DNA of 64,000 nucleotides, taken from Candidatus Hydrogenedentota bacterium. Its GTDB lineage: Bacteria; Hydrogenedentota; Hydrogenedentia; Hydrogenedentales; G963678445. This document shows positions 1 to 64,000 of the stretch, one piece after another. The position numbers were made by a program, and so were the translations under genes. The stretch lies in assembly GCA_963678445.1 (NCBI GenBank), contig OY782877.1, forward strand, positions 1,685,778-1,749,777. The letters are read 5' to 3'. The notes under the pieces are model-generated. The model was not told the origin of the DNA, made no database searches, and saw only the letters and a program-made list of their open reading frames with translations. How positions within the stretch are numbered: the first letter of the stretch is position 1; every line of letters starts with the position of its first letter.

Positions 1-53
1 ATAAATATACGAATATTTACGTGAAACTCAATCAAAAATCAGGAAATAATGCG

Positions 54-887
54 ATGAAAACAGGACTCCCCAGCGAAAAAGAACTCAGCAATGTAGTCTC
101 AACCTATTTGGAACGTTGGGATAGCCAGGACTACACAAGCGATGTGGCTCTATTTTTGATGGATTTTGCGCCAATTCTGCGCATGTATGCATGTCTGGAT
201 GAAAAAAACGACTTTTTCTATTTGATATACGAAGACTTTGTCGCGGGCGTGGATTCCTATCCAAAAAAAGAAGTGCTGAACTATTTACCCTGTCAGTTTC
301 AGTTCCCATTCGATTTGATACAGGAGCGCCAGAAGGATAAGCAAAAGCACCTTGAGCTGTGCGCACATTGGGAAAGGCTACATGACAAAGCTGCTGGAAT
401 GCGTGCATTAAACAAACCGGAAAACCAACAAGCCGAAGGGGACGCTATGAACGCCTTTCTCGATGGCGACACCCTGGATCGAACTACGTTTTGTCACCAT
501 TTCCGGTGGCTGATGGAATGCTATAAACCGGAGGCGTGGAACGGGTTCATCGAAGGTACGCTGAACAACAATTCATTCCGAACAGGTTGGGACGACGCTG
601 AACGGGTGGTGCAGGCAGGCGCAAGTCAGCTTAGCTATAACGGATTCAACCTTTTCGTGAAACGATTTTTCCTGTGGTGGAATCTGCTTGGCTATGATAA
701 CTCGCTCTTCTCCTGGAAAGAAATAGAAAACACCTATCCCGCGCTATCTAAAATGAGCGAAGTTGGTCTGGCTAGCCTCCTTTTTGAACTAGAACGACGT
801 GTGCTTCAATTAGATGTAAGACAGTTGATCCAGGCAGGCGTTATCGAAGAAATCCCCAATGACGATTTTGATACCCCCTCATTCTAG
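54..887 (+). CDS. hypothetical cytoplasmic protein (about 277 aa); no recognisable family
   Basis: ORF 21..887 with no in-frame stop back to the window start; internal ATG at 54 is preceded by AGGAAA about 8 nt upstream; the first ~60 nt are AT-rich; no motifs recognised. Confidence 0.45.
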   Translation: MKTGLPSEKELSNVVSTYLERWDSQDYTSDVALFLMDFAPILRMYACLDEKNDFFYLIYEDFVAGVDSYPKKEVLNYLPCQFQFPFDLIQERQKDKQKHLELCAHWERLHDKAAGMRALNKPENQQAEGDAMNAFLDGDTLDRTTFCHHFRWLMECYKPEAWNGFIEGTLNNNSFRTGWDDAERVVQAGASQLSYNGFNLFVKRFFLWWNLLGYDNSLFSWKEIENTYPALSKMSEVGLASLLFELERRVLQLDVRQLIQAGVIEEIPNDDFDTPSF

Positions 888-1020
888 AGACAATTCGTAC
901 GAAATTTTATTTTTAGATGAATAAAGCATTCCTGATGGAGTATTATTTACGAGCGGTTTGCGTAGTAACTGTTTTTTGCCACCATAAGAATGCAGGAACT
1001 TTATTAGACTGCAATCTGAA

Positions 1021-1105
1021 AAGCTGTCATAAAAAATGAGAAAGGTACTGTGCCCAGGAATAGGTATTGCCTGTAGCACTGGCCACCGCTGGACCTCTTT
1101 AGGAT
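1021..1105 (+). promoter_or_regulatory. Copy A of the repeated promoter/leader element (aagctgtcataaaaaa...ctggccacc-gctggacctctttaggat); lacks the 8-nt 'ttgtggtc' segment of copies B/C
   Basis: Direct sequence similarity to 18907..19010 and to the reverse complement of 15782..15886; ends 8 nt before the ATG at 1114; the ORF-table start at 1036 lies inside this element. Confidence 0.6.
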
Positions 1106-1113
1106 GTAATTTA

Positions 1114-2799
1114 ATGCGAACGTATTTTTATCACGCCTTTTCCTTCTTTGTTGTCGTATTGCTATGCACAGGATGCGATGCACTGAAACGCGATATTGAG
1201 ATAACGGTGACCGCCGTGGACGCTAACACGGATCTGCGTCTGAAGCATTTTTACTATGCGGTGGATTACAGCTCTTCTTTCGATGATGGGGAAGTCTTTG
1301 AGCTTCCGGAATCAGAGCTAAAAGCGGTCAAAGCAGCCGGATTCTCACCTAAAAAAAGTAAACCTCTCCCCAGAAAAAACGAAAAACCTCCTATTTTTCC
1401 TTATAGTCAACGCTTTGACAGCAATGAACCACCCAGAACAACGCGTATCCCCTCGGATAGCACCTCGGTTATGGTCTATGTGTATAGGGAGGGCTACTCG
1501 ATGGAATGCATCGAGGTGCCGTCTGGGAAAAAACGCGTTACCATTACGGCAAAGCTTCATCCCAGCAAAGGGGTGCAGGGTACGGTGTTGGATAATTCAG
1601 GGAAGCCGGTGGTAGGTGTGCCGATATTTGTGGGAAGGGATCGACCGCTAATCACAGAATTATCTACAAAATATGCTCCGTCTTCGTTTACTGAATCGTG
1701 GCTCGAAGGCGCATTCTGGATCCCTGCGTCCTGTCGGGAAATAGATGGCGTAGTCGCCTGGAGACCGTCGCAACCACCGATTTGGACCCCTGTCGCCCCG
1801 GAAGATAAGACCGTATCTGTTACCCTGCCTCCCAAACAGGAGCTTCCCATCACGGTAGTCACTGACGTAGAACCCTTGCCCAAGGCATCCATTTTAATAG
1901 AATACCTTGCGGAGGATGACCGCGCTTATTGGCATGCGGAAGCGCACTGCGATACACAAGGAAAAACGACCGCGCTGGCCTTCCCAGACGCACGCCTGAA
2001 TCTTGAACTGTCGCTTCTTACCAAGAAAGGCAAATGGACCATCAGGGAATCTTCCGATTTCTCTTCACCCTATGTCCGCGATGAAAACGAAAGCTCGGAA
2101 ACAGACGCTGTAGCGAAAATGCGCCTGTTTCGCGAAAAACGTGTGCACGTAACTGTTCCTAAGGCGACCGTTGATCCCGTGGTGGTGAATCTTGCCAAAG
2201 CAACGAGCGAGGTGACGGTTTCCATCCCGAATGCAGAGAAGTTTAAGCCTTGTTTCCTCTTCATGAACATGGTCCTGCTTACGGATGATGGAGAAATCAT
2301 TTATGGCGGAACCCGTTCCCCTTGGAACGAAACCTTTCACTTTGCGCCTCTTCCCGCAGGACGCCTGTTTCTGGCGGCGTCTACACTCGGACAAAAGGGG
2401 GAAGGTTGCGCCGGTCTAATGCGGCGGATTGACGATGGAGAATCGCTGAGCATTCCATTACCGCTGACCGAGGGGACCGCGCATATAACAGGAAAAGTCA
2501 ACGGCAAAAACAGCAGCCTACGCTACAATTATGCTCTTTGCCCTGCCGGGTTAACGCTCGAAGACGTCAAGACCATTGCACAGTGGCGGAGTGGGTCTTG
2601 TATGCCTGCAATTTGTTATGCAGACCCCAAAAAATCGAAAACAGATGACTTCACTTTTTCAGCAGTGCCCAAAGGCGAGTATTCATTTTTTGTGGAAAGC
2701 TGGTCGCATCAAGATGGAAGAAAAATAATAACACTCCAGCCAGTTTCCGTTGCGGAGAACGCCCAGCTGACACTTGAGGTTGATTTATCCACCCTCTAA
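1114..2799 (+). CDS. Lipoprotein with a carboxypeptidase-regulatory-like beta-sandwich segment (GTVLDNSGKPVVGVPIFVG); function unknown
   Basis: Signal peptide plus lipobox (FFVVVLLCTGC) right after the internal ATG at 1114; the longer ORF start at 1036 falls in the leader element. Confidence 0.5.
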   Translation: MRTYFYHAFSFFVVVLLCTGCDALKRDIEITVTAVDANTDLRLKHFYYAVDYSSSFDDGEVFELPESELKAVKAAGFSPKKSKPLPRKNEKPPIFPYSQRFDSNEPPRTTRIPSDSTSVMVYVYREGYSMECIEVPSGKKRVTITAKLHPSKGVQGTVLDNSGKPVVGVPIFVGRDRPLITELSTKYAPSSFTESWLEGAFWIPASCREIDGVVAWRPSQPPIWTPVAPEDKTVSVTLPPKQELPITVVTDVEPLPKASILIEYLAEDDRAYWHAEAHCDTQGKTTALAFPDARLNLELSLLTKKGKWTIRESSDFSSPYVRDENESSETDAVAKMRLFREKRVHVTVPKATVDPVVVNLAKATSEVTVSIPNAEKFKPCFLFMNMVLLTDDGEIIYGGTRSPWNETFHFAPLPAGRLFLAASTLGQKGEGCAGLMRRIDDGESLSIPLPLTEGTAHITGKVNGKNSSLRYNYALCPAGLTLEDVKTIAQWRSGSCMPAICYADPKKSKTDDFTFSAVPKGEYSFFVESWSHQDGRKIITLQPVSVAENAQLTLEVDLSTL

Positions 2800-2852
2800 C
2801 GCTCTTTGTAAACCTATGTTTTTCGTCCCTCTTTTTTTAAAAACGGGGGGCG

Positions 2853-3266
2853 TTATTTTTTCGCAAGAAGTTGGGCAAGGAGCGTTTCAATGGTCTTCCG
2901 GTGGTCGCCTTGAATCTCGATGGTGTCGTCGCGTAAAACACCGCCCGCGCCGCATCGTTTTTTAAGTTGGGCAAGCAACGGTTCCAGGTCGCCGGAAAGA
3001 TTACGGATGACGGTAACCATTTTCCCTTTGGCGCGTTTTTCGAGGAAGAGTGGCCAGTTGCCCGCCCGTGTTTTCTGGATGTGAAAAGCGGGCGCATTGG
3101 AGGTCGTCTCCGTCTTTGAAGCAGACGACGATTCTTCTGCGGGTAAATCGGCCGCCTTGTCGGATGTCGGCTGAAGGGATTGCAATGCGGCAAAGGGATT
3201 GTCGGTAAGCGGCTGACTTGAAGTGGAGATATCGACCCGAGTAGTTTTTCGACGTGATTGTTTCAT
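2853..3266 (-). CDS. yciH: Translation initiation factor SUI1/eIF1 family (YciH-like) with an S/T/P-rich N-terminal extension
   Basis: C-terminal MVTVIRNLSGDLEPLLAQLKKRCGAGGVLRDDTIEIQGDHRKTIETLLAQ matches the SUI1 fold signature; start trimmed to MKQSRRK. Confidence 0.65.
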   Translation of the reverse strand: MKQSRRKTTRVDISTSSQPLTDNPFAALQSLQPTSDKAADLPAEESSSASKTETTSNAPAFHIQKTRAGNWPLFLEKRAKGKMVTVIRNLSGDLEPLLAQLKKRCGAGGVLRDDTIEIQGDHRKTIETLLAQLLAKK

Positions 3267-3377
3267 GGTACACTTTCCTTTTCCGGGATTGTAGGAAATC
3301 CGGACAGCCGGATGCAATACGAAATATCGTTGGACATAACCATGCATGTTGCACACTGTTCACGATAACAGGAAATC

Positions 3378-4421
3378 GTGGTGACGAAAATCATTTCAAC
3401 ATCGGTAGTAAAGCCGCGGGTATATTATTTGGATTTTGCGCGGGGCCTGGCTGTTTTTTTCATGATTATGCAACACACCATACTCATGCATGAGTATGAC
3501 GCTGGAGAAGGAGATGGGTTGCTTGGCAATGTTTTTCTGCTGCTGGGCACTGCGCCCGCCGCCCCAGTTTTTATGTTAATTATGGGGGTTTTTATTGCGC
3601 GTGCGAAAGGCGGCGCCTTGGCGTTGCTCTGGCGTGGCGTAAAGCTCTTTGCGCTTGGCTATGTATTGAACCTGTTGCGTTTTACGCTTCCACTGCTTTT
3701 GGTGCAGACCAGCGGCGTTTCTCTCCCCCCTACGGAATCGCCAGGATATTTGTTTTGGATGGTTGATATTTTACAGTTGGCGGGACTTTCGTTTATCTTT
3801 GCAGCCCCCCTCAAAACGCTTTCAGGAAGACGTTGGGTTTTTCCGGCGATTATTACTGCAGTACTATTTGTTTCGCCGTTACTATGGGGAAGTTGTCCGA
3901 ACTTCCCCCTCTTTGCGCCACTTTGGGGCACTGCACCAATTATAGAGTTCCCGTTTTTCCCCTGGGTGATTTACCCTCTGCTTGGCATGTGGCTCAGCCC
4001 CGTCCTGTTCAGCCTTCCGGAAGAACCAAAGCAAAGACGACAAATACTGCTCACCGGTGTTTTATTGATGACTGTCGGCGCACTGAGTTACGAACATCTT
4101 GTGCCGGGCGATTACCATCGTAGCGGGGCTGGAGTGCATTTTGCCATAATCGGCTTTGTCTGCGTCTGGCTGGTAGCGTGTAATTCTGTAACACAACGAG
4201 TTGATTGTACACACACCTTTTTCAAGACCATCTTTTTCTGGAGTCGGCAGGTAACAGGAATATACTTTATTCAGTGGATCTTGTTTGGCTGGAGCATGCT
4301 TGTGTGGAATCCCAATAGCATGAGTGGCTACGGTGCAACCGTAGTTGGATTGGGAGTGCTGGTGATAACGCATTGGATAATGCGACAAAAGCGCTGTCAA
4401 AAGCTATTTGCCTGGATATAA
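3378..4421 (+). CDS. Polytopic membrane protein, acyltransferase-3 / DUF1624 (HGSNAT-like) type
   Basis: About 9-10 TM helices; N-terminal YYLDFARGLAVFFMIMQH resembles the start of acyltransferase-3/DUF1624 proteins; GTG start. Confidence 0.35.
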   Translation: MVTKIISTSVVKPRVYYLDFARGLAVFFMIMQHTILMHEYDAGEGDGLLGNVFLLLGTAPAAPVFMLIMGVFIARAKGGALALLWRGVKLFALGYVLNLLRFTLPLLLVQTSGVSLPPTESPGYLFWMVDILQLAGLSFIFAAPLKTLSGRRWVFPAIITAVLFVSPLLWGSCPNFPLFAPLWGTAPIIEFPFFPWVIYPLLGMWLSPVLFSLPEEPKQRRQILLTGVLLMTVGALSYEHLVPGDYHRSGAGVHFAIIGFVCVWLVACNSVTQRVDCTHTFFKTIFFWSRQVTGIYFIQWILFGWSMLVWNPNSMSGYGATVVGLGVLVITHWIMRQKRCQKLFAWI

Positions 4422-4515
4422 GTGGTCCAAGGACCACAATCGAGGGGTATGGCCCTTGCCATCGCTAATCACAGCAATGGTTGTTATACCCCATTGAGAA
4501 ACCTTGTAAATGTAC

Positions 4516-4540
4516 GGTAGCGGCGCTAAGCCGCTACCGG
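4516..4540. terminator. Perfect hairpin gtagcggc-gctaa-gccgctac between convergent genes (bidirectional terminator candidate)
   Basis: Inverted repeat read directly; lies between the stop of the 3378..4421 (+) gene and the stop of the 4542..4688 (-) gene. Confidence 0.5.
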
Positions 4541-4541
4541 C

Positions 4542-4688
4542 TTACATCTTAAAAGCGGCAATAATCGCGATGATAAATCCCAGCAGGGTTAAAAATAGGT
4601 CGGCTACGCGAAAGGTTGCGCCGCCAATTTCTACATCGCCGTAAAGAAAATCAAGGTAGGTTTGTGTGTTTGGACTTTCTTCTTCCAT
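4542..4688 (-). CDS. Small (48 aa) single-TM membrane protein, acidic N-terminus (MEEESPNTQTYLDFLYGDVEIGGATFRVADLFLTLLGFIIAIIAAFKM)
   Basis: Internal ATG preceded by AAGGAG with a 9-nt spacer; C-terminal hydrophobic helix; same strand as and downstream of the DUF151 gene. Confidence 0.35.
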   Translation of the reverse strand: MEEESPNTQTYLDFLYGDVEIGGATFRVADLFLTLLGFIIAIIAAFKM

Positions 4689-4889
4689 GGCTTGTTTCTC
4701 CTTTGCGGTAGTTGTGTTGTTTTTACTATAGCATCCCGCTGGGGGACGGGTACAGTGCTTATGAGGTGGCAATATGGTTCAAATTCCACCTCAGTGCATA
4801 CGAGAGCATGCCGTTATAATACCGTGGGGAACAAAAAAGTTGCCTCTTTCTGTTCCATAGCGGCACAAGTTGTGCTGCATTGAGGTGGC

Positions 4890-5375
4890 TCAGGTTTCGA
4901 AAATCTCATCGTCATCGTCGTCATCATCGTTGTCATTCTCGCCGCGAATGGCCGGCCCCAGGATGGAGGCGTCTTGTGCGGCCATATCCATGACTTCTTC
5001 GGCGGCGTAGATCGGGCACTTTTGTCGCACTGCCAAGGCAATACCGTCGCTGGGACGTGTGTCGACGCGCAGCACTTTTTCAACATGTCCTTGCGCATCG
5101 CGTTGCTCGATGGTCAGGTGAGCGTAGAATGTGTCGCTTTGAAGACGGTAAATGGTCACGGCTTTCAGTTCACCGTGCAGGCCGGCCAGTATGTTTCCAA
5201 TGAGGTCATGGGTCATGGGGCGGGCAGTTTTTTCGCGCATGAGTCCAATTTGGATAGCGCTGGCTTCGGGGACACCGACCAGTATGGGTAGTACTCGATT
5301 TTCATGCCGCAATAGTACCAGCGGGTACTGGTGTTCGTCGGCTTGGCTGACGCCGAGTATTTCGAGTTCGACCAT
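4890..5375 (-). CDS. Bifunctional nuclease domain protein (DUF151/BFN family) with a poly-Asp C-terminal tail
   Basis: MVELEILGV...LPILVGVPEASAIQ...RPMTHDLIGNILAGL...IYRLQSDTFYAHL...VDTRPSDGIALAVR match DUF151; GGAGG RBS 5 nt upstream of ATG at 5375; tail ENDNDDDDDDDEIFET. Confidence 0.65.
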   Translation of the reverse strand: MVELEILGVSQADEHQYPLVLLRHENRVLPILVGVPEASAIQIGLMREKTARPMTHDLIGNILAGLHGELKAVTIYRLQSDTFYAHLTIEQRDAQGHVEKVLRVDTRPSDGIALAVRQKCPIYAAEEVMDMAAQDASILGPAIRGENDNDDDDDDDEIFET

Positions 5376-5453
5376 GACAACCTCCTTGTTGGCTCTGTAT
5401 CGATTATACGCTCTTGAGGGGGAAATGCTCAATGGTCGCGGAGGGGAAAACTA

Positions 5454-6203
5454 TCAGGAGCCTTCCTTGGAAGAGGGTATGGTGGAATGGTGCTGGGGGA
5501 GGTAGGCGCCTCCGGAAACAATGAGTTTCATGGCATCTTCAATGGAAATGTTGAGCGGGGTTAGCTCGTTGCTGGGGACATAGAGCAGGAAGCCCGAGGT
5601 TGGATTGGGGGTGGTCGGGACGAAGACCGCCGTCAGGTCACGTCCGCAGGCTTTTTGCACCACGCCGTGTTCGCGCGCAGTGATAAAGCCTACGACGAGA
5701 AGACCGGGACGGGGGTATTCGACGAGTACGACGGCCTGGAAAACTGCGCCTTCGCGTGTCATGAAGACGTCGCGAATCTGTTGCACGGCGAGGTAAAGAC
5801 GGCTGATAAGAGGAATTTTGCCAAGTATGCGTTCGCCGTATCCGATGATCTTTCGTGCGACCAGGTAACGGGTGAGGAAACCGGTGGTAAGGAAGAGGAG
5901 GGTCGCCATGAGGAAACCGACCCATGGGTCGTATTCGAAGGCCAGTTTTTCGTGTATTGCGGGCACGCGGGCTGCAACGGCGTTGATGTAGTAAACCAAG
6001 CCTTTGAAAAAGGTGTTGATGCCGCCGCCTACTTTGGTGAATACCCACCAGGCAACCCACAGTGTGACGAAGAAGGGGATCCATACGAGAAGGCCGGTGG
6101 TCATATATTGACGCAGGTTGCGTAGGTATGCGCGCAAAAATGAGATAGGGCCGTGGTAGCGGCGTTTTTTCTTGCGGCGTAATGTAAACGGGGGTCTACT
6201 CAT
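5454..6203 (-). CDS. DUF502 family membrane protein
   Basis: N-terminal TM pair followed by the conserved DUF502-like block (KIPLISRLYLAVQQIRDVF...VFVPTTPNPTSGFLLYVP). Confidence 0.6.
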   Translation of the reverse strand: MSRPPFTLRRKKKRRYHGPISFLRAYLRNLRQYMTTGLLVWIPFFVTLWVAWWVFTKVGGGINTFFKGLVYYINAVAARVPAIHEKLAFEYDPWVGFLMATLLFLTTGFLTRYLVARKIIGYGERILGKIPLISRLYLAVQQIRDVFMTREGAVFQAVVLVEYPRPGLLVVGFITAREHGVVQKACGRDLTAVFVPTTPNPTSGFLLYVPSNELTPLNISIEDAMKLIVSGGAYLPQHHSTIPSSKEGS

Positions 6204-7464
6204 GGAAAACGGTCTCTCTGTCGGAAGATGCTGAAAGGGGTTTTTCCATGCGCACGCGCACTACGTGAGTAGGGGTCGCGTCGAGCACGGTGATCCGAAA
6301 AAGGGGCGCTTCGATAACATCGCCTTTTTTCGGGATACGTTTTTTGGTGTGCATGATCCAGCCCCCGAGTGTTTCTACTTCGTCGTCTTCGATGGGAATA
6401 TCAAGGGTTTCGGATAATTCTTCTATCGGAATACGGGTATCCACGATGTACGCATTTTCACCTACTTTCCGGATGGGGTTTTCTTCTTCATCGTATTCGT
6501 CGCAGATGTCGCCGAATATCTCTTCGAGGATATCTTCGATGGTGATCAGGCCATCGGTGCCGCCGTATTCGTCGGTGACGATGGCCATGGATTGTTTTGC
6601 ATCGCGCATGGCGCGCAGCACGTCGTCGAGCTTCATGGTGTCGTGTACGTGCATGGCTTCGCGCACCAATCGGGAGATATCCTCGTTTTCCGGGGTGGTG
6701 TCGCGCAGTACGGTGAAGGCGTTGACGATACCAGTAATCTCGTCGATGGTCTCGTGATAGATGGGAATGCGTGTACGTCCGCTTTCCTGAAAGAGAGTGA
6801 TAAGCTCGGTCCGTGTGGCCGTGTCGGGCAGGGCTTGAATGTCGATACGCGGCACCATAATTTCTTTGGCGAGACTGGTTTGAAGATCCATGACGGCATG
6901 GATCATTTCTTTTTCTTCTTTGTCGATAGCGCCTTTATCGGCACTTTCGTCGACAAGGATGCGGACGTCTTCGGGGGAACGCATGAGTAGGGGCATGGAG
7001 TTGGCTTCTTGTCCATATATACCCCGGAGCAGGTGGCGAGTAATCCATAGCGTGGGGGCGCTTAAAGGGGCAAAAATACTAAGAAAAAAGCGCATTGGGG
7101 GCAACAGAAGTAGCGAAAGACGGGTTGGATGGATGCGAAACATGCTTTTGGGAAGGAGTTCGCCAAAGACAAGTACAAGGGGGGTGGCGATAATCGGTGT
7201 CCATACGTCACCAAATTGTCGGGTGAGTGCTATTGTTCCCAGTAGTAGTGAAATGTTAGTACCGATGAGCACACCGGTGAGCATATAGTTAGGATGCTCC
7301 AGGGCATGCAAGAGCTGACGTGCGTTCCAGTTCTTCTTTTCTTCGGCAAGATGGCGTACCCGAAGAGGATTACAAGAGACAAAACCCGTCTCATATCCGG
7401 CGAAAAAACCGTTGAGAAGTACGCCGATAATGAATATAACAATGAGGCCTACTGCTGCACTCAT
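6196..7464 (-). CDS. corC: CNNM/CorC-HlyC family protein (DUF21 TM domain, CBS pair, CorC_HlyC)
   Basis: Domain order visible in translation; overlaps the downstream gene by 8 nt and the upstream paralog by 4 nt. Confidence 0.8.
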   Translation of the reverse strand: MSAAVGLIVIFIIGVLLNGFFAGYETGFVSCNPLRVRHLAEEKKNWNARQLLHALEHPNYMLTGVLIGTNISLLLGTIALTRQFGDVWTPIIATPLVLVFGELLPKSMFRIHPTRLSLLLLPPMRFFLSIFAPLSAPTLWITRHLLRGIYGQEANSMPLLMRSPEDVRILVDESADKGAIDKEEKEMIHAVMDLQTSLAKEIMVPRIDIQALPDTATRTELITLFQESGRTRIPIYHETIDEITGIVNAFTVLRDTTPENEDISRLVREAMHVHDTMKLDDVLRAMRDAKQSMAIVTDEYGGTDGLITIEDILEEIFGDICDEYDEEENPIRKVGENAYIVDTRIPIEELSETLDIPIEDDEVETLGGWIMHTKKRIPKKGDVIEAPLFRITVLDATPTHVVRVRMEKPLSASSDRETVFHE

Positions 7465-8945
7465 GAGTAATCGTCCTCTTTTTGTCTTGGGGGCACTTGC
7501 AGGCGTAGTTGCGCCACACGTTTTCCTTCGACCGCTTCGATGACGTAGTATACGCCATCATATTCGACCTCGTCTCCTACTTCGGGGATTTTATCTGTTC
7601 GGTCCATGATGAATCCCGCCACGGTGGTGTGTTCTTCATCTTCCACTGCGGTTCCGGTTAATTCTTCCAACTCGTCTAACGGCAGGCTGCCGTCTACACG
7701 AAATACACCGTCGTCTAGCTGGGTGTACAATGGCTCCTCTTCGTCGTCTTCTTCGCCAATATCGCCGACAACTTCGCGCAATGCGTCTTGCAGGGTCACC
7801 AGACCTTCTGTGCCGCCATACTCGTCGACAACGATGGAGAGGTGGGTTCGTACGCGTTGGGCCATTCTGAGGAAGTCGGACACTTCCATTGTTTCAGGCA
7901 CAAAATGGGGCTTGCGCAATAGGGGTGTAATGGGGGCGTCCAATTCGCCGCTGCAGGCGGCTGGCAACAAATCTTTGGCGAATAGCAGGCCGGTAATGTG
8001 GTCCAGGTCGTCTTCATAGACAGGGATTCGTGCATATTCATGTTCGCGCACCACAGCAAGTGCGTCGCCAATGGTGGTTTCTTTGGAAAGCACGATCATG
8101 TCTGGACGGGGGGTAAGGATCTCGCGCACGCGTACTTCGCGCACGTCGAGAATACCTTGGATCATCTGGCGTTCCTCTTCTTCGATGACGCCGGTGGCCT
8201 CGCCTTCGGTCAGCAGTGATTTAAACTCATCTTCTGTCATAAACGGAGCAGGCGGCACTTCGCTGAATCGGGTAAGCCGAAAGAGCAGACCAATGAGCCA
8301 GATGAGAATTTCCCGCACGGGGGCGAGTAGCTGATTGAGCAGAAAGATGGGGATGGCAGCCCACCGCGCGAATCGTTCGCCTTGTTGCACGGCAACAAGC
8401 TTCGGCGTGATTTCGCCGAAGAACACGAGCATTGCGGTGCATAGAAAGACCGCCAGCGGGTAGGAAAGCGCAGGGGGCAATGTGAGGTGCCTGTCGAATA
8501 CAATTTCCACGCGTGCGGCAAAAATAACGCCGAGCAAAATGTTGACGATACAGTTGCCCATCAGGATAGAGGTAAGCAAACCGTTGGGATTGCTCATCAG
8601 TTGCGCCACGAGACGATCCAGAAAGTGTTTGCTCTGGCGCATGCTGAGAAGGCGCACTGTGTGCAGGGAGTAGAAGGCAACCTCGCTGGCGGAAAAGAAG
8701 GCGGAGCAACTGAGCAAGACCAAAGCGGCTAGCCATACTTTGGGGGTAAGCACCTGGGTCCACTGCTGGGCTACGGTTGTTGTTTCTTCGAAAAGGCTGT
8801 TTGCCGCTATGGGGCGCATAAGCGCAATGAGGATGGCGAATACCGCCGCCCATACTGGTAGAACCCATAGGGGGGTCTGTCTGAATATCTGGGGCCGAAA
8901 ACGCTTTTCTGTGCGTTTCGTTCGCCCTCCGCTATCGTCGTCCAA
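7461..8945 (-). CDS. Second CNNM/CorC-HlyC family protein (paralog; extra N-terminal TM/extension)
   Basis: DUF21 + CBS pair + CorC_HlyC architecture; 4-nt ATGA-type overlap with the downstream paralog; start uncertain. Confidence 0.75.
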   Translation of the reverse strand: MDDDSGGRTKRTEKRFRPQIFRQTPLWVLPVWAAVFAILIALMRPIAANSLFEETTTVAQQWTQVLTPKVWLAALVLLSCSAFFSASEVAFYSLHTVRLLSMRQSKHFLDRLVAQLMSNPNGLLTSILMGNCIVNILLGVIFAARVEIVFDRHLTLPPALSYPLAVFLCTAMLVFFGEITPKLVAVQQGERFARWAAIPIFLLNQLLAPVREILIWLIGLLFRLTRFSEVPPAPFMTEDEFKSLLTEGEATGVIEEEERQMIQGILDVREVRVREILTPRPDMIVLSKETTIGDALAVVREHEYARIPVYEDDLDHITGLLFAKDLLPAACSGELDAPITPLLRKPHFVPETMEVSDFLRMAQRVRTHLSIVVDEYGGTEGLVTLQDALREVVGDIGEEDDEEEPLYTQLDDGVFRVDGSLPLDELEELTGTAVEDEEHTTVAGFIMDRTDKIPEVGDEVEYDGVYYVIEAVEGKRVAQLRLQVPPRQKEDDYS

Positions 8946-8984
8946 GGACTATCTCACTCCACCTCGTGCACTTGGGGCGTATTC

Positions 8985-9464
8985 CTACGCACGCAAACGC
9001 CACGCGGCCTCTTTACTGGTATTCAGGTATTGTGCCTGTTTTTCGGTCATAATTTCACGCTCGACATCTGAAGCGTGTGTATATCCTAATAAATGGAGCA
9101 GGCCATGGCAAAAAAGAAGCCGGACCTCGTCGCGCATGGCTTGGGAATCTCCTTTGCAATAACGTTCAACGGTCTCCAAAGAGATGACAATATCGCCAAG
9201 AACACGTTCCCCATGTAGAAGTGTATCCTCTTGAGCAAAGGAAAGCACATCGGTAGGAACCGGTTTTTTGCGATACTCTTCGTTCAGGGTCGTGATAAAA
9301 GGATCGTCGCAGAAAAGCACACTCAATTCCAAGCCTGAATAGCGGGTATCATCGCATGCGCCTTCTTCGCGGCAAACGCGCTCGGCTAATCGCTGGAGAT
9401 TATCGCGGCGGTAAAAGCGTTTGCGTCTGGATTCGTTTCGTATGTCGATATGCACCATAATCAT
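8985..9464 (-). CDS. ybeY: Endoribonuclease YbeY (16S rRNA 3'-end maturation)
   Basis: HGLLHLLGYTH metal-binding motif and size about 159 aa; conserved position downstream of phoH/pgpH. Confidence 0.85.
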   Translation of the reverse strand: MIMVHIDIRNESRRKRFYRRDNLQRLAERVCREEGACDDTRYSGLELSVLFCDDPFITTLNEEYRKKPVPTDVLSFAQEDTLLHGERVLGDIVISLETVERYCKGDSQAMRDEVRLLFCHGLLHLLGYTHASDVEREIMTEKQAQYLNTSKEAAWRLRA

Positions 9465-11968
9465 GCTCCTCCCGATAAGGGGATCACGTTTTTATTTTTA
9501 CCCGAGTCCTTGTCAGCGTCGGGGTACGATACCCGGGTGTGCAGCATCGTAATGATGCGTCGGCTAACTACTTCTTTAATAGTATCAAGTTGCTTCAAAG
9601 TCAAGTTACTGTCGTCGAATTGGCGTCCTTCGGAGCGCGCGGCTACGATTTTTTCGACGAATTCGCGAATGCGTTCCTCGTTGGGGTTTTTAATGGACCG
9701 CACACCGGATTCAACGGCGTCGCAGATCATTAATATCGCCGTTTCGGGACTTTGGGGTTTGGGGCCGGGATAACGAAAGTCTTCTTCGCGCACGTCGTCA
9801 TGCTTGTTTTGTTCGAGTGCTTGCTGGTAGAAGAAGCCGATCAGACATGTGCCGTGGTGTTCCAAAATGCCGTCTACAATCGGCTTGGGAAGGTGGTAGT
9901 TGCGGGCCATCTCAACGCCTTTGAGTACGTGGGAGGCAATGGCGCGCGCACTCAGGCGCGGTGCAAGTTCGTCGTGAATGTTGTAGCCCTGCTGGTTTTC
10001 GGAGAAGTACTCTGAGCGCCACATTTTGCCGATGTCGTGGTAGTAGGCGCAGACTCGTGCCAACAGGCCGTTGGCGCCAACGGCGTCTGCAGCAGCTTCG
10101 GCCAACTGCCCCAGCATCAAACTGTGTGCGTAGGTGGCCGGGGCTTTGATGGCAAGCTGGCTCATTACTTCATTGTTCAGATCGGAGTATTCGAGTAATT
10201 GGATATCGGTGGTAATGCCGAAGAGACGTTCGAAGGGGGACAGCAGGCCGGGCACGGTTAGCAGGCAGACGCCTCCGTTGAGAGCGATGAGCAGCAGGCG
10301 GCGGCCTCCGGTTGCTGCGACAAGCGAGTTGGTGGCGAGCAGGATTGCGGCCATGGCAAACAGACCCACTAATGTGGCTTTGATCGATGCGGCGGCCATG
10401 TCGCTACGACGACGCACTTTGTAGATACTGAAAACGCCCGCAAGGGACATGGCGCCAAGTACGAAAAAAAGACGCCAATCGTATCCATACTGTGCGGAGA
10501 CTAGCAGGGCAATCAAAATGCTGAGCATCGCAGCCAGACGCACGCTGACCAATACGGCGTACAGTATGCCTACTGCCGCTACGGGCAGCAGGTATCCGGT
10601 GGGTTGGAAGTAGAGTGCAATTCGTCCAACGATCAGGGTAATACACATCAACAGTAGCGCCAGGTTTACGTGGGCGAGGGAGTAGGTTTCTGTATTTTCC
10701 CCCCGTAGTAGTCCCATACTTCGAAAAAGACCCGTAAGCACCATGGCGGCCAGTATCATGTGTGAAAGCAGTATGTTAATAATACGCTGTTGTGGCTTTT
10801 GCTCGTTTTCGAGAATAGACAGGTAGGTATTTACGTCGGAACGACTCTGCGCCGTCCAGCGTTTACCCCGGTCCTGGATGATTTCGCCGGGCTCGATGCT
10901 TTTCATGACCGGCGCAATGGATTCTGAAGCACGTTCGAGCGCACCCGCCATAAAAACCTTGTCATAGCGGATCGTGTCCACAAGTGCGGGCTGCACCATC
11001 GGCAATCCGGCATCGTGCAGCTTGGCCCATTCCACCTGTAGCTCAAGGGCAACGGATTTTGCGGTTTCCTGCAGGCGCTGACTCAACACTTCTGCAGCCT
11101 CTTCCACATCGGGCACTTGCTCCATGGCAAGCTGGCTGGAGACGTGCTGATCGTCCTGTAACATGTCACGCAGGATCACGATTTCCTTGTCGCCCCCCAT
11201 AGCAGCGGTACGCACGCCTTGGTGGAGTACGTAGCGGAGGCTTTCAAGCGCAAGCGTTTCCAGATGCTCCGCCAGCGAGAAGAAAAAAGGGGGAACCTCT
11301 TCTGGTTGGAGTGCAATCACAGGCCGGGGAAGCTCTTGGGGGGGTATGGCTTCGCCTTCCGTCTCCACTTCTGCGGGCGGGGTCTCGGCAGGGGGGGCAA
11401 ACTGACGTTTGGGCAAGCTGTCTTTGTCTGGGGTCAACCACAAGTTAAGCGCTGCTGCTTCCGGCAAATCTGCCCATTCAGGCGTTTCTTTGAGTGCCGC
11501 GACATGCGTTGCAACCACGGTCTGAACAATGTCTTCAGCGCGTTGTGTGGAATCCGACTGACGCAGGGTCTCAAGGATGGCATTTTGTATTGCTGGACGC
11601 TGCTCGCGGATGCGCGTGATTCGATTGCGCACGATGGAAAGCTGACGGTTAACCAGATCTTGATCGATTCGATAATGGGGGGGCACCTTTTCCCGTGCCT
11701 CCTCGCGTGCTTGTTGGGTCGCTTTGAGGTTGGGCGCTTCAAAATAGAAAGCCGTTCGGATTTCTGTCGATGCAATGGGGGCGTCCATATCCGCCACGAG
11801 CATTTTTTCGCTTTCGGGCAGACGCGTGAGTGCGGCAACAATGATGACATAGGCGACCAGCACCACTAGCATCTGCGCAGGACGGCGCAATGGGGTGCGT
11901 TGCTTTGCTTCTGGCACGCGTTGGGCGAAACGACCTACGCGCGGTTTTCGTTGGCCAAAGCCTATCAT
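9461..11968 (-). CDS. pgpH: 7TM-receptor with intracellular HD hydrolase domain (7TMR-HDED, PgpH/YqfF-like)
   Basis: Large N-terminal extracytoplasmic region, seven TM helices, C-terminal HD domain (YHDIGK...); 4-nt overlaps with ybeY and phoH. Confidence 0.75.
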
Positions 11969-12888
11969 TTAGGTGTATTCCCTTGTGCCTCACGCATAGG
12001 AGAATCGCCCTCACTCTCCCCATCGCGTTCATAAGCGTCAACGATACGCTGTACAAGTGGATTACGCACGACATCGGACTTGGTAAGACGCACGATACCG
12101 ATTCCGGGAATATTCTGCAATACGCGGCGTGCGTCGACAATGCCCGAGGTAACGTTCTTGGGCAGATCGACTTGGGTGATATCTCCAGTCACCACGGCAC
12201 GCGATCCCATGCCAAGCCGTGTGAGAAACATCAGCATCTGGTCGCTGGTCGTATTCTGTGCTTCATCCAGGATCACAAAGGCCTGATCCAGGGTGCGACC
12301 GCGCATGAAGGCAAGCGGCGCCACTTCGATACGCTGTTCGTCAATAAGACGGCGCGCACGCGACATGTCTACCATTGAATAGAGTGCATCGTATAAGGGG
12401 CGCAGATATGGATTGACCTTTTGCTCCAGATCGCCAGGAAGAAAGCCGAGGCTTTCACCTGCTTCTACTGCCGGCCGGGTAAGGATGATGCGTTTCACCT
12501 GGCGGTTGAGCATGGCGGAAACGGCCGCCGCCATGGCAAGGTAGGTTTTACCTGTACCGGCAGGGCCGATGACCAGGGTCATTTCATGTTCACGAATCGC
12601 ATCCAGATAGCGTTTTTGTCCACGTGTGCGTGCACGGATACGAATATCATCGCGCAGCACGGTATGGCGTTCTGCAAAGGTATCGTCATCTGCTTCCGGC
12701 TCATTTTGATTGCAAAAAGCGATGTCGATATCAGCCAATGTTGGTGCATGGCCATCGCGCACGGCACGCAACATGCCCAGGAGCATTTTTTCTACCCGTG
12801 CAGCGGCTTCCGGTTCGCCTATGATGACGATCTTGGCGCCGCGGTCCACAATCCGTACCCGCGTTACTTCTTGGATACGACGTCGCAA
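11965..12888 (-). CDS. phoH: PhoH-like ATPase (PhoH/YbeZ family)
   Basis: Walker [15 protein letters not shown] and PhoH-type C-terminal region; TTG start as listed, true start may differ. Confidence 0.85.
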
Positions 12889-12997
12889 TTCGCCATTTTG
12901 GCCCAGGAGCTGTATTGCCTCATCCTGGCTCTGTAATAGGATCTCGTGACTCAGTTTTTTAATGCCTCAATGCTTGAACGTAAACTACAGCAGGGTT

Positions 12998-13303
12998 TTA
13001 TTCGGTCGTCGATTTTGGTTGAATACGATAAATGGTTTCCCCCTCACGCACAAGGCGTTTAATGTGACGGATAGCCGCTTCGAGCTCCAACGGATCTGCA
13101 TCGAGATCTTTGACGCGCTGTTGCGCGCGGCTTACTTGCTCTTCGAACGCATCCACCTGGCGTTGCATGCTGCGCACTTGCTCTTCGCGTTGCTGATATT
13201 GGGCGTAGCGTCCCAGCAGGTCGCGCTGCACGGCATAGGCCGCCGAAAGCGACGCCACGGCAATGAATGTCACGATGTACCATTTATAGCTTTTTGTTTT
13301 CAT
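12998..13303 (-). CDS. ftsB: Septum formation initiator (FtsB/DivIC-like) small bitopic coiled-coil protein
   Basis: N-terminal TM (WYIVTFIAVASLSAAYAV) followed by a heptad-rich coiled coil; position just downstream of eno is typical. Confidence 0.55.
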   Translation of the reverse strand: MKTKSYKWYIVTFIAVASLSAAYAVQRDLLGRYAQYQQREEQVRSMQRQVDAFEEQVSRAQQRVKDLDADPLELEAAIRHIKRLVREGETIYRIQPKSTTE

Positions 13304-13348
13304 CAACTGCGCGGGGAGGCGCAACGCCTCCCCGCACCCTCCAACAGG

Positions 13349-14671
<1,323 letters not shown>

Positions 14672-14957
14672 CTACCGCAGCCCAACGCAGGGAGCAAGTA
14701 GAAACCTTCACCGGCCCAGATAGCGTTTCCCTTCCGAATCAGGGAGCGACACGAGTATTCATGCCCACTCTGATGGTCCTCATCTCCGGAGAATGTCGAC
14801 TATCCTTACATTATATAATATCTACACCGCTCCTGGGGAACGGTCTTCTTTTTTTGTGAAGCACGCAGCACTGTCTATCGGCTAAGCGACTGCGTATGCA
14901 CTGCATTATAATGCAGATGCCCCCTGTATTGCAGCAATGACGCCTGCATGTCGTCGA

Positions 14958-15758
14958 TTATCCCTTCCAGGGGAAAAGATAATCGCGCAGCCCCCGGTTC
15001 AAATAGTCATCCTGCTCATCGTATTCAACAGGCAAACGCCTGTTGGGCGCTGCAACGCCTTGCGCTATTTGCGTTTCGATATATGCATACTTGCGCGAAA
15101 GCATTTCATACGCGCTGCACCGTAACACGACATAGGCGGGCAGGGCGAAAAACAGGGCAAATGGTGGAAATAGCGACAGAACAAGCAGTATCAGGAGTAC
15201 TATCGCTAATTTCATACAAAAAAAGGGGTTATCCAGCAGTAGAAGTATGGAAAGCCGAAAAATAGCCCACGGCCGTTCCTCTTTAAATACTAATGCGGGA
15301 CCGCCCAAAAATGCGGCCAAGACCGCACCTATGACACCCCAAAAGGCCACGCTGCTAAGCGCATATCCCAACCAGAGAAGGGATTGTGGGACACGCATCG
15401 CGTAGAACCACACGCTTAGACTCAGACAAAACAGCACAGCCATGTATTCGTAGGACAGAAGCACGGCCTGTGTGGCATGGCGGCGCATACCGCTAAAAAA
15501 GGTGCGTAGCGTGCTATCCTGTAGTTCGATGCATTCCTTCACCATCGCCGCCATGCCCACGTTAAGGATCGGCAAGACTCCGAGGAAAAGCAGAAGCACG
15601 AGCATTCCGGCAAAAGCCCAGGCGCCACTTGCGCATGCCGCATAGAGTAGCATCAATATCGGCACCAGCATGAGCATACAGAACATATTGGCTAGCAGCA
15701 GCTTCCCCAAGTGGTCGTAGTAGACCCCAAAGGCGATTTTCAACGTGCGCGTTACCAT
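14958..15758 (-). CDS. Polytopic membrane protein (DUF624/YesL-like)
   Basis: 6-7 TM helices; start set at MVTRTLKIAFG because the longer TTG-start ORF runs through the repeated leader element. Confidence 0.4.
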   Translation of the reverse strand: MVTRTLKIAFGVYYDHLGKLLLANMFCMLMLVPILMLLYAACASGAWAFAGMLVLLLFLGVLPILNVGMAAMVKECIELQDSTLRTFFSGMRRHATQAVLLSYEYMAVLFCLSLSVWFYAMRVPQSLLWLGYALSSVAFWGVIGAVLAAFLGGPALVFKEERPWAIFRLSILLLLDNPFFCMKLAIVLLILLVLSLFPPFALFFALPAYVVLRCSAYEMLSRKYAYIETQIAQGVAAPNRRLPVEYDEQDDYLNRGLRDYLFPWKG

Positions 15759-15781
15759 ACCGAAACCAAAACCGTGTGTCG

Positions 15782-15886
15782 TCCTAAAGCGGTCCAGCGA
15801 CCACAAGGTGCTCAAAGGCACACCCAAGAAATATGGTCCTTACCGTCGCTGACCGCAGCAAAAAGTTCTTTTTTTTATGACAGCTC
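15782..15886 (-). promoter_or_regulatory. Copy B of the repeated promoter/leader element (minus strand), 23 nt upstream of the ATG at 15758
   Basis: The reverse complement reads agctgtcataaaaaaaagaactttttgctgcggtcagcgacggtaaggaccatatttcttgggtgtgcctttgagcaccttgtggtcgctggaccgctttagga; about 90% identical to copy C over about 60 nt. Confidence 0.65.
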
Positions 15887-15914
15887 TTCAGATGCCTGGC
15901 ACCAACAAAAGGGA

Positions 15915-16901
15915 CTACAGGAACACCCGAACCCGGCTTCGTTTGCGTAGTTCCCCCATCCACTTTTGGTAGCGCTCATCGGCGTATTGAGCACGCAATA
16001 ACGGCTCTATTTCCGTACGCACTTCTTCGTAAGACGCTACACCTGCAGCTTCTTTCTTTTGTGCTTTAAGTACGTGAAATCCCCATTCGGTCTCGACGAC
16101 CTCGCTTATTTCGCCTTGTTCAAGGGAAAAGACGACTTTTTCCAAGGTTTCCACCAAGTCGCCCCGCATCACCCAGCCAACCAGCCCGCCAGTCTCCGCA
16201 TCGGGACCTTCTGAATATTTTTTGGCTATCGCCTCAAAATCAGCGCCGGAAACTAGCTCCTGGCGTAGTGCCTGTAATTGGGCTTTGGTTTTGGCGCGTG
16301 ATGCGGTCTCTTTTTCTGCAGTAAGAAAAATCCTGTATAGCTGGACTCGTTCCGGACGTGAATAATCGGCTACGTGGTCCTGATAATATTGCGCCATTTC
16401 GCTTTCCGATATGACCGCCTCTTTTTCCAGGTCGTGCCGTTTACGCATTCCCATGGAAATCGCCATGATCTGTTTGCGCATGCGCTCCCGAAAATCGCGC
16501 ATGGTCTCTCCAGCCTCCTCCAGCACCTTCAAAAAGGCCTCTTCGGAATCGTATTGCTTCTTGATCTTCTGTAATCGTTCTTCCACATCTTCATCCGCCA
16601 CCTCCAGGCCTGCCAATTGCGCCTCACGGTACAAAATCTTGCGTTCAATCGCTGTATCCAGCGCCTCACGAAGCGCCTTGTCAACTTCACGGTGATAGGC
16701 TTCCTGGGAAGTCGCTTGCGCCTGGATCGTGGACAGTAAGGGGCCTATCTCTTCCATTAGGTCACTTTGCAAAATGGGCTCATCGGAAACGGTGGCCACC
16801 ACACCATCTATGATTTCCGCATGCACATGCGGCAGCATCAGGCCTGCCCACAATACTGTCGCCAGTATCCCTATGCCATTCCCTACTACCACTCGTTTCA
16901 T
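15915..16901 (-). CDS. surA: SurA-like periplasmic chaperone / parvulin-type peptidyl-prolyl isomerase
   Basis: Signal peptide at internal start MKRVVVGNGIGILATVLWAGLMLPHVHA; SurA-N-like helical region; C-terminal PpiC rotamase block (FSLEQGEISEVVETEWGFHVLK). Confidence 0.65.
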   Translation of the reverse strand: MKRVVVGNGIGILATVLWAGLMLPHVHAEIIDGVVATVSDEPILQSDLMEEIGPLLSTIQAQATSQEAYHREVDKALREALDTAIERKILYREAQLAGLEVADEDVEERLQKIKKQYDSEEAFLKVLEEAGETMRDFRERMRKQIMAISMGMRKRHDLEKEAVISESEMAQYYQDHVADYSRPERVQLYRIFLTAEKETASRAKTKAQLQALRQELVSGADFEAIAKKYSEGPDAETGGLVGWVMRGDLVETLEKVVFSLEQGEISEVVETEWGFHVLKAQKKEAAGVASYEEVRTEIEPLLRAQYADERYQKWMGELRKRSRVRVFL

Positions 16902-17131
16902 ATGCAGTATTCCTTCACTTGTACTACCCAAGTTTGTGTTATCCGGAATTAGATCTTGTTCGGTACGTAATTGAGGTACTGCGGAAGGATAGCACAGGTC
17001 AGTATTTGCGCACAAAACCGCGGCGGCGCACGTAATGCCGTAAAGATGCAAACAAGGCCTGAAACATGGTGCTTGAGGGAATGCGAACGCAGCGGGAAAC
17101 GCAGCCGCAGGTGGTGTCGCTGGCGGAACGG

Positions 17132-18439
17132 TCAGTCTTTTAGCGCAACCGTATACCCCAGGGCGCACACCGTCTGCACCAGGGCTTCGTATGATACGTT
17201 TTCCCCGGTAACCGTGGCTTCGCCCGTAGCCAAATCGACGTGTGCGGTTTCCACGCCTTCTATTTCACGTAATGCGCGGGTCACGGTGGCTACACAGTGT
17301 GAACATCGCATGCCGTCGATCTGGAATGCGTGTGTTTGTGTGGCGCTGTCGAGCGTCTTTTCATTATCTTCCTGCGCTTCGGCAGATGAATGTGGATGGG
17401 CGAACCAACGGCTTCCCAGCAAGACGCCTAATAGAAGCAACGCGGCAATGTGGTTCCACCAGGGCGAAGCTGCGGCATGGGCAGCATGCGTCTGTAGTAT
17501 GGCGCCGTGTGGGGGGAAAGCATTAAAAATCGCATCAAGGCAAAGACCGGAAAGCAATGCGCCTAGCGCAACGGTAATGATGTAAATGATCGCTGTACGG
17601 CGTCCAAGTACCTTCCAAATAACCGATATGGCGGCGGCGTTGGTGGCGGGACCGGTGATGAGAAAGACAAGCGCCGCCCCTGGCGAGGCGCCCATGTGCA
17701 TAAAACCGACCGCAATGGGAATGGATGCAGTGGAGCAGACGTAGATGGGGATGCCTACCAGCATCATGAGCAGCATGGCGACGAGTCCGCCACCCAGATA
17801 GGCCGCAAATGCATTTTGCGGTAATAGCGCCGAAATCAATGCGGCCAGAATAACGCCAAATAGCAGTGCGCGGGAAATATCGCCGGGAAGCGTGATGAAA
17901 CCATAGCGCAGGGCGCGCATCCATGCAGGATGTTTTTCTTTATCCGCGCAACACGCCGCAGTGCATGCCGCAGACACTTCCGAAGTCTTCGCCTCATCTA
18001 TCTTCTGCCGTTCGCTATCCCCCCATGCTACGGCCATGCCGCCAACCACGCCCATAATTAAGGCGGCAAGTGGTCGAAAAATGGCAAAGACCGGCCCCAG
18101 GAGGGCGTAGGTAGCCAGAATGGAATCTACACCGGTTTGTGGAGTAGACAGTAGAAAGCCGGTTGTCGCCCCTCGTCCCGCCCCATGGTTGCGGATGGAG
18201 GTGGCTACGGGGAGAACGCCGCAGGAACACAGGGGTAATGGCACGCCGAAAAGGGCGCTTTTAAATACGGGAAGAAAGCCGCGTCCTCCCAGATGACGTT
18301 CTACCCATTGTGGGGACAACGCCACGGAAAGACAACCGGCAATGAAAAAACCAAAGAGCAAATACGGGGCCATTTGTCCTAATACTTGCCAGGCTTCTAT
18401 GGCCGTTGTTGTAATGAAATCCGTCAGCATATCTAACAA
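17132..18439 (-). CDS. ArsP/DUF318-type permease fused to a C-terminal heavy-metal-associated (HMA) domain
   Basis: TM core with PLCSCGVLP (ArsP-like CSC motif), Cys cluster CTAACCADK, C-terminal GMRCSHC...ATGEATV ferredoxin-like HMA fold. Confidence 0.6.
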   Translation of the reverse strand: MLDMLTDFITTTAIEAWQVLGQMAPYLLFGFFIAGCLSVALSPQWVERHLGGRGFLPVFKSALFGVPLPLCSCGVLPVATSIRNHGAGRGATTGFLLSTPQTGVDSILATYALLGPVFAIFRPLAALIMGVVGGMAVAWGDSERQKIDEAKTSEVSAACTAACCADKEKHPAWMRALRYGFITLPGDISRALLFGVILAALISALLPQNAFAAYLGGGLVAMLLMMLVGIPIYVCSTASIPIAVGFMHMGASPGAALVFLITGPATNAAAISVIWKVLGRRTAIIYIITVALGALLSGLCLDAIFNAFPPHGAILQTHAAHAAASPWWNHIAALLLLGVLLGSRWFAHPHSSAEAQEDNEKTLDSATQTHAFQIDGMRCSHCVATVTRALREIEGVETAHVDLATGEATVTGENVSYEALVQTVCALGYTVALKD

Positions 18440-18906
18440 GTCTCCTGCGCGGCCTTACTATTCTATAGCAACATCTACGGCTAACCCGATATTCCAATAG
18501 TGAAACCCAGCCTTGCCCCTACGCAGTCAGAAAGGAAAAAAGGAGTAGTAAGCGTAGTGATTTCCAGGCCTTCGCCCTGATGGCAGGTTCGTTGTCGTCT
18601 CTGAGTGAACCCGTTTTGTTGCTTTTGTCGCTGTTTTTTTAATCTTTGGCCTTATCCCTCATGATTTTATGCATATTTGCCTTCATGGTACAATGCAACA
18701 GTGCAAAAAACCATAAAATACACATCGAACTTTGAAACGGTTAGCGACCGCAGCGAAAATTTCTTGATTACGGACAGGCTTTAGGCTTTAAGGCATTCCA
18801 GAGACCACAATAAAGTGGCCGGCGCCAGTCACAACCGCATGACACTTACGTATCTCTGGCAACGTGGGTTTCATTTTATACCATAATTTTGTGACTGACA
18901 CTTCAA

Positions 18907-19010
18907 AAGCTATCATAAAAAACGAAATTTTACTGCGGTCAGGGAAGGTAAGAATCATATTTCTTGGGTGTGGCCCTGGCCACCTTGTGGTCGCTGGACC
19001 GCTTTAGGAT
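18907..19010 (+). promoter_or_regulatory. Copy C of the repeated promoter/leader element; ends 24 nt before the ATG at 19035
   Basis: aagctatcataaaaaacgaaattttactgcggtcagggaaggtaagaatcatatttcttgggtgtggccctggccaccttgtggtcgctggaccgctttaggat; upstream gtgact N17 cataaa looks promoter-like. Confidence 0.65.
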
Positions 19011-19034
19011 TTTACTCATTAAGGCAGTACGTAG

Positions 19035-19790
19035 ATGTGCGCATCTGAATCGACAAATGAACTTAAACCTTTGCGTTTGGGGGAACCTTCGCCACGCGTG
19101 TTACGTTTTATTCGTAGCGCGGCGCACCTTTCCCTGATAAGCATGCTGGCGTTGTGGGTGCTGATGTTTTTGATCGAGGGGAAACCCTATGATCAGGTAT
19201 GGCAGGTGGTACTGGCGCAGTGCATGGGAGGGCGTGCCGGCGGGGTTGGCTTGGGCCTCCAAAAGGGTTTTAGTCCCTACTATCTTTTTTTTCACAGCAC
19301 AATGTATGATTTTATTATTATGTTGTACGTCTATCCCCTTTTTGTGTCGGGCTACCAATACATCTCTAACTGGCCGTTTATAGGAAAATTCTTCAAAAAA
19401 ACGCATGCGCTGGCCTTGCAGCATAAAAAGCATATTGCTCCTTATGGCGCTATTGGCCTTATGCTTTTTGTCGTTTTTCCTTTTTGGAGCACCGGACCGT
19501 TGGTAGGGGTTATCGTAGGCTACCTGATCGGGCTGCGCACCTGGGTTACTTTCAGCGCCGTCATCATTGGTAATATGAGCGCGGTGGCGGCATGGATTTG
19601 GGCCTATGATCGTTTGCAGTCCTGGAGCCCAAAACTCGCGTTGATTTTGCTCATTATCATCTTTGTACTCGCCATGGGCGGCACCTTCTTTGCCCGTTTC
19701 CGTCGTGCTCATCGCCATAAAGACGCTGTAGCCCACGAGGAGGAGGTAGCGGAAAAAACGACGGTGGACTCTGAAGAATCCAAGGGCTAA
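19035..19790 (+). CDS. Membrane protein (about 6 TM), possibly COG2426/small-multidrug-export-like; function unknown
   Basis: Hydrophobic profile; weak resemblance only; charged C-terminal tail. Confidence 0.45.
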   Translation: MCASESTNELKPLRLGEPSPRVLRFIRSAAHLSLISMLALWVLMFLIEGKPYDQVWQVVLAQCMGGRAGGVGLGLQKGFSPYYLFFHSTMYDFIIMLYVYPLFVSGYQYISNWPFIGKFFKKTHALALQHKKHIAPYGAIGLMLFVVFPFWSTGPLVGVIVGYLIGLRTWVTFSAVIIGNMSAVAAWIWAYDRLQSWSPKLALILLIIIFVLAMGGTFFARFRRAHRHKDAVAHEEEVAEKTTVDSEESKG

Positions 19791-20007
19791 AACGTCGCTT
19801 TCGCAAGCATGCCGGCACCTTTCCTTGGATACTGCAGGGCTAGATGGAATCTATGTTGTTTCTGTGCAGCCCAGCTGCTTTGGCGGCATGCACTATACCA
19901 GCACAGCAATGCCGAAATTCCAGCACGCGCAAGCAACCATTCTTTTACACCAGCAGACGAATATTCATTGATTTCAGTCTTTAAAAGCCCGTATTCTATG
20001 CTCATTG

Positions 20008-20037
20008 TGCTGTGACGTGATTAAAACTGCTGTGACG
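20008..20037 (+). promoter_or_regulatory. Two direct 10-mer repeats (tgctgtgacg) spaced 20 bp apart, ending 8 nt before the regulator's start codon; candidate operator
   Basis: Direct repeats read in sequence at 20008-20017 and 20028-20037. Confidence 0.25.
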
Positions 20038-20044
20038 GGAAAGT

Positions 20045-21091
20045 ATGCCTAAAGAAAGCGATACATTTATACCGGTATATAAGCGGCTTTTCCGCCGTCT
20101 TGAGGAAGATATCCTGGCGTTCCGTCTGAAACCTGGGGAGCGTATCGATTCTATTACCCAATTGCAGCAACGGTATCGGATAGGGCGTGAAACGGCTAAA
20201 CGGGTGCTGAAATTGTTGGAGGAGGCGGGATACATTGTGCAACAGCAGGGCAAGGGCTCGTTTGTGCGTGATCGGGGGCCGCTGCAAAAAATCTGGGGGC
20301 TTGTTTTCCCGTTTTACTCGTTGCAGTACGAGGATTTACTGCTGGAAATATCGGCCCGTGCGGCAAAACAGAAGCGTGACTTCCGCCACTTCTGCAATTA
20401 CAACAGCTATGAGGAAGAGTTGCGTCTGGTTGGGCGCATGTTGCAGGAACGCTATGAGGCCATCATCGTTATCCCTACGCTGGATGAGTCACGCACATGG
20501 CAAAAATTCTATTCGCGCCTGCCAAAAACGGATTCGCGTATTATCCTGCTGGACCACACGATGACCAGTAATGAATTTCGTTTTGTTGTTCAAAGCTATG
20601 ATTTGGGTGTGACGCGCGCGCTGCTTTATTTGCTGGAACAAGGCAAGGGCGGGGTGGCTTTCGTTGAAAATGAGGTCTGGGCGGGTCGAAATATGGTGCT
20701 TGAGTTGATGCGCGGCACATATCTTAACCTGATGCGTCAGCATCGACCGGATTTTGAACCCTATATTTTGCCGCGGGCCAGCATGGTGGACGCGGAAACG
20801 GTGCGACGGCGTAATATCGACGGTGTTTTATGCTGCGATGATGTGAGCGCCATCCATGTATTGGGGCGATTGAAGGAACAGGAGATGCAGACCCCGGATG
20901 AGGTGCATGTGGTGGGATATGGCAATACGCACATTAGCCGTTTCTTTACTCCACCGCTTACGTCGGTCGATCCGTGTAATGCTGAGATGGCTGATGTACT
21001 CGCTTCTTTTTTGCTCCCCGACAGCGTTGAAAAGAATACGTTACACCAACAATACGTTGCGCAGCCTCGCCTCATTGTCCGTGGCACGTAA
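20045..21091 (+). CDS. araR: AraR-like transcriptional regulator (GntR-type winged HTH plus LacI/periplasmic-binding-protein-like sugar-binding domain)
   Basis: N-terminal GntR HTH (IDSITQLQQRYRIGRETAKRVLKLLEEAGYIVQQQGKGSFV) followed by a Peripla_BP-like alpha/beta domain; this architecture matches B. subtilis AraR. Confidence 0.65.
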   Translation: MPKESDTFIPVYKRLFRRLEEDILAFRLKPGERIDSITQLQQRYRIGRETAKRVLKLLEEAGYIVQQQGKGSFVRDRGPLQKIWGLVFPFYSLQYEDLLLEISARAAKQKRDFRHFCNYNSYEEELRLVGRMLQERYEAIIVIPTLDESRTWQKFYSRLPKTDSRIILLDHTMTSNEFRFVVQSYDLGVTRALLYLLEQGKGGVAFVENEVWAGRNMVLELMRGTYLNLMRQHRPDFEPYILPRASMVDAETVRRRNIDGVLCCDDVSAIHVLGRLKEQEMQTPDEVHVVGYGNTHISRFFTPPLTSVDPCNAEMADVLASFLLPDSVEKNTLHQQYVAQPRLIVRGT

Positions 21092-21116
21092 CTTCCTCGC
21101 AGATTTTTCCTTTAAA

Positions 21117-21145
21117 AAACAGGACGCATGCAAATCTATGCATGC
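21117..21145. terminator. Hairpin cgcatgc-aaatctat-gcatgcg between convergent genes, T-rich on both flanks (bidirectional terminator candidate)
   Basis: Inverted repeat read directly between the regulator stop (21091) and the adhesin stop (21168). Confidence 0.45.
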
Positions 21146-21167
21146 GCCCTGTGTGTAGTGTTTCTGC

Positions 21168-24100
21168 TTAGCGACGGCGACGCCGCAGGGATAGAGCGCC
21201 GACAGCGGCGCAAAGTCCGGCCAATACTCCCAGGCCCGCCATACCCGCAGCAGGAATGGCCGGAAGTACGGTCAAGTTTGCCTCGAGCATTAGCACATCG
21301 CCGTTGCTGTCGGAGACGATTAGTTGATAGACACCTGCATTCTCTTCATAGACGGCAGGTATGAAGAAACTCAGTAAATCATTGGTCTTTGCAGGCGATT
21401 CCACAGGACGGCCTTCGTATTGCCATTCCAGGGAAAACGGAGGATAGCCTCCATGCGTAATCACAAAGAATGTGTGTGAATTCCCTGCAGTCACCTCAGC
21501 GTCCATGGGTGGTTCAACCACTTGTAAATGAGGTGCCAGCTCAAGTTGAGCGCGTGGCGTACTGTATGTTACGCCGGAATAGGTGGCCTCACACCAGTAG
21601 GAACCGGCATGTGCAAAACCAAGCGGTTCGAGGATGAACTCAGGCGCATCTTCGCCCACGTCATGTATGGCTTTGCTCATCGTGTCGGCCCATTTCCATT
21701 GATAGTGCACACTGCCCACGCCACAGGCGGGCGCAACGGAGAAGGTTTGGCGATCCCCTACGTAAGCGCGGGTATCTTCAGGTTGTTTTGCAAAGCCGCA
21801 CCAGTTTTCGATGGTGTATTGGGCGGTGTCTCCACCTGCGTAATACAAACCGGTCAAATCCTGCACGTCGGCCCCCAACAGGATACCTATCGTCCCCTCT
21901 GCATCGGGTTCCAGCAACTCAACTTGCACGGTATAAACGGGGTCATCATAAAGCAGCATAAAGGAGGCCGCGCTTGCCAGCGTCCCGATGAGAGTAACAT
22001 CGGCTTCGGTAAACGTAGGCGCGACAGGGTCGTCGAATGTTACGACAAAATCTACCTGGGTGTGGGAAGTCGGGTTTTCGGTTGCAAGCACAATCTCGGC
22101 CCGGGGCGGTTGCGTGTCCACAATCAGTTCGTCTACGGTCGCATCGAAGCCCGTACTTCCGCCACTGGTCGCAGCGACTACGACATCGTAGACTCCTTCG
22201 GCAAGCGGCGGCTGGATGGTGTCATCGGGCAGTACCCACTGGCCATTACCAAGATTTTGTGCTGCATAGGTTGTACCGCCCACAGCAACAGAGAGGGTTG
22301 CGTCCAGCTTGTTTACCGTACCCGTCAGCGGCGGGGTAGGATCGGTAGTAAAAAGCTCATTTATTGTCACCACGGGCACGTTCAAATCGATGAGAAGCTC
22401 GTCGGTTGTTTTATCCCGTCCCACGTTGCCTGCCGCATCTGTTGCTGAAACACCTACATTATAGGTCGTGGGAAAGAGTTCTGTCAGCACACCGCTTTCA
22501 AGACGCCATGTGCCATCGCCCAGATTGAGGGCGTCGCAGATCTGACCGCCAACGGTGACAACAATGGTGGCGGTAGGGTCGTCAACGGTCCCTGTCAATG
22601 CTGGGCTTGCACTGCCTGTGATTAAGGTATCCACACTAACTATAGGCTTGAGCACGTCCACCACAATCTCGTCTAACGTGAGATCCTGTGTTTCGTTACC
22701 CACGGAATCGCTCGCCGTCGCTACGACGTCATAGACGCCAGGTAATAAAAGAATGGAGGAGGCGGGCAAAACCCATGTGCCGTCGCCCTGGTTCACGGCA
22801 AAAACGGTGTATAACCAAACTTGCACTAAAACCGTTGCGGTGGGGTCGTTCACAACACCGGAAATTGCCGCCATGCCATCATTGGTGATGAGTGAATCCA
22901 CCCCTACTGTAGGCGCAATTGTATCGACAACAAGTTCGCCGGTCGTTGTATCGTGCAGGGTGTTTCCGATGGTGTCTGTCACGGTGACAGCAACATCGTA
23001 AATACCGTCTGGCAGGGTAGTCACCTGGTTGTCGGCGATACTCCAATGTCCATCGCCATCATTGACCGCCGTCAATGTTTGTCCGGCTACCGTTACACTG
23101 ACTGCTGCGGTGGGGTCGGCCACATCTCCTTGCAAGGGAGGGGTGCGATCGGTGGTCCCCAGATAATCTACGGTGGGAAGGGCTGCATAGAGATGGATGG
23201 TGTCACTTAAAACGGAGGATTCGCCGTATGCATTTTTAATTTTTACGAAAAGCCTCTTTTCTCCATCGCCTTCGCTGAGCTGCACCTGCGGTTGTGACGT
23301 CAGAGGAACCCAGGATGCGCCATCCATGGAAGGGGTTTCACTAGCCATGAAATGGGTCGCACCATTCATGTGGGTCATATCAAGTTGGACTGTGGAATTG
23401 ATGGAGGTTTCCGCATCTTGATTGATCACAAAATCAAAGAGGGTTGGGGGTACATGAAAGGTAATCTGCTGCTTAGGGTCGGTGAAGTATTCTTCTTCAA
23501 GGAGACCATCGAATGGAACCGGAATGGCAGGAATGTTGATGTTGAAATTCACGTCGGTCAGGTTGGCGATGTTTAGCCGAATGGCGACTGTGGGTTGAAG
23601 GGTCACATCGGGCTCAAGTTGAACCGCGGTGGCGATATTGGCAACGGTGACGTCGGCATCGGCGGCTGTGATGTTGCGATGCTCACCGTCGGAGGTAAAA
23701 TTTCCTCGATCGGTTTCCAAGCGTTTAAAGGTGGCCTTGACTTGATCTCCTGCGGTCAGACTGACTCCGATTTTACCGGTGACTACACCGCTGATATCGA
23801 TTGGAATGTCGAAAAGGTCGATATCATTCAATGCCGCTGCCAGCATGACCGTTTCGCCAAGATTATATGCGGTGATCGTTTTTTCATCTTGCAGGCGCAA
23901 CGTTTCGGAGGGAACAATAGGGAAATCGTCTTCCAGCGTGTATTCCTGTCCGAAGGCTTCGAAATGAATCCGGTATTGGCCACCCAGCGAAATACCGATG
24001 TTTTGCTGTACGGTGCTTGGCGCGCCTATAAAATGCAAATCGCCTAAATCCATCCCGATCGGACAGTCTAGCTGGGCTGCGCCATTGAGGGTGCCGGCAA

Positions 24101-24326
24101 AGAGGATGCCGTCGACGCCACCGGTAAAACGCACATCCGCACGCCCTATACCAAAATCGAAGCCTCGCCATCCGGTATCAAAATGCCAATCGGGGAAGCC
24201 TTCTTCCATTTCCAGGGGGGCATGCTCTTCTTCATACGATGCTGCAAAACCCGCCATGGGAAAAATAGCAAGGAGCCCCACAAGCAATCCTCGCGTCACG
24301 CGTTTCTTTCCTTCTTGAGCTGTCAT
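21168..24326 (-). CDS. Large secreted Ig-like-repeat surface protein (1052 aa): signal peptide, beta-rich N-domain, about 5 bacterial Ig-like repeats, 2 Ig I-set-like domains, C-terminal tripartite sorting tag
   Basis: Signal peptide [15 protein letters not shown]; about 95-aa repeats ([12 protein letters not shown] / [11 protein letters not shown] / [11 protein letters not shown]); C-terminus [33 protein letters not shown]. Confidence 0.7.
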   Translation of the reverse strand: [1052 protein letters not shown]

Positions 24327-24347
24327 AACCTCACATCCCTTTATCGC

Positions 24348-27300
24348 TTAGCGCCGCAGACCACGTCGCGTCATTACACCCAATACTGCCAACACTGCAA
24401 CCAGTGTGATCAGACTCCACACACTGCTTGCCGGCACGCCTGTTCCCACCACAACCAAGTGTTTCTGGGTAACCATCTTGATTTCTTCGTAATTTGTCAC
24501 GGTCAGCGACACGGTATATGCGCCATCGTGTTTATAAACATGCACTGGATTCTGTTCCGTGCTCGTGCCGCCATCGCCAAAGTACCAGTACCATTCTGCC
24601 ACCGGCTTGACCGTGGTCAGCGTCCGGTCATAGAACTGTACGGAAAGCGGTGCACGACCTGTAGGTGGAAATGCTTCGAAATCGGCCTCCATGGACGACT
24701 TGGTGTATTTACCGATGAATTGAATCGTGTCACCCACTTCGAGAAGACGCGATACGGTTGCTGGTGTCGGCGCCCCATACCCTTCTAATGGCTTCCAGGT
24801 CAGGCTGAGGGGGCCGCTGGGGATCTGGTTCAGGGTGACTGTTCCCATGCCTTCGTAGATTCCACCGTCACTGTCGGTAAGGGTCCACTCTGCCGCAGCA
24901 GCAGTTACTTTGATTTCCACCGTACCGGTTTCGCGTGTATAGGTGAAGGGGTAATTGTTGGTAATGTTGCGCAACACCATCACCGAGGTGTCTTCGGGGG
25001 CAATCCATCCGGGTATGGGCTTGAACTTGACCATCCGTTCACCATCCGTACTGGCTAGCATCGCGCCACTGTCACGCCATTCGCCACCGGTAACGCGCCA
25101 TTGTGCACCCGCATTGCGGACGGCTTCTGGTAGCAGCGTTACGGATAGAATCCCTTCGCCCTCACCCAGAATGGGGATATAAGAACCCACCAATGTCAGG
25201 GTTTCGCCTGCACCCAGGGTCGCTGTTGCAGGGTTCGGTTCTGGCATCAGGTAGGTGTTCACATAGCCCCAAATCACCTTCAGCTCACCTGTAGGAATGT
25301 CGGTCAATGTCGTATCGCCCAAACCGGTATGGGGAGCACCATCGCCATCGATTAATGCCCACGGCGCCCCTTCCGGATCTACGTTGATGATTACCGTGCC
25401 CAGTTCACGCACATATTCGTAGGTAAGATCGTAGGGCGTGTTGCGCACAATGGTCATTGAGGCCGTCTCTGGTGCAATCCAGCCGGTCATGGGGGTAAAG
25501 GAAAGGGTAGCTTCCCCATCCGGCACTTCGAGTGTTGCACCAGTATTCTGCCAGGCTCCACCGTTAAAACGCCATTGCGCACCCGCGTCGCATACGCGGG
25601 CTGGGGTCAGATTCACGGTAAGATCGACGCGTCCTTCTCCGATGATAGGGGGGTAGTTTCCGGTGAAGGCAACCGATGCACCGGGAAACAGAACCAAATT
25701 CTGGGTGCTGGGCGTGGGGAGCATATAGGTTGCGAGCGGTTGCCAGGTAAGCGCAATTTCGCCTGTAGGCACATTTTCCACGATCGCACTTCCTTCACCG
25801 GTGTGACTTTCCCCGTCGCCATCGATGAATGACCATGGCGCATCCATGGGTGAGGCATAGATTTCTACGGTACCCGTCTGACGTGTCCAGGTTTCTGTCA
25901 GCTCCAACAAGTAGTCTTTGTTGATCGTGACTGTTTTTTTCTCCGGCGCTGCCCAGCCTTGTACGAGGTTGTAGGTAATGGTGTGTTCGCCCACTGGGGT
26001 AGCAACAAAGCTTCCGCTCTCCTGCCATTCTCCATCGTCCAGACGCCAGCGTGGGGTCTGAGCCAATACGCCATCGGGGGCAAAGTCAACTCGCACTGCA
26101 CCTTCATCAGGAATTTCTCCCATGCATGCAGGATAGTTAACAAAAACACTCTTTTGATAGTTCTCGTGCGTGCCCAAGCCTTCTGACAGTCCAATCAGAC
26201 CACCATAAAGATCCAGCTCCAGCCAGGTGATCACGATACGGCCGTCGAAGAACATCTCGATCTGAAAGTTAACCTGATTTTCCGTGATGATATTGCTCAG
26301 GAAAACCTTGTCGAAGGTAACAACGACGCGATTCGTATACTGTTTCCAGTAAACCGTGCCGCCTTGATCGGGTTTCAGGTCGGTAAAGATGCCGGAAATG
26401 CGTGGCAGGTCAAAATGCGCATCCACACTCGGATCATTTTCTGTATCAGGTGCGGTAAAGGTGATGTAGCCATTACTGCCAATGAAAAATGAGCTGTATT
26501 TTTCACCATACAGCGCTACCTGTTTCCCGTCGCTCAGCGTAATTTCAACAGCATCATTGTCTCCCAATGTCACCGGGGTGCCGTCGTAGGGACTGGTACG
26601 ATAATTACTCGTATCATCGACGCAGGCGACGTAGTAATTGTTGGAAAGATTGGGCGTGAAGAGTACGCGTTTATAGCTTACGTTGTTGTTGCCCATGGTG
26701 AAATGCTGTGTAAACCAATCGGTTGGCTCACCAGGACTGGGCTGACCGGTAAAATTAAGTTCTGATTTTGTAAAGGGGAAATCGCGCAACTTAATCGGCG
26801 TCCACTCCAGACGTGTAAGGAAGTTATCCGCATTCTCGCCCGGCCATTCCCAACGCCAGCCCAAGATTCCGAAGAAAACAACTGGGTAGACTTTTGCTCC
26901 CAGATTTAGCTCCGAATCGTTTTGGTAGGTCAGCTCGGTGCGATACCCTGCGGGGGGAATCACGATATCACGCGTTTCGTGTTCCGTTGTATACTGGTTC
27001 CCATCACTCAAATCGATGCTGTCGCATCGCAAGTAGCCATTGGCTACTGCGGCAATGTCCAGCGCAACGCCTGCTTTGGGAAGAGGCACCCAGTCGGGCA
27101 AGGTAATAAGCCCTCGGGTAATAAGTAGGGAAATAAGGTCTAAATTTACCACTTGCGTGCGTCCGGCTTCATCGCGCAATTCTGATGTTTCGTCCAGCAG
27201 GTAGGTATTGAATTCATCACGATCAGAAGCCACCATGTGAAAATCAGGCACGTAGGGGATATCGACAATAAAGGGATCTATCCAGGAGATGGGGATATCA

Positions 27301-30300
27301 AAGGCGAGCTTGAGGAAGAATTCTGCGCCGAAATAGAATCCCCAGTTGCCTGATGCGGCTCCCGCACTCAGCTGATTTTCATTAGCCAAGGTGAAATTAC
27401 CGCTGACGTTGGCGTCGTAGTTGAAGCCGGCCCCGGCGTTAAGACGCACCTGGATCACAAAACCACCGGGTTCGTCGCCACTGCCACCGGGAATCCAGCC
27501 TGAATCGAAACCGAGGTTTTCCATCCCTTGCGGCGGCACCGTAAATTGCACCATGCGCGTGATTGGATCATCGGCTTTTTCATCTGTCGCTTTAAGAGGA
27601 GAGAGGGGCGATTCGTCTGCCGGTTTAGTCCAAGTCTTCGCTTCGCCCGCCAATTCTTCGATTGGAAAATTTGGTTTTTCGTACTGATATACGAAAATTT
27701 GCATAATAGATCCGCCGGGTTCGTCGAGGCGGATGGAAAGGGGACGAATGCGACCATCTTTGAGTTTTTCTTCTGTGCGGCGCTCTGAAATCATTCGCTG
27801 CCCGTTGCTGTAGACAACCACTTCGAAGGGCTGCGCTCCTGCACTTTTCGGCAAGCGGTAGACTATTTCGTAATTTCCTGCTTGCACCGCGACCTTTTCG
27901 CGACCATCGCGCTGGATTGCACTTTTGGCGCCAGTAGCCTGTTGCGCCGCCAACAGTTCGCGGTGTTGCGATGAAAAGCCTGGGTTGCCGACACCTTGCG
28001 CACCCACACGCACGACACGACGCTCTGTTAATCCGTCGTCGCCGTAGTAGGCCACTTCAACGGAGCCATTTGTCTTCGCCAGTGCTGTCAATGCTTCGTC
28101 GGAGATTTGTGGATTGTTGGTATGCGCGGAATAAATCACCGCGTATTCGCCATAGGCGCTCATTCCCATGCCCAAAATAGCCACAAACAATACTATACGC
28201 ATGTATTTTGCATACGTGGATTTATGTCTCAATATAAATGCGCCTCCCAAAGCACAGCATAAGGCAAGCAGTGCAAGCGCAAATCCGTTCATTGTCGGTA
28301 CCATATACTCTACCTCGACTTCGATTTCACCCGTCTCACAGCTTTCCAACTCATCCGCCACCATACACATGTATACGCCGGCGTCGTCCATTTCGGCCGT
28401 ACCAAGGCTCAATACGGGACCTTGGAGCATGCCGGTATCTTCTATTTCGCCTTTCCCTTCGAGCTTGGTCCAATCATAGGTAACTTGGCCGAAAGCGCCG
28501 GTCACCGTGACTTCAAGGGAAAACAGATCGCCTTCTACGACTTTTTGCTGATTCCCGCCATCCACAGAGATGGTCAGCGCGTTTGGATTTAAGGCAATCC
28601 GATCGGTGATGGATTCTTCGGAGAGGTTGCCTGCGCGATCGCGCAGGGATAAAAATATGTCTTTGTAACCTTGACCGGGAGAAAGCTCCCAGGACAACAT
28701 TTCGCTGAAGGGCTGCCATGCGCCCCAATTCTCCCCGTCGTCACTCAAGCGCATCTCGATTACACCGCTACCACTCGCACCTTCGTCGGCTGTCAGCTTT
28801 AATTGCACGTCCGTTACGCGGGTGAAGGGGGCATTTTCGTCGATGACTATCGTACCTGCCGGCGGTGTCATGTCAATCGCAAGCAATCCAGCGCTTTCGC
28901 TGCTGCCAATCTGTCCGAGTACGTCGGTGGCCGTGATGCTTAAGCTGGCAGGACCGTCTACGTCGATAGAAGGGGTAACGGTATAGGTGTATTCATAGCT
29001 GCTGCCTTCATGGGCCGCATAGCTTGCCGCGTGGCCATTGACGGTAACTTCGGGCAATCCGGGTAGGCCGTTGTCATCATTTACGGTGAATGCAATCGTA
29101 ACTACATCGTTGGCCTTGGCGAATTCGGGATAGACGTTGACCGCACTGATGGTGGGTATCGTGCTGTCAATCAGCAACGCTGTTGTATTGGTAAGTGTGT
29201 CGGCATTCCCGACGCTGTCGACAACGGAAATAAGCACTGTGGCGGGGCCGTCGGGATTAATTTCGCCATCGACTGTATATCGGTAGGTATAGGCATCATC
29301 GGTTTGCGTTTCAAAATCCGCTGCATTTCCGTTTATCAGCACGGTGGGATAGGGCTGTACAGCGGTTGCGGCATCGATTGCTGAAAAGGTCAGACGGACC
29401 AGATCGCCATCTTTGGCAACGTTGGGATTTGCCTGCAGGGAGCTAATCTCGGGCGCTTGTGTATCCACGGTCAGCACATCATTGAAGACGGGGGCGGCGA
29501 TGTTGTTTACCATGTCGACCGCGTTTATCTGAATGGCTGCAGCTCCATTGGGGGAATCCGTTACTATGGAATAGGTGAATGTGTATTCGCTACCTGAGTG
29601 ACTGGTAGGCGCGCCAAGGTCTATTCCATCAACGGTGACGGTGGGGATACCTACTAATGGGCTGTAGCTATCCTGAAGTGTGAAGTGGATCTCAACCGTA
29701 TCACCGGCCTTGGCCATAGCGGGCGTTGCGGTGAGTCCGGTTATATCGGGAGGGGACAGGTCAATGGTAAACGCTGTTTCCGAGCGAAGTTCGCCCGCAT
29801 TACCGGCTACGTCTACTGCTGAGAAAACCACCGTTGCAAAACCTTGCGGGGCGCTAGCCGGTACCGCGTAGTCATAGGTATATGCGTTGCCGACAACCAT
29901 GGAGGGTGCGCCTACTACAACGCCTGCTACCGTGAGCATTGGTGCTGCGGAAAGTGCACTCACGTCCTCTACGCGGATGGAGAAGGTAACTGTGTCATAC
30001 GCACCTGCCAGGTAGGGTGTGATGGCGAGATCGTGGAAAGCAGGCGCCGTATTATCGATGAACAATATCGTGGTTTCTGTCGTCTCGGAACTGTTTCCCG
30101 CGGCGTCTGTTACCTGCACTTGCACAGTCGCCGCACCTTCTGGTGCATTCGATGGCAGGGTGTACATGTACGTGTATTCATCACCCGATGCAGATGATGG
30201 CGCGCCTACATTAGCTCCATTCACTTGCATGAGCGGGGCCGAAGGAAGGCCATTTGCATCCGTTGCTTCTACTTTCAGTGTTACGCGATCGCCTGCCCGG

Positions 30301-31967
30301 GCTGGTGAATTCAGGCAGGATACCTGCTGAATCACAGGCGCGGTTCCGTCGACAAAAAGCGTATTTGTGGATGTCTCCTGGCGGGTGTTTCCCGCACGAT
30401 CGACCGCATTCACGACGAGGGAAATGGGACCATCGGACGTAGCGGTCGGCACGGTGTACGCATATGTATATACATTGCCCGACGTAGCGGTCGGCGCACC
30501 CAGATCGACGCCGTTTGCGCGCATGGTCGGTGTGTCGGCAAGGCCATATACATCGCTCACGGTTACCCGCAATGTCGATGCTGTTCCGGGTTGTACATAA
30601 GCGGGATCTGCCTGAAAATTCGTGATGGTCGGCGGGGTGTCATCGATGGTCAACAACGCATTGGACGATTTGCCCTGGCTATTGCCTGCGGTGTCAATCG
30701 CCAATACCTCAATCAATGCCGCGCCTTGTGGAGCGTTAGTGGGCGTGGTGTAGGTATAGGTGTACACATTGCCCGCTGTCGACGTAGGCGCTCCGATAGA
30801 AACCCCGTTTATTGTCATCGTAGGCGCACTTGTTAACGCCACATTATCACTCGCCTCTACGGTGAGGGTTACAACGTCACCGCCTTGCACATATTGGGAC
30901 GAAACCGTCAGTACACCGACAACGGGGCGTGTGGTATCCAGCACCTGAATGGCGATATCTTCTTCATGGTACCCATTGTATGTTGCCGCATCGGTCACCC
31001 GCACGCGGATGGTATGACTGCCTGCGCTTCCCCGATCAATTAAGGTGGCATCGGCAATAGCGACTTCGACAGTGGTGGCGGTGGAAGCATTCAACGCAAA
31101 ACGTCCCCCTGCTGAATCCACCAATGTCCAGGTGTATGGCTCCACTCCATCCGCATCTGTTGCCTGTAACGTCCCCAGCAACGTTCCGTTAGCGTCCGAA
31201 TCCTGCACCGTCAATGCATTGGGCGCAATATCCGTCGGCGGCGCACTGTCCACCTTCAACACAATCGCCCCCATCGTTCCTTTGTCTGGCAGGTTCCACC
31301 CCGTCGTCAACGCTGTACCATTCAAGCCCGTCACCACCCCCATTGCACCTCCGTTGCGGTCTCCAAACCAGCCACTCACTTTCGGCCAACGCCGGTAGCC
31401 AAGTGTTTTTGTGCCGCCGCCTTTTATACCGGCTTCGTCCATTTCGTCCTTGGTGCTTACCAAGGTCACCAGCACTGCGCCCGCCTCGGCCTGTTGCGCG
31501 GTAAAGGAGACTTCCGGGTCGTCGCCATACCCACCCTGGGCAGCAATGACCGGTGTATCCAGATCGACTCCTGAAAAGCAATAGAGCCCACTCGTTTCCG
31601 GTTCTGTATCCCCTGAGAAGGCCAGCGCCACTGTTTGTGCGCCCGTGGGGGGATTGATGCAGTAGAATAACTGTGCGCGTTCATCCTCGCCTTCAAAATC
31701 CACCGCCTCGGTCATCGCCATCCCCCCCAAGGTGGCTGAGGCTTTACGGTGATTGCGGTTGGTCACCCCTAATATGGCCACTTTGGTGCCTGCGGGAATC
31801 GATGCGGTCGTCCATGACCAGGAGCTACCGCTGTTGGTGGTTTCCGCGCTGAATCCGGATTGGATATCGGGACCATTGAGCAAGGTAATCGCCCCGTAGC
31901 ATGGCATAATTACACAGGCAATGAGCATGCCTGTCCAGCATCCCGAAAAGACATTCCGAGCTGTCAT
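24348..31967 (-). CDS. Giant 2539-aa ORF: in-frame fusion of two adhesin-like genes. Module a (about aa 1-1248) is signal peptide + cadherin-like domain + about 8 Ig-like repeats + 2 Ig domains + sorting tag. Module b (about aa 1256-2539) is signal peptide + large domain + about 7 Ig-like repeats + PKD domain + sorting tag
   Basis: Junction ...[54 protein letters not shown]... at about 28200-28226; PKD motif [32 protein letters not shown]; C-terminus [30 protein letters not shown]. Confidence 0.7.
   Translation of the reverse strand: [2539 protein letters not shown]
24770..26270 (-). repeat. Alternating coding repeats in adhesin module b (GAQWR.NGGAWQ..GA modules interleaved with G.V.I...P..APW..IDGDG..HTG.G modules)
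   Basis: Protein-level periodicity in the ORF translation; boundaries approximate. Confidence 0.45.
28950..31000 (-). repeat. Tandem array of about 285-bp coding repeats (about 8 copies) encoding about 95-aa Ig-like modules (P..IS.L.A.P..AK.GD.V.L.F...D......PTV.ING......T...AYTY.YTV) inside adhesin module a
   Basis: Periodicity seen at protein level in the ORF translation; boundaries approximate; nucleotide copies are diverged. Confidence 0.5.
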
Positions 31968-32711
31968 AATTCCTTCCCCTCACGTCTGGCGCATCAGGTG
32001 TCTACATCGCACCTGCATCCGCATGACACGTCCGCCCTGCTGGACGGTAAAACTTCGTTGTGGCACAGCCGTCGTTTTTTTATGGTCTGTCATGACACGA
32101 AAAACGCGGCACCTAAAATTTCCCAGTTGTTGAACTATACGATCATTCCTTGGGTATGCACGCGAAAACATCCTGATTCCCTCGCACCCATGCGCCAAAC
32201 ATGGCCAATTCTCCGATTGTGTGTAACAGCCCCTTGACTTACAGGATACAGCCGTTTACACACGCACGAACTAGCAGAAACTTTTCCCGTTACACCGGTT
32301 CACATTGGCACAGACAGCACTACTGTCCATTCCGAGCAACTATCCACACCGGCGTCCCTTCCGCTTCTGCGAACTTGACAGGAATTTTCCCTTCTGCCTC
32401 TGTACGTCTTCACCATTTTCTGCACTGCAGCCAACAGCAGAGCCTGGCTTTGTTTGGAAAACGTTATTCTCGCTTTCTTTTTACATACAACGTACATTAT
32501 TCACGTTCACAGTTCTGCCATTATGCACTATTTCTCCAAAAATATACAGTCACCAGCGCTTTTTTGACTCTTTTCGCACCAGAAAGTTTCATTATTTGCG
32601 ACATTTAGCATTAAAACGGCCACGCCGCCCTGTTTTTAGGATGCAAAACGGGAAGCGCATCACTGCGCTTCCCCTCCAGAAAAACATGGATCACTCTATC
32701 TTGAAATGGGG

Positions 32712-35700
32712 CTACAAGGCTTGCAAAGCGCTAATCAGCTGCGCCAATTCCACACGTGCCTTACTCAACAGGGCAGAATCCTGGGTAAAATGCTCGTTAT
32801 CCACAATAATCGCCTCATCAATCGCCAAGGCAGCTTCCACCTCTTTGCGCAGCGCTTCCGGCACCGCCGCTCCCTTGTTTTGCAGCAAGTTTCGCAACAA
32901 GGCGAAGTACTCGTAATCTTCGATACCGTCGCGGGCAATACTCATGCGAATAGAGGCCCAGGGCACGCCGTTGGGACCGGGATAAATGAGATAGCCACAC
33001 CCATGGTGGCCCGGCTGACTGTTCCAGGGCATCCAGGGGCGTTCAGGCCAGCGCTCTTCACCGCTCACGTTATCCGCCCAATGGGTCGTCCCCCAATAGA
33101 GATAGCCTTGCGCGCCATATTTCCAGCACTGCCAGAAGATAAGGCGGTGATCAATGGCAGGGAAATCAATCATGATGCCGGGGCGATCCCAAACGGTATA
33201 GAACCAAAGATTTTCGCCCGCCTCTTTGCGTAATGCAACCATGTTGGGATCAAATTCGCCAATGACCGGGCACCAGGTATCCACCCCGCCCACCAGCGCC
33301 TGCTCTGGAGCACTGGTCTCAAGGACAGGCCATTGCGGCAGATTTTCCTTCACCCACTGGTTCATTTCAAGCACCTGCGGGATGATGTGGCGCGCCATAA
33401 CCGCGACCTCATCGTGCGCATAATACAGGGCTTTGTCTTCCCAGCCCTTTTCCTTGAGCAACGCCTGGGTCGCAAGCACTTTTTCTTTGTACTCGTCGCG
33501 TCCAGAGCCGTCAAAAAGGTCTGGAATGGGGATAAAGAAACAATTCTGCCCATGCGCCATAAGGTATTCGAAATCTTCCAGCATGTTTCCGCCGCCAAGC
33601 GGGAAGTTTTTGATCGGACTCATGCGGTGCTTGAGGTGCAAATCATAAAAACGTTTGCGCACCTCAAAAGGCGTGCGTCCCTCATACTTGTAGAAACGCT
33701 GCACCTGGCTCTCTTTCATCCAGAACGAAGTCTTCAGCGTAGTTTGCTCAGGCAACGCAAAATCCCATACATCTACTTCAAGAGGAACATTCAGTGTACC
33801 CGCATTCGCCGTCGTCACCTTCAGCACGCCGCTGTATTTACCCGGAGCTGTGTCCGCATCGGTATGCACGGTGATATAAAACGGCTGCGCTTCTTGCGTG
33901 AAAGGCACGTCGAGCTGCGCGTTTGGTTCCAGTACATCCGGATAGAAGCCCACTTTTTCGATTGGAAAATTGTATTCTGGCTCGCCAATCTTCACATAGC
34001 CCACGCCATAGATTTCGATCTGATCGGCGCGCAAAACGGTATCGCCATCTTCCTGCTTAAGATCAACGGCCTGCACTGCAAGCTGATTGAGATCCTGCCA
34101 AAGCGGCACCACCACCAGTTGTGCAGATTCGTATTCGTTGCGTGCCAGCTGAATCTGGACCGGTTTAGGAGCTCGTTTTGTGGAAAGCAGTGCTTCATCC
34201 CGGAAAACCTTGCGCAAAGTCGTTTCCGGCACCGCGGCAAAAGCACCCGCTGTAGCAGGCGTGGCCGCCGCTGCATAAAGGCGCGCTACTTCACGGCGCA
34301 ACAGATCCAGCGCTCCTTGCACCTGCGCAATCATCGCCGCACCACCTTCTTGCGGCATGGCTTTCATCAAGGCGTCACTGGCAGCGTTCACCTGCTTTTC
34401 CAGGGAGCTATGGGCGGCAGCACGCACCGCTTCATCGGCCAGTTTTTCCATAGCGGCATAGCCATCCTGCGTCAGTGTTTGCAAGACTTTGTTTTCCGCC
34501 TCAAATGCATTAAACGTGGCCTCTTCCTCGACCACGCCCAGCAATTGGGCGCCACCCGTATCTACCAAACGCATCGCAAGCTGGTATTTGCCACCCGTAG
34601 CCGCGAACAAATCGAATGCCGCCTCTTTTGCTTCTCCCGGCGCACAGGTTTCGCTGACAACCTGGCTTACGACGCTACCATCCGGACGTGTAATCTCAGC
34701 AATGGTGTCCAAGCGACGCGGACGGATGCTCTGGTTGGCAAACTTAAAGCGTATACGGTTTTTACCTATCTTCAACGGCGCAAACTGCACCAGAGAAAGC
34801 GGCGCGTCGATTGCATCTACCGCCACCGCTGGTGCAGGGGTAAAGGCTGCACCGTGAACATTGCCCGACAACTGCGCATCGTGCGCCAGCATGGGCCAGG
34901 GCAGCTTTTCAGGGACATATTTCCCGCCTAAACTCAAACTGCGGACCGTGCGATCTTTACCGGTAAAAATAATCTCAACTTCACCATCCCCATCCACATC
35001 GCCCAAAGCAGGTGTCGTCAACGGCTGGGCCGTGGTTTTGAAATCCCACTCTTCTTCCCCCTGTGCAGAGAAACAAACCAAACGACTGGAGCGTGCGCAC
35101 ACGAGGATTTCGAGCTCGCCATCGCCATCTACATCGCCCACCGAAGGGCCTTGTACAATGCCGCCCAAACGCGCAGCACCGGCATCGGCCGCCCATAGCA
35201 ATTCTCCATTGCGAATACGATAAACGTGGCCGGATTTGTCGCCCGCAAGCACATCCAACATCCCTTTGCCCTCAAAATCAACCAGCGCAAATGAACAGGC
35301 GTTATCAATACTCCCCTTACCCTTGAACCGCCATTGTTCCTCCCCATTTTCCGCATCATAGGCAATCACCTGGAAATCTTCCGTCGCCGAAACCACCTCC
35401 AGACGCCCATTTCCATTCAAATCGCCCACCGCAACGTTACTACGGCGCTCTTTGCGGGGCTGTCCATCCATCTGTGACCAGACCAGATTGCCATCATGGT
35501 CAAAACAGGCCATCAACCCGCCGCCAAAGGTAATATAAACTCGCATTACCGGACTGTCACCCAGTTGTGCAACGGCAGGAATGCCACGGATCGCGCCGTC
35601 GGCCTGATAATGCCACAGGGCTTGTCCTGTATCATCAAGACAGTACAGTGTACCGCTTTCCGAACCAAAAAGAATCTCAATACGTCCATCCGCGTTGATG

Positions 35701-36137
35701 TCAGCAACCACAGGACCGGTATAATCCATCTCATCGCCCATGGAAACACGCCAGACAAGACGCCCCTGGTAATCCAGGCAACCCGCCGAACCATCACGGG
35801 TAAGGAAAAAGACTTCCTTTTTCCCATCACCGTCATAATCCACTACGGACGGTGTCGCATGAAAACCATCCAACACCTCTTCTTTCAGATGAAAATCCCA
35901 GCGTAAATTGCCTTGGCCATCAAAGCAAAGCATGCGACGCGCCCGTGAGGCAGCCACAATGATTTCCGTCGCCCCATCTCCGTCAATATCAGCAAGAACA
36001 GGCGAGGCGTAAATCTTGCCCCCCGTTTCATAGCTCCACTCCACCTCCGGCGCAACCGTTGCGGCTACGCCTGGCAGTGAAAAAAGGGGGGAAACACATA
36101 CCACTACGCAACACACATTTCGAAAAAATAGGTTCAT
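32712..36137 (-). CDS. Secreted FG-GAP/beta-propeller repeat protein with a C-terminal glycoside-hydrolase-like domain (1142 aa)
   Basis: Signal peptide at internal start MNLFFRNVCCVVVCVSPLFSLPGVAA (AGGAG RBS); about 8 DxDGDGxxE(I/V) FG-GAP/VCBS blades; C-terminal region is TIM-barrel-like (DUF4091-like, uncertain). Confidence 0.65.
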   Translation of the reverse strand: MNLFFRNVCCVVVCVSPLFSLPGVAATVAPEVEWSYETGGKIYASPVLADIDGDGATEIIVAASRARRMLCFDGQGNLRWDFHLKEEVLDGFHATPSVVDYDGDGKKEVFFLTRDGSAGCLDYQGRLVWRVSMGDEMDYTGPVVADINADGRIEILFGSESGTLYCLDDTGQALWHYQADGAIRGIPAVAQLGDSPVMRVYITFGGGLMACFDHDGNLVWSQMDGQPRKERRSNVAVGDLNGNGRLEVVSATEDFQVIAYDAENGEEQWRFKGKGSIDNACSFALVDFEGKGMLDVLAGDKSGHVYRIRNGELLWAADAGAARLGGIVQGPSVGDVDGDGELEILVCARSSRLVCFSAQGEEEWDFKTTAQPLTTPALGDVDGDGEVEIIFTGKDRTVRSLSLGGKYVPEKLPWPMLAHDAQLSGNVHGAAFTPAPAVAVDAIDAPLSLVQFAPLKIGKNRIRFKFANQSIRPRRLDTIAEITRPDGSVVSQVVSETCAPGEAKEAAFDLFAATGGKYQLAMRLVDTGGAQLLGVVEEEATFNAFEAENKVLQTLTQDGYAAMEKLADEAVRAAAHSSLEKQVNAASDALMKAMPQEGGAAMIAQVQGALDLLRREVARLYAAAATPATAGAFAAVPETTLRKVFRDEALLSTKRAPKPVQIQLARNEYESAQLVVVPLWQDLNQLAVQAVDLKQEDGDTVLRADQIEIYGVGYVKIGEPEYNFPIEKVGFYPDVLEPNAQLDVPFTQEAQPFYITVHTDADTAPGKYSGVLKVTTANAGTLNVPLEVDVWDFALPEQTTLKTSFWMKESQVQRFYKYEGRTPFEVRKRFYDLHLKHRMSPIKNFPLGGGNMLEDFEYLMAHGQNCFFIPIPDLFDGSGRDEYKEKVLATQALLKEKGWEDKALYYAHDEVAVMARHIIPQVLEMNQWVKENLPQWPVLETSAPEQALVGGVDTWCPVIGEFDPNMVALRKEAGENLWFYTVWDRPGIMIDFPAIDHRLIFWQCWKYGAQGYLYWGTTHWADNVSGEERWPERPWMPWNSQPGHHGCGYLIYPGPNGVPWASIRMSIARDGIEDYEYFALLRNLLQNKGAAVPEALRKEVEAALAIDEAIIVDNEHFTQDSALLSKARVELAQLISALQAL

Positions 36138-36368
36138 CTCTTTCTCCTGTTTATAGCAAGATCCAACCGTCCAAAATCTGTCGTATTGCAATTTCGCATT
36201 GTGACACGAATGTGTTTCAATATACAAAAAGCATGCCCGCGACCTTGACGGAGATGTAACCGACTTTATTTCAAGTACTTAACTTGCTCCCAACACTGTC
36301 TTTAAACCCGTTCAGCAGCTGAACCAACTCACACCCGCAAAGTCGCTAATGCCACCCCAAAAAATTGC

Positions 36369-36397
36369 TTGACTCTCCTACCGCAATGGAGTAAAAT
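36369..36397 (+). promoter_or_regulatory. Near-consensus sigma-70 promoter (TTGACT, 17 bp, TAAAAT) for the tRNA operon
   Basis: -35 ttgact at 36369-36374 and -10 taaaat at 36392-36397 with a 17-nt spacer; tRNA starts at 36411. Confidence 0.55.
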
Positions 36398-36410
36398 TAC
36401 GCCCTGTTCA

Positions 36411-36486
36411 TGCCGGCTAGCCAAATTGGTAAGGCACCAGTTTCTGGTACTGGCGATTCCAGGTTCGAGTCCTGGGCCGGCAGCCA
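36411..36486 (+). tRNA. tRNA-Gln (anticodon CUG)
   Basis: Cloverleaf folded by hand: acceptor tgccggc/gccggca with the U1:A72 pair typical of tRNA-Gln; anticodon stem ccagt/actgg; loop ttCTGgt; T-arm ggttcgagtcc; CCA encoded. Confidence 0.8.
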
Positions 36487-36522
36487 TCCATACCCGGTTT
36501 AAGACCGGTTCACATACGCGGT

Positions 36523-36598
36523 GGCCCCTTCATCTAGTGGTCTAGGATGCAGGATTCTCAGTCCTGTCACAGGGGTTCGAACCCCCTAGGGGCTGCCA
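36523..36598 (+). tRNA. tRNA-Glu (anticodon CUC)
   Basis: Acceptor ggcccct/aggggct; anticodon stem cagga/tcctg with loop ttCTCag; T-arm aggggttcgaacccct; CCA encoded. Confidence 0.8.
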
Positions 36599-36612
36599 TA
36601 TATATTTTTCGA

Positions 36613-36668
36613 AAACGCCGGAACGCTTGGAATTCCAAAGCCTTCCGGCGTTTTCCTTTTTTCCCGCC
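36613..36668 (+). terminator. Strong rho-independent terminator after the tRNA pair (about 40-nt near-perfect palindrome aaaacgccggaa...ttccggcgtttt followed by a T-run)
   Basis: Stem aacgccggaa/ttccggcgtt with an inner ttggaattccaa palindrome, then cctttttt. Confidence 0.7.
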
Positions 36669-36836
36669 TCAATCGCATTCCCCTGTAGACGCGTATCGGC
36701 TCGCCGTCCGCCCCCCCCTTGGGACGTACTGAAGCGATTTGATCCGTAACAAATCTCAAATTATGCTAACAGCGCTCTGTCTCTGATTAAAAAATGAAAG
36801 GAACCGTCCTTTACCCGATAGAGGTTGGTGGAAAGC

Positions 36837-38075
36837 ATGAAAATTCTCCATACATCGGATTGGCATTTGGGGCGCTCGCTTTATGGCAGGAAGCGCTATG
36901 AGGAGTTTGCAGCGTTCCTGGATTGGCTGGCGCAAACTATTGAGGATGAGCGCATTGATGCGCTGCTGGTAGCGGGGGATGTATTCGATACAAGCACACC
37001 GAGCAATCGGGCGCAGGAATTGTATTATCGCTTTCTCTGCCGGGTTTCTGCGTCTTGCTGCCGGCATGTTGTGGTTATTGCGGGGAATCATGATTCTCCG
37101 TCCTTCCTGGATGCACCCCGGGAATTGTTGCGTGTGCTGAATGTGCATGTGGTCGGCGCTATGGAGGCGGCTTTGGAGGATGAGGTCGTCGTTCTTTGGG
37201 ATGGGGAGAAACCGGAGGCGATTGTCTGCGCGGTGCCGTATCTGCGCGATAAGGATATTCGTACTGTTGAGGCGGGGGAGACTATCGACGATAAGAATGC
37301 CAAGCTGGTGGCGGGCTTGCAAAATCATTATGCGAAGGTATGCGCTGTTGCGGAGGAGAAGCGCGTTGCGTTTGAGAAAGCCGGGCACGGAGACATTCCC
37401 ATTGTTGCCATGGGACACCTCTTTACTGCGGGGGGGAAGACGATAGATGGCGACGGTGTCCGCGATCTTTATGTGGGGGCTTTGACGCATATAAACAAGG
37501 ACCTTTTCCCGGATTCAATCGATTATCTCGCGCTGGGACATTTGCATGTGCCGCAATCCGTTGGCGGCGCTGCGCATATCCGTTACAGTGGCGCGCCTAT
37601 ACCCATGGGGTATGGGGAGGCGAATCAGGTAAAGAAGGTAGTCCTGATTGAGTTCAACAGCACCACACCGGATATCCGGGAACTTCCTGTGCCGTGTTTC
37701 CAGGCTCTGGAACGTATCGTTGGCAACCTCAATGATATCCAGAACCGGATTGAGCAATTGAAAGGGAAAGAAAGTCGGGCCTGGCTTGAGATTGAATACA
37801 CGGGGCGCGAGGTCGTAGCTAATTTGCGGGAGGTATTGGATGAGGCCTTGGGGAATTCTGCCATGGAGATACGGCGAATCAAAAATAAACAGGTTGTCGA
37901 TCGCGTGATACATGCTATTGAGGCGCATGAAACGCTTGATGATCTGGCCCCCAGTGATGTCTTTAGCCGTTGCCTGGATGCGTTCGAGGTGCCCAATGCG
38001 GATCGGGAAGCGTTGGCGGTGGCTTATAACGAAATCCTCAAAGACTTGTTGGAGGATGACCGTAATGCTGAATAA
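36837..38075 (+). CDS. sbcD: Exonuclease SbcD (Mre11-family calcineurin-like phosphoesterase)
   Basis: MKILHTSDWHLG, GDVFD, VVIAGNHD, GHLH motifs; sigma-70-like promoter ttgatc N17 tatgct upstream. Confidence 0.9.
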   Translation: MKILHTSDWHLGRSLYGRKRYEEFAAFLDWLAQTIEDERIDALLVAGDVFDTSTPSNRAQELYYRFLCRVSASCCRHVVVIAGNHDSPSFLDAPRELLRVLNVHVVGAMEAALEDEVVVLWDGEKPEAIVCAVPYLRDKDIRTVEAGETIDDKNAKLVAGLQNHYAKVCAVAEEKRVAFEKAGHGDIPIVAMGHLFTAGGKTIDGDGVRDLYVGALTHINKDLFPDSIDYLALGHLHVPQSVGGAAHIRYSGAPIPMGYGEANQVKKVVLIEFNSTTPDIRELPVPCFQALERIVGNLNDIQNRIEQLKGKESRAWLEIEYTGREVVANLREVLDEALGNSAMEIRRIKNKQVVDRVIHAIEAHETLDDLAPSDVFSRCLDAFEVPNADREALAVAYNEILKDLLEDDRNAE

Positions 38076-38104
38076 TCCGCAGATTACACCGATGGACGCC
38101 GATT

Positions 38105-38512
38105 ATGTTTGAGAGAGATAAACAAACGTATGCAATAATCGGGGCCGCGATGACCGTTCATAGCAAACTGGGTTCTGGCTTTCTGGAAGCCGTCTATCAG
38201 GATGCGCTGGAAAGAGAGTTTCAGTTTCTGCAATTACCTTACAAAAGAGAGGTAAAATTACCGGTCTACTATCGGGGCGAACAGCTCGACAGTTATTATC
38301 AGGCAGATTTCATCTGTTTTGATTCTGTGATCGTTGAGTTAAAAGCGTTGCAGCGTTTATCTGGCAAGGAAGAAGCACAAGTTATCAATTACTTGAAAGC
38401 ATCAAATCTCCATCGCGCATTGTTGCTGAACTTTGGAACAACGAGCCTGCAGCATAAACGGCTGGTTTTTAATCTGCGGGAATCTGCGTCATCTGCGGAT
38501 GAAAAATCATGA
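38105..38512 (+). CDS. GxxExxY family protein (PD-(D/E)XK nuclease-like fold), 135 aa, between sbcD and sbcC
   Basis: Signature GFLEAVY plus downstream QADFICFDSVIVELK (D...E.K-like); stop overlaps the sbcC ATG (ATGA). Confidence 0.6.
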   Translation: MFERDKQTYAIIGAAMTVHSKLGSGFLEAVYQDALEREFQFLQLPYKREVKLPVYYRGEQLDSYYQADFICFDSVIVELKALQRLSGKEEAQVINYLKASNLHRALLLNFGTTSLQHKRLVFNLRESASSADEKS

Positions 38513-41500
38513 AAATCCTTGAACTTCGACTCAAAAATCTTAATTCGCTCTATGGGGAATGGTGCATCGACTTTTCGAATCCGGAATATGTTTCGAATGG
38601 TATTTTTGCATTGACTGGACCGACGGGGGCGGGTAAGTCGACTATTCTGGATGCTATTTGTCTGGCCTTGTATGGGGCAACTCCGCGCCTTGGCAGGATT
38701 ACGAAGAGTAGTAATGAACTCATGTCGCGTCAGACGGGTGAGTGCTATGCGGAGGTGGTGTTTAAATCGCAGGCGGGCCGCTTTCGTTGTCACTGGGAGC
38801 AGCGCCGTGCGCGAAAGAAGGCGGAGGGGAAGTTGCAGGATCAGGAGCATCAGATTGCGGATGCTGATACTGGCAAACCTATTGAAACTAAAAAGAGTCT
38901 GGTGCTCAAGGTTATTGAAGAGAAAACGGGAATGGACTTTGACCGTTTTACGCGATCGATTCTCTTGGCGCAAGGGGGCTTTGATACTTTCCTGAAGGCG
39001 GATGTGGAGGAAAAGTCGACTATCCTGGAACAAATCACCGGCACGGAGATTTATTCGGAGATATCCCGGCGTGTGCATGTGCGTCGGCAGGATGAGCGCA
39101 ATAAGCTGGAGCTGCTTCAGGCTGAAATCACGGGTATCGCGATTCTGGAGCCGGAGCAGGAAAGGGAAATCCAGCAGGATCTTGGGGCCAAGTTGGGTGA
39201 GGAAAGGGCGCTTGCGGACAAATGCACGGAAACGGGCAAGTGTATCGCATGGCTTGCTATTGTTGATGGACTCAAAAAGGAAATCCTGGATCTTAGTAAG
39301 GAAGCAGCTGGACTGCAGGAACGTACTGACGCTTTTAAGCCGGAGCAGGAGAAACTTGAACAGGCCATGCAGGCCGCTTCTATGGATGGCGAGTATGCAG
39401 CGCTTACAGCCCTACGCAGGCAGCAGGCGGACGATCAGGAAGCGTTGAAAGGGGGGGAGGCGGCCCTCCCTGAGTTGGAGTCTTCTGCAATTACCCAGGC
39501 GGAAGCGCTCAGAATGGCGGAACAGCACACGCTCAACGCCAAAGAAGCACTACAAGCAGCAGCGCCGCTTATCCGAAAGATTCGATCGCTCGACGAAAAA
39601 CTTGCTGCGGGGAAAAAGGCAATTTTGGAAGGCGACGAGTATTGTGCGCGGGGAGCGGCAAAGATTGATGAGGATAAGCAGGCTTGGCTGAAGGAACAGA
39701 AAAAGCGCACTGAGGCGAAGGAATCGCTTCGGGGGGTTGAGGACTGTCTCGATAAACATGCGCAGGATGAATGGCTGATCGGTGGTCTGGCCGGGGTTGA
39801 GGAACAGTTCGGTAATCTGCTTTCCAAACAGCGGGAAATCGCTCAGAAAGAGAACGCTCTAAGGGATGCCGATATCGCGTTGGTACAGGCGACAGAGAAA
39901 CTCAAAGTCACTACAAAACGGTGCAACATCTGCGAGCAGGAACTCAACGATGCGACGAAAAAGCTCCAGCAGGGTAAGGATGCATTGCTCGAAGTGCTGG
40001 GAGACCGGTTATTGCGAGAATACCGCGCGGAAAAGGAATCACTGCTTCGTGAACGGGCATACATCAGAAAAATTGAAGCGCTTGAGGAACACCGTGCCCA
40101 GCTGGAAGATGGCAAGCCGTGCCCGCTCTGTGGTTCAACCGAGCATCCGTTTGCAGAGGGAAATGTACCGGTGCCTGATGAAATTGAGCAGAAGATTTCT
40201 TCCCTCGACAAACTGATCTCCAAAGCGGAAGAGCTGGAAGCTGTCGTCAAAAAACTGGAACAGGAAGAAACTTCTGCTCGCAACTATCTGAATGACAGCG
40301 AGAAGCTGCAAAGCAATGTCGCTAATGATAAGAAAGTTGCTGAAAAGACCTTGGCGGAATTAGGGGAAGAGCTGGCGAAACTCCGAAGTCATTTTGAGGA
40401 ATTAAAACGGGCAGTATCCGGGAAGCTACAGCCACTTGGCATTGCAAAAATACCGGATGACGATGTTTCTTCTCTGCTTGCGTCACTCAAGGCGCGTCTG
40501 AATGCATGGCAGGAGCAGGTTCGAAAAAAGACGGAAATCGAAAAACAGATTGCAAGCATCGATAGCGAAATCAAACGACTGGATGCGATCATTGAGACGC
40601 AAAGCACCGCCTTGACTGAAAAGCAAGAGGCATTGGATGGGCTCAAAAAAGAACACGCTACAGACCTTGACAAGCGCAGGAATTTGTATGAGGACAAAAA
40701 GCCGGACGAGGAAGAAATCCGTCTGAACAAAGCTATTGCTGATGCTGAAAATGTCGAGAAGACGGCCAGAAGCCGGAACGTTGAATTGCAGCAGAAACTG
40801 ACGTCTTCACGAACGCATGTGGAATCTCTGAGGATGCGTATTGAGCAAAGAGCGCCTGAATTGAGAAAGGAGGAGTGCGATTTTGCAGCAGCACTTGAAC
40901 CGGTTGGCTTTGCTGATGAGGGTCGGTTTCTTGAGGCGCGCCTGACGCATCAGGAACGGGAAGCGTTGTCTGCCCGAGCAAAGGAGCTGGAACATGCGCA
41001 AACAGTGCTCAGGGCCAAACAGCATGATCGGGAAGCGCGTTTATCCGTAGAAATTGCGAAAGAGGTTACGGACAAAACGCTTGAGACGTTGGAGCCGCAA
41101 CTCAGGGAGTATGAGGATTCTCTGAAACAACTGCGAGAGACCATCGCTGCGCTTAAACACCGGCTAGAGGAGAATGCAACGTCAAGGGAGCGAATAAAGG
41201 AGAAGGAGGCCACCATAGAAGCGCAGAGAGAAGAGAGCCGTCGGTGGGACAATCTGCATACGCTGATCGGTTCTGCGGATGGAAAGAAGTATCGCAACTT
41301 TGCACAGGGGTTGACGTTTGATTTAATGGTGTCGCATGCGAACCGTCAGTTGGAAAAAATGAGTGACCGATACCTTCTCATCCGGGACCATGAAAATCCC
41401 CTGGAGTTGAATGTGGTCGACAATTATCAAGCGGGAGAAATCCGCTCGACTAAGAATCTGTCTGGTGGGGAAAGCTTTATTGTCAGCCTCACGCTTGCGC

Positions 41501-41754
41501 TGGGACTTTCCAAGATGGCCAGCCGCAAAGTACGTGTGGATTCGTTGTTTCTGGACGAAGGTTTTGGCACTCTGGATGAGGAAGCGCTGGAAACGGCGTT
41601 GGAAACCTTGTCGGGACTGCAACAGGACGGCAAGCTGATTGGTATTATTTCGCACATCGCTGCGCTGCGGGAACGGATCAGCACACAAATCCGTGTGGAA
41701 CCTGCATCGGAGGGGAAAAGCCTGTTGTCGGGGCCGGGATGTTGTAAGAAGTAG
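38509..41754 (+). CDS. sbcC: Exonuclease SbcC (Rad50/SMC-like ATPase)
   Basis: Walker A GPTGAGKST, long coiled coil, zinc-hook CPLCGS, ABC signature LSGGESFIVSLTLAL, Walker B/D-loop LFLDEGFGTLD. Confidence 0.9.
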   Translation: MKILELRLKNLNSLYGEWCIDFSNPEYVSNGIFALTGPTGAGKSTILDAICLALYGATPRLGRITKSSNELMSRQTGECYAEVVFKSQAGRFRCHWEQRRARKKAEGKLQDQEHQIADADTGKPIETKKSLVLKVIEEKTGMDFDRFTRSILLAQGGFDTFLKADVEEKSTILEQITGTEIYSEISRRVHVRRQDERNKLELLQAEITGIAILEPEQEREIQQDLGAKLGEERALADKCTETGKCIAWLAIVDGLKKEILDLSKEAAGLQERTDAFKPEQEKLEQAMQAASMDGEYAALTALRRQQADDQEALKGGEAALPELESSAITQAEALRMAEQHTLNAKEALQAAAPLIRKIRSLDEKLAAGKKAILEGDEYCARGAAKIDEDKQAWLKEQKKRTEAKESLRGVEDCLDKHAQDEWLIGGLAGVEEQFGNLLSKQREIAQKENALRDADIALVQATEKLKVTTKRCNICEQELNDATKKLQQGKDALLEVLGDRLLREYRAEKESLLRERAYIRKIEALEEHRAQLEDGKPCPLCGSTEHPFAEGNVPVPDEIEQKISSLDKLISKAEELEAVVKKLEQEETSARNYLNDSEKLQSNVANDKKVAEKTLAELGEELAKLRSHFEELKRAVSGKLQPLGIAKIPDDDVSSLLASLKARLNAWQEQVRKKTEIEKQIASIDSEIKRLDAIIETQSTALTEKQEALDGLKKEHATDLDKRRNLYEDKKPDEEEIRLNKAIADAENVEKTARSRNVELQQKLTSSRTHVESLRMRIEQRAPELRKEECDFAAALEPVGFADEGRFLEARLTHQEREALSARAKELEHAQTVLRAKQHDREARLSVEIAKEVTDKTLETLEPQLREYEDSLKQLRETIAALKHRLEENATSRERIKEKEATIEAQREESRRWDNLHTLIGSADGKKYRNFAQGLTFDLMVSHANRQLEKMSDRYLLIRDHENPLELNVVDNYQAGEIRSTKNLSGGESFIVSLTLALGLSKMASRKVRVDSLFLDEGFGTLDEEALETALETLSGLQQDGKLIGIISHIAALRERISTQIRVEPASEGKSLLSGPGCCKK

Positions 41755-41785
41755 CCCTGCAGGGCTTCTGGAGCGGACCGCTGCT

Positions 41786-43954
41786 CTAAAATTCTTCGAG
41801 CAGACTGTCGTCGCTGACGTCCAGATCTTTGTAGTCGTCGTAGAGCCATTTTTCAGGGGGTTTGGTGCCAGCGATATAGGCTTCTTTGTAATCACCGCCC
41901 AAGGTACCCTTAAAACGATGAATGTCGTAGAAATCAACACCGTAGGGCACTTCAAAGTCGCGTACGGGTAAACCTTCGTGTGCAGCTTGCATAAATTCCA
42001 CCCATACGGGTGCGGCCAGGCGGCCCCCGGTGAAATTTCCTCCTTTACCCAGGGGACGGTTGTCGCGGTACCCGATCCACACGATGGTAGTGAATTCACG
42101 GGTAAAGCCACAGAACCACACGTTACGACTGGAGTTGGTGGTGCCGGTTTTGCCGCCGCAGGGACGTTTTAGAACGTGGGTGCGCCAGCCGGTGGGATAG
42201 TAGCCGGTGGGATATTCCGGTGTGCGCATGGTGAAATCTGGTGTGCAGACGCCTTGCAACATGTGTGTGACAACGTAGGCCACTTTGGGATCGAGTGCCT
42301 GCTCTTTGCCCTGGTAGACTTTGTAGTTGTACCGCGGCAAGCCGTCGCGGTTGAAGATGTCCGCTACCATCACGGGGCTGTAGCGCACGCCGCCGTTGGG
42401 AAAACAGGAGTAGGCCACGCAGTGATCGAGGACGGTGACCTCTTGTGTGCCCAAAGCGATGGTAAGGCCTGTTACATCGGCTGGCAACCCGCATCGTTCG
42501 AAGTAGGAACGCACCAGGGGCGGTCCTAACATCTCGGCCAGTTTGATGGCGACAATGTTGACGGATTTTTCCAGTGCGTGGCGAATGGTCATGGGGCCAT
42601 GAAATTTACCATCGAAATTTTTGGGACGCCATGGCTGGCCGTTGGGAGCGATGCGCTCAAAGGGCTCATCGAAGATTACGGTCGATGGGGTCAGGCCGTT
42701 GTCCACTGCCGCCGTCCATACGAATGGCTTCACACTGGAACCGGGTTGGCGTTTGGCCTGGGTCGCTGTATTATATTTTTCATTTTGAAAATCACGTCCA
42801 CCTACCAAGGCGCGCACAAATCCTTTATACGGATCACGGTTGTCTATACAGACCAAGGCGCCGGATACTGGAATAAATTCATCTTCACGATGATTGCGTT
42901 CCAGATACGCCTTTTTTTTCTCGTCAAATTCGTCCAGGGCTTTTAACAGGGCCTGTTCTGCGTAGGTTTGTAATTGCAAATCCAGGGTTGTTCGGATTTC
43001 CAGGCCGTTTTCAAAGACTTCGCTCTTCCCATATTGTTGCATCAGGAATTGGCGAATCTCCTCGACGAAATAGGGGGCTTTGAACGCACGCAGATCTTCG
43101 GGGGCTTTTCCTTCTTCGCGCAAGGCCTGACGTTCTTCAGGGGTAACTACTGCCGCATCCAAGTCTTCTTGCAGCGCCGCTTCGTATTCCGCCTCGGTGA
43201 TGAAGCGGTTCTCCAGCATCTGCTGCAACACGATGTTGCGACGCGTCAGTGCGTTTTTCATGTAGTGGAAGGGTTCCTGGCGATTGGGGCGGCGTGTTAG
43301 TCCGGCCAGCATCGCAGCTTCGCCCAGGGTTACATCGCGGCAACTTTTTGCGAAGTATTGCTGTGCTGCTGCTTCTACGCCATGCGCGCTAATTCCCAGG
43401 AAAATCTGGTTGAGGTATAACTCGAGGATTTCGTCTTTGGTGAATTCGCGCTCTACCTGGAAGGCAACAAATGCCTCGCGGATTTTACGTTGTATCGTGC
43501 GTTCCTGGCCTACCTGCAGGGGTTCGATGTTGCGCACCACCTGCTGTGTAATGCCGCTTCCACCGCGTGTATGTCCCGTTCGCAGGGCATCCAGCGCTGC
43601 TTTGACGATCGCGTCAACACGCACCCCTTTGTGTTCAAAAAATTTATCGTCTTCCGTGGCAACAAAGGCTTTTTGCAGGTGTAATGGCATCTCGTTTAAC
43701 CGCACCAGCCGTCGTTGCTCGATGGTAAACTCGCCCAAAAGCTCGCCGTCCCAAGAGAAAACTTTGCTGCCCACTTTCGGACGGAAGTCTTCCAGCGCTT
43801 CAATGGTCGTTTTGGCGTCGTCCAGAATCCAGACGAAAACCCCCAAACCTGCGCCCCATAGGGAACCGATGATTAGGAATAAAAAGAAAAAAATACCGGC
43901 ACAGCCTCGCCGACGCGGTTTGGGCCGATCATATGGGTGTTGTACTTCTGTCAT
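41786..43954 (-). CDS. mrcA: Class A penicillin-binding protein (PBP1A; glycosyltransferase GT51 + transpeptidase)
   Basis: N-terminal TM, GT51 motifs (EDxxFxxHxG-like, RGGSGITQQ), transpeptidase SxxK (SSVKP), SxN and KTG (GKTGTT). Confidence 0.85.
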   Translation of the reverse strand: MTEVQHPYDRPKPRRRGCAGIFFFLFLIIGSLWGAGLGVFVWILDDAKTTIEALEDFRPKVGSKVFSWDGELLGEFTIEQRRLVRLNEMPLHLQKAFVATEDDKFFEHKGVRVDAIVKAALDALRTGHTRGGSGITQQVVRNIEPLQVGQERTIQRKIREAFVAFQVEREFTKDEILELYLNQIFLGISAHGVEAAAQQYFAKSCRDVTLGEAAMLAGLTRRPNRQEPFHYMKNALTRRNIVLQQMLENRFITEAEYEAALQEDLDAAVVTPEERQALREEGKAPEDLRAFKAPYFVEEIRQFLMQQYGKSEVFENGLEIRTTLDLQLQTYAEQALLKALDEFDEKKKAYLERNHREDEFIPVSGALVCIDNRDPYKGFVRALVGGRDFQNEKYNTATQAKRQPGSSVKPFVWTAAVDNGLTPSTVIFDEPFERIAPNGQPWRPKNFDGKFHGPMTIRHALEKSVNIVAIKLAEMLGPPLVRSYFERCGLPADVTGLTIALGTQEVTVLDHCVAYSCFPNGGVRYSPVMVADIFNRDGLPRYNYKVYQGKEQALDPKVAYVVTHMLQGVCTPDFTMRTPEYPTGYYPTGWRTHVLKRPCGGKTGTTNSSRNVWFCGFTREFTTIVWIGYRDNRPLGKGGNFTGGRLAAPVWVEFMQAAHEGLPVRDFEVPYGVDFYDIHRFKGTLGGDYKEAYIAGTKPPEKWLYDDYKDLDVSDDSLLEEF

Positions 43955-44100
43955 GGTGCAAGCTTATCACGCAACGGAATTCCGCCGCAATGCGGTTAGG
44001 GGCTTTCTTCGCCCTGTTTTTGGGCAACCCGCTGCTGGGTTGGTTCTTTTTGGCGAATGTTGGTGGAAGGAAACAAGTCTTTTTGGTTTTCTAGTGGAAT

Positions 44101-44514
44101 CTATTCCTCGGCGCAGGGCAAAGTTTCCTGTTTGAGCCCCGTAGCGCTTCGCAGGGGCATCTTCCATAGGGCATGGCATAGGAATATTTGGGTCAGTAGG
44201 GCGCCAGCGCTGTTGGCGATAATGTCGAAAAAATCGAAGGAACGCCAGGGTAGGAATAACTGATAGAACTCTTCGGCGATGCCGTAGCCAATACTGAAGC
44301 AGAGGGGAATATAGAATAGTTTGCGCGCATCCACTGTGTTGTTGGAACGACGCATCCCTACGCAGACTACACCGGCAAGCGCCGCGTACATGCTCATGTG
44401 CACCAGCTTGTCGATGGGAATGACGGGTTTGGGGCGCGGGGTTACCTGAAGCGAGGATAACCAGAAGATAACACCGCAGCAAAGTATGGTAAGGAGGTAA
44501 TACCGTAATTTCAC
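44101..44514 (-). CDS. VanZ-like family membrane protein
   Basis: About 4 TM helices; DKLVHMSMYAALAG and RSFDFFDIIANSAGALL resemble VanZ blocks; GTG start chosen downstream of the leader-like element; start uncertain (ORF table gives 44577). Confidence 0.45.
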   Translation of the reverse strand: MKLRYYLLTILCCGVIFWLSSLQVTPRPKPVIPIDKLVHMSMYAALAGVVCVGMRRSNNTVDARKLFYIPLCFSIGYGIAEEFYQLFLPWRSFDFFDIIANSAGALLTQIFLCHALWKMPLRSATGLKQETLPCAEE

Positions 44515-44582
44515 AGAGCATGTTCCTTTTAAAAGCTGTTTTAACAATTTTAGTACGGCACAGTTGCATCGGCACATATTGC

Positions 44583-44640
44583 CGGTACATTGGTCGTAGC
44601 AAAACTCCGTTTTTTTATAATAGCTTTTGAAGCGTCAGTC
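44583..44640 (-). promoter_or_regulatory. Copy D (5' promoter half only) of the repeated element, upstream of the VanZ-like gene
   Basis: The reverse complement reads gtgactgacgcttcaaaagctattataaaaaaacggagttttgctacgacc; compare copy C gtgactgacacttcaaaagctatcataaaaaacgaaattttactgcggtc. Confidence 0.5.
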
Positions 44641-45999
44641 ACTACTGTAGTTCACCACCTCGCCAAATGAATTGCGTTCTACACGCCAGGTGTGACCGGC
44701 AAGGGTAATGCCGCGCAGGGGTGCACCCTGATTTTCTGCTGCTGTGTCGCGCACAAGGCTGGCTCGCTGCACACGTACAAGCCCATTGTTGGCTATCGAC
44801 AAAACCGGCGTGGTTACGTCGCCGTCAGAAAGCATATCGGCCAGTAGCAGCAACGTATCGAGTACAGCGCCGCCTTGCGTGGAAAAGCGTTGCGCCCCGA
44901 CCTCGAAGGCTTTTGGCGTGTTGAGCGCCCAGAGTACGCCGGTCAGGGGTAGCAGGGAATCGGGCTGTTGAAGGTAATGGCTTGGCGGCACGAAGGGACG
45001 TGCATAGCAGCCCGGATTTTCGCCTGCAGCTTGCAAGATGGCGTTGCGTTGCGCTGCCAGCTGTGGCCGTTTGGTAAATTGGGTTTGCTGCACTTCATAT
45101 AATAACGCCTCGACTGCGTGCAAGGTGAATGAGGGCGCGCTTTGCGGGCCGACACTTGGGAAAAAGGCCTCTGGATCTGACATGAGGGACATCGGTTCGA
45201 TGGGTAAATGCAGCACCGCACCCGGATGACGCAGACCCAGTTCGTCGTTCTCGGCCCCTACGCTTTCGGGAAACAGGACCAGTCGCACGTCGTGCAGTCC
45301 TGCAGGAAGCGCTTGGAAAAGGCTGCGCAAACTGGCCCAATGGGTGCTTGTTAACGCGCCATTATCGAAGGCAAATACGTAGGTCTCGGAAAAAAAACGG
45401 TATACTTCGTTAGGCATCTGAAGCCATCCGTTTAGTTTTTCCGCTGGGATAAAACGCGCGAGGGTGAGGCAGGTCTGCATGGCGGCACGGGCCTCTGGCA
45501 ACATGGGTTCCTGATCGGGTGGTGCAGATAGCCATCGTGTCAACGGAAGCGGTTCTTTCGCAAGAGTGGCCAGGCCTTCCCGAAGGGCGGTATCTGCCGA
45601 GGCAAACCCGGAGCGTTGTTGTTCCAGCCACGCAAGCAGCATGTCCACCGAGGGAATATGCGGTGTCTCTTGCATGAATGCTGCCTGCAAACCTGCGGCT
45701 ACATAGGCTGCGGTGGCGCGCCATACTGGTTGTGCGTCGTCCCCTGCCGTTTGAGCCTGGGTGGCGAGAAAACGCAGTATTCCTTCACTGGGGGGCTCGT
45801 TTTCAAACAACACAGCAAAGCAGTCCCGCCAATCCACGGCAGTATGCGAGGCGTCTTTTAGCTGGCGCGTTAAAAATGCCATTGACGCGGCGTCTTGCTT
45901 CTGAAACGCCTCCAGCACCCGTCCTTGATCGTAGGTGCTCCACGATGCAGCAGCAACGCTACACCCTATCAGTGCTATCGCACACAGCCCGTACCGCAT
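44635..45999 (-). CDS. Hypothetical secreted protein (454 aa); no recognisable family
   Basis: Signal peptide MRYGLCAIALIGCSVAAASW; same strand as and upstream of the VanZ-like and PBP1A genes. Confidence 0.45.
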   Translation of the reverse strand: MRYGLCAIALIGCSVAAASWSTYDQGRVLEAFQKQDAASMAFLTRQLKDASHTAVDWRDCFAVLFENEPPSEGILRFLATQAQTAGDDAQPVWRATAAYVAAGLQAAFMQETPHIPSVDMLLAWLEQQRSGFASADTALREGLATLAKEPLPLTRWLSAPPDQEPMLPEARAAMQTCLTLARFIPAEKLNGWLQMPNEVYRFFSETYVFAFDNGALTSTHWASLRSLFQALPAGLHDVRLVLFPESVGAENDELGLRHPGAVLHLPIEPMSLMSDPEAFFPSVGPQSAPSFTLHAVEALLYEVQQTQFTKRPQLAAQRNAILQAAGENPGCYARPFVPPSHYLQQPDSLLPLTGVLWALNTPKAFEVGAQRFSTQGGAVLDTLLLLADMLSDGDVTTPVLSIANNGLVRVQRASLVRDTAAENQGAPLRGITLAGHTWRVERNSFGEVVNYSSD

Positions 46000-46195
46000 A
46001 GATTCCCCTTTTCCGTTGCAATGTCTAGTGTTGTATATACGAACAGCGTTTATTATACCTCCCTTCTAAGGTCAACGCCATACGGTCGGAACGGTAGTCT
46101 ATAACGCTGGTCGCTAGAACGGCGTCTGACATTTTCTTGCCTTTGAAAGGGGAAGGCAATACAATGATAGTGCTGCGAAAAGATAAGGGGGACTC

Positions 46196-46588
46196 ATGAC
46201 AAAACTTTCCTTTTCCGTCCGATTGCTACTCTATGAGGGTGTAGGCTTTTTCTTGCTCATCCTGTTTATCTGGATGGATGAATTACTGGATTTACCGCAG
46301 TATTTTTTTGGTGCGCCTAATACGCCTATCAATTTTTTGGAGAGCGCTATTGAAACGACTGTAGCCCTCTTGCTGGCGACCTTGGTACTGGTACTGACCT
46401 GGCGGCTTTGTCACAAAATACGGTATTTGGAGGGTTTCCTGCATGTATGCAGTTTCTGCAAGCGTATTCGGGTCGATGACAAATGGATCCCGCTGGAAAC
46501 CTATCTACATCAAAATTCTGCCGCTGAAATGTCGCATGGGATCTGCCCTGATTGTGCTCAACAGCATTATGGCGACCTCTTAAAATAA
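46196..46588 (+). CDS. Two-TM membrane protein with a C-terminal Cys4 zinc-ribbon-like domain (CSFCKRIRVDDKWIPLE...SHGICPDC)
   Basis: Two N-terminal hydrophobic helices; CxxC...HG-CPxC spacing read from translation; this module resembles an uncharacterised C-terminal domain I recall appended to some bacterial signalling proteins (recollection, not verified). Confidence 0.5.
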   Translation: MTKLSFSVRLLLYEGVGFFLLILFIWMDELLDLPQYFFGAPNTPINFLESAIETTVALLLATLVLVLTWRLCHKIRYLEGFLHVCSFCKRIRVDDKWIPLETYLHQNSAAEMSHGICPDCAQQHYGDLLK

Positions 46589-46742
46589 TTGGCGTCATAC
46601 TGAAACGAATAGCACAGCTTTATCTTGTAATGCCAACCTACTGCCACGTATGCTGTTTCCTGTGAAAAACGTGTTTATATGACGATAAATGCGGTGTAAT
46701 CGCAAAAAACCGTATTGTGGTGCGCCAAACAGGAGAAGAGGT

Positions 46743-47735
46743 ATGAAACGATCTATTTCAATGCTGATGTGCACATTTTTTGTGCTTTGCTGCATTGCAA
46801 CCACCGAAACAGCAAAAAACGTCGAGGAAAACACTCCTTCCGCTCCCAATTATGCTGCGGACGTCAGTTGGGTCGTCAAAGCAACGGCCCTGGACAAGAC
46901 TGTCGATGTTTTCTACGTATACCCTACCATTTACTCTGCCGAAAGCCCTAGAAATATGAACATACATGAGAAGGCGCTTCGGGCAAGCACCCAGCATCTC
47001 ATGGTGACCCAAGCAGGAGCATACAGCGAAACGGCCAATCTTTTCGCGCCTTTTTATCGCCAGATGACAATAGCTGAGCTAGATCCTGAAACCGACATGT
47101 TCCAGAATCCATACTTCAAAATAGGTGCAGAAGACGTAGAGCGCGCTTTTGATTACTATCTGGAAAAGCTTAATCCGGATCGCCCCTTTATCCTGGCCGG
47201 ACATAGCCAAGGCGCAATGGTGTTAATCCATCTTATGCGTAAGCACTTCAATGACCCTGCATTGCAAAAACGCTTGATAGCCGCCTATTTAATCGGCTAC
47301 TCCGTAACGCATGACGACTTGGAAAAATATCCCTGGATAAAATTGGCGCAAGGCGCCGACGACACGGGCGTGGTGATCACCTATAACACACAAAGCCCCG
47401 AAGCAACAGGCTCTCCTGTGCTCACACCGGGCGCCGTATGTATCAATCCTTTGAGTTGGACCACCACCGAGGAAGCTGCGGACAAATCCCTAAACTTGGG
47501 CGCTGTCTTTTTTAATGAAAAAACCAGCGCTATTGAACGAGAAATCCCGCAGTATATCGGCGCACAAATCGATCTGAAAAAAGGGGCATTGATTGTGACC
47601 CCACCCGAAGCTCTGGAATTGGGTCATTTCCCCGAAGGGGTCTATCACCGATTCGACTACTCGTTTTTCTATCGCAATTTGCAGCAAAACGCTGCGCAAC
47701 GCGTAAAAGCCTACCTGGAAAAAGCGGGTAAATAA
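46743..47735 (+). CDS. Secreted alpha/beta hydrolase (DUF3089-like), GHSQG nucleophile elbow
   Basis: Signal peptide MKRSISMLMCTFFVLCCIA; AGGAGAAGAGG RBS; ILAGHSQGAMV serine-hydrolase motif. Confidence 0.6.
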   Translation: MKRSISMLMCTFFVLCCIATTETAKNVEENTPSAPNYAADVSWVVKATALDKTVDVFYVYPTIYSAESPRNMNIHEKALRASTQHLMVTQAGAYSETANLFAPFYRQMTIAELDPETDMFQNPYFKIGAEDVERAFDYYLEKLNPDRPFILAGHSQGAMVLIHLMRKHFNDPALQKRLIAAYLIGYSVTHDDLEKYPWIKLAQGADDTGVVITYNTQSPEATGSPVLTPGAVCINPLSWTTTEEAADKSLNLGAVFFNEKTSAIEREIPQYIGAQIDLKKGALIVTPPEALELGHFPEGVYHRFDYSFFYRNLQQNAAQRVKAYLEKAGK

Positions 47736-47800
47736 CAACACATTGCAAAACACGTATGGGAAACTTTTTTTTACCGACAACAGGAAGGAAAGAATTAAAA

Positions 47801-49117
47801 ATGATCACCCTCTTACTGACCAGCAGTTTGCTGTGTGCACCTAACACGCCCTATGCCCCTACTTGGGAATCACTGGACTCGCGTCCAAATCCGGGGTGGT
47901 TTGAGGATGCCAAATTCGGTATTTTCATCCACTGGGGCGTCTATTCTGTTCCGGCTTGGTCCCCTAAGGACACCTATTCCGAATGGTATTGGGAACACAT
48001 GCAGAATAAACGAAAAGCGACCTGGAAGTTTCATAAAAAAACGTATGGCGCCGATTTTGAATATCAGGATTTTGCGCCTGACTTCAAAGCAGAGCTTTTT
48101 GACCCTGATCAATGGGCGGATATTTTTAAGCGCTCTGGTGCGAAGTATATCGTATTAACTTCCAAACATCATGAGGGCTATTGCCTGTGGCCCAGTCAGG
48201 AAAGTTGGAACTGGAACAGTGTTGATGTCGGACCGCATCGCGACTTGGCAGGGGATCTCACTAAATCGGTACGCGACGCAGGCCTGCGCATGGGATTCTA
48301 TTATTCGCTTTACGAATGGTTCCATCCCTGGTACAAGAATGATGTTGAACGCTACGTGACACAGCACATGATCCCGCAGATGAAGGATCTTGTGCAGCGC
48401 TATCAGCCCGATATCATCTGGCCCGACGGGGAATGGGAGCACGGGAGTGATGTGTGGCATAGCACCGAGTTCCTTGCGTGGCTCTTCAATGAATCGAAAG
48501 CGCCTAAAGACATTGTTGTCAATGATCGTTGGGGCAAGGAATGTCGTAATGTGCATGGTGGCTTTGCCACGCCGGAATATGGTCATCTGCCTAAGGGACG
48601 CCTGACGGATGCAGGGCTTTTTGAGGAATGTCAGGGCATGGGACGTTCTTTCGGTTATAACCGTAACGAGGATGTGGACTGCTACCGAAGCAGCACCGAG
48701 TTGCTGCACTTGCTTATCGACAATGTGAGTCGTGGCGGCAATCTTCTTCTCGACATTGGCCCTACCGCAGACGGACGTATCCCGGTCATCATGCAGCAAC
48801 GTCTCATCGATATGGGCGCCTGGCTTGAGGTAAACGGTGAAGCGATTTACGAGGCCGATGCCTGGCCAGAAGCGCCGAAGATGGATGCGGTGCGTTTCAC
48901 CCAGAAAGACGGCGCGGTATATGCCATCGCGCTGCAATGGCCGGGGGAAATGTTCAGTTTGAAGCTGCCCGAAACGTTCCAAAAGGCTACTCTTCTTGGT
49001 CAGGATGGCCCGCTTGAGCTTGAACAGAAAGGGGGGGAACTGCAGATACGCATGCCCTCTATTTCACCGGACAACACCAGCTGTCGTCACGCGTATGTTG
49101 TTAAGTTAGAGAAATAA
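47801..49117 (+). CDS. Alpha-L-fucosidase, glycoside hydrolase family 29
   Basis: FGIFIHWGVYSVPAW and the GH29 catalytic region (HHEGYCLWPS); signal peptide; AGGAAGGA RBS. Confidence 0.85.
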   Translation: MITLLLTSSLLCAPNTPYAPTWESLDSRPNPGWFEDAKFGIFIHWGVYSVPAWSPKDTYSEWYWEHMQNKRKATWKFHKKTYGADFEYQDFAPDFKAELFDPDQWADIFKRSGAKYIVLTSKHHEGYCLWPSQESWNWNSVDVGPHRDLAGDLTKSVRDAGLRMGFYYSLYEWFHPWYKNDVERYVTQHMIPQMKDLVQRYQPDIIWPDGEWEHGSDVWHSTEFLAWLFNESKAPKDIVVNDRWGKECRNVHGGFATPEYGHLPKGRLTDAGLFEECQGMGRSFGYNRNEDVDCYRSSTELLHLLIDNVSRGGNLLLDIGPTADGRIPVIMQQRLIDMGAWLEVNGEAIYEADAWPEAPKMDAVRFTQKDGAVYAIALQWPGEMFSLKLPETFQKATLLGQDGPLELEQKGGELQIRMPSISPDNTSCRHAYVVKLEK

Positions 49118-49130
49118 TCATCGATTGTAT

Positions 49131-49166
49131 GTGAGCGGTCGGGCGCATATGGCCCGACCGCTCCTT
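49131..49166 (+). terminator. Rho-independent terminator after the fucosidase gene (gagcggtcgggc-gcatat-ggcccgaccgctc followed by cttttta)
   Basis: Perfect 12-bp inverted repeat followed by a T-run, read directly. Confidence 0.65.
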
Positions 49167-49193
49167 TTTAAAATCATCACGCGGGGAAGCATC

Positions 49194-52100
49194 ATGGCAA
49201 ACACAGCATCCAAAGCAACACGCAAATCGAAAAAACACATCGTTTTCTTTTTGGCCTTTTTGTTCCCTGTTTTACTTTGGCTTTCTTTTGAGATATTGTT
49301 GCGCACGCCGTGGTCTGCACAGCAGGCGGAGGGTCTTCTTAGCGAATTATTGAGGGTTCCGGTCCATATTGATTCCCTCGATTTCGACTTTTTCCCAAAG
49401 CGGAAACTTCAGGTCTATGGCGTTGTGCTCGGAAATGAAAAACTTCGTCTCGATGCCCCTGAGGTTGTTCTGGAGGCGAATTTAAGCGCCTTGCTACAGC
49501 GCAAAATCCACTTGACCGGGATTGAAAGCGTACGCCCGATCACGCTTTTTGTTCCCCAGTCGCCACAGGAAATACGAAATGCCTGGCAGGATTTTCCCAT
49601 TTCCAAACTCAAGGCGGCCACTCCTGATAAAAAGCAAAAATCGTCGCATTGGCAGGCCTCAATAGACACCCTTTCCTTACCTGTCATTACATTGCTGCGT
49701 GATGAAAAACGTTACTTTCGCGGCAAGTTTACCGCTCACGATCTTATTTCCGACACCATCACCTTACAGCTCTTTACGCAGCTTGTTGGTGTCGATGATG
49801 ATGCGCACATGCAGGCGGACCTGACGCTTAACCTTCCTGATGGGCAGCCTCCGCAACTTCAGGGGCGGGTAGTGGCGCAAAATATGGATGTAGAAAAACT
49901 GCTCGCCAAACCCGGCATGCCCCACACCCGCATCGACCTCCACATCGATCTCGACGGTCCCGTTCCCGACAATCTTGCTGCTGACATACACGGTGAAATA
50001 CGCACTGAGGAAAAAGAATTACTCAATGGAACCCTCAGTGCAAAAGCATGGTTTCGCAACGGAGACTTCCTGCTTAACGACCTGAATTTGCAAGGCGCTG
50101 GGCTCAATGCCCAGATAGATCTTTCCCTGCCCACTCAAAGCCCCCCCGTGCTTCACATCCTTGATGCTTCCATACAAGGCCATGCTTTGCAAAGCCTGCT
50201 CGCCGCCCTATCCCAAAAAGACATCCAGGCGACCACGACCCCCCAGGCATGCATCAACATCCGAGATCTACTCTTGGGCACACAAGATAAGAAGCAGCTC
50301 CGTCTCGTTTCCGGCGATATCCAATTCAACGGCATCGATCTTGCCCTAGCCACCACCGCACCAAAACACTTTCCAAACCTACAGGGCCGCATCCACATCG
50401 ATGAAAATACCCTCCACCTCGAAAGCCTCACCAGCCAAGGCATTGAACTTGCTGGTACGATCCAACCCGACTTCATCACGCCCAGTGTTACCCTCGATCT
50501 CCACGGAGCACTCACCCTCCAACCCCAATGGCTTACCCCCTGGATCAGGGAGAACAGTCTTTTTCAACTCGCTGGAGATCTCATCCTTCAACAATGCTTC
50601 CTGACCCTGACCCCAAAACATCCCCTTCCTCAAAACCTCCAGCTCAAAACCCGACTCGACAACGCCACGCTCACCCTCCACCCCAGAAACCTCGACACCC
50701 CCATACAACTACACCCCCTTCGAGCTGAATTCACCCTACAAGACACCACCCTCCACATAGACAACCTCCAAGTCCCCGACCTTAATGCCAGCGGTACACT
50801 TATCTATCTTCCCGAAGAAAAGTACATCGACATTCAAATCCAAGGCAGCACAAACCTGCCCGGTCCTGCCGCCCCCTTCATCAAACGCTACGTCCAGCTC
50901 GAAGACATCCATGGCGCACTTACCCTGGAAAATCTCCAGACCCGCTACATCCTGGGAACCGGTTGGGCGAAAGAAGTTGTACTACAGTCCACACTCAAAA
51001 ACGCCTCGACAAAAAGTATTCATCCCGCCTACACGGATCAAATCAACGATATCAACGCCCAGCTTCGCCAAGACGAAAAGAACCTCCAACTCTCCGCAAG
51101 CGCAAACGCCGTCCGTCTCGGCCCCCTACGCCTTGACGCCACATATAGCCTCGACAACGACAGCATCAACGCCACCCTCAACACCGATCTGAGTCAATCC
51201 ATCCCCACCCTACTTCCCGACGGCCCTCCAAGCCAATACAGCGCCGCCTTGCTCCAAAACTACGGGCCCTCCACTCTCGATATCAGCGCCCAACTTCCCC
51301 AAGATTTCCAATCTCCCCTCACCCTCACCCTCATCCGCCAAGGCGCACCCGTACTGCACCTGCAAACCGAAATCGAAATTCTCCCCAACGCAGCCCCACG
51401 CCTTCGCACCCTACAAGCCCAGGCCAGCACCCCACTCGATCCCCTAAACACGCTTTTCCCCCAACATATCAACACCCAAGGCGACGCCCAGTGGATCATC
51501 CGAGGTCCCGAAGCAAACGGCGATCTCATTATTAACATCGGCCTTTCCACCACCACTCTCCAGGCCGGGCAATACTTCAAAAAACGCCCCGGCGACGCCG
51601 CCAGCATCCAACTCGCCCTCCAGACCAGCCCTAACATCACCCCCCGCCACATTACCGCTCAAATCCTCGGTGAAACCATCACCGCCACCCTGAAAGACAA
51701 CACCATCCAAATCCCCAACCTCAACCTCAACCTGACCTCCCTCTCCCGCCTACTCCCCGACAACGGAAACGCCTCCGGAAACCTCACCGGAAACCTAAAC
51801 CTCACCCCCCTCAACTTAAACCTCCAGTTTGACCACACCGCCCTCGCCCTCAGCCCCGAGCTCGCCCTCGACGAAATAAACGGCGTCCTCCACTACAACA
51901 ATGGCTACTGGCGTTGCGATAAACTCTACCTGCACGGCGCCGACAGTGACTGCACCATCACCGCCCACCAAGACAACGACACATGGCAGGGCACACTCCA
52001 AGGGGAAAAACTCAACCTAAACGCCCTTACCGCCCTGTACGAAGCTACCCAAGCCTTTAAATTCGATACCGCTACCCCTCAAGAGACAAGGATCGTTCCC

Positions 52101-52964
52101 AGCACTTTTTCTTTTCCCAAGTTTAATGGCGGCTTCACTTGCGATCTAGGAGAACTTTATTATAACGAGGGCCTCTGGCGCAATCTGCATGCCAAGACTA
52201 CATTTACTCCGACGGCCATTGACATTACCGATGTTGGACTTTCTATTGGCGAGGGGAAACTGACCGGTGATGTGCACATCACATCACCCGATGAAGCAAA
52301 CGCGTCGCAGGTAAGCATCAACGCTTTCGCTAAACGTGTCGATATCAAGGCGCTCGATGCTTTTCTCTCGGCGTCCCCCAAAAAAATCTATGGCATCGCC
52401 GATGCTCAAAGCCAACTGCACTTCGCACTTCGTCCTGAGACCCCTTGGCAAAATACGCTGACCGGTACTTTCACCTTCTCGGCCCAAGATGGTTCGTATG
52501 GCAAAATGGGCTTCATCACCAAACTGCTGTCGGTGCTTAAAACTACGGAAATCATACGCCTGCGTTTGCCTGCTTTGCATGATACAGGGCTCAGCTATGA
52601 CGCCTCTTACGCTAATCTCATCCTCGACGAGGGAGAAATCACTGCCGAAAACTTCGGTCTGGATAGTAAGGCCTACGCCATGAGCGGAAAGGGTAGTGTA
52701 AGTCTTCCTGCGGACACTCTCGACCTGCAAATCAACGCCAATTTACTCCAATCTGTCACCGGAATTGTTGGTGGTGTGCCCGTCGTCGGGAAGACGGTAG
52801 ATCTGCTTGCCAAACCTGCCAATCTCGTCATCACGCTTAAAGGGGCGACGGAAGATCCTGACATTGAGGTTCGTACCGGCGCTGCTCCCGCCAAGGAAAT
52901 CCGCAAGGGGGTCGAAGAAACGCGCAAGGGGTTTCGTGAAATCCGAAAGCGCCTCGGGTTATGA
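49194..52964 (+). CDS. AsmA/TamB-like giant envelope protein (N-terminal TM anchor, long beta-rich repetitive region, AsmA-like C-terminus)
   Basis: Single N-terminal TM (IVFFLAFLFPVLLWLSF); 1257 aa of LTL/LQL-rich repeats; C-terminal block resembling the AsmA_2/DUF3971 region. Confidence 0.55.
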   Translation: MANTASKATRKSKKHIVFFLAFLFPVLLWLSFEILLRTPWSAQQAEGLLSELLRVPVHIDSLDFDFFPKRKLQVYGVVLGNEKLRLDAPEVVLEANLSALLQRKIHLTGIESVRPITLFVPQSPQEIRNAWQDFPISKLKAATPDKKQKSSHWQASIDTLSLPVITLLRDEKRYFRGKFTAHDLISDTITLQLFTQLVGVDDDAHMQADLTLNLPDGQPPQLQGRVVAQNMDVEKLLAKPGMPHTRIDLHIDLDGPVPDNLAADIHGEIRTEEKELLNGTLSAKAWFRNGDFLLNDLNLQGAGLNAQIDLSLPTQSPPVLHILDASIQGHALQSLLAALSQKDIQATTTPQACINIRDLLLGTQDKKQLRLVSGDIQFNGIDLALATTAPKHFPNLQGRIHIDENTLHLESLTSQGIELAGTIQPDFITPSVTLDLHGALTLQPQWLTPWIRENSLFQLAGDLILQQCFLTLTPKHPLPQNLQLKTRLDNATLTLHPRNLDTPIQLHPLRAEFTLQDTTLHIDNLQVPDLNASGTLIYLPEEKYIDIQIQGSTNLPGPAAPFIKRYVQLEDIHGALTLENLQTRYILGTGWAKEVVLQSTLKNASTKSIHPAYTDQINDINAQLRQDEKNLQLSASANAVRLGPLRLDATYSLDNDSINATLNTDLSQSIPTLLPDGPPSQYSAALLQNYGPSTLDISAQLPQDFQSPLTLTLIRQGAPVLHLQTEIEILPNAAPRLRTLQAQASTPLDPLNTLFPQHINTQGDAQWIIRGPEANGDLIINIGLSTTTLQAGQYFKKRPGDAASIQLALQTSPNITPRHITAQILGETITATLKDNTIQIPNLNLNLTSLSRLLPDNGNASGNLTGNLNLTPLNLNLQFDHTALALSPELALDEINGVLHYNNGYWRCDKLYLHGADSDCTITAHQDNDTWQGTLQGEKLNLNALTALYEATQAFKFDTATPQETRIVPSTFSFPKFNGGFTCDLGELYYNEGLWRNLHAKTTFTPTAIDITDVGLSIGEGKLTGDVHITSPDEANASQVSINAFAKRVDIKALDAFLSASPKKIYGIADAQSQLHFALRPETPWQNTLTGTFTFSAQDGSYGKMGFITKLLSVLKTTEIIRLRLPALHDTGLSYDASYANLILDEGEITAENFGLDSKAYAMSGKGSVSLPADTLDLQINANLLQSVTGIVGGVPVVGKTVDLLAKPANLVITLKGATEDPDIEVRTGAAPAKEIRKGVEETRKGFREIRKRLGL

Positions 52965-53140
52965 CCAAAACGCACCTTCTTCCTTGTCCGTAATACTCTC
53001 TCTGGCAATGAGGGCAATAGAATGCCACCCCTATACAAAATTACCGCCACCCGGAATCGCTGTAGGGCGCGCTTTATAAAAAATACGCCCGATGCGAACA
53101 TCGGGCGCGTATGTGAAAACCGTATTGAGTACGGGCTACC

Positions 53141-54202
53141 TTAGTAGGCCGTGCATTTGCTGCATTTGCAGTACGGTGTTTCTACTTTCGGCGAAGTAAG
53201 TTTCAACTCTACGCGGCGATTTTTGGCTTTTCCTTCTTTGGTGGCATTGTCCGCTATGGGTTTTTTCTTGCCATACCAGGCGCATACCAGCTGTTCTTCC
53301 TGCGCACCGTTGCTAATCAAGCAGGCCTTCACCGCTTCTGCGCGCGCATGGGCGAGCTCCAGATTGAATTCGTCGGTGTGCACGTCATCGGTATGCCCGT
53401 CGACATGGAGCTTTGCTTCACTGTAGCCATCGACCAGCATGTGGGCCAGGCCGCGCAAATAGCCTTTGGCATCTTGGGAAAGGGTTGTTTTTCCGGTCTC
53501 AAAGTGCACCATACTCAGGACTGGATAGGGCTGTGGCTCCGGGATTCCGTCGTTGTCTTCGTAGCCGTCTTTATCCTCCGGAATCCATGGATCGCCGTCT
53601 TTCAGATCGACAATTCCGTCCTTATCCACATCCTGTGACCAGATGGTGTCGATATCGGCCTCAACGGTGGAGAGATAGCGAAAGGCTTGTGGATATTGGC
53701 GTGCCTCGACCAACTCATGTTCCGCATGACTCAATGCGGTCTCAATGTGCACATACAGGATCGGCGAAACCAGGCGTCCTTTCGTAGGGCATATTTCGTT
53801 AAATCGTGCACGAAGACGATCATATTCCGCCTGGCAGTGTTCTTTGTCCTCCGGTAATAGCATCTCGCCTTTGTCAACTATACCCGAACCTTTGGCGATA
53901 GCTTCGGTGGCCATGTTTTTGGCCAGAATTGAATAATCACGCATCCCGCGCCGATCGCCTTCCGCTTTCTCCTCGCAGGCCATCTTCAAATAGCATTTGG
54001 CCGAAAAGTACTCGTATGGCGCATAATGCTGCGCACCGACCCTGTGCGCTTCTTTCACCAATTCCTGCGCCTCTTTCCATTGTTGTTTTTCCAGCGCTTT
54101 GTAATCGCGCGAGGTGGGGACTTCATGTATTCCCCTGGTTTGGCATCCCACAAGGACTGTGAGCACCAGCAACACGCCACAACACACAATAATCAGTCTC
54201 AT
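53141..54202 (-). CDS. OmpA-family lipoprotein with thrombospondin-type-3 Ca-binding repeats and a Cys-rich tail
   Basis: Lipobox LTVLVGCQ at internal start; TSP3 repeats DKDGIVDLKDGDPWIPEDKDGYEDNDGIPEP; OmpA_C (GHTDDVHTDEFNLELAHARAEAV...NRRVEL); tail YCKCSKCTAY. Confidence 0.7.
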   Translation of the reverse strand: MRLIIVCCGVLLVLTVLVGCQTRGIHEVPTSRDYKALEKQQWKEAQELVKEAHRVGAQHYAPYEYFSAKCYLKMACEEKAEGDRRGMRDYSILAKNMATEAIAKGSGIVDKGEMLLPEDKEHCQAEYDRLRARFNEICPTKGRLVSPILYVHIETALSHAEHELVEARQYPQAFRYLSTVEADIDTIWSQDVDKDGIVDLKDGDPWIPEDKDGYEDNDGIPEPQPYPVLSMVHFETGKTTLSQDAKGYLRGLAHMLVDGYSEAKLHVDGHTDDVHTDEFNLELAHARAEAVKACLISNGAQEEQLVCAWYGKKKPIADNATKEGKAKNRRVELKLTSPKVETPYCKCSKCTAY

Positions 54203-54442
54203 TTCGGCATCCCCCTTTTCGGTCGCTCCGACTCGAACTACTACTCCTGCTGTTGGTTTCGGTTGCACACCCCAGTGGCGTGAACCCCCTAAAAACACCT
54301 CAGCATCCAGTATGTGCAGAATGCGTTTTACTGTCAACCTCAAAATGCAGCTCTTTAGGCATACTCTTGCAGCCCTTTTAAAATAACAGAAGCGGGAGGG
54401 CTTTCCTCCCGCTTTGTAGTGTCGTGTGTATTAATATTTGGC

Positions 54443-55291
54443 TTAGGAAGCGGTCACTTCTTCTACGATTTTCATCAGACGACGACCATATTCCGTATAG
54501 CTTTCATAGAGTTGCGTGCTGTTGTCCGCTTTTTGTCCTGTATGAATGACGGCGGCCAAATGCGGTTCTATGGAGATGCCTCCATCGTAGCCTTTGGAAA
54601 GCAGATCGCGCAGGGTGTCTTTCACGCGACCGTCGCCTTCGCCGCAGAAGGTATAAACGTCTTCGCCGTTGACCTTTTTGGCGTCTTTGATGTGCACATA
54701 GATGATGCTATCGTAGATCTTTTGGTAGTATTCCCAAGGATCTTGTCCATAGGTCACCGGGTTGCCGGTATCGTACACTACTTTCAGAGCGGGGCTGTCT
54801 ACCTCGTTGAGCAGGATATTGCTGTTGTCTGCGGAAAGACCGCCCCAACCACTGCAATTTTCATGCGCCAGAATGATCCCGGCATCTTCCGCCATTTTCG
54901 CCAGGACTTTCATCCGTTTAATGGCTTCCTTGCGCCAGGTGGGTTCGTCTACTGGATTGTCTTTATCGTTGGGATAGCTCATTACACGGATGAATTTTGT
55001 GCCAAAGCGATGCATCCGGGGGATGGCTTGTTCTAGATCGTCGATATCGATTTGCGGGTCGCCGGTAATGGGACGCGCCCAGTTGGCAATGGCGCTGCTG
55101 AAGCAGGAAACCTTCATGCCGGCCTCTGTCAGTTTTCCGTAGACTTCATCAAATTGCGCATCGGGAAGCTGTGTCAGGTTTACGCCTTCCACCGCACGCA
55201 ATTCCATGTGGTCCCATCCCAATTCCTTGTGCGCCTTGATTTGCATCTCGATGGGTTGGCCGGCTTCGTCACTAATACCTGAGAAAAACAT
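54443..55291 (-). CDS. Sugar phosphate isomerase/epimerase (xylose-isomerase-like TIM barrel)
   Basis: GGAGG RBS before MFFSGISDEAG; TIM-barrel family blocks (HMELRAVEG..., ENCSGWGG..., GEGDGRV). Confidence 0.65.
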   Translation of the reverse strand: MFFSGISDEAGQPIEMQIKAHKELGWDHMELRAVEGVNLTQLPDAQFDEVYGKLTEAGMKVSCFSSAIANWARPITGDPQIDIDDLEQAIPRMHRFGTKFIRVMSYPNDKDNPVDEPTWRKEAIKRMKVLAKMAEDAGIILAHENCSGWGGLSADNSNILLNEVDSPALKVVYDTGNPVTYGQDPWEYYQKIYDSIIYVHIKDAKKVNGEDVYTFCGEGDGRVKDTLRDLLSKGYDGGISIEPHLAAVIHTGQKADNSTQLYESYTEYGRRLMKIVEEVTAS

Positions 55292-55454
55292 GGTGTCCTC
55301 CTTATTGATTGTCTCCAGCGTGTTGGAACACGTCTGTTTCTTATCGTTAATAACGAAAGGGTACCACACCTGTCCCTGCTGAATAAATGGGAACGCCGCC
55401 TCGTGTTAAAAAGGAGGCGGCGTGTAAGAATCGATTTTATCGGGTCGTTTATAA

Positions 55455-56702
55455 CTACCCAATATGCAGCACTTCGGCGCCCCGTCCTTGCGCAATCAGG
55501 GAGGTGTAGGTTTTTAGTTCTTCCTGCACCTTCGGATCGGTCAGGTCAAGCGCTACGCCGCGTTCTGCGGCCATGTAAGCTGCCTGGCAGAGCATAGTAA
55601 CTTTTTTGCCGTATTCGAAATTGAGGTAGCCGTCTTTGCCTTCTTTGAAACAGGCCACTGCGTCTTCAATTTCATCGACGTAGCCATAAAGGTCCGCTTC
55701 GTTGGTTTCTACGGTGAGCAAGCCACGGGTCGCAGTCGATTTCTCCAGGGCCAATTCGGCATTGGCGGCGGCTTCCGCCGCTTCATCGCCGATAAAGATT
55801 TCCAGCGGCGACTGCAGGGAGTTCAGCTCGAAGGCGTAGCCAGGCGCTAATCCGTCCATAGTCAGACGCAGCCCCTGTTTGTCGTACATCCAGGAGTTGG
55901 TGAACTGTGCCTGCACCAGTTGGCCTGTTTCTGGATTGCGGAAGGTAACCATGCCGGTGGCGAAGTCTTCGGCGGGTGTTTTGCTGTAGTCTACGCCCAT
56001 CTTTTCCAGTAGTTGTGCGCGGTATTTGGGCAGGCCCCATTTTAACAGCGAGGTAACTGCTGTAACGGAAACGGGCTCCAGGAAGTCAACGGGTTTGCCC
56101 AGGGGAGTCAGTACGAACCAACCGCAGGCGATACTGTGGCAGCCCATGTCGGACAGTACGCCGCCGCCTTGACGGGTCGGGTCCCAGAACCAACCTTCGT
56201 GCGGTCCTGCGTGTTCCTCGGAACTGCGCGCCAGGGCCAATGGCCCCATGCTTTGTTGTTGGGGGGCAAGTTGTTCGCGTTGTGCGCGAATGCCTTTCAT
56301 GTGGATTTGGTTTTCGAAATAGGCGGTGGGAAGGCCGGCTTCCTTGGCGAGATCTACCAACTGCTGCGCCTCGGCGACGGTGCGTCCCAGTGGTTTCTCG
56401 CAGATAATGCCTTTCATTGCTGCGCCGTCTTTCACCGCTGCCACAATTTCTTGCATAATCTGGACGCGGGCAAAGTTGGGCGCAAAAATGGCCACTGCGT
56501 CTACGTTCTTGCACAGATCGGCGATGCTGGGATAGGCCTGGCAAGGTCCAAGGCCATTTGCATTGGCGTAGGCGGCCAGCTCGTCGGCGCCTTTAAGCGC
56601 ACATACGCCCGCCAAATCTACCCCGCGGATCTGTTTCATCGCCGTTGCCTGAAACTTGGCGATAAAGCCAGCACCGATAAATCCAAGTTTAAAATTTCCC
56701 AT
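55455..56702 (-). CDS. Gfo/Idh/MocA family NAD(P)-dependent oxidoreductase
   Basis: Rossmann N-terminus MGNFKLGFIGAGFIAKFQ, EKP motif, C-terminal alpha/beta domain. Confidence 0.8.
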   Translation of the reverse strand: MGNFKLGFIGAGFIAKFQATAMKQIRGVDLAGVCALKGADELAAYANANGLGPCQAYPSIADLCKNVDAVAIFAPNFARVQIMQEIVAAVKDGAAMKGIICEKPLGRTVAEAQQLVDLAKEAGLPTAYFENQIHMKGIRAQREQLAPQQQSMGPLALARSSEEHAGPHEGWFWDPTRQGGGVLSDMGCHSIACGWFVLTPLGKPVDFLEPVSVTAVTSLLKWGLPKYRAQLLEKMGVDYSKTPAEDFATGMVTFRNPETGQLVQAQFTNSWMYDKQGLRLTMDGLAPGYAFELNSLQSPLEIFIGDEAAEAAANAELALEKSTATRGLLTVETNEADLYGYVDEIEDAVACFKEGKDGYLNFEYGKKVTMLCQAAYMAAERGVALDLTDPKVQEELKTYTSLIAQGRGAEVLHIG

Positions 56703-56874
56703 ATAACCCTCTCCTTCCGTGATATCGCGGCATACGCCACAGAAAAATATTCATCCCAACGATGTACGCATTATAGAGACGTCGCAAATTTGGCTCAAGC
56801 ATAAGAACGCCTAGTTTACGTTGCGCTGCTGAATACAGTAGACTAGACAAGAAATAAAACTATGAGGTTTCGGC

Positions 56875-57936
56875 ATGTCGATTGGAAAAAGTGAATCCCG
56901 GATTCAAACCATTTGCCTGATGTTGCTCTGCACTATTGGCGTCGCGGGTGCACTGTACTGGTTGCAAGGCATTATCGTTCCTTTTATCCTGGCTATTTTT
57001 GTCAGCCTGATTCTTACGCCCGTCGTTAATTTTCAGGTGCGAAAACTTCGCTTCCCGCGCATCCTTGCCATTTTGGGCACGTTGTTGCTCTGTTTCTTCA
57101 TTATGCTTATCTTGGGCGGAATCGTGTCGGCATCAGTGGCGCAACTGGCAAACAACGCGAATGTCTATCAAAATCGTGTCGAAATCCTGTTTAATAAGGC
57201 CATCACGGAGCTGCCACTCGACAAACTGGGGATTGAGGACCCGGCGGATCTGGATATTGCCTCGATCATCCCTATCAGCACGACGCGCACGGTGCTGGTC
57301 AAGCTGACCGGCTCCATTATCAGTATCCTCTCGCAGGGATTGATCGTCATGATGTTTGTCATCTTTCTCTTGCTCGGCAGCACTACACCCACCAAGCCCA
57401 AAGAGGGGGTTGTCGGCGAAATTGACCGCCAAGTGAAGCAGTATCTTGTCGTTAAAGTGCTCCTTTCAGGTGTGACCGGCTTTGCCGTATTCGCCATCCT
57501 GCATTTTTTGGGTGTAGACTACGCTATCTCTTTTGGCGCATTCGCCTTTTTCCTCAATTTCATCCCCAACATCGGCTCTTTGATTGCTACCATTATTCCG
57601 TTACCCGTTGTCCTCTTGATGCCTGATCCGTCTGTAGGCAAAATCTTGCTGGCATTGCTATTACCCGGTCTCGTGCAGTTTGGTGTGGGCAACTTGCTGG
57701 AACCGCGGTTGATGGGTAGCTCGTTGGGGTTACACCCGGTTACGGTGCTGTTATCCCTTATGTTCTGGGGCACCCTCTGGGGCATCATTGGCATGTTGCT
57801 GGCCGTTCCCATGACGTCCATCATGAAGATTTGTCTGGATCGCCTCGAACTGACCCATCCGATTGCTGCATTGCTGGCTGGTCGCCTGGAGTTGTCTGAA
57901 GAGACCAAGGCGGCACCGGAAAAACAAGGCGCGTAG
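56875..57936 (+). CDS. AI-2E family transporter (PerM/UPF0118)
   Basis: 8-TM topology and conserved C-terminal block (LFWGTLWGIIGMLLAVPMT). Confidence 0.7.
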   Translation: MSIGKSESRIQTICLMLLCTIGVAGALYWLQGIIVPFILAIFVSLILTPVVNFQVRKLRFPRILAILGTLLLCFFIMLILGGIVSASVAQLANNANVYQNRVEILFNKAITELPLDKLGIEDPADLDIASIIPISTTRTVLVKLTGSIISILSQGLIVMMFVIFLLLGSTTPTKPKEGVVGEIDRQVKQYLVVKVLLSGVTGFAVFAILHFLGVDYAISFGAFAFFLNFIPNIGSLIATIIPLPVVLLMPDPSVGKILLALLLPGLVQFGVGNLLEPRLMGSSLGLHPVTVLLSLMFWGTLWGIIGMLLAVPMTSIMKICLDRLELTHPIAALLAGRLELSEETKAAPEKQGA

Positions 57937-57948
57937 GGACAAACTGCG

Positions 57949-58878
57949 ATGGACGCAATTCGTACAGAGGGTTTGGGGAAAACCTATAAGGAAGTGGGAC
58001 GCGCCGCGGTCCGTTCTCTGCATGAACTTGATCTTGTGGTGGAAGAAAACGAGGTCTTTGGCTTTCTGGGACGTAATGGCGCAGGCAAGACAACTACTAT
58101 CAAAATTTTGTGTAGTCTGCTTAAAGCCAGTGCGGGGGAAGCTTTCATTTTTGGTGAACGGGCGCGTAGTCGCTCCGCACGTCGCATGATTGGCTACTTG
58201 CCGGAGCAACCGTATTTTTACGAATACCTGACCCCGCGTGAGACGATCGAGTTTTATGCCCGGTTACAGGGTTTATCCGCACAAGAACGACGCGAGGAAT
58301 GGAAAAAACTCGCGGACATGCTGGATCTGGGACCTATTGCGGACCAGCGTATCAAGGGATTCTCCAAGGGCATGCGACAACGCATTGGTTTCGCCGTTGC
58401 ATTGGTGGGAAATCCGCCGTTGCTGATCCTTGATGAACCTATGAGCGGTCTGGACCCGTTGGGACGGCGCATGATTCGCGAACTCATCCTGCAACAGCGT
58501 GACCAGAAGAAAACTATTTTTTTCAGTTCACATGTGTTGGGCGATGTGGAACAAATCTGCGATCGGGTCGGCATGTTGGTCAAAGGCCAACTCACTCAAA
58601 CAGCACGTATCGATGCATTGCTGGCAAACGCACAGCTCAAACAGGTCGAGGTAATCCTCGCCAAGCTGTCGCAAGAAAGCGCGGCAGCCTTGGCGCAGCA
58701 GGCGCAGCACCACCGATGCGTTGAAACCGATCACATCTTCCTGACCGACGGCATGGATGCAGCCAATGATCTGGCACAACAGGCTCTGGCGCAGGGAGCA
58801 ACGCTGATCGCCTTCAATCCCATTCGCGAATCGCTGGAAGACTATTTCATGCGTAAGCAGGAAGGAACTTTCGCATGA
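57949..58878 (+). CDS. ABC transporter ATP-binding protein (ABC-2 type)
   Basis: Walker A GRNGAGKTT, signature FSKGMRQR, Walker B LLILDEPMSGLD. Confidence 0.85.
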   Translation: MDAIRTEGLGKTYKEVGRAAVRSLHELDLVVEENEVFGFLGRNGAGKTTTIKILCSLLKASAGEAFIFGERARSRSARRMIGYLPEQPYFYEYLTPRETIEFYARLQGLSAQERREEWKKLADMLDLGPIADQRIKGFSKGMRQRIGFAVALVGNPPLLILDEPMSGLDPLGRRMIRELILQQRDQKKTIFFSSHVLGDVEQICDRVGMLVKGQLTQTARIDALLANAQLKQVEVILAKLSQESAAALAQQAQHHRCVETDHIFLTDGMDAANDLAQQALAQGATLIAFNPIRESLEDYFMRKQEGTFA

Positions 58879-59636
58879 GAATATGGGTCGTTGCACAAAA
58901 TACTTTTCGGGAAGCGGTGCGTGACAAGGTGTTGTATGTGTTGTTGTTTCTGGCCGCAGTCACCATTTTTGGCTCCAAGGCGTTGGGCTGGATCAGCATC
59001 GGCCAGGACATCAAAATCGTCAAGGATATCTCGCTTGCCGCTACCGACATCTTTGGCGTACTCATCGCCATCTTTGTCGGGGCCAGTCTGATTTACAAGG
59101 AAATCGACAAGCGCACACTTTACACCATCCTTTCGCAACCTATGCACCGCTACGAATTCGTGCTTGGAAAATATTTCGGCCTTGCCGCACTGCTCGGCGT
59201 CGTCACGGTAATCATGGCAGCGGTCACCGCCGTTTATGTACTCCTGCTGGGTGGGGCTCTTGATGCCGTCTATTTCCTCAGCGCTTTACTCATCTACTGG
59301 AAACTGTTACTTGTCACGGCATTCTCGATCCTGCTCTCCACGCTTTCCTCGCCCATCATGAGTGCAGTTATATTGTTCTCACTTTATGTGTTCGGGCACG
59401 CGACGGCTGTTTTTCTGCATCTTCCACCCCAGTTCGACGGCACCGTCGCCAAAAAAATCCTGGAAGTCGCCTATTACCTCTTGCCCAATCTCAACAATTT
59501 CAATATTCGTGCTGAGGCGGCCAATGCGGTGCCTGTTCGTATGACCTTTGTTTTCTTTTCGTTACTCTATGGCTTGGCCTATAGCGCATTTGTCCTGCTT
59601 ATAGCTACGCTGATCTTTGAGGAAAAGGATGTATGA
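58875..59636 (+). CDS. ABC-2 family transporter permease
   Basis: 6-TM permease; 4-nt overlaps on both sides. Confidence 0.6.
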   Translation: MRIWVVAQNTFREAVRDKVLYVLLFLAAVTIFGSKALGWISIGQDIKIVKDISLAATDIFGVLIAIFVGASLIYKEIDKRTLYTILSQPMHRYEFVLGKYFGLAALLGVVTVIMAAVTAVYVLLLGGALDAVYFLSALLIYWKLLLVTAFSILLSTLSSPIMSAVILFSLYVFGHATAVFLHLPPQFDGTVAKKILEVAYYLLPNLNNFNIRAEAANAVPVRMTFVFFSLLYGLAYSAFVLLIATLIFEEKDV

Positions 59637-60658
59637 GGCGGCATACCCGCTATATCCTGCTGCTATGCGCGGGCATCCTTTTCGGAGGAACGGTACTTTT
59701 CCAATTGGGCGTCGATCGCACAAGGACTGACATAGAAACGGATACGTTGCTCTATCTGCCCAATGCACAACTGCTGGAACATTTCACGGGCGGCATGAGT
59801 AGTGTAGTCGCCGACATGTTGTGGCTGCGCTGTGTGCAGTATGTGGCTACGGAATCGAAGGGAGATCGCAATTTTACGTGGCTCAATAATATGTTGAGCA
59901 CGGTGGTGCAGTTGGACCCGTACTTTACAGACGCCTACCGCTATGGCGGTATGTTTCTCGCTGCACTCAAGGCGGATAGTGACGCCGGGCTGCGCCTGCT
60001 GGAACAGGGGGTGGTGCAGCAGCCGCTTTCGTGGGAATTGCCGTATGAAGCTGCGATGATTTTTTTGCTAAACCGGCGTGATGAGCCGGATGCAAAACGG
60101 CGCGCCGCCTATTACCTGGCCATGAGTAGCGCCACGGGGAATGCACCGGAATTAATCCTGGAGCTTTCGGAAAAACTGCAGGGCGAATATGATCTGGTGC
60201 ATATTGAGCGTCGCATGTGGACGAATCTGCTGGAGAGCGACGACACACTGTTGCGGGATCTGGCAAAGCGAAAATTGCAGGAGGTGCAACTGCGGGAAGC
60301 ATGTCAGGTTCTTCAGGAACGCGTGCAGATTTTTGCACAAACGCAACCAAAACCGGCAACGAACTTGCAGGAATTATGCGATGTGGGATTGATTCGTAGC
60401 TTGCCACCCGATCCTTTTGGTGGACATTTCTTTATCGATGCACAGGGGAAAGTGCAAAACAGTACTTTGCTGGATGAAAAAGAGGAAAGACATCGTACAA
60501 TCATCCAGGAGGCGATAAAGCACTTTGCGGAATCGCATCAGCGCAATCCGAAAAACTTGGAAGAACTGGTGGAAAAACAAGTGCTCACACAAATCCCGCC
60601 GCATCCCTATGCAGACAAACCCTGGCGCTACAACCCTGAAACAGGCATAGTGCAATAA
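59633..60658 (+). CDS. Hypothetical N-terminally anchored helical (TPR-like?) protein co-transcribed with the ABC-2 transporter
   Basis: One N-terminal TM; alpha-helical composition; 4-nt overlap with the permease. Confidence 0.45.
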   Translation: MRRHTRYILLLCAGILFGGTVLFQLGVDRTRTDIETDTLLYLPNAQLLEHFTGGMSSVVADMLWLRCVQYVATESKGDRNFTWLNNMLSTVVQLDPYFTDAYRYGGMFLAALKADSDAGLRLLEQGVVQQPLSWELPYEAAMIFLLNRRDEPDAKRRAAYYLAMSSATGNAPELILELSEKLQGEYDLVHIERRMWTNLLESDDTLLRDLAKRKLQEVQLREACQVLQERVQIFAQTQPKPATNLQELCDVGLIRSLPPDPFGGHFFIDAQGKVQNSTLLDEKEERHRTIIQEAIKHFAESHQRNPKNLEELVEKQVLTQIPPHPYADKPWRYNPETGIVQ

Positions 60659-60664
60659 ACAAAA

Positions 60665-62119
60665 TTATCTCTCAAGCAGCTTCCTGGCTTCGGTGCGCAA
60701 TGTTTTCCGTGATACTTTTATGCCGACGGGCAATGAGGTGGGCCAAGGGTAAAAGTAGCGAGGTATTTTGTATTTGGGAAGTATCTTTTCCAGCGTGGCG
60801 CGTAGTTTTGTGGTATCGCTGCACACCATCTCGTCGCCCTGTAGAAAGGCAACGGGCAGGCTACCATACTCTTCGTCATCTATCGACACCACCATCGCTA
60901 CTGCAACACCATCTATCGAACATAAAGACACCTCCACTTCTTCGGGTTGCACATTTTCGCCGCCCACCACAAACATATTGTCGCGCCGCCCTGTTACCCG
61001 TAGCGCACCCGTTGCATCCCAACTGCCCAAATCGCCTGTAGCAAACCAGCCGTCTGGCGTTAAAGGGCGTTGCAGCGCATCTTCTTCTACATAACCCAAA
61101 AATAGCGTTTCGCCACGCACCTGAATCTCTCCACTTTCGTGAATACGTATACTGTCGGCATTTAAGGGATAACCGGATGTTTGCAGTGATTCCAGGGAAG
61201 CTCCTGGCGGGGTTGTTGTCACCTGGGTGCACATTTCGGTAAGACCGTAGGTGGTATGGACGGGGATGGCGAGTTCGTGCGCACGCCGTATGAGAGATGC
61301 AGATACCGCACCGCCTCCCAGCAGGATGGCTTTGAGACGCTGTAACGCCGCGATACCTTCCTGAGATTGCAGCAGGCGAAATAGTTGGGTGGGCACGAGG
61401 GAAAGATGGGTAATCGCGTATTTTTCAATCGCCTGGGGGATGCTTTCGTTGGCGGCGCTAAAAACTACTGCTGCGTTTGCAAGCAGGCAGCGAAACAAGA
61501 CGCCGAGTCCCGCCACATGAAACATGGGTAAGGACATCAACCATCGATCGGTTGATGTTAATGGCATATTTGCATTGGCACGCAATGCATTGTGGTAATG
61601 GTTTCCATAGCTATGCAACGCCGCCTTGGGTGCGCCAACGCTTCCAGAGGTGAGCACAAGGGTTGCCGGACGACTGACAGGAATGAGCGGCGGGGCTGAG
61701 GGTGCTGGCATGGGGGTTTCCACCAAATCATGCGGCGCGAGGGCGTACAGATGGCCCTGGACGGTTGTCGTGGATACGCCGTAGGGCACTACCATGTTGC
61801 GACAACGTACCCGTTGTACCACTTCAAGCAGGTATTGCGCGGGGAAACGAGTGTTCACGGGTAAAGCGATCGCCCCCATCTGGAATATCCCCATGAGCAG
61901 TATAGGGTAGGGCGTCCCCGGTGGCAGGGCCAATGCTACCAGATGTCCTTCGGCCAGCCCTGCTTTGCGCAGGTTGTATGCAACCCCGTTCACATGGGCA
62001 TAGTACTCGGCATAGGTGTAGCTCCGATGCGGTGCAATGATGGCCAGCGCATCGGGATGTGTCTGCGCTGCCTTCCCCAGGGGGCATTCCAGATATTGTT
62101 CTGTGTTCGCGCTCCTCAT
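60665..62119 (-). CDS. menE: o-Succinylbenzoate-CoA ligase (AMP-binding enzyme family)
   Basis: AMP-binding motifs (LTSGSVGAPK, YGLTE, GWFATGDLG..., GRRDNMFVVGGENV); operon with menC/menA; alternative start at 62170. Confidence 0.7.
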   Translation of the reverse strand: MRSANTEQYLECPLGKAAQTHPDALAIIAPHRSYTYAEYYAHVNGVAYNLRKAGLAEGHLVALALPPGTPYPILLMGIFQMGAIALPVNTRFPAQYLLEVVQRVRCRNMVVPYGVSTTTVQGHLYALAPHDLVETPMPAPSAPPLIPVSRPATLVLTSGSVGAPKAALHSYGNHYHNALRANANMPLTSTDRWLMSLPMFHVAGLGVLFRCLLANAAVVFSAANESIPQAIEKYAITHLSLVPTQLFRLLQSQEGIAALQRLKAILLGGGAVSASLIRRAHELAIPVHTTYGLTEMCTQVTTTPPGASLESLQTSGYPLNADSIRIHESGEIQVRGETLFLGYVEEDALQRPLTPDGWFATGDLGSWDATGALRVTGRRDNMFVVGGENVQPEEVEVSLCSIDGVAVAMVVSIDDEEYGSLPVAFLQGDEMVCSDTTKLRATLEKILPKYKIPRYFYPWPTSLPVGIKVSRKTLRTEARKLLER

Positions 62120-62129
62120 TCGATATCGA

Positions 62130-63266
62130 TCAGCCTTCCCATACGCTTTCCAGACGGTCTTCCGCCACACGTCTGGACCGTTGACTTAGGGTAGCCACCT
62201 GCGCCGTTCCGGTATCCAGTGCAAGGGGTTGCTCCAGTACATCTTCGGCCAACCAGCCGTATGTATCCAATCCTACCGGGGTGTTGGGACAACACACGGC
62301 AGCATAGTTTGCCAGCATTGCCAGCCCCACGCCGGATTCAAAGGTGCTGCTAACGATGATGCGTTTGGGCAGCAGCGGATGTTGCGCCAAAACCGCACCT
62401 ATATTGGGAAAATGCATCAGCATCGGTTTCCAAATGCAGGCAGCGGCATGGTTCAGCAGATCCAGCATACGAAGCTCTTCTGCAGAAACCTCTTCCTGGG
62501 TAGAAAAGGGTTCCGCCACGCGCTCAAGCGTCATCAGGGTCTCATCTAATGCATATGGAATCCCGGTGCTCTCTGTAAAAAAACGCAGATGCGCCGGGTC
62601 TTCTAAAGGCTCTTCAATGTATTCAACACCACATACCGCCACCTGTTTGCCAAAGGCCACTGCTGTGTCCAAATCCCATGCGCGGTTTGCATCAAGCCGT
62701 AGCGCGATCCTTTCGCCCACGGCTGCACGCACAGCATGTACTAAAGCGATCTCTTCTTCAATCGAAGTGCGCCCTACTTTGAGTTTAACTGCACGGTAGC
62801 CCTTTTCGGTTGCCTCGCATGCACGCAACAAGACCTCTTCCCGGCTTCCTGTCAGTAGTGCGTTCAGAGGAATCTCGTCGGGACTGTCGGACGCCAGGTA
62901 GCGGTGTACCGATGGGGTTTCCGATTGTGCGGCACGCAATTGAAGTGCGGCGCTTTCGAGTGCAAATGATACGGAACGCACTCTCAGTAGGGGCATCAGA
63001 CCCAAGCCCTCAAAGGCTGTGCGTGTTTCTGGAAAAACCTTTCCTTGCAGCAGGCGTGCACACCGCAGGATTGCATTCCATGCCTCTTGCAATGATTCGC
63101 GACTGAAGCCTGGCAGTGGCGCAGCTTCGCCCCAGCCTACCGTACCGTTCCTCCCGGTCAGTTTCAGCAGAAAGCCGGTCCGCTTGTGCACGGTACCCGT
63201 CGATAGCACCAATGGGGTGCGCAAGGGCAGTATGTACCGATAAACTTGCGCCCGTGTGATTTTCAT
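62130..63266 (-). CDS. menC: o-Succinylbenzoate synthase (enolase superfamily)
   Basis: KLKVG, RLDANRAW, EEPL enolase-superfamily catalytic blocks; start ATG overlaps the menA stop (ATGA). Confidence 0.65.
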   Translation of the reverse strand: MKITRAQVYRYILPLRTPLVLSTGTVHKRTGFLLKLTGRNGTVGWGEAAPLPGFSRESLQEAWNAILRCARLLQGKVFPETRTAFEGLGLMPLLRVRSVSFALESAALQLRAAQSETPSVHRYLASDSPDEIPLNALLTGSREEVLLRACEATEKGYRAVKLKVGRTSIEEEIALVHAVRAAVGERIALRLDANRAWDLDTAVAFGKQVAVCGVEYIEEPLEDPAHLRFFTESTGIPYALDETLMTLERVAEPFSTQEEVSAEELRMLDLLNHAAACIWKPMLMHFPNIGAVLAQHPLLPKRIIVSSTFESGVGLAMLANYAAVCCPNTPVGLDTYGWLAEDVLEQPLALDTGTAQVATLSQRSRRVAEDRLESVWEG

Positions 63267-64000
63267 AGCAACCACCCCACCGAATACAGCACGCTGAAAA
63301 ATAGCTGTAGCTTGCCGGTTGCCGCTAAAACGGTATTTAACTCGGGTCCGCCCCCCAAATGAAAAACTTTTTGAATGGAAACAAGCGCTAACAAGGCTGC
63401 GTGGCATGCCAGTAGCGCCCAGCCGTGTCCTGGATAGAACGTGTGTATGCACAGTGGCGTCAGTAATGTCGCGCTTAGTAATGCAAGGGTGTACTCCCCT
63501 TGGGCGAAACGTTTTCCAAAGCGCACGGCCAAGGTCTTTTTACCGCTTTGCTGATCCTCTTCACGATCCCGCAGGTTGTTTACGGTCAACAATGCCAGGG
63601 AAAAGAAACCCGGGGCCATGCCTACCCATACGGGCAGCGCATCCCATTGCAGCACTTGCACGTAGTACGTACCCGCTACCGCCACGGGGCCAAAAAAGAC
63701 GAACGCGAATACATCCGCCAAACCAATGTAGCCCAGAGGATAGGGGCCACCGGTGTACAACACGCCACAGGCGATGGAAATCAGGCCAATGAGCAAAATG
63801 GGCCAGCCACCCCGGTACACCAGGTACAGCCCCACCAGAAAGGCCAGGGCAAAGACCAGTATGGTCGCCCTGCGCATCTGTATCGGCGTCACCCAGCCCG
63901 ACTGTGTTGCGCGCTGTGGCCCCAAGCGCGCCTCTGTATCTGCCCCTTTTATAAAATCAAAGTAATCGTTGGCAAAGTTGGCCCCGATCTGGATAAGCAT
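63263..64000 (-). CDS. menA: 1,4-dihydroxy-2-naphthoate polyprenyltransferase (UbiA family), N-terminus beyond the window
   Basis: UbiA-family TM pattern with NDYFDFxKGxD motif (LIQIGANFANDYFDFIKGADTE). Confidence 0.8.
   Translation of the reverse strand: MLIQIGANFANDYFDFIKGADTEARLGPQRATQSGWVTPIQMRRATILVFALAFLVGLYLVYRGGWPILLIGLISIACGVLYTGGPYPLGYIGLADVFAFVFFGPVAVAGTYYVQVLQWDALPVWVGMAPGFFSLALLTVNNLRDREEDQQSGKKTLAVRFGKRFAQGEYTLALLSATLLTPLCIHTFYPGHGWALLACHAALLALVSIQKVFHLGGGPELNTVLAATGKLQLFFSVLYSVGWLL

Follow-up and report, generated by a model that had tools for sequence, protein, structure and literature searches.

The sequence at positions 18907-19010 of the analyzed window, a 64-kb stretch of DNA from a Candidatus Hydrogenedentota bacterium, is probably one copy of a high-copy, lineage-specific, modular interspersed intergenic repeat family of a BOX- or BIME-like type. 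The family was represented by ~16 copies in ~98 kb of sampled DNA, or ~1 copy per 6 kb, and accounted for ~2% of the sampled sequence. The element is small (~120 nt) and non-coding, all of its copies were located in spacers, and it is a modular composite with an optional inner module, an arrangement that is BOX-type by architecture and not by homology. A first-pass annotation of the window had described the same sequence as a promoter with a structured leader, repeated upstream of four genes of a possible envelope regulon. The copies, their neighboring genes, their predicted structures and their distribution among related genomes are detailed below.

Copies of the element in the window

A search with an HMM built from the four copies reported initially, and then iterated, yielded a total of six copies in the window (A, B, C, C', D, and E). 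All four initial copies were recovered at their reported places with a similarity far above chance. The 5' box AAGCTRTYATAAAAAA occurred four times with at most one mismatch (0.13 expected in the window), and the 3' box CGCTGGACCNCTTTAGGA had three exact occurrences (0.12 expected). The flagged copy, C, is a full element covering 18888-19009 on the plus strand (nhmmer E=1e-32), with a P module at ~18888-18925, an R module at ~18926-19009 and the terminus CTTTAGGA. It contains promoter-like hexamers recognized by consensus match only (18891-18919, +), namely GTGACT (18891-18896) and CATAAA (18914-18919) separated by a 17-nt spacer. Two palindromes follow on the same strand: the optional Hp1 (GTGGC-CCTG-GCCAC, 18970-18983) and the terminal Hp2 (GTGGTC-GCTG-GACCGC, 18987-19002), the latter overlapping the 3' box (18992-19009). 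Downstream of copy C, gene C starts at 19035 and encodes a membrane protein with a Pfam match to Sm_multidrug_ex.

Copy C', a full but diverged element (18790-18905, -; nhmmer E=1.5e-12 after iteration), is positioned head-to-head with C and is directed toward an ArsP/HMA permease gene (17132-18439, -). It has its own promoter-like GTGTCA-N17-TAAAAT, and the 5' ends of C' and C overlap by ~18 nt at the quasi-palindrome GTGACTGACAC. The spacer between the permease gene and gene C (18790-19009) thus holds two divergent promoter-like sites. Copy B, also a full element (15782-15905, -), fills the spacer between a SurA-like gene (stop at 15915) and gene B (ATG at 15758). Copy A (1004-1104, +) is full but diverged, with two internal deletions, and lies upstream of a lipoprotein-like gene at 1114. 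In copy D (44532-44645, -), convincing similarity is confined to ~44596-44645, which covers the P module and the beginning of the R module; the 5' end of D runs over the stop codon of an ORF at 44635-45999, and a VanZ-like gene (44104-44577, -) is located downstream.

Copy E (4419-4498, -; E=0.012 by an HMM not containing E) consists of the R module only, without the 5' box and without Hp1; the promoter-like site in front of it is another one, TTTACA-N16-TATAAC. At its 3' end, copy E extends over the stop of a convergent acyltransferase gene (3378-4421, +), to whose 3' end it is antisense. Upstream of copy E is a 48-aa ORF (4542-4688, -), apparently hydrophobic on visual inspection and annotated as a gene in the sister genome. 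Between this ORF and copy E lies a strong hairpin (GGTAGCGGC..GCCGCTACC; 4505-4688, - for ORF and hairpin together).

Five of the six window copies (A, B, C, C', and D) each face a gene. The downstream genes encode a lipoprotein-like protein (A), a protein with no Pfam match (B), the Sm_multidrug_ex membrane protein (C), and a VanZ-like protein (D). The initial assignments of the C and D genes, as encoding a membrane protein and a VanZ-like protein, were confirmed, and the DUF624-like assignment of gene B found no Pfam support. The statement that the element occurs four times, always in the orientation of the gene, does not describe the window, which has two more copies: C', head-to-head with C, and E, antisense at a gene 3' end. 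Because of copy E, the rule that the element is always upstream in the orientation of a gene fails within the window itself. Furthermore, the description of the copies as near-identical holds for B and C alone, and at 85% identity over 93 nt (15782-15874 versus 18917-19009), not ~90%; A is much diverged and contains indels, and D shares only approximately the first 50 nt. Copies C and D were 94% identical over 32 nt, a match that does include the shared GTGACT-N17-CATAAA as first described. Aligned together, the four reported copies had a mean column identity of 62%.

Modular anatomy of the element

According to the consensus alignment, the element is a mosaic of a 5' P module and a 3' R module with the consensus TTAGTGACTGACATTTCAAAAGCTGTCATAAAAAACGAAATTTTTGCTTCGGTCAGGGATGGCAAGGGCCATATGTATTGTCTGTGGCGCTGGCCACTTTGTGGTCGCTGGACCGCTT(TAGG). 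The P module is A/T-rich and comprises ~40 nt (TTAGTGACTG..AAAAGCTGTCATAAAAAACGAAATTTT). The R module comprises up to three short G+C-rich palindromes of one type, RTGG(T)C-NNNN-G(A)CCAY, in direct orientation, and the element terminates in CTTTAGG. The middle palindrome, Hp1, is optional: it is missing in copy E, in the copy C of a third strain (locus L008) and in a copy at position 14633 of locus L027 in the sister genome. The modules also occur separately, as P-only copies (D and L027 9101-9200) and as R-only copies (E and L031 20802-20841). Most copies carry TTAG or TTTAG both at their 5' junction and at their 3' end, and TTTAG is common to the whole family.

The termini of the element differ from those of a MITE. 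The first 40 nt of the consensus scored 11 against the reverse complement of the last 40 nt, in comparison with 10.1 +/- 1.8 for shuffled sequences (149 of 500 shuffles reached at least that score), so that no terminal inverted repeats were detected in the consensus. Similarly, no copy-specific target-site duplications were found in the flanks of the copies, since the longest word shared by the two flanks averaged 4.3 nt within the same copy and 4.5 nt between different copies. Hp1 (GTGGC-NNNN-GCCAC) and Hp2 (GTGGTC-GCTG-GACCRC) match the 5' GT(A/G)G pattern of REP sequences, with 84-85% of cells paired, and are only 14-16 nt long inside a longer unit. An inverted pair as in REPINs was not present, the palindromes being direct; a long-range helix between segment 1 and the 3' box was paired in 74% of cells without covariation. 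Since the tests for a MITE (inverted repeats and target duplications) and for a REPIN (an inverted pair) both failed, the repeat is placed only under its general kind. The alternative of a MITE-like dispersed repeat, which the first-pass annotation had itself mentioned, is thus borne out as far as a dispersed repeat is concerned and not in the structural features of a MITE.

Reading frames across the copies are broken by indels. A conserved leader peptide was considered and rejected, as the frames differ among copies through these indels; one frame ends at the TAG of CTTTAGG. The repeat also contains GCGGT(C/T)AGCG (window 18934-18947 and 15847-15860), which loosely resembles the ops/JUMPstart motif, GGCGGTAGCGTG. 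An identity with ops/JUMPstart was rejected on account of a one-base insertion and the lack of a match to the Rfam JUMPstart model, and the resemblance is treated as a coincidence.

Copies beyond the window and their orientation

The search was extended with the HMM beyond the window, and further copies were found. Across 20.8 kb, the sister genome and the window differed by 151 mismatches and no gaps (L007 versus window 9035-29790), an identity of 99.27%, and a third strain (L008) had an average nucleotide identity of 94.4% to the window. Locus L027, a 24.5-kb segment of the sister genome ~450 kb distant from the window-syntenic region, contains eight copies. Three of these lie on the minus strand within the same spacer, toward the 3' end of a gene (8982-9094; 9101-9200, 5' part only; and 9403-9524). 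A copy at 14633-14733 (+), just behind the strong terminator of a gene for a 1516-aa protein, is tail-to-tail with a copy at 14785-14885 (-), and the canonical promoter of ndk lies outside this pair. The others are located at 18053-18174 (+), upstream of a histidine kinase gene; at 22195-22311 (-); and at 23950-24072 (+), between two convergent genes. The 5' end of this last copy is abutted by a 14-nt fragment (23937-23950) identical to the 3' end of the element (GCTGGACCGCTTTA), right after the stop of a gene for a 517-aa protein; the fragment could reflect a nested or tandem insertion, or a preferred target.

Flanking sequence at the two ends of the window (4.5 and 4.9 kb) contributed two partial copies. 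A further copy, at another locus, was seen only as the spurious 95-aa ORF P0044, the sole protein-database match to a synthetic protein made of translated element frames. Extrapolation from the ~98 kb sampled of a 3.5-5.1 Mb genome would give roughly 600-800 copies genome-wide.

The family is spread through intergenic DNA in both orientations, with head-to-head and tail-to-tail arrangements and same-strand clusters. Six of the 16 copies do not face a gene start and lie in convergent spacers, tail-to-tail pairs or same-strand clusters. Approximately 10 of 16 copies face a gene start, compared with ~8 by chance (one-sided binomial p ~0.23). Genes adjoining the copies include those for a CHASE8 histidine kinase, ndk, mazG, and a GH43 protein, with no common theme. 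An envelope regulon with a shared promoter, as first suggested, is contradicted both by these neighbors and by the copies that face no gene start. The interpretation of the element as a leader fails because some copies occupy convergent spacers, whereas others are paired tail-to-tail or clustered on one strand.

Tests for RNA structure and promoter-like sequence

RNAalifold returned no consensus base pairs on an alignment of 11 copies. Covariation in the three hairpins and in the candidate long-range helix was not above that of shuffled controls; per helix, 67-258 of 500 shuffles equaled or exceeded the observed percentage of paired cells or covariation score. Single-sequence folds gave z-scores of -2.1, -0.9, +0.7, and -0.9. 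An attenuator model, in which segment 1 would pair alternatively with Hp1 or with the 3' box, was rejected for lack of covariation. The difference in Hp1 that had been put forward as compensatory (gtgC..Gcac versus gtgG..Ccac) is present in the sequences as described. It amounts to one exchange of G-C for C-G, at one pair and in one comparison, without statistical support. The proposal of a structured cis-regulatory leader is thus at odds with the absence of a consensus structure or covariation among the copies, of a constant sense 5' position, of conservation at orthologues and of any Rfam match.

In the P module, GTGACT-N17-CATAAA, with TG two bases upstream, plausibly represents an imperfect sigma-70 promoter of the extended -10 type. 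The best call of the promoter scan at copy C was TTGTGA-16-TATCAT (18889-18916), with 9 of 12 matches. Promoter-like sites in the region were not in excess over shuffled sequences (4 versus 3.1), and the earlier reading of the 5' part as promoter-like stands as a real but modest likeness. Two signals at L027 of the sister genome offer a comparison: a textbook intrinsic terminator with a 12-bp stem, AGGGCTGTGGGA..TCCCACAGCCCT (14552-14620), and a canonical TTGCGC-N18-TATAAT promoter upstream of ndk (14895-14935). The promoter-like and terminator-like parts of the repeat are clearly weaker than this terminator and the ndk promoter.

Divergence and constraint

Paralogous copies were 40-81% identical, with a mean of 62%. 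Orthologous copies B and C were 89% identical between the window and the third strain, compared with 93-98% for coding DNA and 89-98% for other spacers. In this strain, an 18-nt deletion removes Hp1 from copy C, and CATAAA is changed to CGTAAA. Between the 99.3%-identical genomes (0.73% overall difference), copy B had five mismatches in 120 nt, a density ~6x the average, and one of the copy B differences between the sister genomes breaks Hp2. The copies decay at about the rate of the faster-evolving spacers. Their age (mean identity 62%), together with their recognizability over the full length, could reflect some constraint or gene conversion. No near-identical pair was seen among the copies compared, and the three strains, within the 20 kb open to comparison, showed no copy that was present in one and absent from another.

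Distribution across genomes and databases

The element was not detected in related genomes: 64 kb of non-redundant sequence from three relatives (L009, L011, and L028) gave no matches at E<=1, and the conservation that the first-pass annotation had anticipated was absent from this sample. Orthologues of gene C (58-63% amino acid identity, L009-L013) had no element upstream, and none was present at the locus of the orthologue of the 2539-aa protein (53%, L028 and L029). A scan for exact matches to the 3' box gave six in the GTDB species genomes (596 Gb) and 13 in JGI metagenomes, all of them single chance matches lacking the remainder of the element; neither collection apparently includes the host species. 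Searches against Rfam, run with gathering thresholds on the entire window and with a cutoff of E<=10 in the vicinity of two copies, returned only two tRNAs and noise. The element consensus had no match among plasmids and phages.

Comparison with known repeat families

BOX elements of Streptococcus pneumoniae and BOX-type repeats of S. suis share several characteristics with the present family, in that all are small, interspersed, intergenic and modular, with an optional inner module. The inner module of BOX may be absent or repeated, copies adjoin genes in either orientation, and stem-loops are predicted if the element is transcribed (PMC3049150). BOX elements were first taken for regulatory motifs owing to the genes that they adjoin, and their outer modules can stimulate downstream expression (PMC3049150). 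In contrast to BOX, tandemly expanded inner modules were not observed in the present family, and the host is an unrelated Gram-negative bacterium (OmpA, YhdP); the two are likened by architecture, not by sequence.

Correia elements are bounded by 26-bp terminal inverted repeats and duplicate a TA target. These elements (CREE, Neisseria) and promoter-bearing MITEs resemble the present family in size (~100-200 bp), in copy number (>100 per genome) and in a mostly intergenic location, often directly upstream of genes. Correia elements and other MITEs carry sigma-70-like promoters able to drive neighboring genes (PMC10969869). The present family differs in having neither inverted repeats nor target duplication, and its promoter-like site is found at one end only, pointing inward.

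REP, BIME and REPIN sequences share with it short, G+C-rich, imperfect GT(A/G)G palindromes, an extragenic location, a copy number in the hundreds (by extrapolation in the present family) and a mosaic arrangement with other motifs. REP-type repeats are often found at gene 3' ends or between convergent genes (PMC3116915, PMC3337134). Unlike in REP and REPIN sequences, the palindromes of the present family are direct and are joined to a 40-nt, A/T-rich promoter-like module. A fixed pentanucleotide is a feature of both the present family (TTTAG at both ends) and bcr1, and the two differ in host phylum and have no sequence similarity. The bcr1 element of the Bacillus cereus group is ~155 bp long, has no clear transposase relative, is flanked by TTTAT and is transcribed with its neighbors. 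The pentanucleotide of bcr1 has been read as a target duplication, a status that the flanks of the present copies did not bear out for TTTAG.

Origin and possible function

The family would behave as selfish or neutral repeat DNA of the BOX/BIME/REP/MITE kind and not as a dedicated regulatory site, and it probably did not spread by classical cut-and-paste transposition with inverted-repeat ends. Where copies face genes (A, B, C, C', and D), the P module and hairpins may add to transcription or join the 5' UTR, as in Correia and BOX elements. By analogy with these, any effect on neighboring genes would be a side effect of where a copy landed.

The proposal of joint control of envelope genes, by a regulon-specific promoter plus structured cis-regulatory 5' leader or by an operator, draws on the five gene-facing window copies, several of whose genes encode membrane or exported proteins, on the promoter-like hexamers and on the exchange of G-C for C-G in Hp1 between B and C. 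It is extremely improbable, as 6 of 16 copies cannot be leaders and those between convergent genes already largely refute it; the other neighbors are ndk, mazG, a histidine kinase gene and GH43, no Rfam match, consensus structure or covariation was found, Hp1 is dispensable, and the element is neither kept upstream of orthologues nor conserved in excess between strains. A broader possibility is a domesticated multi-copy RNA or portable-promoter cassette with a genome-wide role, in which the P module would be the promoter of an ~85-nt RNA with three stem-loops ending in Hp2 and UUU; one possibility under this reading is the titration of an RNA-binding protein through repeated (A)GGA motifs (CAGGGA, AAGGA, and UAGGA). 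Consistent with such a cassette, the P module is always 5' of the R module, copy E has exchanged its P module for TTTACA-N16-TATAAC yet retains R, the tail-to-tail pair at L027 has no gene to drive and if transcribed would give element RNA only, and the family remains recognizable despite a mean identity of 62%. However, the terminator is weak (a 6-bp stem and three U), covariation is lacking, the -10-like hexamer is without the usual final T in a lineage that does have a canonical TTGCGC-N18-TATAAT (ndk, sister genome), P-only and R-only fragments exist, and the divergence between strains looks neutral. We regard this cassette as decidedly unlikely.

A third alternative concerns the mechanism of spread only. 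The present family would consist of non-autonomous DNA, moved as a single-stranded hairpin by an HUH/Y1 transposase, either in a REP/RAYT-like system or as an IS200/IS605-derived PATE (for general properties, see PMC3116915 and PMC3337134). Elements of these two sorts have no inverted-repeat ends, enter on the 3' side of a constant TTAG/TTTAG and leave no target duplication. The features of such a PATE are found in part: terminal inverted repeats and target-site duplications are absent, TTAG is located at the 5' junction of most copies with the same TTAG/TTTAG at the 3' end, and G+C-rich palindromes starting with GTGG form hairpins near the 3' end. Furthermore, the GCTGGACCGCTTTA fragment fused to the start of the next copy (L027 23937-23950) is as expected for an insertion just after a resident end. 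This mechanism is nonetheless unlikely, given that no conserved hairpin was found near the 5' end, the palindromes are direct and not inverted as in REPINs, no strand bias was apparent and no young copies were seen. A selfish or neutral repeat, without a dedicated regulatory role, remains the preferred interpretation of the family.

Annotation artifacts and other features of the window

The repeat misleads gene callers. Gene B was called as a 289-aa protein from a TTG inside copy B (15758-15827), and its plausible start is the ATG at 15758. P0044, the 95-aa "protein" noted above, is largely a translated repeat copy. Elsewhere in the window, two adjacent genes on the minus strand (21168-31967) encode giant Ig-like/PKD/Big_13 surface proteins of 1052 and 2539 aa. 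The 1516-aa protein at L027 10001-14551 of the sister genome is a paralogue, orthologues with 42-54% identity are present in uncultured relatives, and the two-gene arrangement is kept in L028. Adjacent tRNA-Gln(CTG) and tRNA-Glu(CTC) genes (36411-36598, +) were the sole Rfam/ARAGORN matches in the window. Gene content includes GH123 with FG-GAP, a fucosidase, many AP_endonuc_2 and GFO_IDH_MocA proteins, OmpA, and YhdP, and suggests a PVC-type glycan degrader.

Significance

The main value of these findings is corrective: what resembles a regulon when 64 kb are considered loses that appearance in a larger sample of the genome, much as in the history of BOX elements. In addition to misleading gene callers, the repeat could mislead the discovery of motifs and non-coding RNAs in this lineage, and it could serve as a marker for strain typing. 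For specialists in mobile DNA, a promoter-like module without inverted-repeat ends or target duplications is a modest curiosity. A more far-reaching, and highly doubtful, possibility is that several hundred portable transcription units, each a promoter with an ~85-nt, three-hairpin, (A)GGA-rich RNA, are used collectively by the host. They might act on a single RNA- or DNA-binding regulator as its distributed sponge or landing pad, or serve as a uniform 5' UTR cassette placing many unrelated genes under one signal. If true, this would constitute a repeat-borne regulatory network in an uncultured glycan-degrading bacterium.

What the first reader, a model, noticed from the sequence alone, without database searches (positions are those of the whole stretch)
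21168..31967. Three adhesin-like modules share an unusual tripartite C-terminal sorting tag; no matching sortase in the window
The three C-termini are VLPAIPAAG-MAGLGVLAGLCAAVGALSL-RRRRR, MVPTMNG-FALALLALCCALGGAFIL-RHK and GVPASS-VWSLITLVAVLAVLGVM-TRRGLRR. Each is a short VP/LP-containing motif, a hydrophobic helix and a basic cluster. This is the layout of exosortase/archaeosortase-type tags (PEP-CTERM, VPLPA-CTERM and similar), but the motif is not canonical PEP. The bodies are Ig-like, I-set and PKD repeats. That implies a dedicated sorting system encoded elsewhere and a family of giant surface proteins, possibly a lineage-specific variant tag.
Basis: partly seen in the sequence, partly recalled or inferred. 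Interest (0 to 1): 0.6.

Follow-up and report, generated by a model that had tools for sequence, protein, structure and literature searches.

The report
Surface-protein polyprotein with internal sorting tags
Two adjacent genes encode three complete giant surface-protein units, each with a signal peptide, an Ig/PKD-rich body and a membrane tag; the first two units are joined in one reading frame by a conserved "tag plus signal peptide" hairpin, which suggests that one gene delivers several separate surface proteins.

Summary
The three quoted tags are in the sequence exactly as written. There are only two ORFs, both on the minus strand: A (24348-31967, 2539 aa) and B (21168-24326, 1052 aa). The "middle C-terminus" is internal to A. 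No stop codon follows it; 8 residues later comes a signal-peptide-like segment.

This in-frame junction is not an error. It is kept in eight relatives (41-54% identity, mostly labelled Candidatus Hydrogenedentota), and one relative fuses all three modules into a 3617-aa ORF. Each module also occurs elsewhere as a stand-alone gene. The internal hydrophobic segment aligns column for column with the N-terminal signal peptides of stand-alone orthologues, including small residues at -3/-1.

A [VLIM]-P-x-x-[G/S] motif precedes the helix in 21 of 28 tags, against 4.4% of control membrane helices. No tag from the window reaches a curated cut-off (PEP-CTERM, IPTL-CTERM, LPXTG, GlyGly, MYXO). A paralogue in the sister assembly and other Hydrogenedentota giants carry the same tag. 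No sortase-like gene lies in the window or in the relatives' neighbourhoods checked; the rest of the genome could not be searched.

Best reading: a polyprotein of surface proteins punctuated by stop-transfer tag plus cleavable signal peptide, carrying a lineage-specific tag whose processing enzyme is unidentified.

The parts
31893..31967 (-). N-terminal signal peptide of ORF A (aa 1-25, MTARNVFSGCWTGMLIACVIMPCYG|A)
   Evidence: Read from the translation, coordinates. Orthologues have equivalent hydrophobic N-termini.
28305..31892 (-). Module A1 body (aa 26-1221): unassigned N-terminal domain, cadherin-like domain, about 8 Big_13/Big_3_3-type repeats, terminal Ig_3/I-set domain
   Evidence: Pfam hits. 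The N-terminal 570 aa are paralogous to P0042, E 3e-50.
28284..28304 (-). Tag T1 signature motif MVPTMNG (aa 1222-1228); P1224 is invariant in six aligned orthologues
28230..28283 (-). Tag T1 hydrophobic helix FALALLALCCALGGAFIL (aa 1229-1246)
   Evidence: The same element is found in eight relatives.
28197..28229 (-). Basic loop RHKSTYAKYMR (aa 1247-1257). It serves as the tail of T1 and as the n-region of the following signal peptide. There is no stop codon.
   Evidence: DNA read. A >=90%-identical relative has STHAKG here, also without a stop. The loop is 3-11 aa long in relatives.
28149..28196 (-). Internal signal-peptide h/c region IVLFVAILGMGMSAYG (aa 1258-1273); predicted SPase I site AYG|EY
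   Evidence: Aligns with the N-terminal signal peptides of stand-alone A2 orthologues L011-L017. The NCBIfam midcut_by_XrtH sub-threshold hit spans aa 1222-1273.
24441..28148 (-). Module A2 body (aa 1274-2509): conserved unassigned core, three repeats of about 150 aa, terminal PKD domain
24351..24440 (-). Tag T2, true C-terminus of ORF A: GVPASS + VWSLITLVAVLAVLGVM + TRRGLRR; G2510 and P2512 invariant
24327..24347 (-). 21-nt spacer between the stop codon of A (TAA, 24348-24350) and the ATG of B. This spacer is missing in the triple-fusion relative P0020.
24243..24326 (-). N-terminal signal peptide of ORF B (aa 1-28, ...LLAIFPMAGFA|ASYEE)
   Evidence: It is homologous to the internal segment LPLALLLVAVFAANGAHA|AEYRE of P0020.
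21267..24242 (-). Module B body (aa 29-1020): unassigned N-terminal domain, four Big_13 (Ca-tandemer-like) repeats, two Ig_3/I-set domains
21171..21266 (-). Tag T3, C-terminus of ORF B: LPAIPAAG + MAGLGVLAGLCAAVGALSL + RRRRR
   Evidence: A >=90%-identical relative, P0017, has GLPATG at this position.

Best explanation
The locus encodes three complete secreted units, A1, A2 and B. Each unit is built as Sec signal peptide, Ig/PKD-rich body, then a C-terminal tag made of a [VLIM]-P-x-x-[G/S] motif, a 17-19-residue Gly/Ala-rich helix and an Arg/Lys cluster. A1 and A2 are translated as one 2539-aa polypeptide.

Proposed route:
1. The N-terminal signal peptide starts Sec export of A1.
2. Tag T1 stops transfer, with its basic cluster left in the cytoplasm.
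3. The same basic cluster then acts as the n-region of the next hydrophobic segment, which re-starts export of A2.
4. Signal peptidase I cuts after AYG.
5. Tag T2 stops transfer again.
6. B, starting 21 nt after the stop codon of A, follows the same route on its own.

The products are three separate, C-terminally anchored proteins. Each has its Pro motif at the outer face of the inner membrane. There an unidentified, lineage-specific processing enzyme, acting like an exosortase, rhombosortase or myxosortase, most likely cleaves or transfers them for display beyond the inner membrane of a diderm cell.

Shown here: the architecture, its conservation, the homology of the internal segment to real N-terminal signal peptides, the enrichment of the motif, and the recurrence of the tag in the lineage.
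Inferred: cleavage by signal peptidase, the existence of a sorting enzyme, and surface display.
For: 1. There is no stop between T1 and the signal-peptide-like segment.
2. The same junction is found in P0020, P0021, P0022, P0023, P0024, L008 and L010, and in a >=90% relative, P0228.
3. P0020 (3617 aa) fuses A1, A2 and B through two such hairpins and is seen in two assemblies.
4. Each module also exists alone with an ordinary N-terminal signal peptide: A2 in L011-L017, B in L001, an A1-like protein in P0042.
5. Internal segments align with those N-terminal signal peptides in the n, h and c regions and at the mature N-terminus xYxVYSA. Every junction has small residues at -3/-1: AYG|E, AVA|Q, AHA|A, AQA|Q, ADA|Q, AGA|E, ATA|E, TVA|E.
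6. There is no conserved Met at the internal segment (RRKAVALVML, RRAGRTAWLL), so A2 is not made by a conserved internal start.
7. Motif enrichment is 21/28 tags against 4.4% of control helices. The Pro is invariant in six orthologues at both A tags while mean column identity is 51%.
8. The same tag type sits on unrelated giant proteins of the lineage.
9. The window encodes diderm markers: SurA, an OmpA-family protein and a YhdP/AsmA-like protein. Proteins of 1000 aa or more would otherwise be confined to the periplasm.
10. Precedent: an IPTL-CTERM-tagged protein forms the outermost layer of a diderm (PMC8671808).
11. Among 168 ORFs of at least 800 aa in the fetched loci, internal hairpins in non-polytopic proteins occur only in this family.
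Against: - No candidate sorting enzyme was found in the window or in about 20-kb neighbourhoods of six relatives.
- The tags fall below every curated CTERM cut-off apart from two marginal LPXTG hits on relatives' tags.
- One B orthologue, P0004, lacks the Pro (ALSAGG), and three profile-selected tags (P0129, P0194, P0227) have AP instead of [VLIM]P.
- No incidental tagged ORF turned up in the several hundred kb of Hydrogenedentota flanks. The tag is therefore not abundant per genome, unlike PEP-CTERM in many exosortase genomes.
- Pro and Gly at a helix cap, and small-xxx-small motifs, could be purely structural.
- No cleavage event has been observed.
Confidence: 0.55

Rival explanations
1. The tags are plain stop-transfer anchors and there is no dedicated sortase. 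The proteins remain type I inner-membrane proteins. A1 may keep a two-helix hairpin anchor after signal-peptidase cleavage, or A may stay uncut as a three-pass protein with giant periplasmic loops. The Pro/Gly motif only caps the helix, and the Gly/Ala-rich helices pack through small-xxx-small contacts.
For: - No sortase-like gene was found anywhere examined.
- The tags are sub-threshold for curated models.
- P0004 lacks the Pro.
- The motif is loose.
- Few tagged proteins were seen per stretch of genome sampled.
Against: - The Pro is invariant across 41-54%-identical orthologues at two positions while its neighbours vary.
- The motif is about 17-fold enriched over ordinary membrane helices.
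- The helices are short (17-19 aa) and directly abut the last Ig/PKD domain, as in known sorting signals.
- The diderm context makes inner-membrane retention of adhesin-like repeat proteins functionally odd.
Confidence: 0.28
2. The tags are divergent members of an already described system (IPTL-CTERM, PEP-CTERM/exosortase, or LPXTG/sortase), processed by the known enzyme class encoded elsewhere in the 5.11-Mb genome.
For: - The best sub-threshold hits are IPTL_CTERM: 14.4-15.9 bits for the window tags and 19.4 for L060, against a cut-off of 20.5. PEP_CTERM scores 14.5-14.7 against 16.
- Several junction tags read VPxxSW or LPTLRW, like IPTLSEWG.
- Canonical IPTL-like tags (VPTASEWG, IPTVSTWG) occur in Phycisphaerae loci.
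- A close relative of B has LPATG and scores 18.6 against the 15.9 LPXTG cut-off.
Against: - None of the three window tags passes any cut-off.
- There is no Glu-Pro after the Pro.
- Thr at the LPXTG position occurs in only 2 of about 29 tags.
- Hits scatter over eight or more unrelated CTERM models, which points to generic helix-plus-Arg similarity.
- LPXTG anchoring needs a Gram-positive-type wall context, whereas the window has diderm markers.
Confidence: 0.13
3. The in-frame A1-A2 junction is an artefact or a recent pseudogenising loss of a stop codon between two genes.
For: Only 18 nt separate the tag from the ATG of the signal-peptide-like segment. The two Tyr codons in STYAKY are each one substitution away from a stop codon.
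Against: The same fusion is present in at least eight divergent sequences from independent assemblies (NCBI, JGI, ENA, Logan), and most have no Met at the junction. Flanking domains are intact and conserved.
Confidence: 0.02

Closest known systems
midcut-by-XrtH proteins (NCBIfam NF033207)
   Same: A PEP-CTERM-like sorting region lies in the middle of the protein rather than at its end. The model aligns to the whole hairpin of ORF A (aa 1222-1273, profile positions 36-86) and, weakly, to 9 of the other tags scanned singly.
   Different: The score is 23.4 bits against a cut-off of 45, so this is not a member. The model is only 175 positions long, whereas this protein has 2539-3617 residues. Here the downstream half is a full second or third surface-protein unit with its own cleavable signal peptide and its own tag. 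No XrtH is known for this lineage.
PEP-CTERM / exosortase system (TIGR02595; Haft et al., cited in PMC3237569)
   Same: The layout is tripartite: a Pro-containing motif, a helix and an Arg cluster. The tag directly follows the last extracellular domain. The host appears to be a diderm. Several tagged paralogues occur per genome.
   Different: There is no Pro-Glu-Pro. Scores stay below the cut-off (<=14.7 against 16). No exosortase was found in the sequence available. The tag appears to be rare per genome.
IPTL-CTERM (TIGR04174 / PF18203)
   Same: It gives the most consistent sub-threshold matches. The [IV]-P-[TA]-x-S-W pattern is present in the junction tags. An IPTL-CTERM protein is the surface layer of the diderm Methylomirabilis (PMC8671808).
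   Different: Scores are 9-16 bits (19.4 at best in a relative) against a cut-off of 20.5. The C-terminal tags read P-A-A-G, P-A-S-S or P-V-G-G rather than P-T-L-S-E-W. To my knowledge the IPTL processing enzyme is itself unknown.
LPXTG / sortase cell-wall sorting signal (TIGR01167)
   Same: The tripartite logic is identical. LPATG occurs in two relatives (P0017, L008). One of these scores 18.6 bits, and a relative with MPAAG (P0023) scores 16.3 through its helix and tail, against a cut-off of 15.9.
   Different: The window tags are IPAAG, VPASS and VPTMN. The Thr is not conserved. The envelope markers are those of a diderm, and no sortase is in the window.
Polyproteins cut at internal signal peptides: cytochrome b/c1 precursor FbcH of Bradyrhizobium japonicum, and flavivirus/bunyavirus glycoprotein precursors (from my own knowledge; bunyavirus case mentioned in PMC6784171)
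   Same: A stop-transfer helix is followed by an internal signal sequence. Signal peptidase then releases the downstream protein from a single translation product.
   Different: Those are a respiratory complex and viral envelope proteins. I found no description of this arrangement for bacterial adhesin-like surface proteins, nor one coupled to sorting-tag-like C-termini and variable gene fusion and fission.

Membership tests
PEP-CTERM (TIGR02595) / exosortase | HMM score at or above the curated cut-off (16 bits) | tested here: not met
   Best 14.5 bits (T3) in the window and 14.7 in relatives. T1 and T2 give no hit at E<=10.
PEP-CTERM (TIGR02595) / exosortase | Pro-Glu-Pro signature immediately before the helix | tested here: not met
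   The motifs are VPTMN, VPASS and IPAAG. None of the 29 tags compiled has Glu-Pro after the Pro.
PEP-CTERM (TIGR02595) / exosortase | Cognate exosortase (EpsH/Xrt, PF09721) in the same genome | not testable with these tools
   None in the 64-kb window. The source genome is absent from the searchable collections.
PEP-CTERM (TIGR02595) / exosortase | Many tagged paralogues in one genome | tested here: inconclusive
   Four tags are known: three in the window, plus P0042 in the near-identical sister assembly, whose >=90% cluster-mate P0230 lies on the 5.11-Mb contig but whose own C-terminus was not read. No incidental tags appeared in the flanks sampled.
IPTL-CTERM (TIGR04174 / PF18203) | HMM score at or above the cut-off (20.5 / 20.8 bits) | tested here: not met
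   T1 14.4, T2 15.9, T3 9.3 bits; Pfam 13.4; best relative 19.4.
IPTL-CTERM (TIGR04174 / PF18203) | [IV]-P-T-[LM] signature | tested here: inconclusive
   T1 has VPTM and P0022 has LPTL. T2 and T3 and most relatives have Ala, Val or Leu in place of Thr.
LPXTG / sortase (TIGR01167) | LPXTG motif and HMM score of at least 15.9 bits | tested here: not met
   Window tags score at most 9.9 bits. Only relative P0017 (LPATG, 18.6 bits) and P0023 (16.3 bits, helix and tail only) pass.
LPXTG / sortase (TIGR01167) | Sortase gene and a Gram-positive-type envelope | tested here: not met
   No PF04203 in the window. SurA, an OmpA-family protein and YhdP/AsmA-like genes point to a diderm.
GlyGly-CTERM / rhombosortase | HMM match to TIGR03501 and a Gly-Gly signature | tested here: not met
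   No hit at E<=10 for any of the 23 tags scanned. No rhomboid in the window.
MYXO-CTERM / myxosortase | Invariant Cys in the signature motif and HMM score of at least 20 bits | tested here: not met
   Cys occurs inside the helix of T1 and T3 only, not in the motif. Scores are 9-17.7 bits.
midcut-by-XrtH (NF033207) | HMM score of at least 45 bits | tested here: not met
   23.4 bits over aa 1222-1273; 12.8-17.6 bits for single tags.
midcut-by-XrtH (NF033207) | Sorting-signal-like region in mid-protein | tested here: met
   T1 is internal and conserved. This is a resemblance in architecture only.
Sec-type signal peptide cleaved by signal peptidase I (for the internal segment) | Basic n-region, hydrophobic h-region of 10-15 aa, small residues at -3/-1, homology to true N-terminal signal peptides | tested here: met
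   Alignment with the N-termini of stand-alone orthologues. Every junction has small residues at -3/-1, most with Ala at both positions.
Sec-type signal peptide cleaved by signal peptidase I (for the internal segment) | Actual cleavage | not testable with these tools
   This needs N-terminal proteomics or reporter fusions.

The most novel reading that the evidence does not exclude
Hydrogenedentota (and perhaps other uncultured diderms) use a self-punctuating surface-protein polyprotein. A previously undescribed [VLIM]PxxG/S sorting tag is fused directly to the next unit's signal peptide. One ORF of up to 3617 aa is therefore threaded through Sec two or three times and cut into independent, stoichiometric surface proteins by signal peptidase and by a not-yet-identified sorting enzyme class. 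Because the junction makes a stop codon functionally optional, the genes fuse and split freely between lineages.
Probability: 0.35. Interest if true: 0.75.

Novelty: new variant of a known kind. Interest (0 to 1): 0.6.

Why it matters
Tripartite C-terminal tags are how many bacteria and archaea route proteins to their surface, and each new tag has so far led to a new processing enzyme. This locus offers three things.

1. A tag that no curated model captures, in a candidate phylum with no cultured model organism.
2. A natural experiment on function. The tag works in mid-protein, back to back with a signal peptide, and the same three units occur as one, two or three genes in different lineages. 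That gives direct predictions for topology and cleavage that can be tested in E. coli reporters or by metaproteomics.
3. A practical warning for annotation. Giant "single" ORFs of this type probably represent several mature proteins. C-terminus-only tag searches will miss internal tags.

Tried and rejected
- Exact look-ups of the window proteins and of their identical database copies found no contig. The first genome-contig scan found nothing. The source genome could therefore not be searched for a sortase or a full tag census.
- The last homologous-protein search, using the Ig+tag cassette alignment, returned no hit at E<=0.001.
- The exhaustive profile search with the same alignment returned 76,277 hits and was swamped by tandem-Ig proteins. 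Only about six of the top 150 matched through the tag.
- AlphaFold2 on the A2 core with a 5-sequence alignment gave mean pLDDT 31, so no fold search was attempted.
- Pfam at E<=10 on that core found nothing. My impression that it resembles a NIDO-type domain is therefore unsupported.
- The PDB sequence search matched only the PKD domain.
- A2 and B are not detectably paralogous outside the Ig repeats.
- Grepping fetched loci for polytopic ORFs with a C-S-G-type exosortase motif gave no credible candidate.
- Polytopic neighbours turned out to be an SSF transporter, a GDSL-like protein, a LAB_N protein and a cytochrome c assembly protein.
- Literature searches for midcut-by-XrtH, for Hydrogenedentes with exosortase, and for bacterial internal-signal-peptide polyproteins found nothing relevant.
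- Rejected: a lost-stop pseudogene or assembly error, because of conservation across relatives.
- Rejected: a conserved internal translation start for A2, because there is no conserved Met.
Full report
**1. What is at the coordinates**

The span 21168-31967 holds two minus-strand ORFs, not three. ORF A is 24348-31967 (2539 aa) and ORF B is 21168-24326 (1052 aa), separated by 21 nt.

T3 is the C-terminus of B and T2 is the C-terminus of A. T1 (MVPTMNG-FALALLALCCALGGAFIL-RHK) is aa 1222-1249 of A, and the frame runs on without a stop: RHK-STYAKY-MRIVLFVAILGMGMSAYG-EYAVIYSAHT.... The segment after T1 has the form of a Sec signal peptide.

In the whole 64-kb window, only these two ORFs of at least 120 aa end in a hydrophobic helix plus a basic cluster.

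**2. Is the in-frame junction real?**

Yes. A search with ORF A found full-length relatives at 42-54% identity: P0021 (2570 aa), P0022 (2549), P0023 (2561) and P0024 (2557). P0020 has 3617 aa. Their sequences, plus genome loci L008 and L010, all carry the same element at the same place. It consists of a φ-Pro motif, a helix, a basic loop of 3-11 residues, a second hydrophobic segment ending in small residues at -3/-1, and then a conserved mature start xYxVYSA. A >=90%-identical relative (P0228) has STHAKG in place of STYAKY and still has no stop.

P0020 goes further. It contains A1, A2 and B in one ORF with two such hairpins (...GLPALSRTALALLAAIVMIAGALLYWRRR-LPLALLLVAVFAANGAHA|AEYREPHDN...), and it was recovered in an NCBI MAG and in a Logan assembly.

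The module map from tblastn is as follows:

| Locus | Arrangement |
|---|---|
| window, L002/L003 | [A1-A2] + [B] |
| L004-L006 | [A1-A2-B] |
| L007, L010 | [A1-A2] only |
| L001 | B alone |
| L011-L017 | A2 alone |
| L086 | A1-like paralogue alone (P0042) |

Each unit is thus a self-sufficient "signal peptide, body, tag" gene somewhere, and the long ORFs are fusions of whole units. Among 168 ORFs of at least 800 aa in all fetched loci, internal two-helix hairpins outside polytopic membrane proteins occur only in this family.

**3. The internal hydrophobic segment is a signal peptide by homology**

I aligned the internal segments with the N-termini of stand-alone A2 genes from Hydrogenedens MAGs, for example MKHKNLIILVLLFIISPLFAYG|DSYWVYSARWEG. 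The basic n-region, the h-region, the c-region and the mature N-terminus fall in the same columns. Every junction has small residues at -3/-1: AYG|E, AVA|Q, AHA|A, AQA|Q, ADA|Q, AGA|E, ATA|E, TVA|E. Most relatives have no Met there (RRKAVALVML, RRAGRTAWLL), so a conserved internal start is unlikely.

The topology is self-consistent. The Arg/Lys cluster is both the cytoplasmic tail of the tag helix and the n-region of the next signal peptide. It follows from established Sec and signal peptidase I rules, but is not shown here, that the polypeptide is cut after this segment. A1 and A2, and B in P0020, would then become separate proteins. This would also explain why a stop codon at the junction is dispensable and why fusion and fission vary between lineages.

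**4. The tag**

Anchored on the Pro, the 29 compiled tags read as follows:

| Position | Motifs seen |
|---|---|
| A1/A2 junction | VPTMN, VPLGS, VPAMS, LPTLR, VPAAS, VPAIS, VPVAS, VPAIG |
| C-terminus of A | VPASS, LPALS, VPLSR, MPVGG, MPAAG, LPATG, IPAAG |
| C-terminus of B | IPAAG, LPATG, LPLSV, LPLKS |
| Other proteins | VPAAS, VPSSG, VPLSP, LPAIA, VPLAT, LPAVG, APAAA, APVAG, VPVAG |

One B orthologue lacks the Pro (ALSAGG, P0004).

In the six-sequence alignment (mean column identity 51%), P1224, G2510 and P2512 are invariant while their neighbours vary. [VLIM]P..[GSNR] lies within -12..+3 of the helix start in 21/28 tags, against 12/273 (4.4%) helices of polytopic proteins in the same loci. 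The tags are not all independent. Counting only families that were not selected through the tag, namely the junction, A-C, B-C, P0042, L060, L084 and L021, 7/7 have φ-Pro against a 23% background.

The Ig+tag cassettes of T1, T3 and P0042 align as a unit, so part of the similarity comes from descent. T2 follows a PKD domain.

The tag is not confined to this locus.
- P0042 (1516 aa, ending ISVPAASALSLSLLSLLSALGGSAALIRRRKK) lies on the 3.55-Mb sister contig that also carries a near-identical copy of A. Its >=90% cluster-mate P0230 lies on the 5.11-Mb contig, whose copy of A is identical to the window's in the tag regions checked.
- L060 and L084 (Hydrogenedens/Hydrogenedentales), P0129 (NLV41550.1, Candidatus Hydrogenedentes) and several metagenomic tandem-Ig giants end the same way.

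**5. Comparison with curated families**

I scanned 23 tags as isolated peptides, and the whole proteins, against NCBIfam and Pfam. No window tag reaches a cut-off.

| Model | Scores | Cut-off |
|---|---|---|
| IPTL_CTERM | 9.3-15.9 bits (19.4 for L060) | 20.5 |
| PEP_CTERM | <=14.7 | 16 |
| MYXO-CTERM | <=17.7 | 20 |
| GlyGly-CTERM | no hit | - |
| LPXTG_anchor | <=9.9 for window tags | 15.9 |

Two relatives pass the permissive LPXTG model: P0017 with LPATG at 18.6 bits, and P0023 at 16.3 bits through its helix and tail only. Thr at that position is otherwise rare.

Hits are spread over eight or more unrelated CTERM models, which is what generic helix-plus-Arg similarity produces.

The most telling match is to NF033207, "midcut-by-XrtH". 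It aligns over aa 1222-1273 of A, that is over the whole hairpin, at 23.4 bits against a cut-off of 45. This is not membership. It does show that a mid-protein sorting signal is an architecture the curators have already seen once.

**6. Sorting enzyme and context**

Every sizeable window ORF was scanned. The neighbours are housekeeping or carbohydrate-related genes: a GntR/LacI-type regulator, GH123 fused to FG-GAP repeats, SbcCD, PBP1, SurA, enolase, an OmpA-family protein, a YhdP-like protein and menECA. There is no exosortase, sortase, rhomboid or CPBP protease. The neighbourhoods of P0004, P0020, P0021, P0042 and P0129 show none either, and they share no conserved neighbour apart from B.

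The source genome is not in the searchable collections, so absence from the genome could not be tested.

SurA, the OmpA-family protein and the YhdP/AsmA-like protein in the window indicate a diderm. For a diderm, known C-terminal tags work by anchoring in the inner membrane, followed by cleavage or lipid transfer and then export (PMC3237569, PMC11980579). An IPTL-CTERM protein forms the outermost layer of Methylomirabilis (PMC8671808). This makes processing more plausible than permanent inner-membrane retention of 1000-aa Ig-repeat proteins, but it is an inference.

**7. Taxon**

The closest relatives of A are MAGs labelled Candidatus Hydrogenedentota. The P0020 contig is labelled Nitrospirales, which is probably a binning or labelling error. 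The window therefore most likely comes from a Hydrogenedentota genome of 5.11 Mb. This rests on homologues at 41-54% identity, not on marker genes.

**8. Verdict**

The tag is a non-canonical, lineage-specific, tripartite, sorting-signal-like tag on a family of giant surface proteins. Membership in the exosortase system is not shown, and the enzyme remains unknown.

The added finding is the conserved "tag plus signal peptide" hairpin, which turns one ORF into a probable polyprotein of two or three surface proteins. I rate this a new variant of a known kind, interest 0.6.

Noticed in passing
window 14958-15827 (-): A 289-aa ORF with about 7 predicted membrane helices lies between enolase and SurA. 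It has no Pfam hit (E<=0.05) and no NCBIfam hit (E<=0.01). By eye it looks YesL/DUF624-like, not exosortase-like.
   Followed up: partly
window 26118-26735 (-), aa 1745-1950 of ORF A: A ~200-aa domain (SNGYITF...FQIEMFFDGRIVITWL) is shared with 164 loci in Planctomycetota, Verrucomicrobiota, Acidobacteriota and others, usually inside giant secreted proteins that end in dockerin-like or other C-termini. It has no Pfam model, and AlphaFold2 failed on it (pLDDT 31).
   Followed up: partly
L004/L006 (CAZMVU010000023.1): The contig carrying the triple-fusion ORF is titled 'uncultured Nitrospirales', yet all other full-length relatives are Candidatus Hydrogenedentota MAGs. This is probably a binning or taxonomy mislabel.
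   Followed up: no
P0017 (>=90% identical to ORF B) and L008/L009 C-termini: Close relatives carry an exact LPATG where the window has IPAAG or VPASS. Annotation pipelines may label these diderm proteins 'LPXTG cell wall anchor' (18.6 bits against a 15.9 cut-off).
   Followed up: partly
L065 5631-6482, L066, L067, L069, L079 1229-6919: Phycisphaerae loci fetched for the shared domain hold canonical PEP-CTERM tags (VPEPS..., IPEPS...) and IPTL-like tags (VPTASEWG, IPTVSTWG) on neighbouring genes. They are useful positive controls for the tag screen.
   Followed up: no
window 32712-36227 (-): Immediately upstream of ORF A lies a 1171-aa fusion of FG-GAP/beta-propeller repeats with a GH123 glycoside hydrolase catalytic domain.
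   Followed up: no
window 50001-52000 (+), inside ORF 49125-52964: GC skew here is strongly negative (-0.43) and AT skew positive (+0.23), within a YhdP/AsmA-like 1279-aa gene. The translation is rich in Thr, Gln, Leu, Asn and Pro. This is probably compositional only.
   Followed up: partly
L087 579-1217 (+): A 212-aa ORF with no Pfam hit ends 16 nt before the start of the tagged tandem-Ig giant P0129 in a Hydrogenedentes MAG. I did not check whether it recurs next to other tagged genes.
   Followed up: no

Follow-up and report, generated by a model that had tools for sequence, protein, structure and literature searches.

The locus described here raises the question of what a giant open reading frame (ORF) encodes when two surface-protein units stand in it one behind the other: a protein held in the membrane by a permanent anchor, the outcome of a lost stop codon or of an assembly error, or a polyprotein. 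In the window (the whole 64-kb stretch of DNA that was analysed), the ORF list and the translation reveal one ATG-started ORF of 2539 aa, preceded by an SD-like gaggggaagga. The original prediction held that two complete tag-bearing units are joined here in frame with the stop absent, and the ORF and its translation are exactly as it stated. Across the join the translation reads EVEYMVPTMNGFALALLALCCALGGAFILRHK-STYAKY-MRIVLFVAILGMGMSAYG-EYAVIYSA. The predicted succession of a sorting tag, six codons and a signal-peptide-like segment in the middle of the ORF is confirmed in this translation: the tag is tripartite (VPTMNG, a 19-aa helix and RHK), the six linker codons are TCC ACG TAT GCA AAA TAC, and they are followed by the signal-peptide-like MRIVLFVAILGMGMSAYG/EY. 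We consider it reasonably probable that this is a tandem surface-protein gene of diderm Hydrogenedentota, the product of which is a Sec-exported, cleaved polyprotein; in this proposal we infer the membrane topology, both cleavages and the identity of the sorting enzyme from the sequence. The coordinates of the features are collected in Table 1.

Table 1. Features of the fused gene, of its internal junction and of the adjacent gene 3. Positions are those of the window; a slash marks a predicted cut.
Feature	Position	Strand	Basis or remark
Fused two-unit surface-protein gene	24348..31967	-	Stop TAA at 24348-24350
Unit 1 N-terminal signal peptide, aa 1-25, MTARNVFSGCWTGMLIACVIMPCYG/A	31893..31967	-	Translation and hydrophobic segment
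Unit 1 ectodomain, aa 26-1222	28302..31892	-	Pfam
Internal tag signature VPTMN(G), aa 1223-1227	28287..28301	-	Aligns with [VILM]-P-x-x-[GS] of all related tags
Helix 1, aa 1228-1246, GFALALLALCCALGGAFIL, 19 aa	28230..28286	-	Tag transmembrane segment, proposed stop-transfer
Basic loop RHKSTYAKYMR, aa 1247-1257, +4, no acidic residues	28197..28229	-	Proposed cytoplasmic
Internal ATG (M1256), inside the basic loop	28200..28202	-	No upstream SD
Helix 2 and c-region, aa 1258-1273, IVLFVAILGMGMSAYG	28149..28196	-	Proposed internal signal peptide
Predicted mature unit 2 N-terminal stretch from E1274, EYAVIYSAHTNNPQISDEALTALAK			
Unit 2 ectodomain, aa 1274-2510	24438..28148	-	Pfam and translation
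PKD domain ending unit 2	24471..24605	-	Pfam
Unit 2 C-terminal sorting tag, VPASS + SVWSLITLVAVLAVLGVMT + RRGLRR	24351..24437	-	Translation and tag comparison
Second junction, one TAA and a 21-nt spacer with SD (gtgagg)	24327..24350	-	Gene 3 in the same frame
Gene 3, 1052-aa surface protein	21168..24326	-	ORF list and Pfam
Gene 3 signal peptide	24243..24326	-	Translation
Gene 3 tag, IPAAG + helix + RRRRR	21171..21257	-	Translation

Unit 1 is built of tandem bacterial Ig-like repeats, assigned by Pfam to Big_13, Big_3_3, Big_12, DUF7743 and a terminal Ig_3. The first ~480 aa of unit 2 belong to no known family, and three sub-segments of this unit, compared with Pfam at E<=5, return the terminal PKD domain only. 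A widespread unannotated domain of ~200 aa is located in unit 2 at 26118..26723 (minus strand) and is followed by repeated modules of ~115 aa, which can be read directly from the translation. An AlphaFold2 model of unit 2 (aa 20-720, from a 7-row alignment) has a mean pLDDT of 33 and is unusable. Only two ORFs in the window end in a tag of such build, namely the 2539-aa ORF itself and gene 3, which carries Ca-tandemer/Big_13 repeats according to Pfam. The resemblance of the mid-ORF tag to the end of this 1052-aa neighbour, pointed out in the original prediction, turned out to be genuine, as both have the same build.

The internal tag (aa 1223-1249 of 2539) has ~1290 residues downstream of it. 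The segment that follows, aa 1256-1273, fits a Sec signal peptide by the criteria of a positive n-region, an h-region of ~10-15 aa and small uncharged residues at -3 and -1: it consists of K-Y-M-R, then IVLFVAILGMGM, then S-A-Y-G/E. With A at -3 and G at -1 in the c-region of helix 2, the cut by signal peptidase I is predicted at G1273/E1274. Signal-peptidase sites were judged by the -3/-1 rule alone and not by a trained predictor; the predicted cut of the unit 1 signal peptide was assigned by the same rule. The Sec signal-peptide pattern recurs in 13/13 fused lineages, and the two split orthologues show it too. The internal motif of the window, VPTMNG, exceeds the consensus P-x-x-G by one residue and could be a weakened sorting substrate. 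In a scan of all long ORFs across 98 loci, an internal hairpin of helix, basic loop and helix turned up only in this family. Chance does not account for the join, which sits exactly at the boundary of units that are separate and adjacent in some relatives.

The original prediction had proposed a comparison with orthologous loci. This comparison reveals the same uninterrupted join, with the topogenic features kept, in 13 lineages that share 37-63% identity and are nearly all labelled Hydrogenedentota (WIN, L001, L005/15, L006, L007/17/18, L008/22, L010/30, L019/26, L012, L013, L014, L016 and L020/31). The same architecture occurs in MAGs and metagenomes of different projects from NCBI, ENA, JGI and Logan. 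When the first 720 aa of unit 2 were compared exhaustively with 1.84 billion representatives, the close full-length relatives comprised four fused clusters (2539, 3617, 1983 and 2557 aa) vs. one split. Every fused lineage has a P-x-x-G/S motif before helix 1, a helix 1 of 17-20 aa, a loop of 3-11 aa with a charge of +3 to +5 and no acidic residues, and a helix 2 with c-region of 16-31 aa that carries A or T at -3 and A or G at -1. Most of them also have Pro or Gly at -4 to -7 of this c-region. Downstream of the predicted cut, the mature N-terminus E-[VA]-[AT]-V-V-Y-S-A is conserved in the fused lineages. The tag Pro is kept in all 29 tags, internal and terminal. In L001 the unit 1 part is broken by frame changes, so not every copy is intact. 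The join is real and conserved, with every topogenic feature kept.

Only two lineages, L002 and L003, have the units as separate genes. In these the unit-1 gene stops at the tag, a spacer of 65-75 nt with an SD follows, and the unit-2 gene begins with a normal signal peptide. The split orthologues share with the fused unit 2 both the cut site and the E-x-x-V-[VI]-Y-S-A that follows it. In a tree with untagged stand-alone homologues as outgroups, the split L003 is nested within the fused clades (bootstrap 82/96/93). The fused and split forms are orthologous and interconverting.

The second junction bears on the same question. The closest relative, L006, joins a third gene as well, giving a 3640-aa ORF, the third segment of which is 44% identical to gene 3 over 1029 aa. 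The joint between units 2 and 3 in L006 reads LPALS-helix-RRR-helix-AHA/AEYRE; here the fusion solution arose again, at the second junction. The fusion of units 2 and 3 was seen only in L006/P0013, and no homologues of the first 390 aa of gene 3 were found. It seems fairly probable that the 2539-aa ORF is part of a three-gene array in which the stops between a tag and the next signal peptide are dispensable.

The 29 tags have the consensus [VILM]-P-[AVTL]-[ATSIL]-[GS], with a second Pro absent. None of the curated C-terminal sorting-domain models reaches its cutoff on any tag. PEP-CTERM (TIGR02595) gives at best 14.3 bits, for the gene 3 tag, against a cutoff of 16, and 2 of the 29 tags have E<=1. 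The Pro-Glu-Pro signature of PEP-CTERM is absent from the window tags (VPTMN(G), VPASS and IPAAG), and its hydrophobic helix of 17-20 aa and Arg-rich cluster (RHK, RRGLRR and RRRRR) are present; the tags of gene 3 and of the ORF end lie at the extreme C-terminus, the internal tag does not. With IPTL-CTERM (TIGR04174), the internal tag scores 14.5 bits vs. a cutoff of 20.5, and 11/29 tags give sub-threshold matches (best E 1.3e-4). The curated model that matches most tags is midcut-by-XrtH (NF033207), with 17/29 and a best E of 0.0017; these matches reach 13-17.5 bits against a cutoff of 45 and cover only the tag-like model positions 33-65. Sub-threshold matches to LPXTG (TIGR01167) are found in seven of the tags. 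A literal LPATG is present in L010/L019/L030 and in gene 3 of L097, and LPAAG or VPAAG in most others. The envelope proteins encoded in the window (SurA, OmpA family, YhdP) are those of a diderm, and the acceptor feature of a monoderm wall is absent. Pfam and NCBIfam reveal no exosortase, sortase, rhombosortase or CPBP-type protease among the ORFs of the 64-kb window, and the scan of all loci collected found no unrelated proteins bearing this tag. Since the window encodes diderm proteins, an Ig-repeat protein anchored in the inner membrane would need release to reach the surface.

According to the polyprotein proposal, Sec export of the unit 1 Ig-like repeats would be begun by the N-terminal signal peptide and halted by the tag helix (aa 1228-1246). 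The 11-residue, +4 loop would remain cytoplasmic, and the second helix (aa 1258-1273), acting as an internal signal peptide, would go back into the membrane and restart export, now of unit 2, until the final tag helix halts the transfer again. Signal peptidase I would cut after SAYG to yield the mature unit 2 N-terminus E-Y-A-V-I-Y-S-A, as in the two-gene orthologues, and a putative enzyme recognising [VIL]-P-x-x-[GS], the helix and the Arg-cluster would process both tags. One translation would thereby give two mature surface proteins at 1:1 and a discarded helical hairpin of ~50 residues. Large periplasmic domains situated past a helical hairpin are exported normally in SecD/F and AcrB. Sorting enzymes of this kind normally act on tags at the extreme C-terminus. 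Sortase reportedly still cuts LPXTG signals that are followed by extra sequence, in Seb-Cws-BlaZ hybrids (Navarre & Schneewind 1994). Of the three alternatives that the original prediction offered, the polyprotein is the best supported one, with cleavage by a sorting enzyme as its conjectural part. More generally, we see about an even chance that Hydrogenedentota make secretory polyproteins, in which two surface proteins, or three in one lineage, would be woven as one chain through the Sec translocon by alternating tag helices and internal signal peptides. These would be cut by signal peptidase I and by an uncurated [VIL]-P-A-A-G enzyme that accepts internal tags, and the stops would be optional, being gained and lost without loss of function.

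Other explanations of the join have to be weighed against this. The original prediction had listed an error of assembly or sequencing; one that deleted a stop or moved the reading frame at 28200-28226 is conceivable a priori. It is contradicted by three independent assemblies of one species, in all of which the join is open (the contigs measure 5.11 Mb, 3.55 Mb and 26 kb and bear long-read-style names), and by around a dozen further assemblies of MAGs and metagenomes; such an error is almost certainly not the cause. The 5.11-Mb contig carries the identical 2539-aa product (P0161), and the copies in the other two assemblies are 99.6% and 97.2% identical to it. The junction is the same in the 5.11-Mb and 3.55-Mb contigs and is variant yet open in the third assembly. 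In the sibling strain, STYAKY is changed to STHAKG (loop RHKSTHAKGMR; TAT>CAT and TAC>GGT), still with no stop. The earlier remark that TAT and TAC are each one substitution away from a stop is true but uninformative, since this strain has CAT and GGT instead. The other claim is that a stop codon was lost recently and left a fresh read-through fusion or a decaying pseudogene. Such a loss would be mechanistically easy, since a single TAA separates two in-frame genes at the second junction, and two-gene versions are known in L002 and L003. However, the fused state is common to the 13 lineages vs. two split ones, and none of the amino acids altered in the linker of the sibling strain has become a stop. 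Both halves are intact and of full length, and the split L003 sits inside fused clades. These data contradict the claim and make a recent loss highly improbable. The fused ORF is instead a long-lived, evolutionarily maintained design, neither an error nor a dying gene. This outcome is the one that the original prediction had itself named as refuting those two readings.

The remaining two alternatives accept the join and explain it differently. The product could be an uncleaved or partly cleaved three-helix membrane protein with a permanent hairpin anchor and both domains in the periplasm, or signal peptidase alone could cut and leave unit 1 anchored by the hairpin. Two helices with a short positive loop do resemble a stable polytopic anchor, the sorting enzyme was not found among the ORFs of the window, all curated sorting-domain models stay below threshold, and the internal motif of the window departs from the consensus. 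Nevertheless, we regard a permanent anchor as unlikely. The tag Pro (29/29) and the small residues at -3 and -1 are as strict internally as they are at true termini and signal peptides, and a mere anchor needs neither. Furthermore, the split orthologues build two separate proteins from the same parts, and in a diderm, attachment to the inner membrane would keep the adhesin-like Ig-repeat domains from the surface. It has also been considered that initiation at the internal ATG makes unit 2 alone too, the fusion being a by-product. In the window and the sibling strains the signal-like segment does begin precisely with an ATG, and an obvious SD is absent from many genes in the window. On the other hand, an SD precedes the genuine starts of genes 2 and 3 but not this ATG, and no Met occupies the corresponding position in the other fused lineages, except for the same-species L097. 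A promoter-like match (9/12) overlaps the linker, but such matches are no commoner than chance would give (2 found vs. 0.8 +/- 1.0 expected), and L097 has not kept it. Moreover, starting inside the ORF would not terminate unit 1. Internal initiation is thus very unlikely as the explanation of the join.

If the polyprotein proposal is correct, the locus offers a test, set by nature, of whether internal tags can be processed by exosortase- or sortase-like enzymes, and it adds a new uncurated class of sorting tags in a phylum of which little is known. Operon neighbours that bear a tag at the C-terminus and a signal peptide at the N-terminus would moreover be able to fuse and split freely, and the sequence "tag then signal peptide" would be a natural self-resolving joint for gene fusion. 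The junction could be a compact design for the co-secretion of two proteins at a fixed 1:1 ratio. In annotation, giant ORFs of this type should not be marked as cases of a frameshift or a lost stop, and mature products should be predicted for each unit. In the searchable literature we found no precedent for an internal sorting tag together with an internal signal peptide in bacteria, nor for an exosortase or sortase in Hydrogenedentota.

Among known systems, PEP-CTERM/exosortase, IPTL-CTERM and LPXTG/sortase share with the present tags the order of motif, helix of ~20 aa and Arg/Lys cluster, as well as the position of the tag at the end of repeat-rich surface proteins with a signal peptide. 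Unlike in PEP-CTERM and IPTL-CTERM, the motif here is [VILM]-P-[AVTL]-[ATSIL]-[GS] and one copy of the tag is internal. NF033207, which by its name denotes an exosortase-type sorting signal in mid-protein, is similar in that the tag is placed within the protein; this likeness is architectural only. Its proteins are small (model length 175) and are not known to have a second signal peptide or second large exported domain.

C. difficile SlpA (Cwp84), P. gingivalis RgpA/Kgp/HagA and S. aureus Atl resemble the present case in that one gene gives at least two mature surface proteins. Their precursors make a single passage through the membrane, and the proteases that cleave them, soluble or on the surface, act at sites outside it; these precursors are not known to have an internal transmembrane hairpin, sorting tag or signal peptide. 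The likeness in mode of working is to the viral envelope polyproteins, such as flavivirus C-prM-E, alphavirus E3-E2-6K-E1 and HCV E1-E2. In these, stop-transfer helices and internal signals alternate through a Sec-type translocon, and signal peptidase separates the ectodomains. If cut as proposed, the product of the present gene would be a bacterial counterpart of them, of which we found no description in the searchable literature. The viral polyproteins belong to eukaryotic-host systems, and homology is absent. In contrast to them, the second cut would here be expected from a tag-sorting enzyme, and the fused gene interconverts with two-gene operons.

The 2539-aa ORF of the window consists of two tag-bearing units joined in frame without a stop, and this claim of the original prediction is borne out as written by the ORF listing, the translation and the mapping to DNA. 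Roughly in the middle of the translation the chain reads ...EVEYMVPTMNGFALALLALCCALGGAFILRHK STYAKY MRIVLFVAILGMGMSAYG EYAVIYSA.... A tag, composed of a short motif, a hydrophobic helix and a basic cluster, also forms the C-terminal end of the ORF (VPASS, helix, RRGLRR) and that of the neighbouring 1052-aa surface protein, gene 3 (IPAAG, helix, RRRRR); these are the only tag-type ends among all window ORFs. Unit 1 (aa 1-1249), which begins with a signal peptide, consists of bacterial Ig-like repeats (Pfam Big_13, Big_3_3, Big_12, DUF7743 and a terminal Ig_3), and the sole Pfam match of unit 2 (aa 1256-2539) is a PKD domain near its end. Unit 2 also carries a widespread domain of about 200 aa (DWFTQHF...QIEMFFDGRI), which has 2030 matches among 1.84 billion representatives, mostly giant multidomain proteins, and for which Pfam and NCBIfam hold no model. 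The AlphaFold2 model of the first 700 residues of unit 2 has a mean pLDDT of 33, too low for use. In its second half, repeated modules of two kinds alternate, one in about three copies (...AGAQWR..GG.W..SG...DGE....F....GW..PE...) and the other in about four (...GTV.I...P..A.W...D.DG..H.G.G......PTG......W...); no family could be assigned to either. Upstream of the array lies a 1171-aa protein with FG-GAP/beta-propeller repeats and a GH123 glycoside hydrolase domain, and downstream a GntR-type regulator.

Coordinates of the features discussed, in window positions
Feature	Coordinates	Strand	Basis
2539-aa ORF	24348..31967	-	ORF listing of the window
Motif VPTMN	28287..28301	-	mapped from DNA
First helix of junction 1 (unit 1/unit 2)	28230..28286	-	mapped from DNA
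Basic loop RHKSTYAKYMR	28197..28229	-	mapped from DNA
Internal ATG, inside the basic loop	28200..28202	-	mapped from DNA
Second helix and c-region	28149..28196	-	mapped from DNA
Domain of about 200 aa in unit 2 (aa 494-695)	26118..26723	-	
Alternating repeats of unit 2	24453..26042	-	read from translation
Junction 2 (unit 2/gene 3)	24327..24350	-	
Gene 3, 1052 aa	21168..24326		
1171-aa protein	32712..36227	-	
GntR-type regulator	20045..21091		
289-aa protein	14958..15827	-	
Enolase, 428 aa	13349..14635	-	identity to Hydrogenedentes enolases
543-aa ORF, rejected as a gene	12962..14593	+	shadow of the enolase gene

Enolases named Candidatus Hydrogenedentes/Hydrogenedentota share 80-86% identity with that of the window, and Hydrogenedentota MAGs are the source of every genome locus with a unit-2 relative except two. 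SurA, a protein of the OmpA family and YhdP are among the gene products of the window, and the cell is therefore a diderm. The window also encodes a 289-aa protein that has about five hydrophobic segments and no Pfam or NCBIfam match; in the sibling genome L098 it is conserved beside the SurA-like gene.

Three same-species copies of the 2539-aa product were found: an identical one on a 5.11-Mb contig, a 99.6% identical one on a 3.55-Mb contig and a 97.2% identical one on a 26-kb contig from another sample, all on contigs named in long-read assembler style. The DNA of junction 1 has no stop in any of them. The most divergent copy shows TAT>CAT and TAC>GGT, giving STHAKG, together with conservative changes in the junction helices (F>W, V>A, I>V). 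When 98 fetched loci were extended upstream from tblastn anchors, 13 distinct lineages with 37-63% identity proved to carry this in-frame join (the window's own locus, L001, L005/15, L006, L007/17/18, L008/22, L010/30, L019/26, L012, L013, L014, L016 and L020/31). The open junction in the same-species copies and the recurrence of the join beyond the species refute an assembly or sequencing error, and its presence in so many divergent lineages likewise refutes a recent stop loss, both of which had been put forward as readings.

An exhaustive search of representatives for close full-length relatives returned four fused clusters (2539, 3617, 1983 and 2557 aa), in which the match begins at residues 701-1297, and one split cluster of 1313 aa. 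In the split forms (L002 and L003/4/9/29) the unit-1 gene stops at the tag end, and then, after 65-75 nt that include an SD-like sequence, comes a unit 2 with an ordinary signal peptide. More distantly related homologues of unit 2 (L023-27, L032-37) occur by themselves and lack a C-terminal tag. NJ analysis of unit 2 with bootstrapping places the split L003 inside fused clades (support 82/96/93), and the placement of L002 is poorly supported (48). The most parsimonious account is a single ancient fusion with at least one later fission, the alternative being at least five independent fusions; under either, the state changed at least twice and fusion was maintained across deep divergence. Two relatives have disturbed frames. 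In L001 (5017..6510) the N-terminal unit 1 lies in other frames, with several frame changes, upstream of the called 1983-aa gene; this unit may be degraded or mis-assembled, with the junction intact. On the contig of the fused relative P0004 (genes 7769-13516 and 13492-15402), a frameshift splits unit 2 near its last third, so that the called protein ends out of frame, overlapped by the next gene, which encodes a 636-aa PKD protein.

Across lineages, helix 1 of the junction measures 17-20 aa, the loop 3-11 aa with a charge of +3 to +5 and never an acidic residue, and helix 2 with its c-region 16-31 aa. Position -3 is Ala (Thr once), -1 is Ala or Gly, and most lineages have Pro or Gly at -4 to -7. 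The residue after the predicted cut of junction 1 is Glu everywhere except in L006 (Gln); a conserved [VA]-[AT]-V-V-Y-S-A follows, and this post-cut sequence is the predicted mature N-terminus of the split orthologues. In every other fused lineage apart from L097, which is of the same species, helix 2 does not start with a Met; the internal ATG of the window lacks an SD, which the starts of genes 2 and 3 possess. One promoter-like match overlaps the linker; it is no better than chance and not conserved. A scan of all ORFs of at least 700 aa in all fetched loci found no such hairpin outside the unit 1/unit 2 family.

In L006, the closest relative at 60-63% identity, three units form one 3640-aa ORF (425..11347), in which unit 2 runs through a second junction, ...GLPALS-RTALALLAAIVMIAGALLYW-RRR-LPLALLLVAVFAANGAHA|AEYRE..., with Ala after the predicted cut, into an orthologue of gene 3 (44% identity over 1029 aa). 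The window counterpart consists of one TAA and 21 nt, where L006 has no stop; gene 3 is in frame with the 2539-aa ORF, and this junction is unchanged in the sibling assemblies. The MAG of L006 (CAZMVU010000023.1) is labelled 'uncultured Nitrospirales', yet its locus is sister to that of the window and every other relative with a label belongs to Hydrogenedentota; binning or labelling may have gone wrong here.

No curated sorting-domain model matched the tags above threshold. Below threshold, midcut-by-XrtH matched 17 of 29 tags, IPTL-CTERM 11, LPXTG 7 and PEP-CTERM 2. By the membership criteria tested the tags appear to fall outside all four families, and they belong to tripartite C-terminal sorting signals in general; Pro is present in the motif of all 29, internal and terminal alike. 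LPATG is read in some relatives' tags: the gene-3 tag of the sibling strain L097 (8777..11908) is LPATG, which matches LPXTG to the letter, against IPAAG in the window, and unit 2 of L010/L019/L030 likewise ends in LPATG.

A Sec-exported polyprotein is favoured, because the preserved features are those that topogenesis and processing need and no particular sequence. The signal peptide would start the chain and unit 1 would be exported; the tag helix of junction 1 would halt transfer, leaving the positive loop inside the cell, and the internal signal peptide would resume export of unit 2 until the terminal tag helix halted it again. Cleavage after SAYG would fall to signal peptidase I, and an enzyme recognising [VIL]-P-x-x-[GS] would process both tags, releasing two surface proteins. 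In the chief competing reading the hairpin is a permanent anchor or is cut by signal peptidase alone, as the slightly off-consensus window motif VPTMNG, tag scores below family thresholds and the failure to identify a tag-recognising enzyme among the window ORFs would allow; the strictly retained tag motif and -3/-1 residues, the split orthologues and the diderm envelope speak against it. The genuine polyprotein is thus the best supported of the original readings, with the topology and both cuts as what we infer.

A literature search found no description of a bacterial precedent in which an internal tag is followed by an internal signal peptide, and a full-text search of the Hydrogenedentota literature found no mention of a sortase or exosortase. 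Viral envelope polyproteins have internal signal and stop-transfer sequences of their own, and their likeness to this design is functional; among curated families, midcut-by-XrtH of NCBIfam comes closest to the notion of a sorting signal inside a protein.

Follow-up and report, generated by a model that had tools for sequence, protein, structure and literature searches.

The window, the 64-kb stretch of DNA analysed here, carries an sbcD gene and an sbcC gene that are separated by a small ORF encoding a protein of the GxxExxY family (Table 1). The flanking genes are assigned by the profiles NF008206 and TIGR00619 (SbcD) and NF007600 and TIGR00618 (SbcC), and the product of the intervening ORF matches TIGR04256 (GxxExxY; 139.3 bits against a cut-off of 35, residues 7–121) and PF13366 (PDDEXK_3; 133.2 bits against a cut-off of 22). 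Coordinates and both profile matches agree with the original prediction, made from the sequence, of a 135-aa GxxExxY gene lying between sbcD and sbcC and overlapping the latter in an ATGA. A spacer of 29 nt (38076–38104) separates the sbcD stop from the GxxExxY ATG, and the ATGA at 38509–38512 holds the GxxExxY stop and the sbcC start together. The GC content of the element is 44.8% vs 52.5% for the window, and the window contains no paralogue of the GxxExxY gene. A relative on a 20-kb locus (L001) encodes a protein 98% identical to that of the window.

Table 1. Features of the sbcD–sbcC region (positions in the window)
Feature	Position	Strand	Description
sbcD	36825..38075	+	416 aa; operon gene 5' of the element; stop TAA (38073–38075) abuts the element
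Leader mini-ORF	38065..38112	+	MLNNPQITPMDADYV; 15 codons; read from the sequence
Inserted element	38075..38500	+	426 bp, arm to arm
5' arm	38075..38103	+	ATCCGCAGAT TA CACCGAT GGA CGCCGAT; begins at the last base of the sbcD stop
GxxExxY / PDDEXK_3 ORF	38105..38512	+	135 aa; domain, residues 6–121; tail 126–135 predicted disordered
3' arm	38472..38500	+	ATCTGCG GGA ATCTGCG TC ATCTGCGGAT; in the C-terminal tail of the ORF beyond the Pfam domain; encodes NLRESASSAD
sbcC	38509..41754	+	1081 aa; ATG overlaps the GxxExxY stop (ATGA)

Among 80 species-representative sbcCD loci, 57 of the 76 evaluable junctions measured 40 nt or less, which confirms the premise that the two genes usually lie next to each other and marks the GxxExxY gene as an insertion. 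Insertion into a tight junction is likewise borne out by the comparison of empty and occupied sites in relatives, where empty junctions consist of the stop, 11–14 nt and the ATG, and occupied ones read TAA / TCCGCAGAT...ATCTGCGGAT / GAAAAATC-ATG.

The leader mini-ORF begins within the final sbcD codons (ATG at 38065), its frame crosses the 5' arm, and its stop (38110–38112) lies 5 nt beyond the GxxExxY ATG. In 147-aa relatives, the mini-ORF frame is fused to the GxxExxY ORF, with the ATG inside the last sbcD codons (ATGCTGAATAA), while the split form, a mini-ORF and a separate GxxExxY ORF, is common to the window, L001, L004, L084 and L107. The mini-ORF may be translated and, judging from the overlaps, translational coupling at both ends of the GxxExxY ORF is plausible. 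The Shine–Dalgarno-like GGA of sbcC falls within the last arm repeat. A promoter scan found no promoter-like site between sbcD and sbcC, nor was there a convincing terminator-like site, the sole listing being a 5-pair stem with a weak T tail (38272–38289) inside the ORF; a junction with neither is consistent with co-transcription and is not evidence of it. Rfam returned nothing at the element except a sub-threshold isrN match, and two tRNAs only in the whole window.

Inverted arms and their ORF-less derivatives

A 31-nt imperfect inverted repeat brackets the ORF, with 24 of the 31 positions complementary, a level reached by none of 300 dinucleotide shuffles of the region (shuffle maximum 22). 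The element thus has terminal inverted repeats, as a classical IS element or MITE would; no DDE, HUH or serine/tyrosine recombinase is present. Each 29-nt arm is built from three heptamers, CGCAGAT (ATCTGCG on the opposite strand), placed about 10 bp apart. In the 5' arm of the window, heptamers 2 and 3 carry three mismatches in total against the family consensus CGCAGAT, and these mutations are accompanied by no compensating change in the 3' arm. The window holds only these two flanking arms, with no further arm copy or solo hairpin. The inverted arms, the ORF-less hairpins and the co-divergence with SbcD described below formed no part of the original prediction.

A metagenome scan with the window protein returned 80 loci at 62–86% identity, and both arms were present within 9 mismatches of 29 and at fixed offsets from the ORF core in 68 of 84 metagenome and genome loci. 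In relatives, the 5' arm translated in frame gives NPQITQMDAD and the 3' arm NLRESAQSAD; since the same arm DNA is kept in one frame, in another or untranslated, the constraint acts on nucleotides. Third-position conservation in the codons of the 3'-arm tail ranges from 0.5 to 1.0 and is at least 0.93 at 8 of 10 codons, and the mean for the ORF core is 0.65. More distant GxxExxY genes (27–40% identity) have the same layout of three repeats at about 10 bp with other heptamers. The gene of L002, which is 40% identical and also lies between sbcD and sbcC, has CACGAAT in 30-nt arms that are 93% complementary; CACAGAG is found in Bernardetia (L164; 28 nt, 86%) and Bacteroides finegoldii (L165; 30 nt, 90%), and CGCGAAG in Sphingomonas (L166; 25 nt, 92%). 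The arms in Treponema (L162) are 16 nt long and 88% complementary, and two sampled GxxExxY genes, from Fusobacteria and Prevotella, have no arms.

When the region 38066–38520 was folded, the minimum free energy (MFE) and centroid structures both closed the element via the outer 10-bp block (z = -2.4). In the CGCAGAT clade, a comparison of 58 distinct arm pairs gave no more arm covariation than expected from column composition, with 83.9% of cells paired vs 84.0% after shuffling, and double changes were not enriched; the spacer positions of the arms are unpaired in 67–81% of sequences. A stem selected for pairing was consequently dropped as the main reading of the arms, covariation being no higher than in the shuffles, and sequence-specific recognition is favoured in its place. 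In this respect the arms look like binding sites, with one conserved word repeated in inverted arrays. Given that the arms and the protein clade change together between lineages, we infer that the ORF product is the natural reader of the arms, and the GxxExxY protein would then recognize them directly.

The layout is not confined to this family. Inverted arrays of short tandem repeats, with periods of 7, 8 and 14 nt, flank three of five sampled genes for unrelated four-helix-bundle proteins ('23S rRNA IVS protein'), which are no nucleases, and the flanked-ORF layout is therefore broader than GxxExxY. This lowers our confidence that the nuclease itself does the mobilizing, and the GxxExxY ORFs might be cargo of a wider class of palindromic insertion elements that is mobilized by something else.

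A further 110 occurrences of the arm motif in the fetched loci lie apart from the GxxExxY ORFs and are of three ORF-less kinds. Compact hairpins of 5' arm, loop and 3' arm occur near relatives; tandem arrays with a period of 121–172 nt and repeated 'spacers' occur in L156, L153 and L138; and in-frame inserts occupy three sites in SbcD (L004, L009, L087, L090, L092, L095 and L096), where they encode the peptides NPQISQMDAD, NLRKSAQSAD and ICENLRNLRI. A CRISPR-like nature of the arrays was rejected, as the 'spacers' are themselves repeated, and the arrays are therefore tandem duplications. Excluding 600 nt on each side of the GxxExxY ORF, loci selected for GxxExxY contain 15.8 arm motifs per 100 kb, as against 0.57 in loci that were selected for SbcD and lack the gene; the value for the window is 0.

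Distribution and history of the sbcCD-resident clade

Absence of the gene from the sbcCD operons of relatives would have counted against the original prediction; instead, many relatives carry it there, and these copies form a dedicated clade. A GxxExxY gene lies between sbcD and sbcC in 17 loci (L083–L092, L094–L096, L098, L101, L107 and the genome locus L004), with 70–86% identity to the window protein. Another locus, L093, contains sbcC and has no upstream sequence. In the metagenome scan and the genome loci, all loci with at least 79% identity except L082 reside between sbcD and sbcC, and nearly all lower matches are sited elsewhere. Among the 80 species-representative sbcCD loci, a GxxExxY gene occupies the junction in two (L002 and L004), a RhuM gene in two (L003 and L009) and a scar in one (L053). 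The gene does not, across these 80 loci, show the general co-occurrence with sbcC and sbcD that an obligate third SbcCD subunit would.

In 16 occupied loci, the pairwise identities of SbcD and GxxExxY correlate (r = 0.67), and in 96% of pairs conservation is higher for GxxExxY than for SbcD. The dN/dS ratio is 0.058 for GxxExxY vs 0.106 for sbcD, with dS saturated in both (about 1.5). These values show that the protein of the sbcCD-resident lineage is under strong purifying selection, which favours some function. In a neighbour-joining (NJ) tree of SbcD, the occupied loci form one sub-clade, which also includes, as nested branches, loci with an empty site, the scar or RhuM alone; the NJ trees, built from some 130 residues, have no support values. 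The co-divergence of SbcD and GxxExxY, together with the nested empty and scarred loci, points to one old acquisition followed by co-inheritance with the operon and occasional loss. Named homologues belong to Chlorobiaceae, Zetaproteobacteria, Desulfobacter, Desulfuromonadaceae, Methylomarinum and others, which means that the operon has passed between phyla together with its insert.

Individual junctions preserve traces of this history. L053 is a deletion scar in which the 5' arm and the first codons are joined to the last 5 nt, L009 has a lone 3' arm beside its RhuM gene, and RhuM and GxxExxY occur together in L092. An additional partial 5' arm is present in L004 and L087, and additional arm material at the 3' end in L098 and L101. 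No consistent direct repeat that could represent a target-site duplication was found at the ends of occupied junctions, in comparisons too diverged to exclude a short one. The pair TGAATAA / TGAAAAA at the ends of the window copy was considered as such a duplication and was not reproduced at other occupied junctions.

Filled and empty orthologous sites were also found at other operons, in comparisons that are between genera: the element lies in the junction of radA and a FAD-protein gene in B. finegoldii, where P. distasonis has a 13-nt spacer, and between fabD and fabG in S. parapaucimobilis, where it is absent in S. paeninsulae. No recent insertion polymorphism was found.

Proteins with 86–88% identity to that of the window are encoded in other operons, between a BrxC/PglY-like gene and a DNA methylase gene (L082, L171 and L172) and, at 87% identity, between a SNF2 helicase and DUF4391 (L173). 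In the GxxExxY NJ tree, L082, L171, L172, L173 and L097 are nested inside the sbcCD-resident clade, with L173 sister to the window pair, and the lineage has therefore moved. L172, from a BrxC context, and L087, from an sbcCD context, share a composite 5' end, consisting of a remnant arm followed by TTATGATAA... and another arm, which indicates that the whole unit was transferred between operons.

Relatives of lower identity are mostly co-oriented inside operons, where methylases, ResIII/SNF2 helicases, HsdR/S, DUF6079, SMC and RecC are frequent among the adjacent genes; Dak1/Dak2 and PAP2 neighbour further relatives, as do ade and fab genes in plasmid records. A scan of viral contigs yielded no relatives, and PHROGs gave only a match at 0.0066. 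None of the PADLOC defence model families matched the ORF. The gene also lacks the hallmarks of a homing endonuclease, since no intron or intein is involved and the flanking contexts are many and unrelated. Among at most 8,000 candidates searched, at least 7,900 clusters matched GxxExxY / PDDEXK_3.

The encoded protein

The signature motif reads G25-F-L-E28-A-V-Y31, with G25, E28 and Y31 invariant, and the size of 135 aa fits a family of about 120–135 aa. Across 57 homologues, E28, D68, E78, K80, Q92 and Y96 are invariant. The AlphaFold (AF2) model (pLDDT 89.8) shows a PD-(D/E)XK core followed by a disordered tail (residues 126–135), with helices at residues 6–22, 28–42 and 87–100 and strands at 46–56, 59–71, 75–80, 104–109 and 116–121. 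The core has the alpha-beta-beta-beta-alpha-beta order, with D68 and E78-L-K80 invariant, and a QxxxY motif (Q92-V-I-N-Y96) follows the ExK strand. The Foldseek matches are PD-(D/E)XK nucleases, the top PDB match being the Cas4 protein SSO0001 (E = 3e-4, TM 0.50–0.56), and other top matches include the AddAB and AdnAB nuclease domains, lambda exonuclease, MGME1 and RecE. The intact PD-(D/E)XK-like core put forward in the original prediction is thus borne out by the AF2 model, the Foldseek matches and the invariant residues.

The protein shares the E...D...ExK core and the QxxxY helix with Cas4/RecB nucleases (SSO0001, AddB, AdnAB and lambda exonuclease). Unlike them, it has only about 120 residues, lacks the four-cysteine Fe–S cluster (C71 is the sole conserved cysteine among the 57 homologues) and has sbcD and sbcC as neighbours, with no CRISPR or helicase link. 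The likeness, seen in the predicted model, is confined to structure, and a search of PDB sequences returned no match at E values up to 10. On the basis of the model, the protein is best described as a predicted minimal RecB/Cas4-like nuclease domain and not a Cas4, and it is probably an active nuclease.

Nature of the element

We somewhat favour the view that the ORF encodes the nuclease of a small (about 426 bp) palindromic mobile element that has long been resident in the sbcCD operon; its product is, in the best reading, not an SbcCD-specific subunit. Of the three options in the original prediction, namely an accessory nuclease, a regulator of SbcCD and a selfish insertion, the last fits best, because the element is bounded by inverted repeats, occupies many unrelated operon junctions and leaves orthologous sites filled in some genomes and empty in others. 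The element would have inserted between sbcD and sbcC in an ancestral sbcCD operon and later been inherited with the operon, also across phyla. Its two inverted 29-nt arrays, each with three CGCAGAT heptamers one helical turn apart, would frame a gene for the minimal RecB/Cas4-like PD-(D/E)XK protein, which, probably as an oligomer, would recognize the heptamer arrays of its own arms. Cutting at or near these arms, or at the ORF-less hairpin copies, could then drive the copying or maintenance of the element and of its non-autonomous hairpin derivatives. The insertion is presumably tolerated because the reading continuity of the operon is kept, with a start or a mini-ORF overlapping the sbcD stop and the GxxExxY stop overlapping the sbcC start. 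The window copy is probably resident and not actively spreading, given that its 5' arm is partly decayed and that it is the single copy within 64 kb.

The selfish arrival of the element could have been followed by co-option, such that the sbcCD-resident lineage now works with SbcCD. A RecB/Cas4-like end-processing nuclease, made in step with SbcD and SbcC via the overlapping codons, could act after hairpin or end cleavage. The dedicated clade at the sbcD–sbcC junction across many lineages speaks for this, as do the co-divergence with SbcD (r = 0.67) and the stronger conservation than that of SbcD, which a co-opted host function would show, the dN/dS of 0.058, below that of sbcD at saturated dS, the 147-aa forms that overlap both neighbours, a fold that resembles end-processing nucleases and the presence of other relatives beside RecC, SMC and RadA. 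However, 76 of the 80 species-representative sbcCD operons are devoid of any GxxExxY gene, its losses left sbcCD intact (the scar in L053, and L009 with a 3' arm only), copies nested in the clade sit in BrxC–methylase and SNF2–DUF4391 operons, family members occur in fab, dak and ade operons, and the arms are under a nucleotide-level constraint that an SbcCD cofactor does not need; we therefore regard co-option as rather unlikely. The purifying selection also bears on the idea of an inert relic, whose frame stays open merely since a nonsense mutation would uncouple sbcC translation. The overlapping stop and start codons and the decayed 5' arm of the window agree with such a relic, but selection for an open frame alone would not give a dN/dS of 0.058 or catalytic residues that are invariant in 57 homologues, and we give this explanation very little credence.

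It is likewise improbable, though less so than a relic, that the unit is an RNA-level cassette like the intervening sequences of 23S rRNA, with arms that pair in the transcript, a long-range stem closing the ORF and an ORF product of secondary importance; RNase III would process the stem, or the stem would gate sbcC translation. The closure of the element in both the MFE and centroid structures (z = -2.4), the 86–93% complementarity of arms elsewhere, spacers included, the flanked layout shared by the four-helix-bundle genes of the IVS family and the position of the sbcC Shine–Dalgarno-like GGA within the last repeat are all in keeping with a cassette. Against it, covariation is no higher than in shuffles, mismatches are uncompensated, those of the window included, the spacers are unpaired in 67–81% of sequences and no Rfam family matches; the protein dN/dS of about 0.06, the solo arms and the half-arms would also be left unexplained. 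Lastly, the ORF could be an independent gene for defence or addiction, for instance a toxin-like nuclease, of the sort that builds up in defence islands, and many relatives do lie inside restriction-modification or BREX-like operons. The ORF nevertheless has no PADLOC match and no partner antitoxin-like ORF, many copies are in housekeeping operons and none were found in the viral contigs scanned, which makes a defence gene highly improbable.

Taken as a mobile element, the unit has several known counterparts. In 23S rRNA, intervening sequences form RNase III stems. Those with four-helix-bundle ('S23 ribosomal'/IVS) ORFs resemble the present element in having a small ORF within inverted-repeat ends, inserted in a transcribed unit, but here the host site is an mRNA operon junction and not an rRNA helix, the ORF encodes a predicted nuclease and pairing covariation is lacking. 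Rickettsia palindromic elements reportedly insert in frame into protein-coding genes, and the short in-frame palindromes in SbcD of relatives are similar to these and to prokaryotic MITEs; unlike them, the present element has a cognate version that carries an ORF, shows no evident target-site duplication and has no solo copies in the window. Precedents for restriction-endonuclease-fold proteins in DNA mobility are TnsA of Tn7, Rpn/YhgA and PDDEXK_2. The GxxExxY protein differs from all of these in having no detectable sequence relationship to them and no partner transposase, and its element is far smaller. PF12784 is listed as a 'putative transposase' (PMC3424549).

A close parallel in organization concerns the RAYTs, in which a small enzyme gene is flanked by inverted copies of a short repeat and accompanied by dispersed ORF-less doublets, every type of enzyme has a repeat type that goes with it and the genes persist for long periods under purifying selection (PMC3337134). 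Flanking inverted repeats, ORF-less doublets, type-specific pairing and purifying selection recur here, with doublets known in relatives and two arms only in the window. In contrast to REPIN-RAYT systems, the enzyme is PD-(D/E)XK RecB/Cas4-like and not an HUH/Y1 (IS200-like) transposase, the arms consist of three heptamers at about 10-bp spacing where REPs are single palindromes, and the gene is embedded in operons, where start and stop codons overlap, in a lineage that has moved between operons and phyla. The element may thus, at most, work like REPIN-RAYT, and it is not a member of that class.

In the literature searched, which is an incomplete collection, we found neither the arms nor the hairpin derivatives nor the sbcCD-resident clade described, so that an earlier description elsewhere is possible; nor did that literature yield anything relevant on repeat peptides or on PDDEXK proteins with MITEs or IVSs. 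The element probably belongs to a widespread and apparently undescribed class of mini-elements that settle at the junctions of operons. A more far-reaching idea, which we offer only tentatively, is that GxxExxY proteins are the dedicated enzymes of widespread, unnamed heptamer-array hairpin elements, which would spread in ORF-less form and even in frame within proteins such as SbcD. These would be a second, non-HUH counterpart to REPIN-RAYT, with the sbcCD-resident lineage as a long-lived source copy whose siting in the operon for SbcCD, a nuclease that cleaves hairpins, is perhaps not accidental. If this is true, SbcCD may process the hairpin DNA of the element or need restraint from attacking its hairpins.

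The function of PDDEXK_3 has been given as 'Unknown' (PMC3424549), and a very large bacterial family of unassigned function thus gains a testable proposal, namely that the protein binds and cuts its own arms. Reading the insert as an element would also explain why small genes are found squeezed in between the members of an operon, why some proteins have unusual tails of low complexity (NLRESAQSAD, PQITQMDAD and ICENLRNLRI, for example) and why SbcD varies in length. In addition, a clade of sbcCD operons carries, across phyla, a third, strongly conserved gene for a predicted nuclease, whose possible role in hairpin or end processing is worth study.

Occupants of the sbcD-sbcC junction

The junction between sbcD and sbcC is a recurrent landing site of small accessory genes. 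Besides GxxExxY genes, RhuM-family genes were found there (see the table). In Marinobacterium (comparison loci L036, L047 and L050), the junction spans about 1 kb and in each case contains an ORF of some 310-350 aa on the opposite strand, which looks like an EamA/DMT-type membrane protein by sequence appearance; the 1260-nt junction of L019 contains a 345-aa minus-strand ORF. The junction ORFs of Marinobacterium and L019 are unrelated to GxxExxY.

In the window, sbcD starts ~230 nt downstream of a pair of tRNA genes, tRNA-Gln(CTG) and tRNA-Glu(CTC), and the closest relatives of its product belong to other phyla (Methylomarinum, Myxococcales and Desulfobacula, 70-76% identity). Given that these relatives lie in other phyla, the sbcD-GxxExxY-sbcC block, which adjoins the tRNA genes, may be a horizontally acquired insert. 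Further upstream lies a large ORF whose counterpart in the 98% relative L001 has precomputed Pfam matches to FG-GAP, beta-propeller and GH123, with fucosidase genes annotated nearby.

Coordinates of features in the window and in comparison loci
Locus	Feature	Position	Strand	Remark
Window	Large ORF, 1171 aa	32712-36227	-	
Window	tRNA-Gln(CTG)	36411-36486	+	
Window	tRNA-Glu(CTC)	36523-36598	+	
L002 (Methylomarinum)	Second GxxExxY homologue	16-324		Partial, 47% identity
L003	RhuM-family gene in sbcD-sbcC junction	4256-4734		Truncated
L009	RhuM-family gene in sbcD-sbcC junction	1466-2544		Full-length
L092	RhuM-family gene in sbcD-sbcC junction	2863-4000		Full-length, together with GxxExxY
L138	Tandem array of compact CGCAGAT hairpins	3524-3864		Adjoins GxxExxY gene
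L153	Tandem array of compact CGCAGAT hairpins	2274-2757		Adjoins GxxExxY gene
L156	Tandem array of compact CGCAGAT hairpins	3790-5160		Adjoins GxxExxY gene
L175 (Gemmatirosa plasmid)	Perfect 21-nt hairpin formed by GAACCGCAGAGGACGCAGAGG and its complement, 42 nt between them	763-846		

Palindromic repeats within sbcD

Alignment of SbcD sequences revealed in-frame palindromic-repeat inserts at three sites in L004, L009, L087, L090, L092, L095 and L096; they encode the peptides NPQISQMDAD, NLRKSAQSAD and PQISQMDADK..ICENLRNLRI. In the numbering of the window SbcD, the three sites follow residues ~123, ~195 and ~290. Aligned with these relatives, the window SbcD has no repeat inserts. All solo arms of these seven loci, that is, copies of the arm motif without an ORF, reside in sbcD; sbcC yielded two weaker, two-mismatch matches (L090 and L095), and the DNA upstream of sbcD none. 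At the third site, the SbcD of L083, a locus with a GxxExxY gene in the junction, aligned with a different insert (PRMETNTHES...ISVNSCALVV). Because this insert looks like a hairpin of the CACGAAT type, to which the arms of the L002 element belong, the same SbcD loop has apparently been hit by two repeat families.

Hairpin arrays and other repeat-enclosed ORFs

In the L002 locus, roughly 7 kb separate the partial GxxExxY homologue from the copy in the sbcCD junction, which lies downstream of it. In L175, the hairpin lies directly downstream of the GxxExxY gene, and no matching arm was seen upstream of that gene. The CGCAGAT hairpin arrays of L156, L153 and L138 have units of 121-172 nt. A CRISPR-like reading was rejected, as the segments between the hairpins are also repeated; the arrays are therefore duplications.

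Inverted arrays of short tandem repeats also flank genes encoding four-helix-bundle ('S23 ribosomal'/IVS) proteins in the plasmid records L174, L177 and L178, with periods of 8, 14 and 7 nt, respectively; such arrays are absent around the four-helix-bundle gene located between cas6 and cas4 in L176. The flanking arrays of L174, L177 and L178 suggest that small ORFs enclosed by repeat arrays form a wider class, which includes four-helix-bundle genes.
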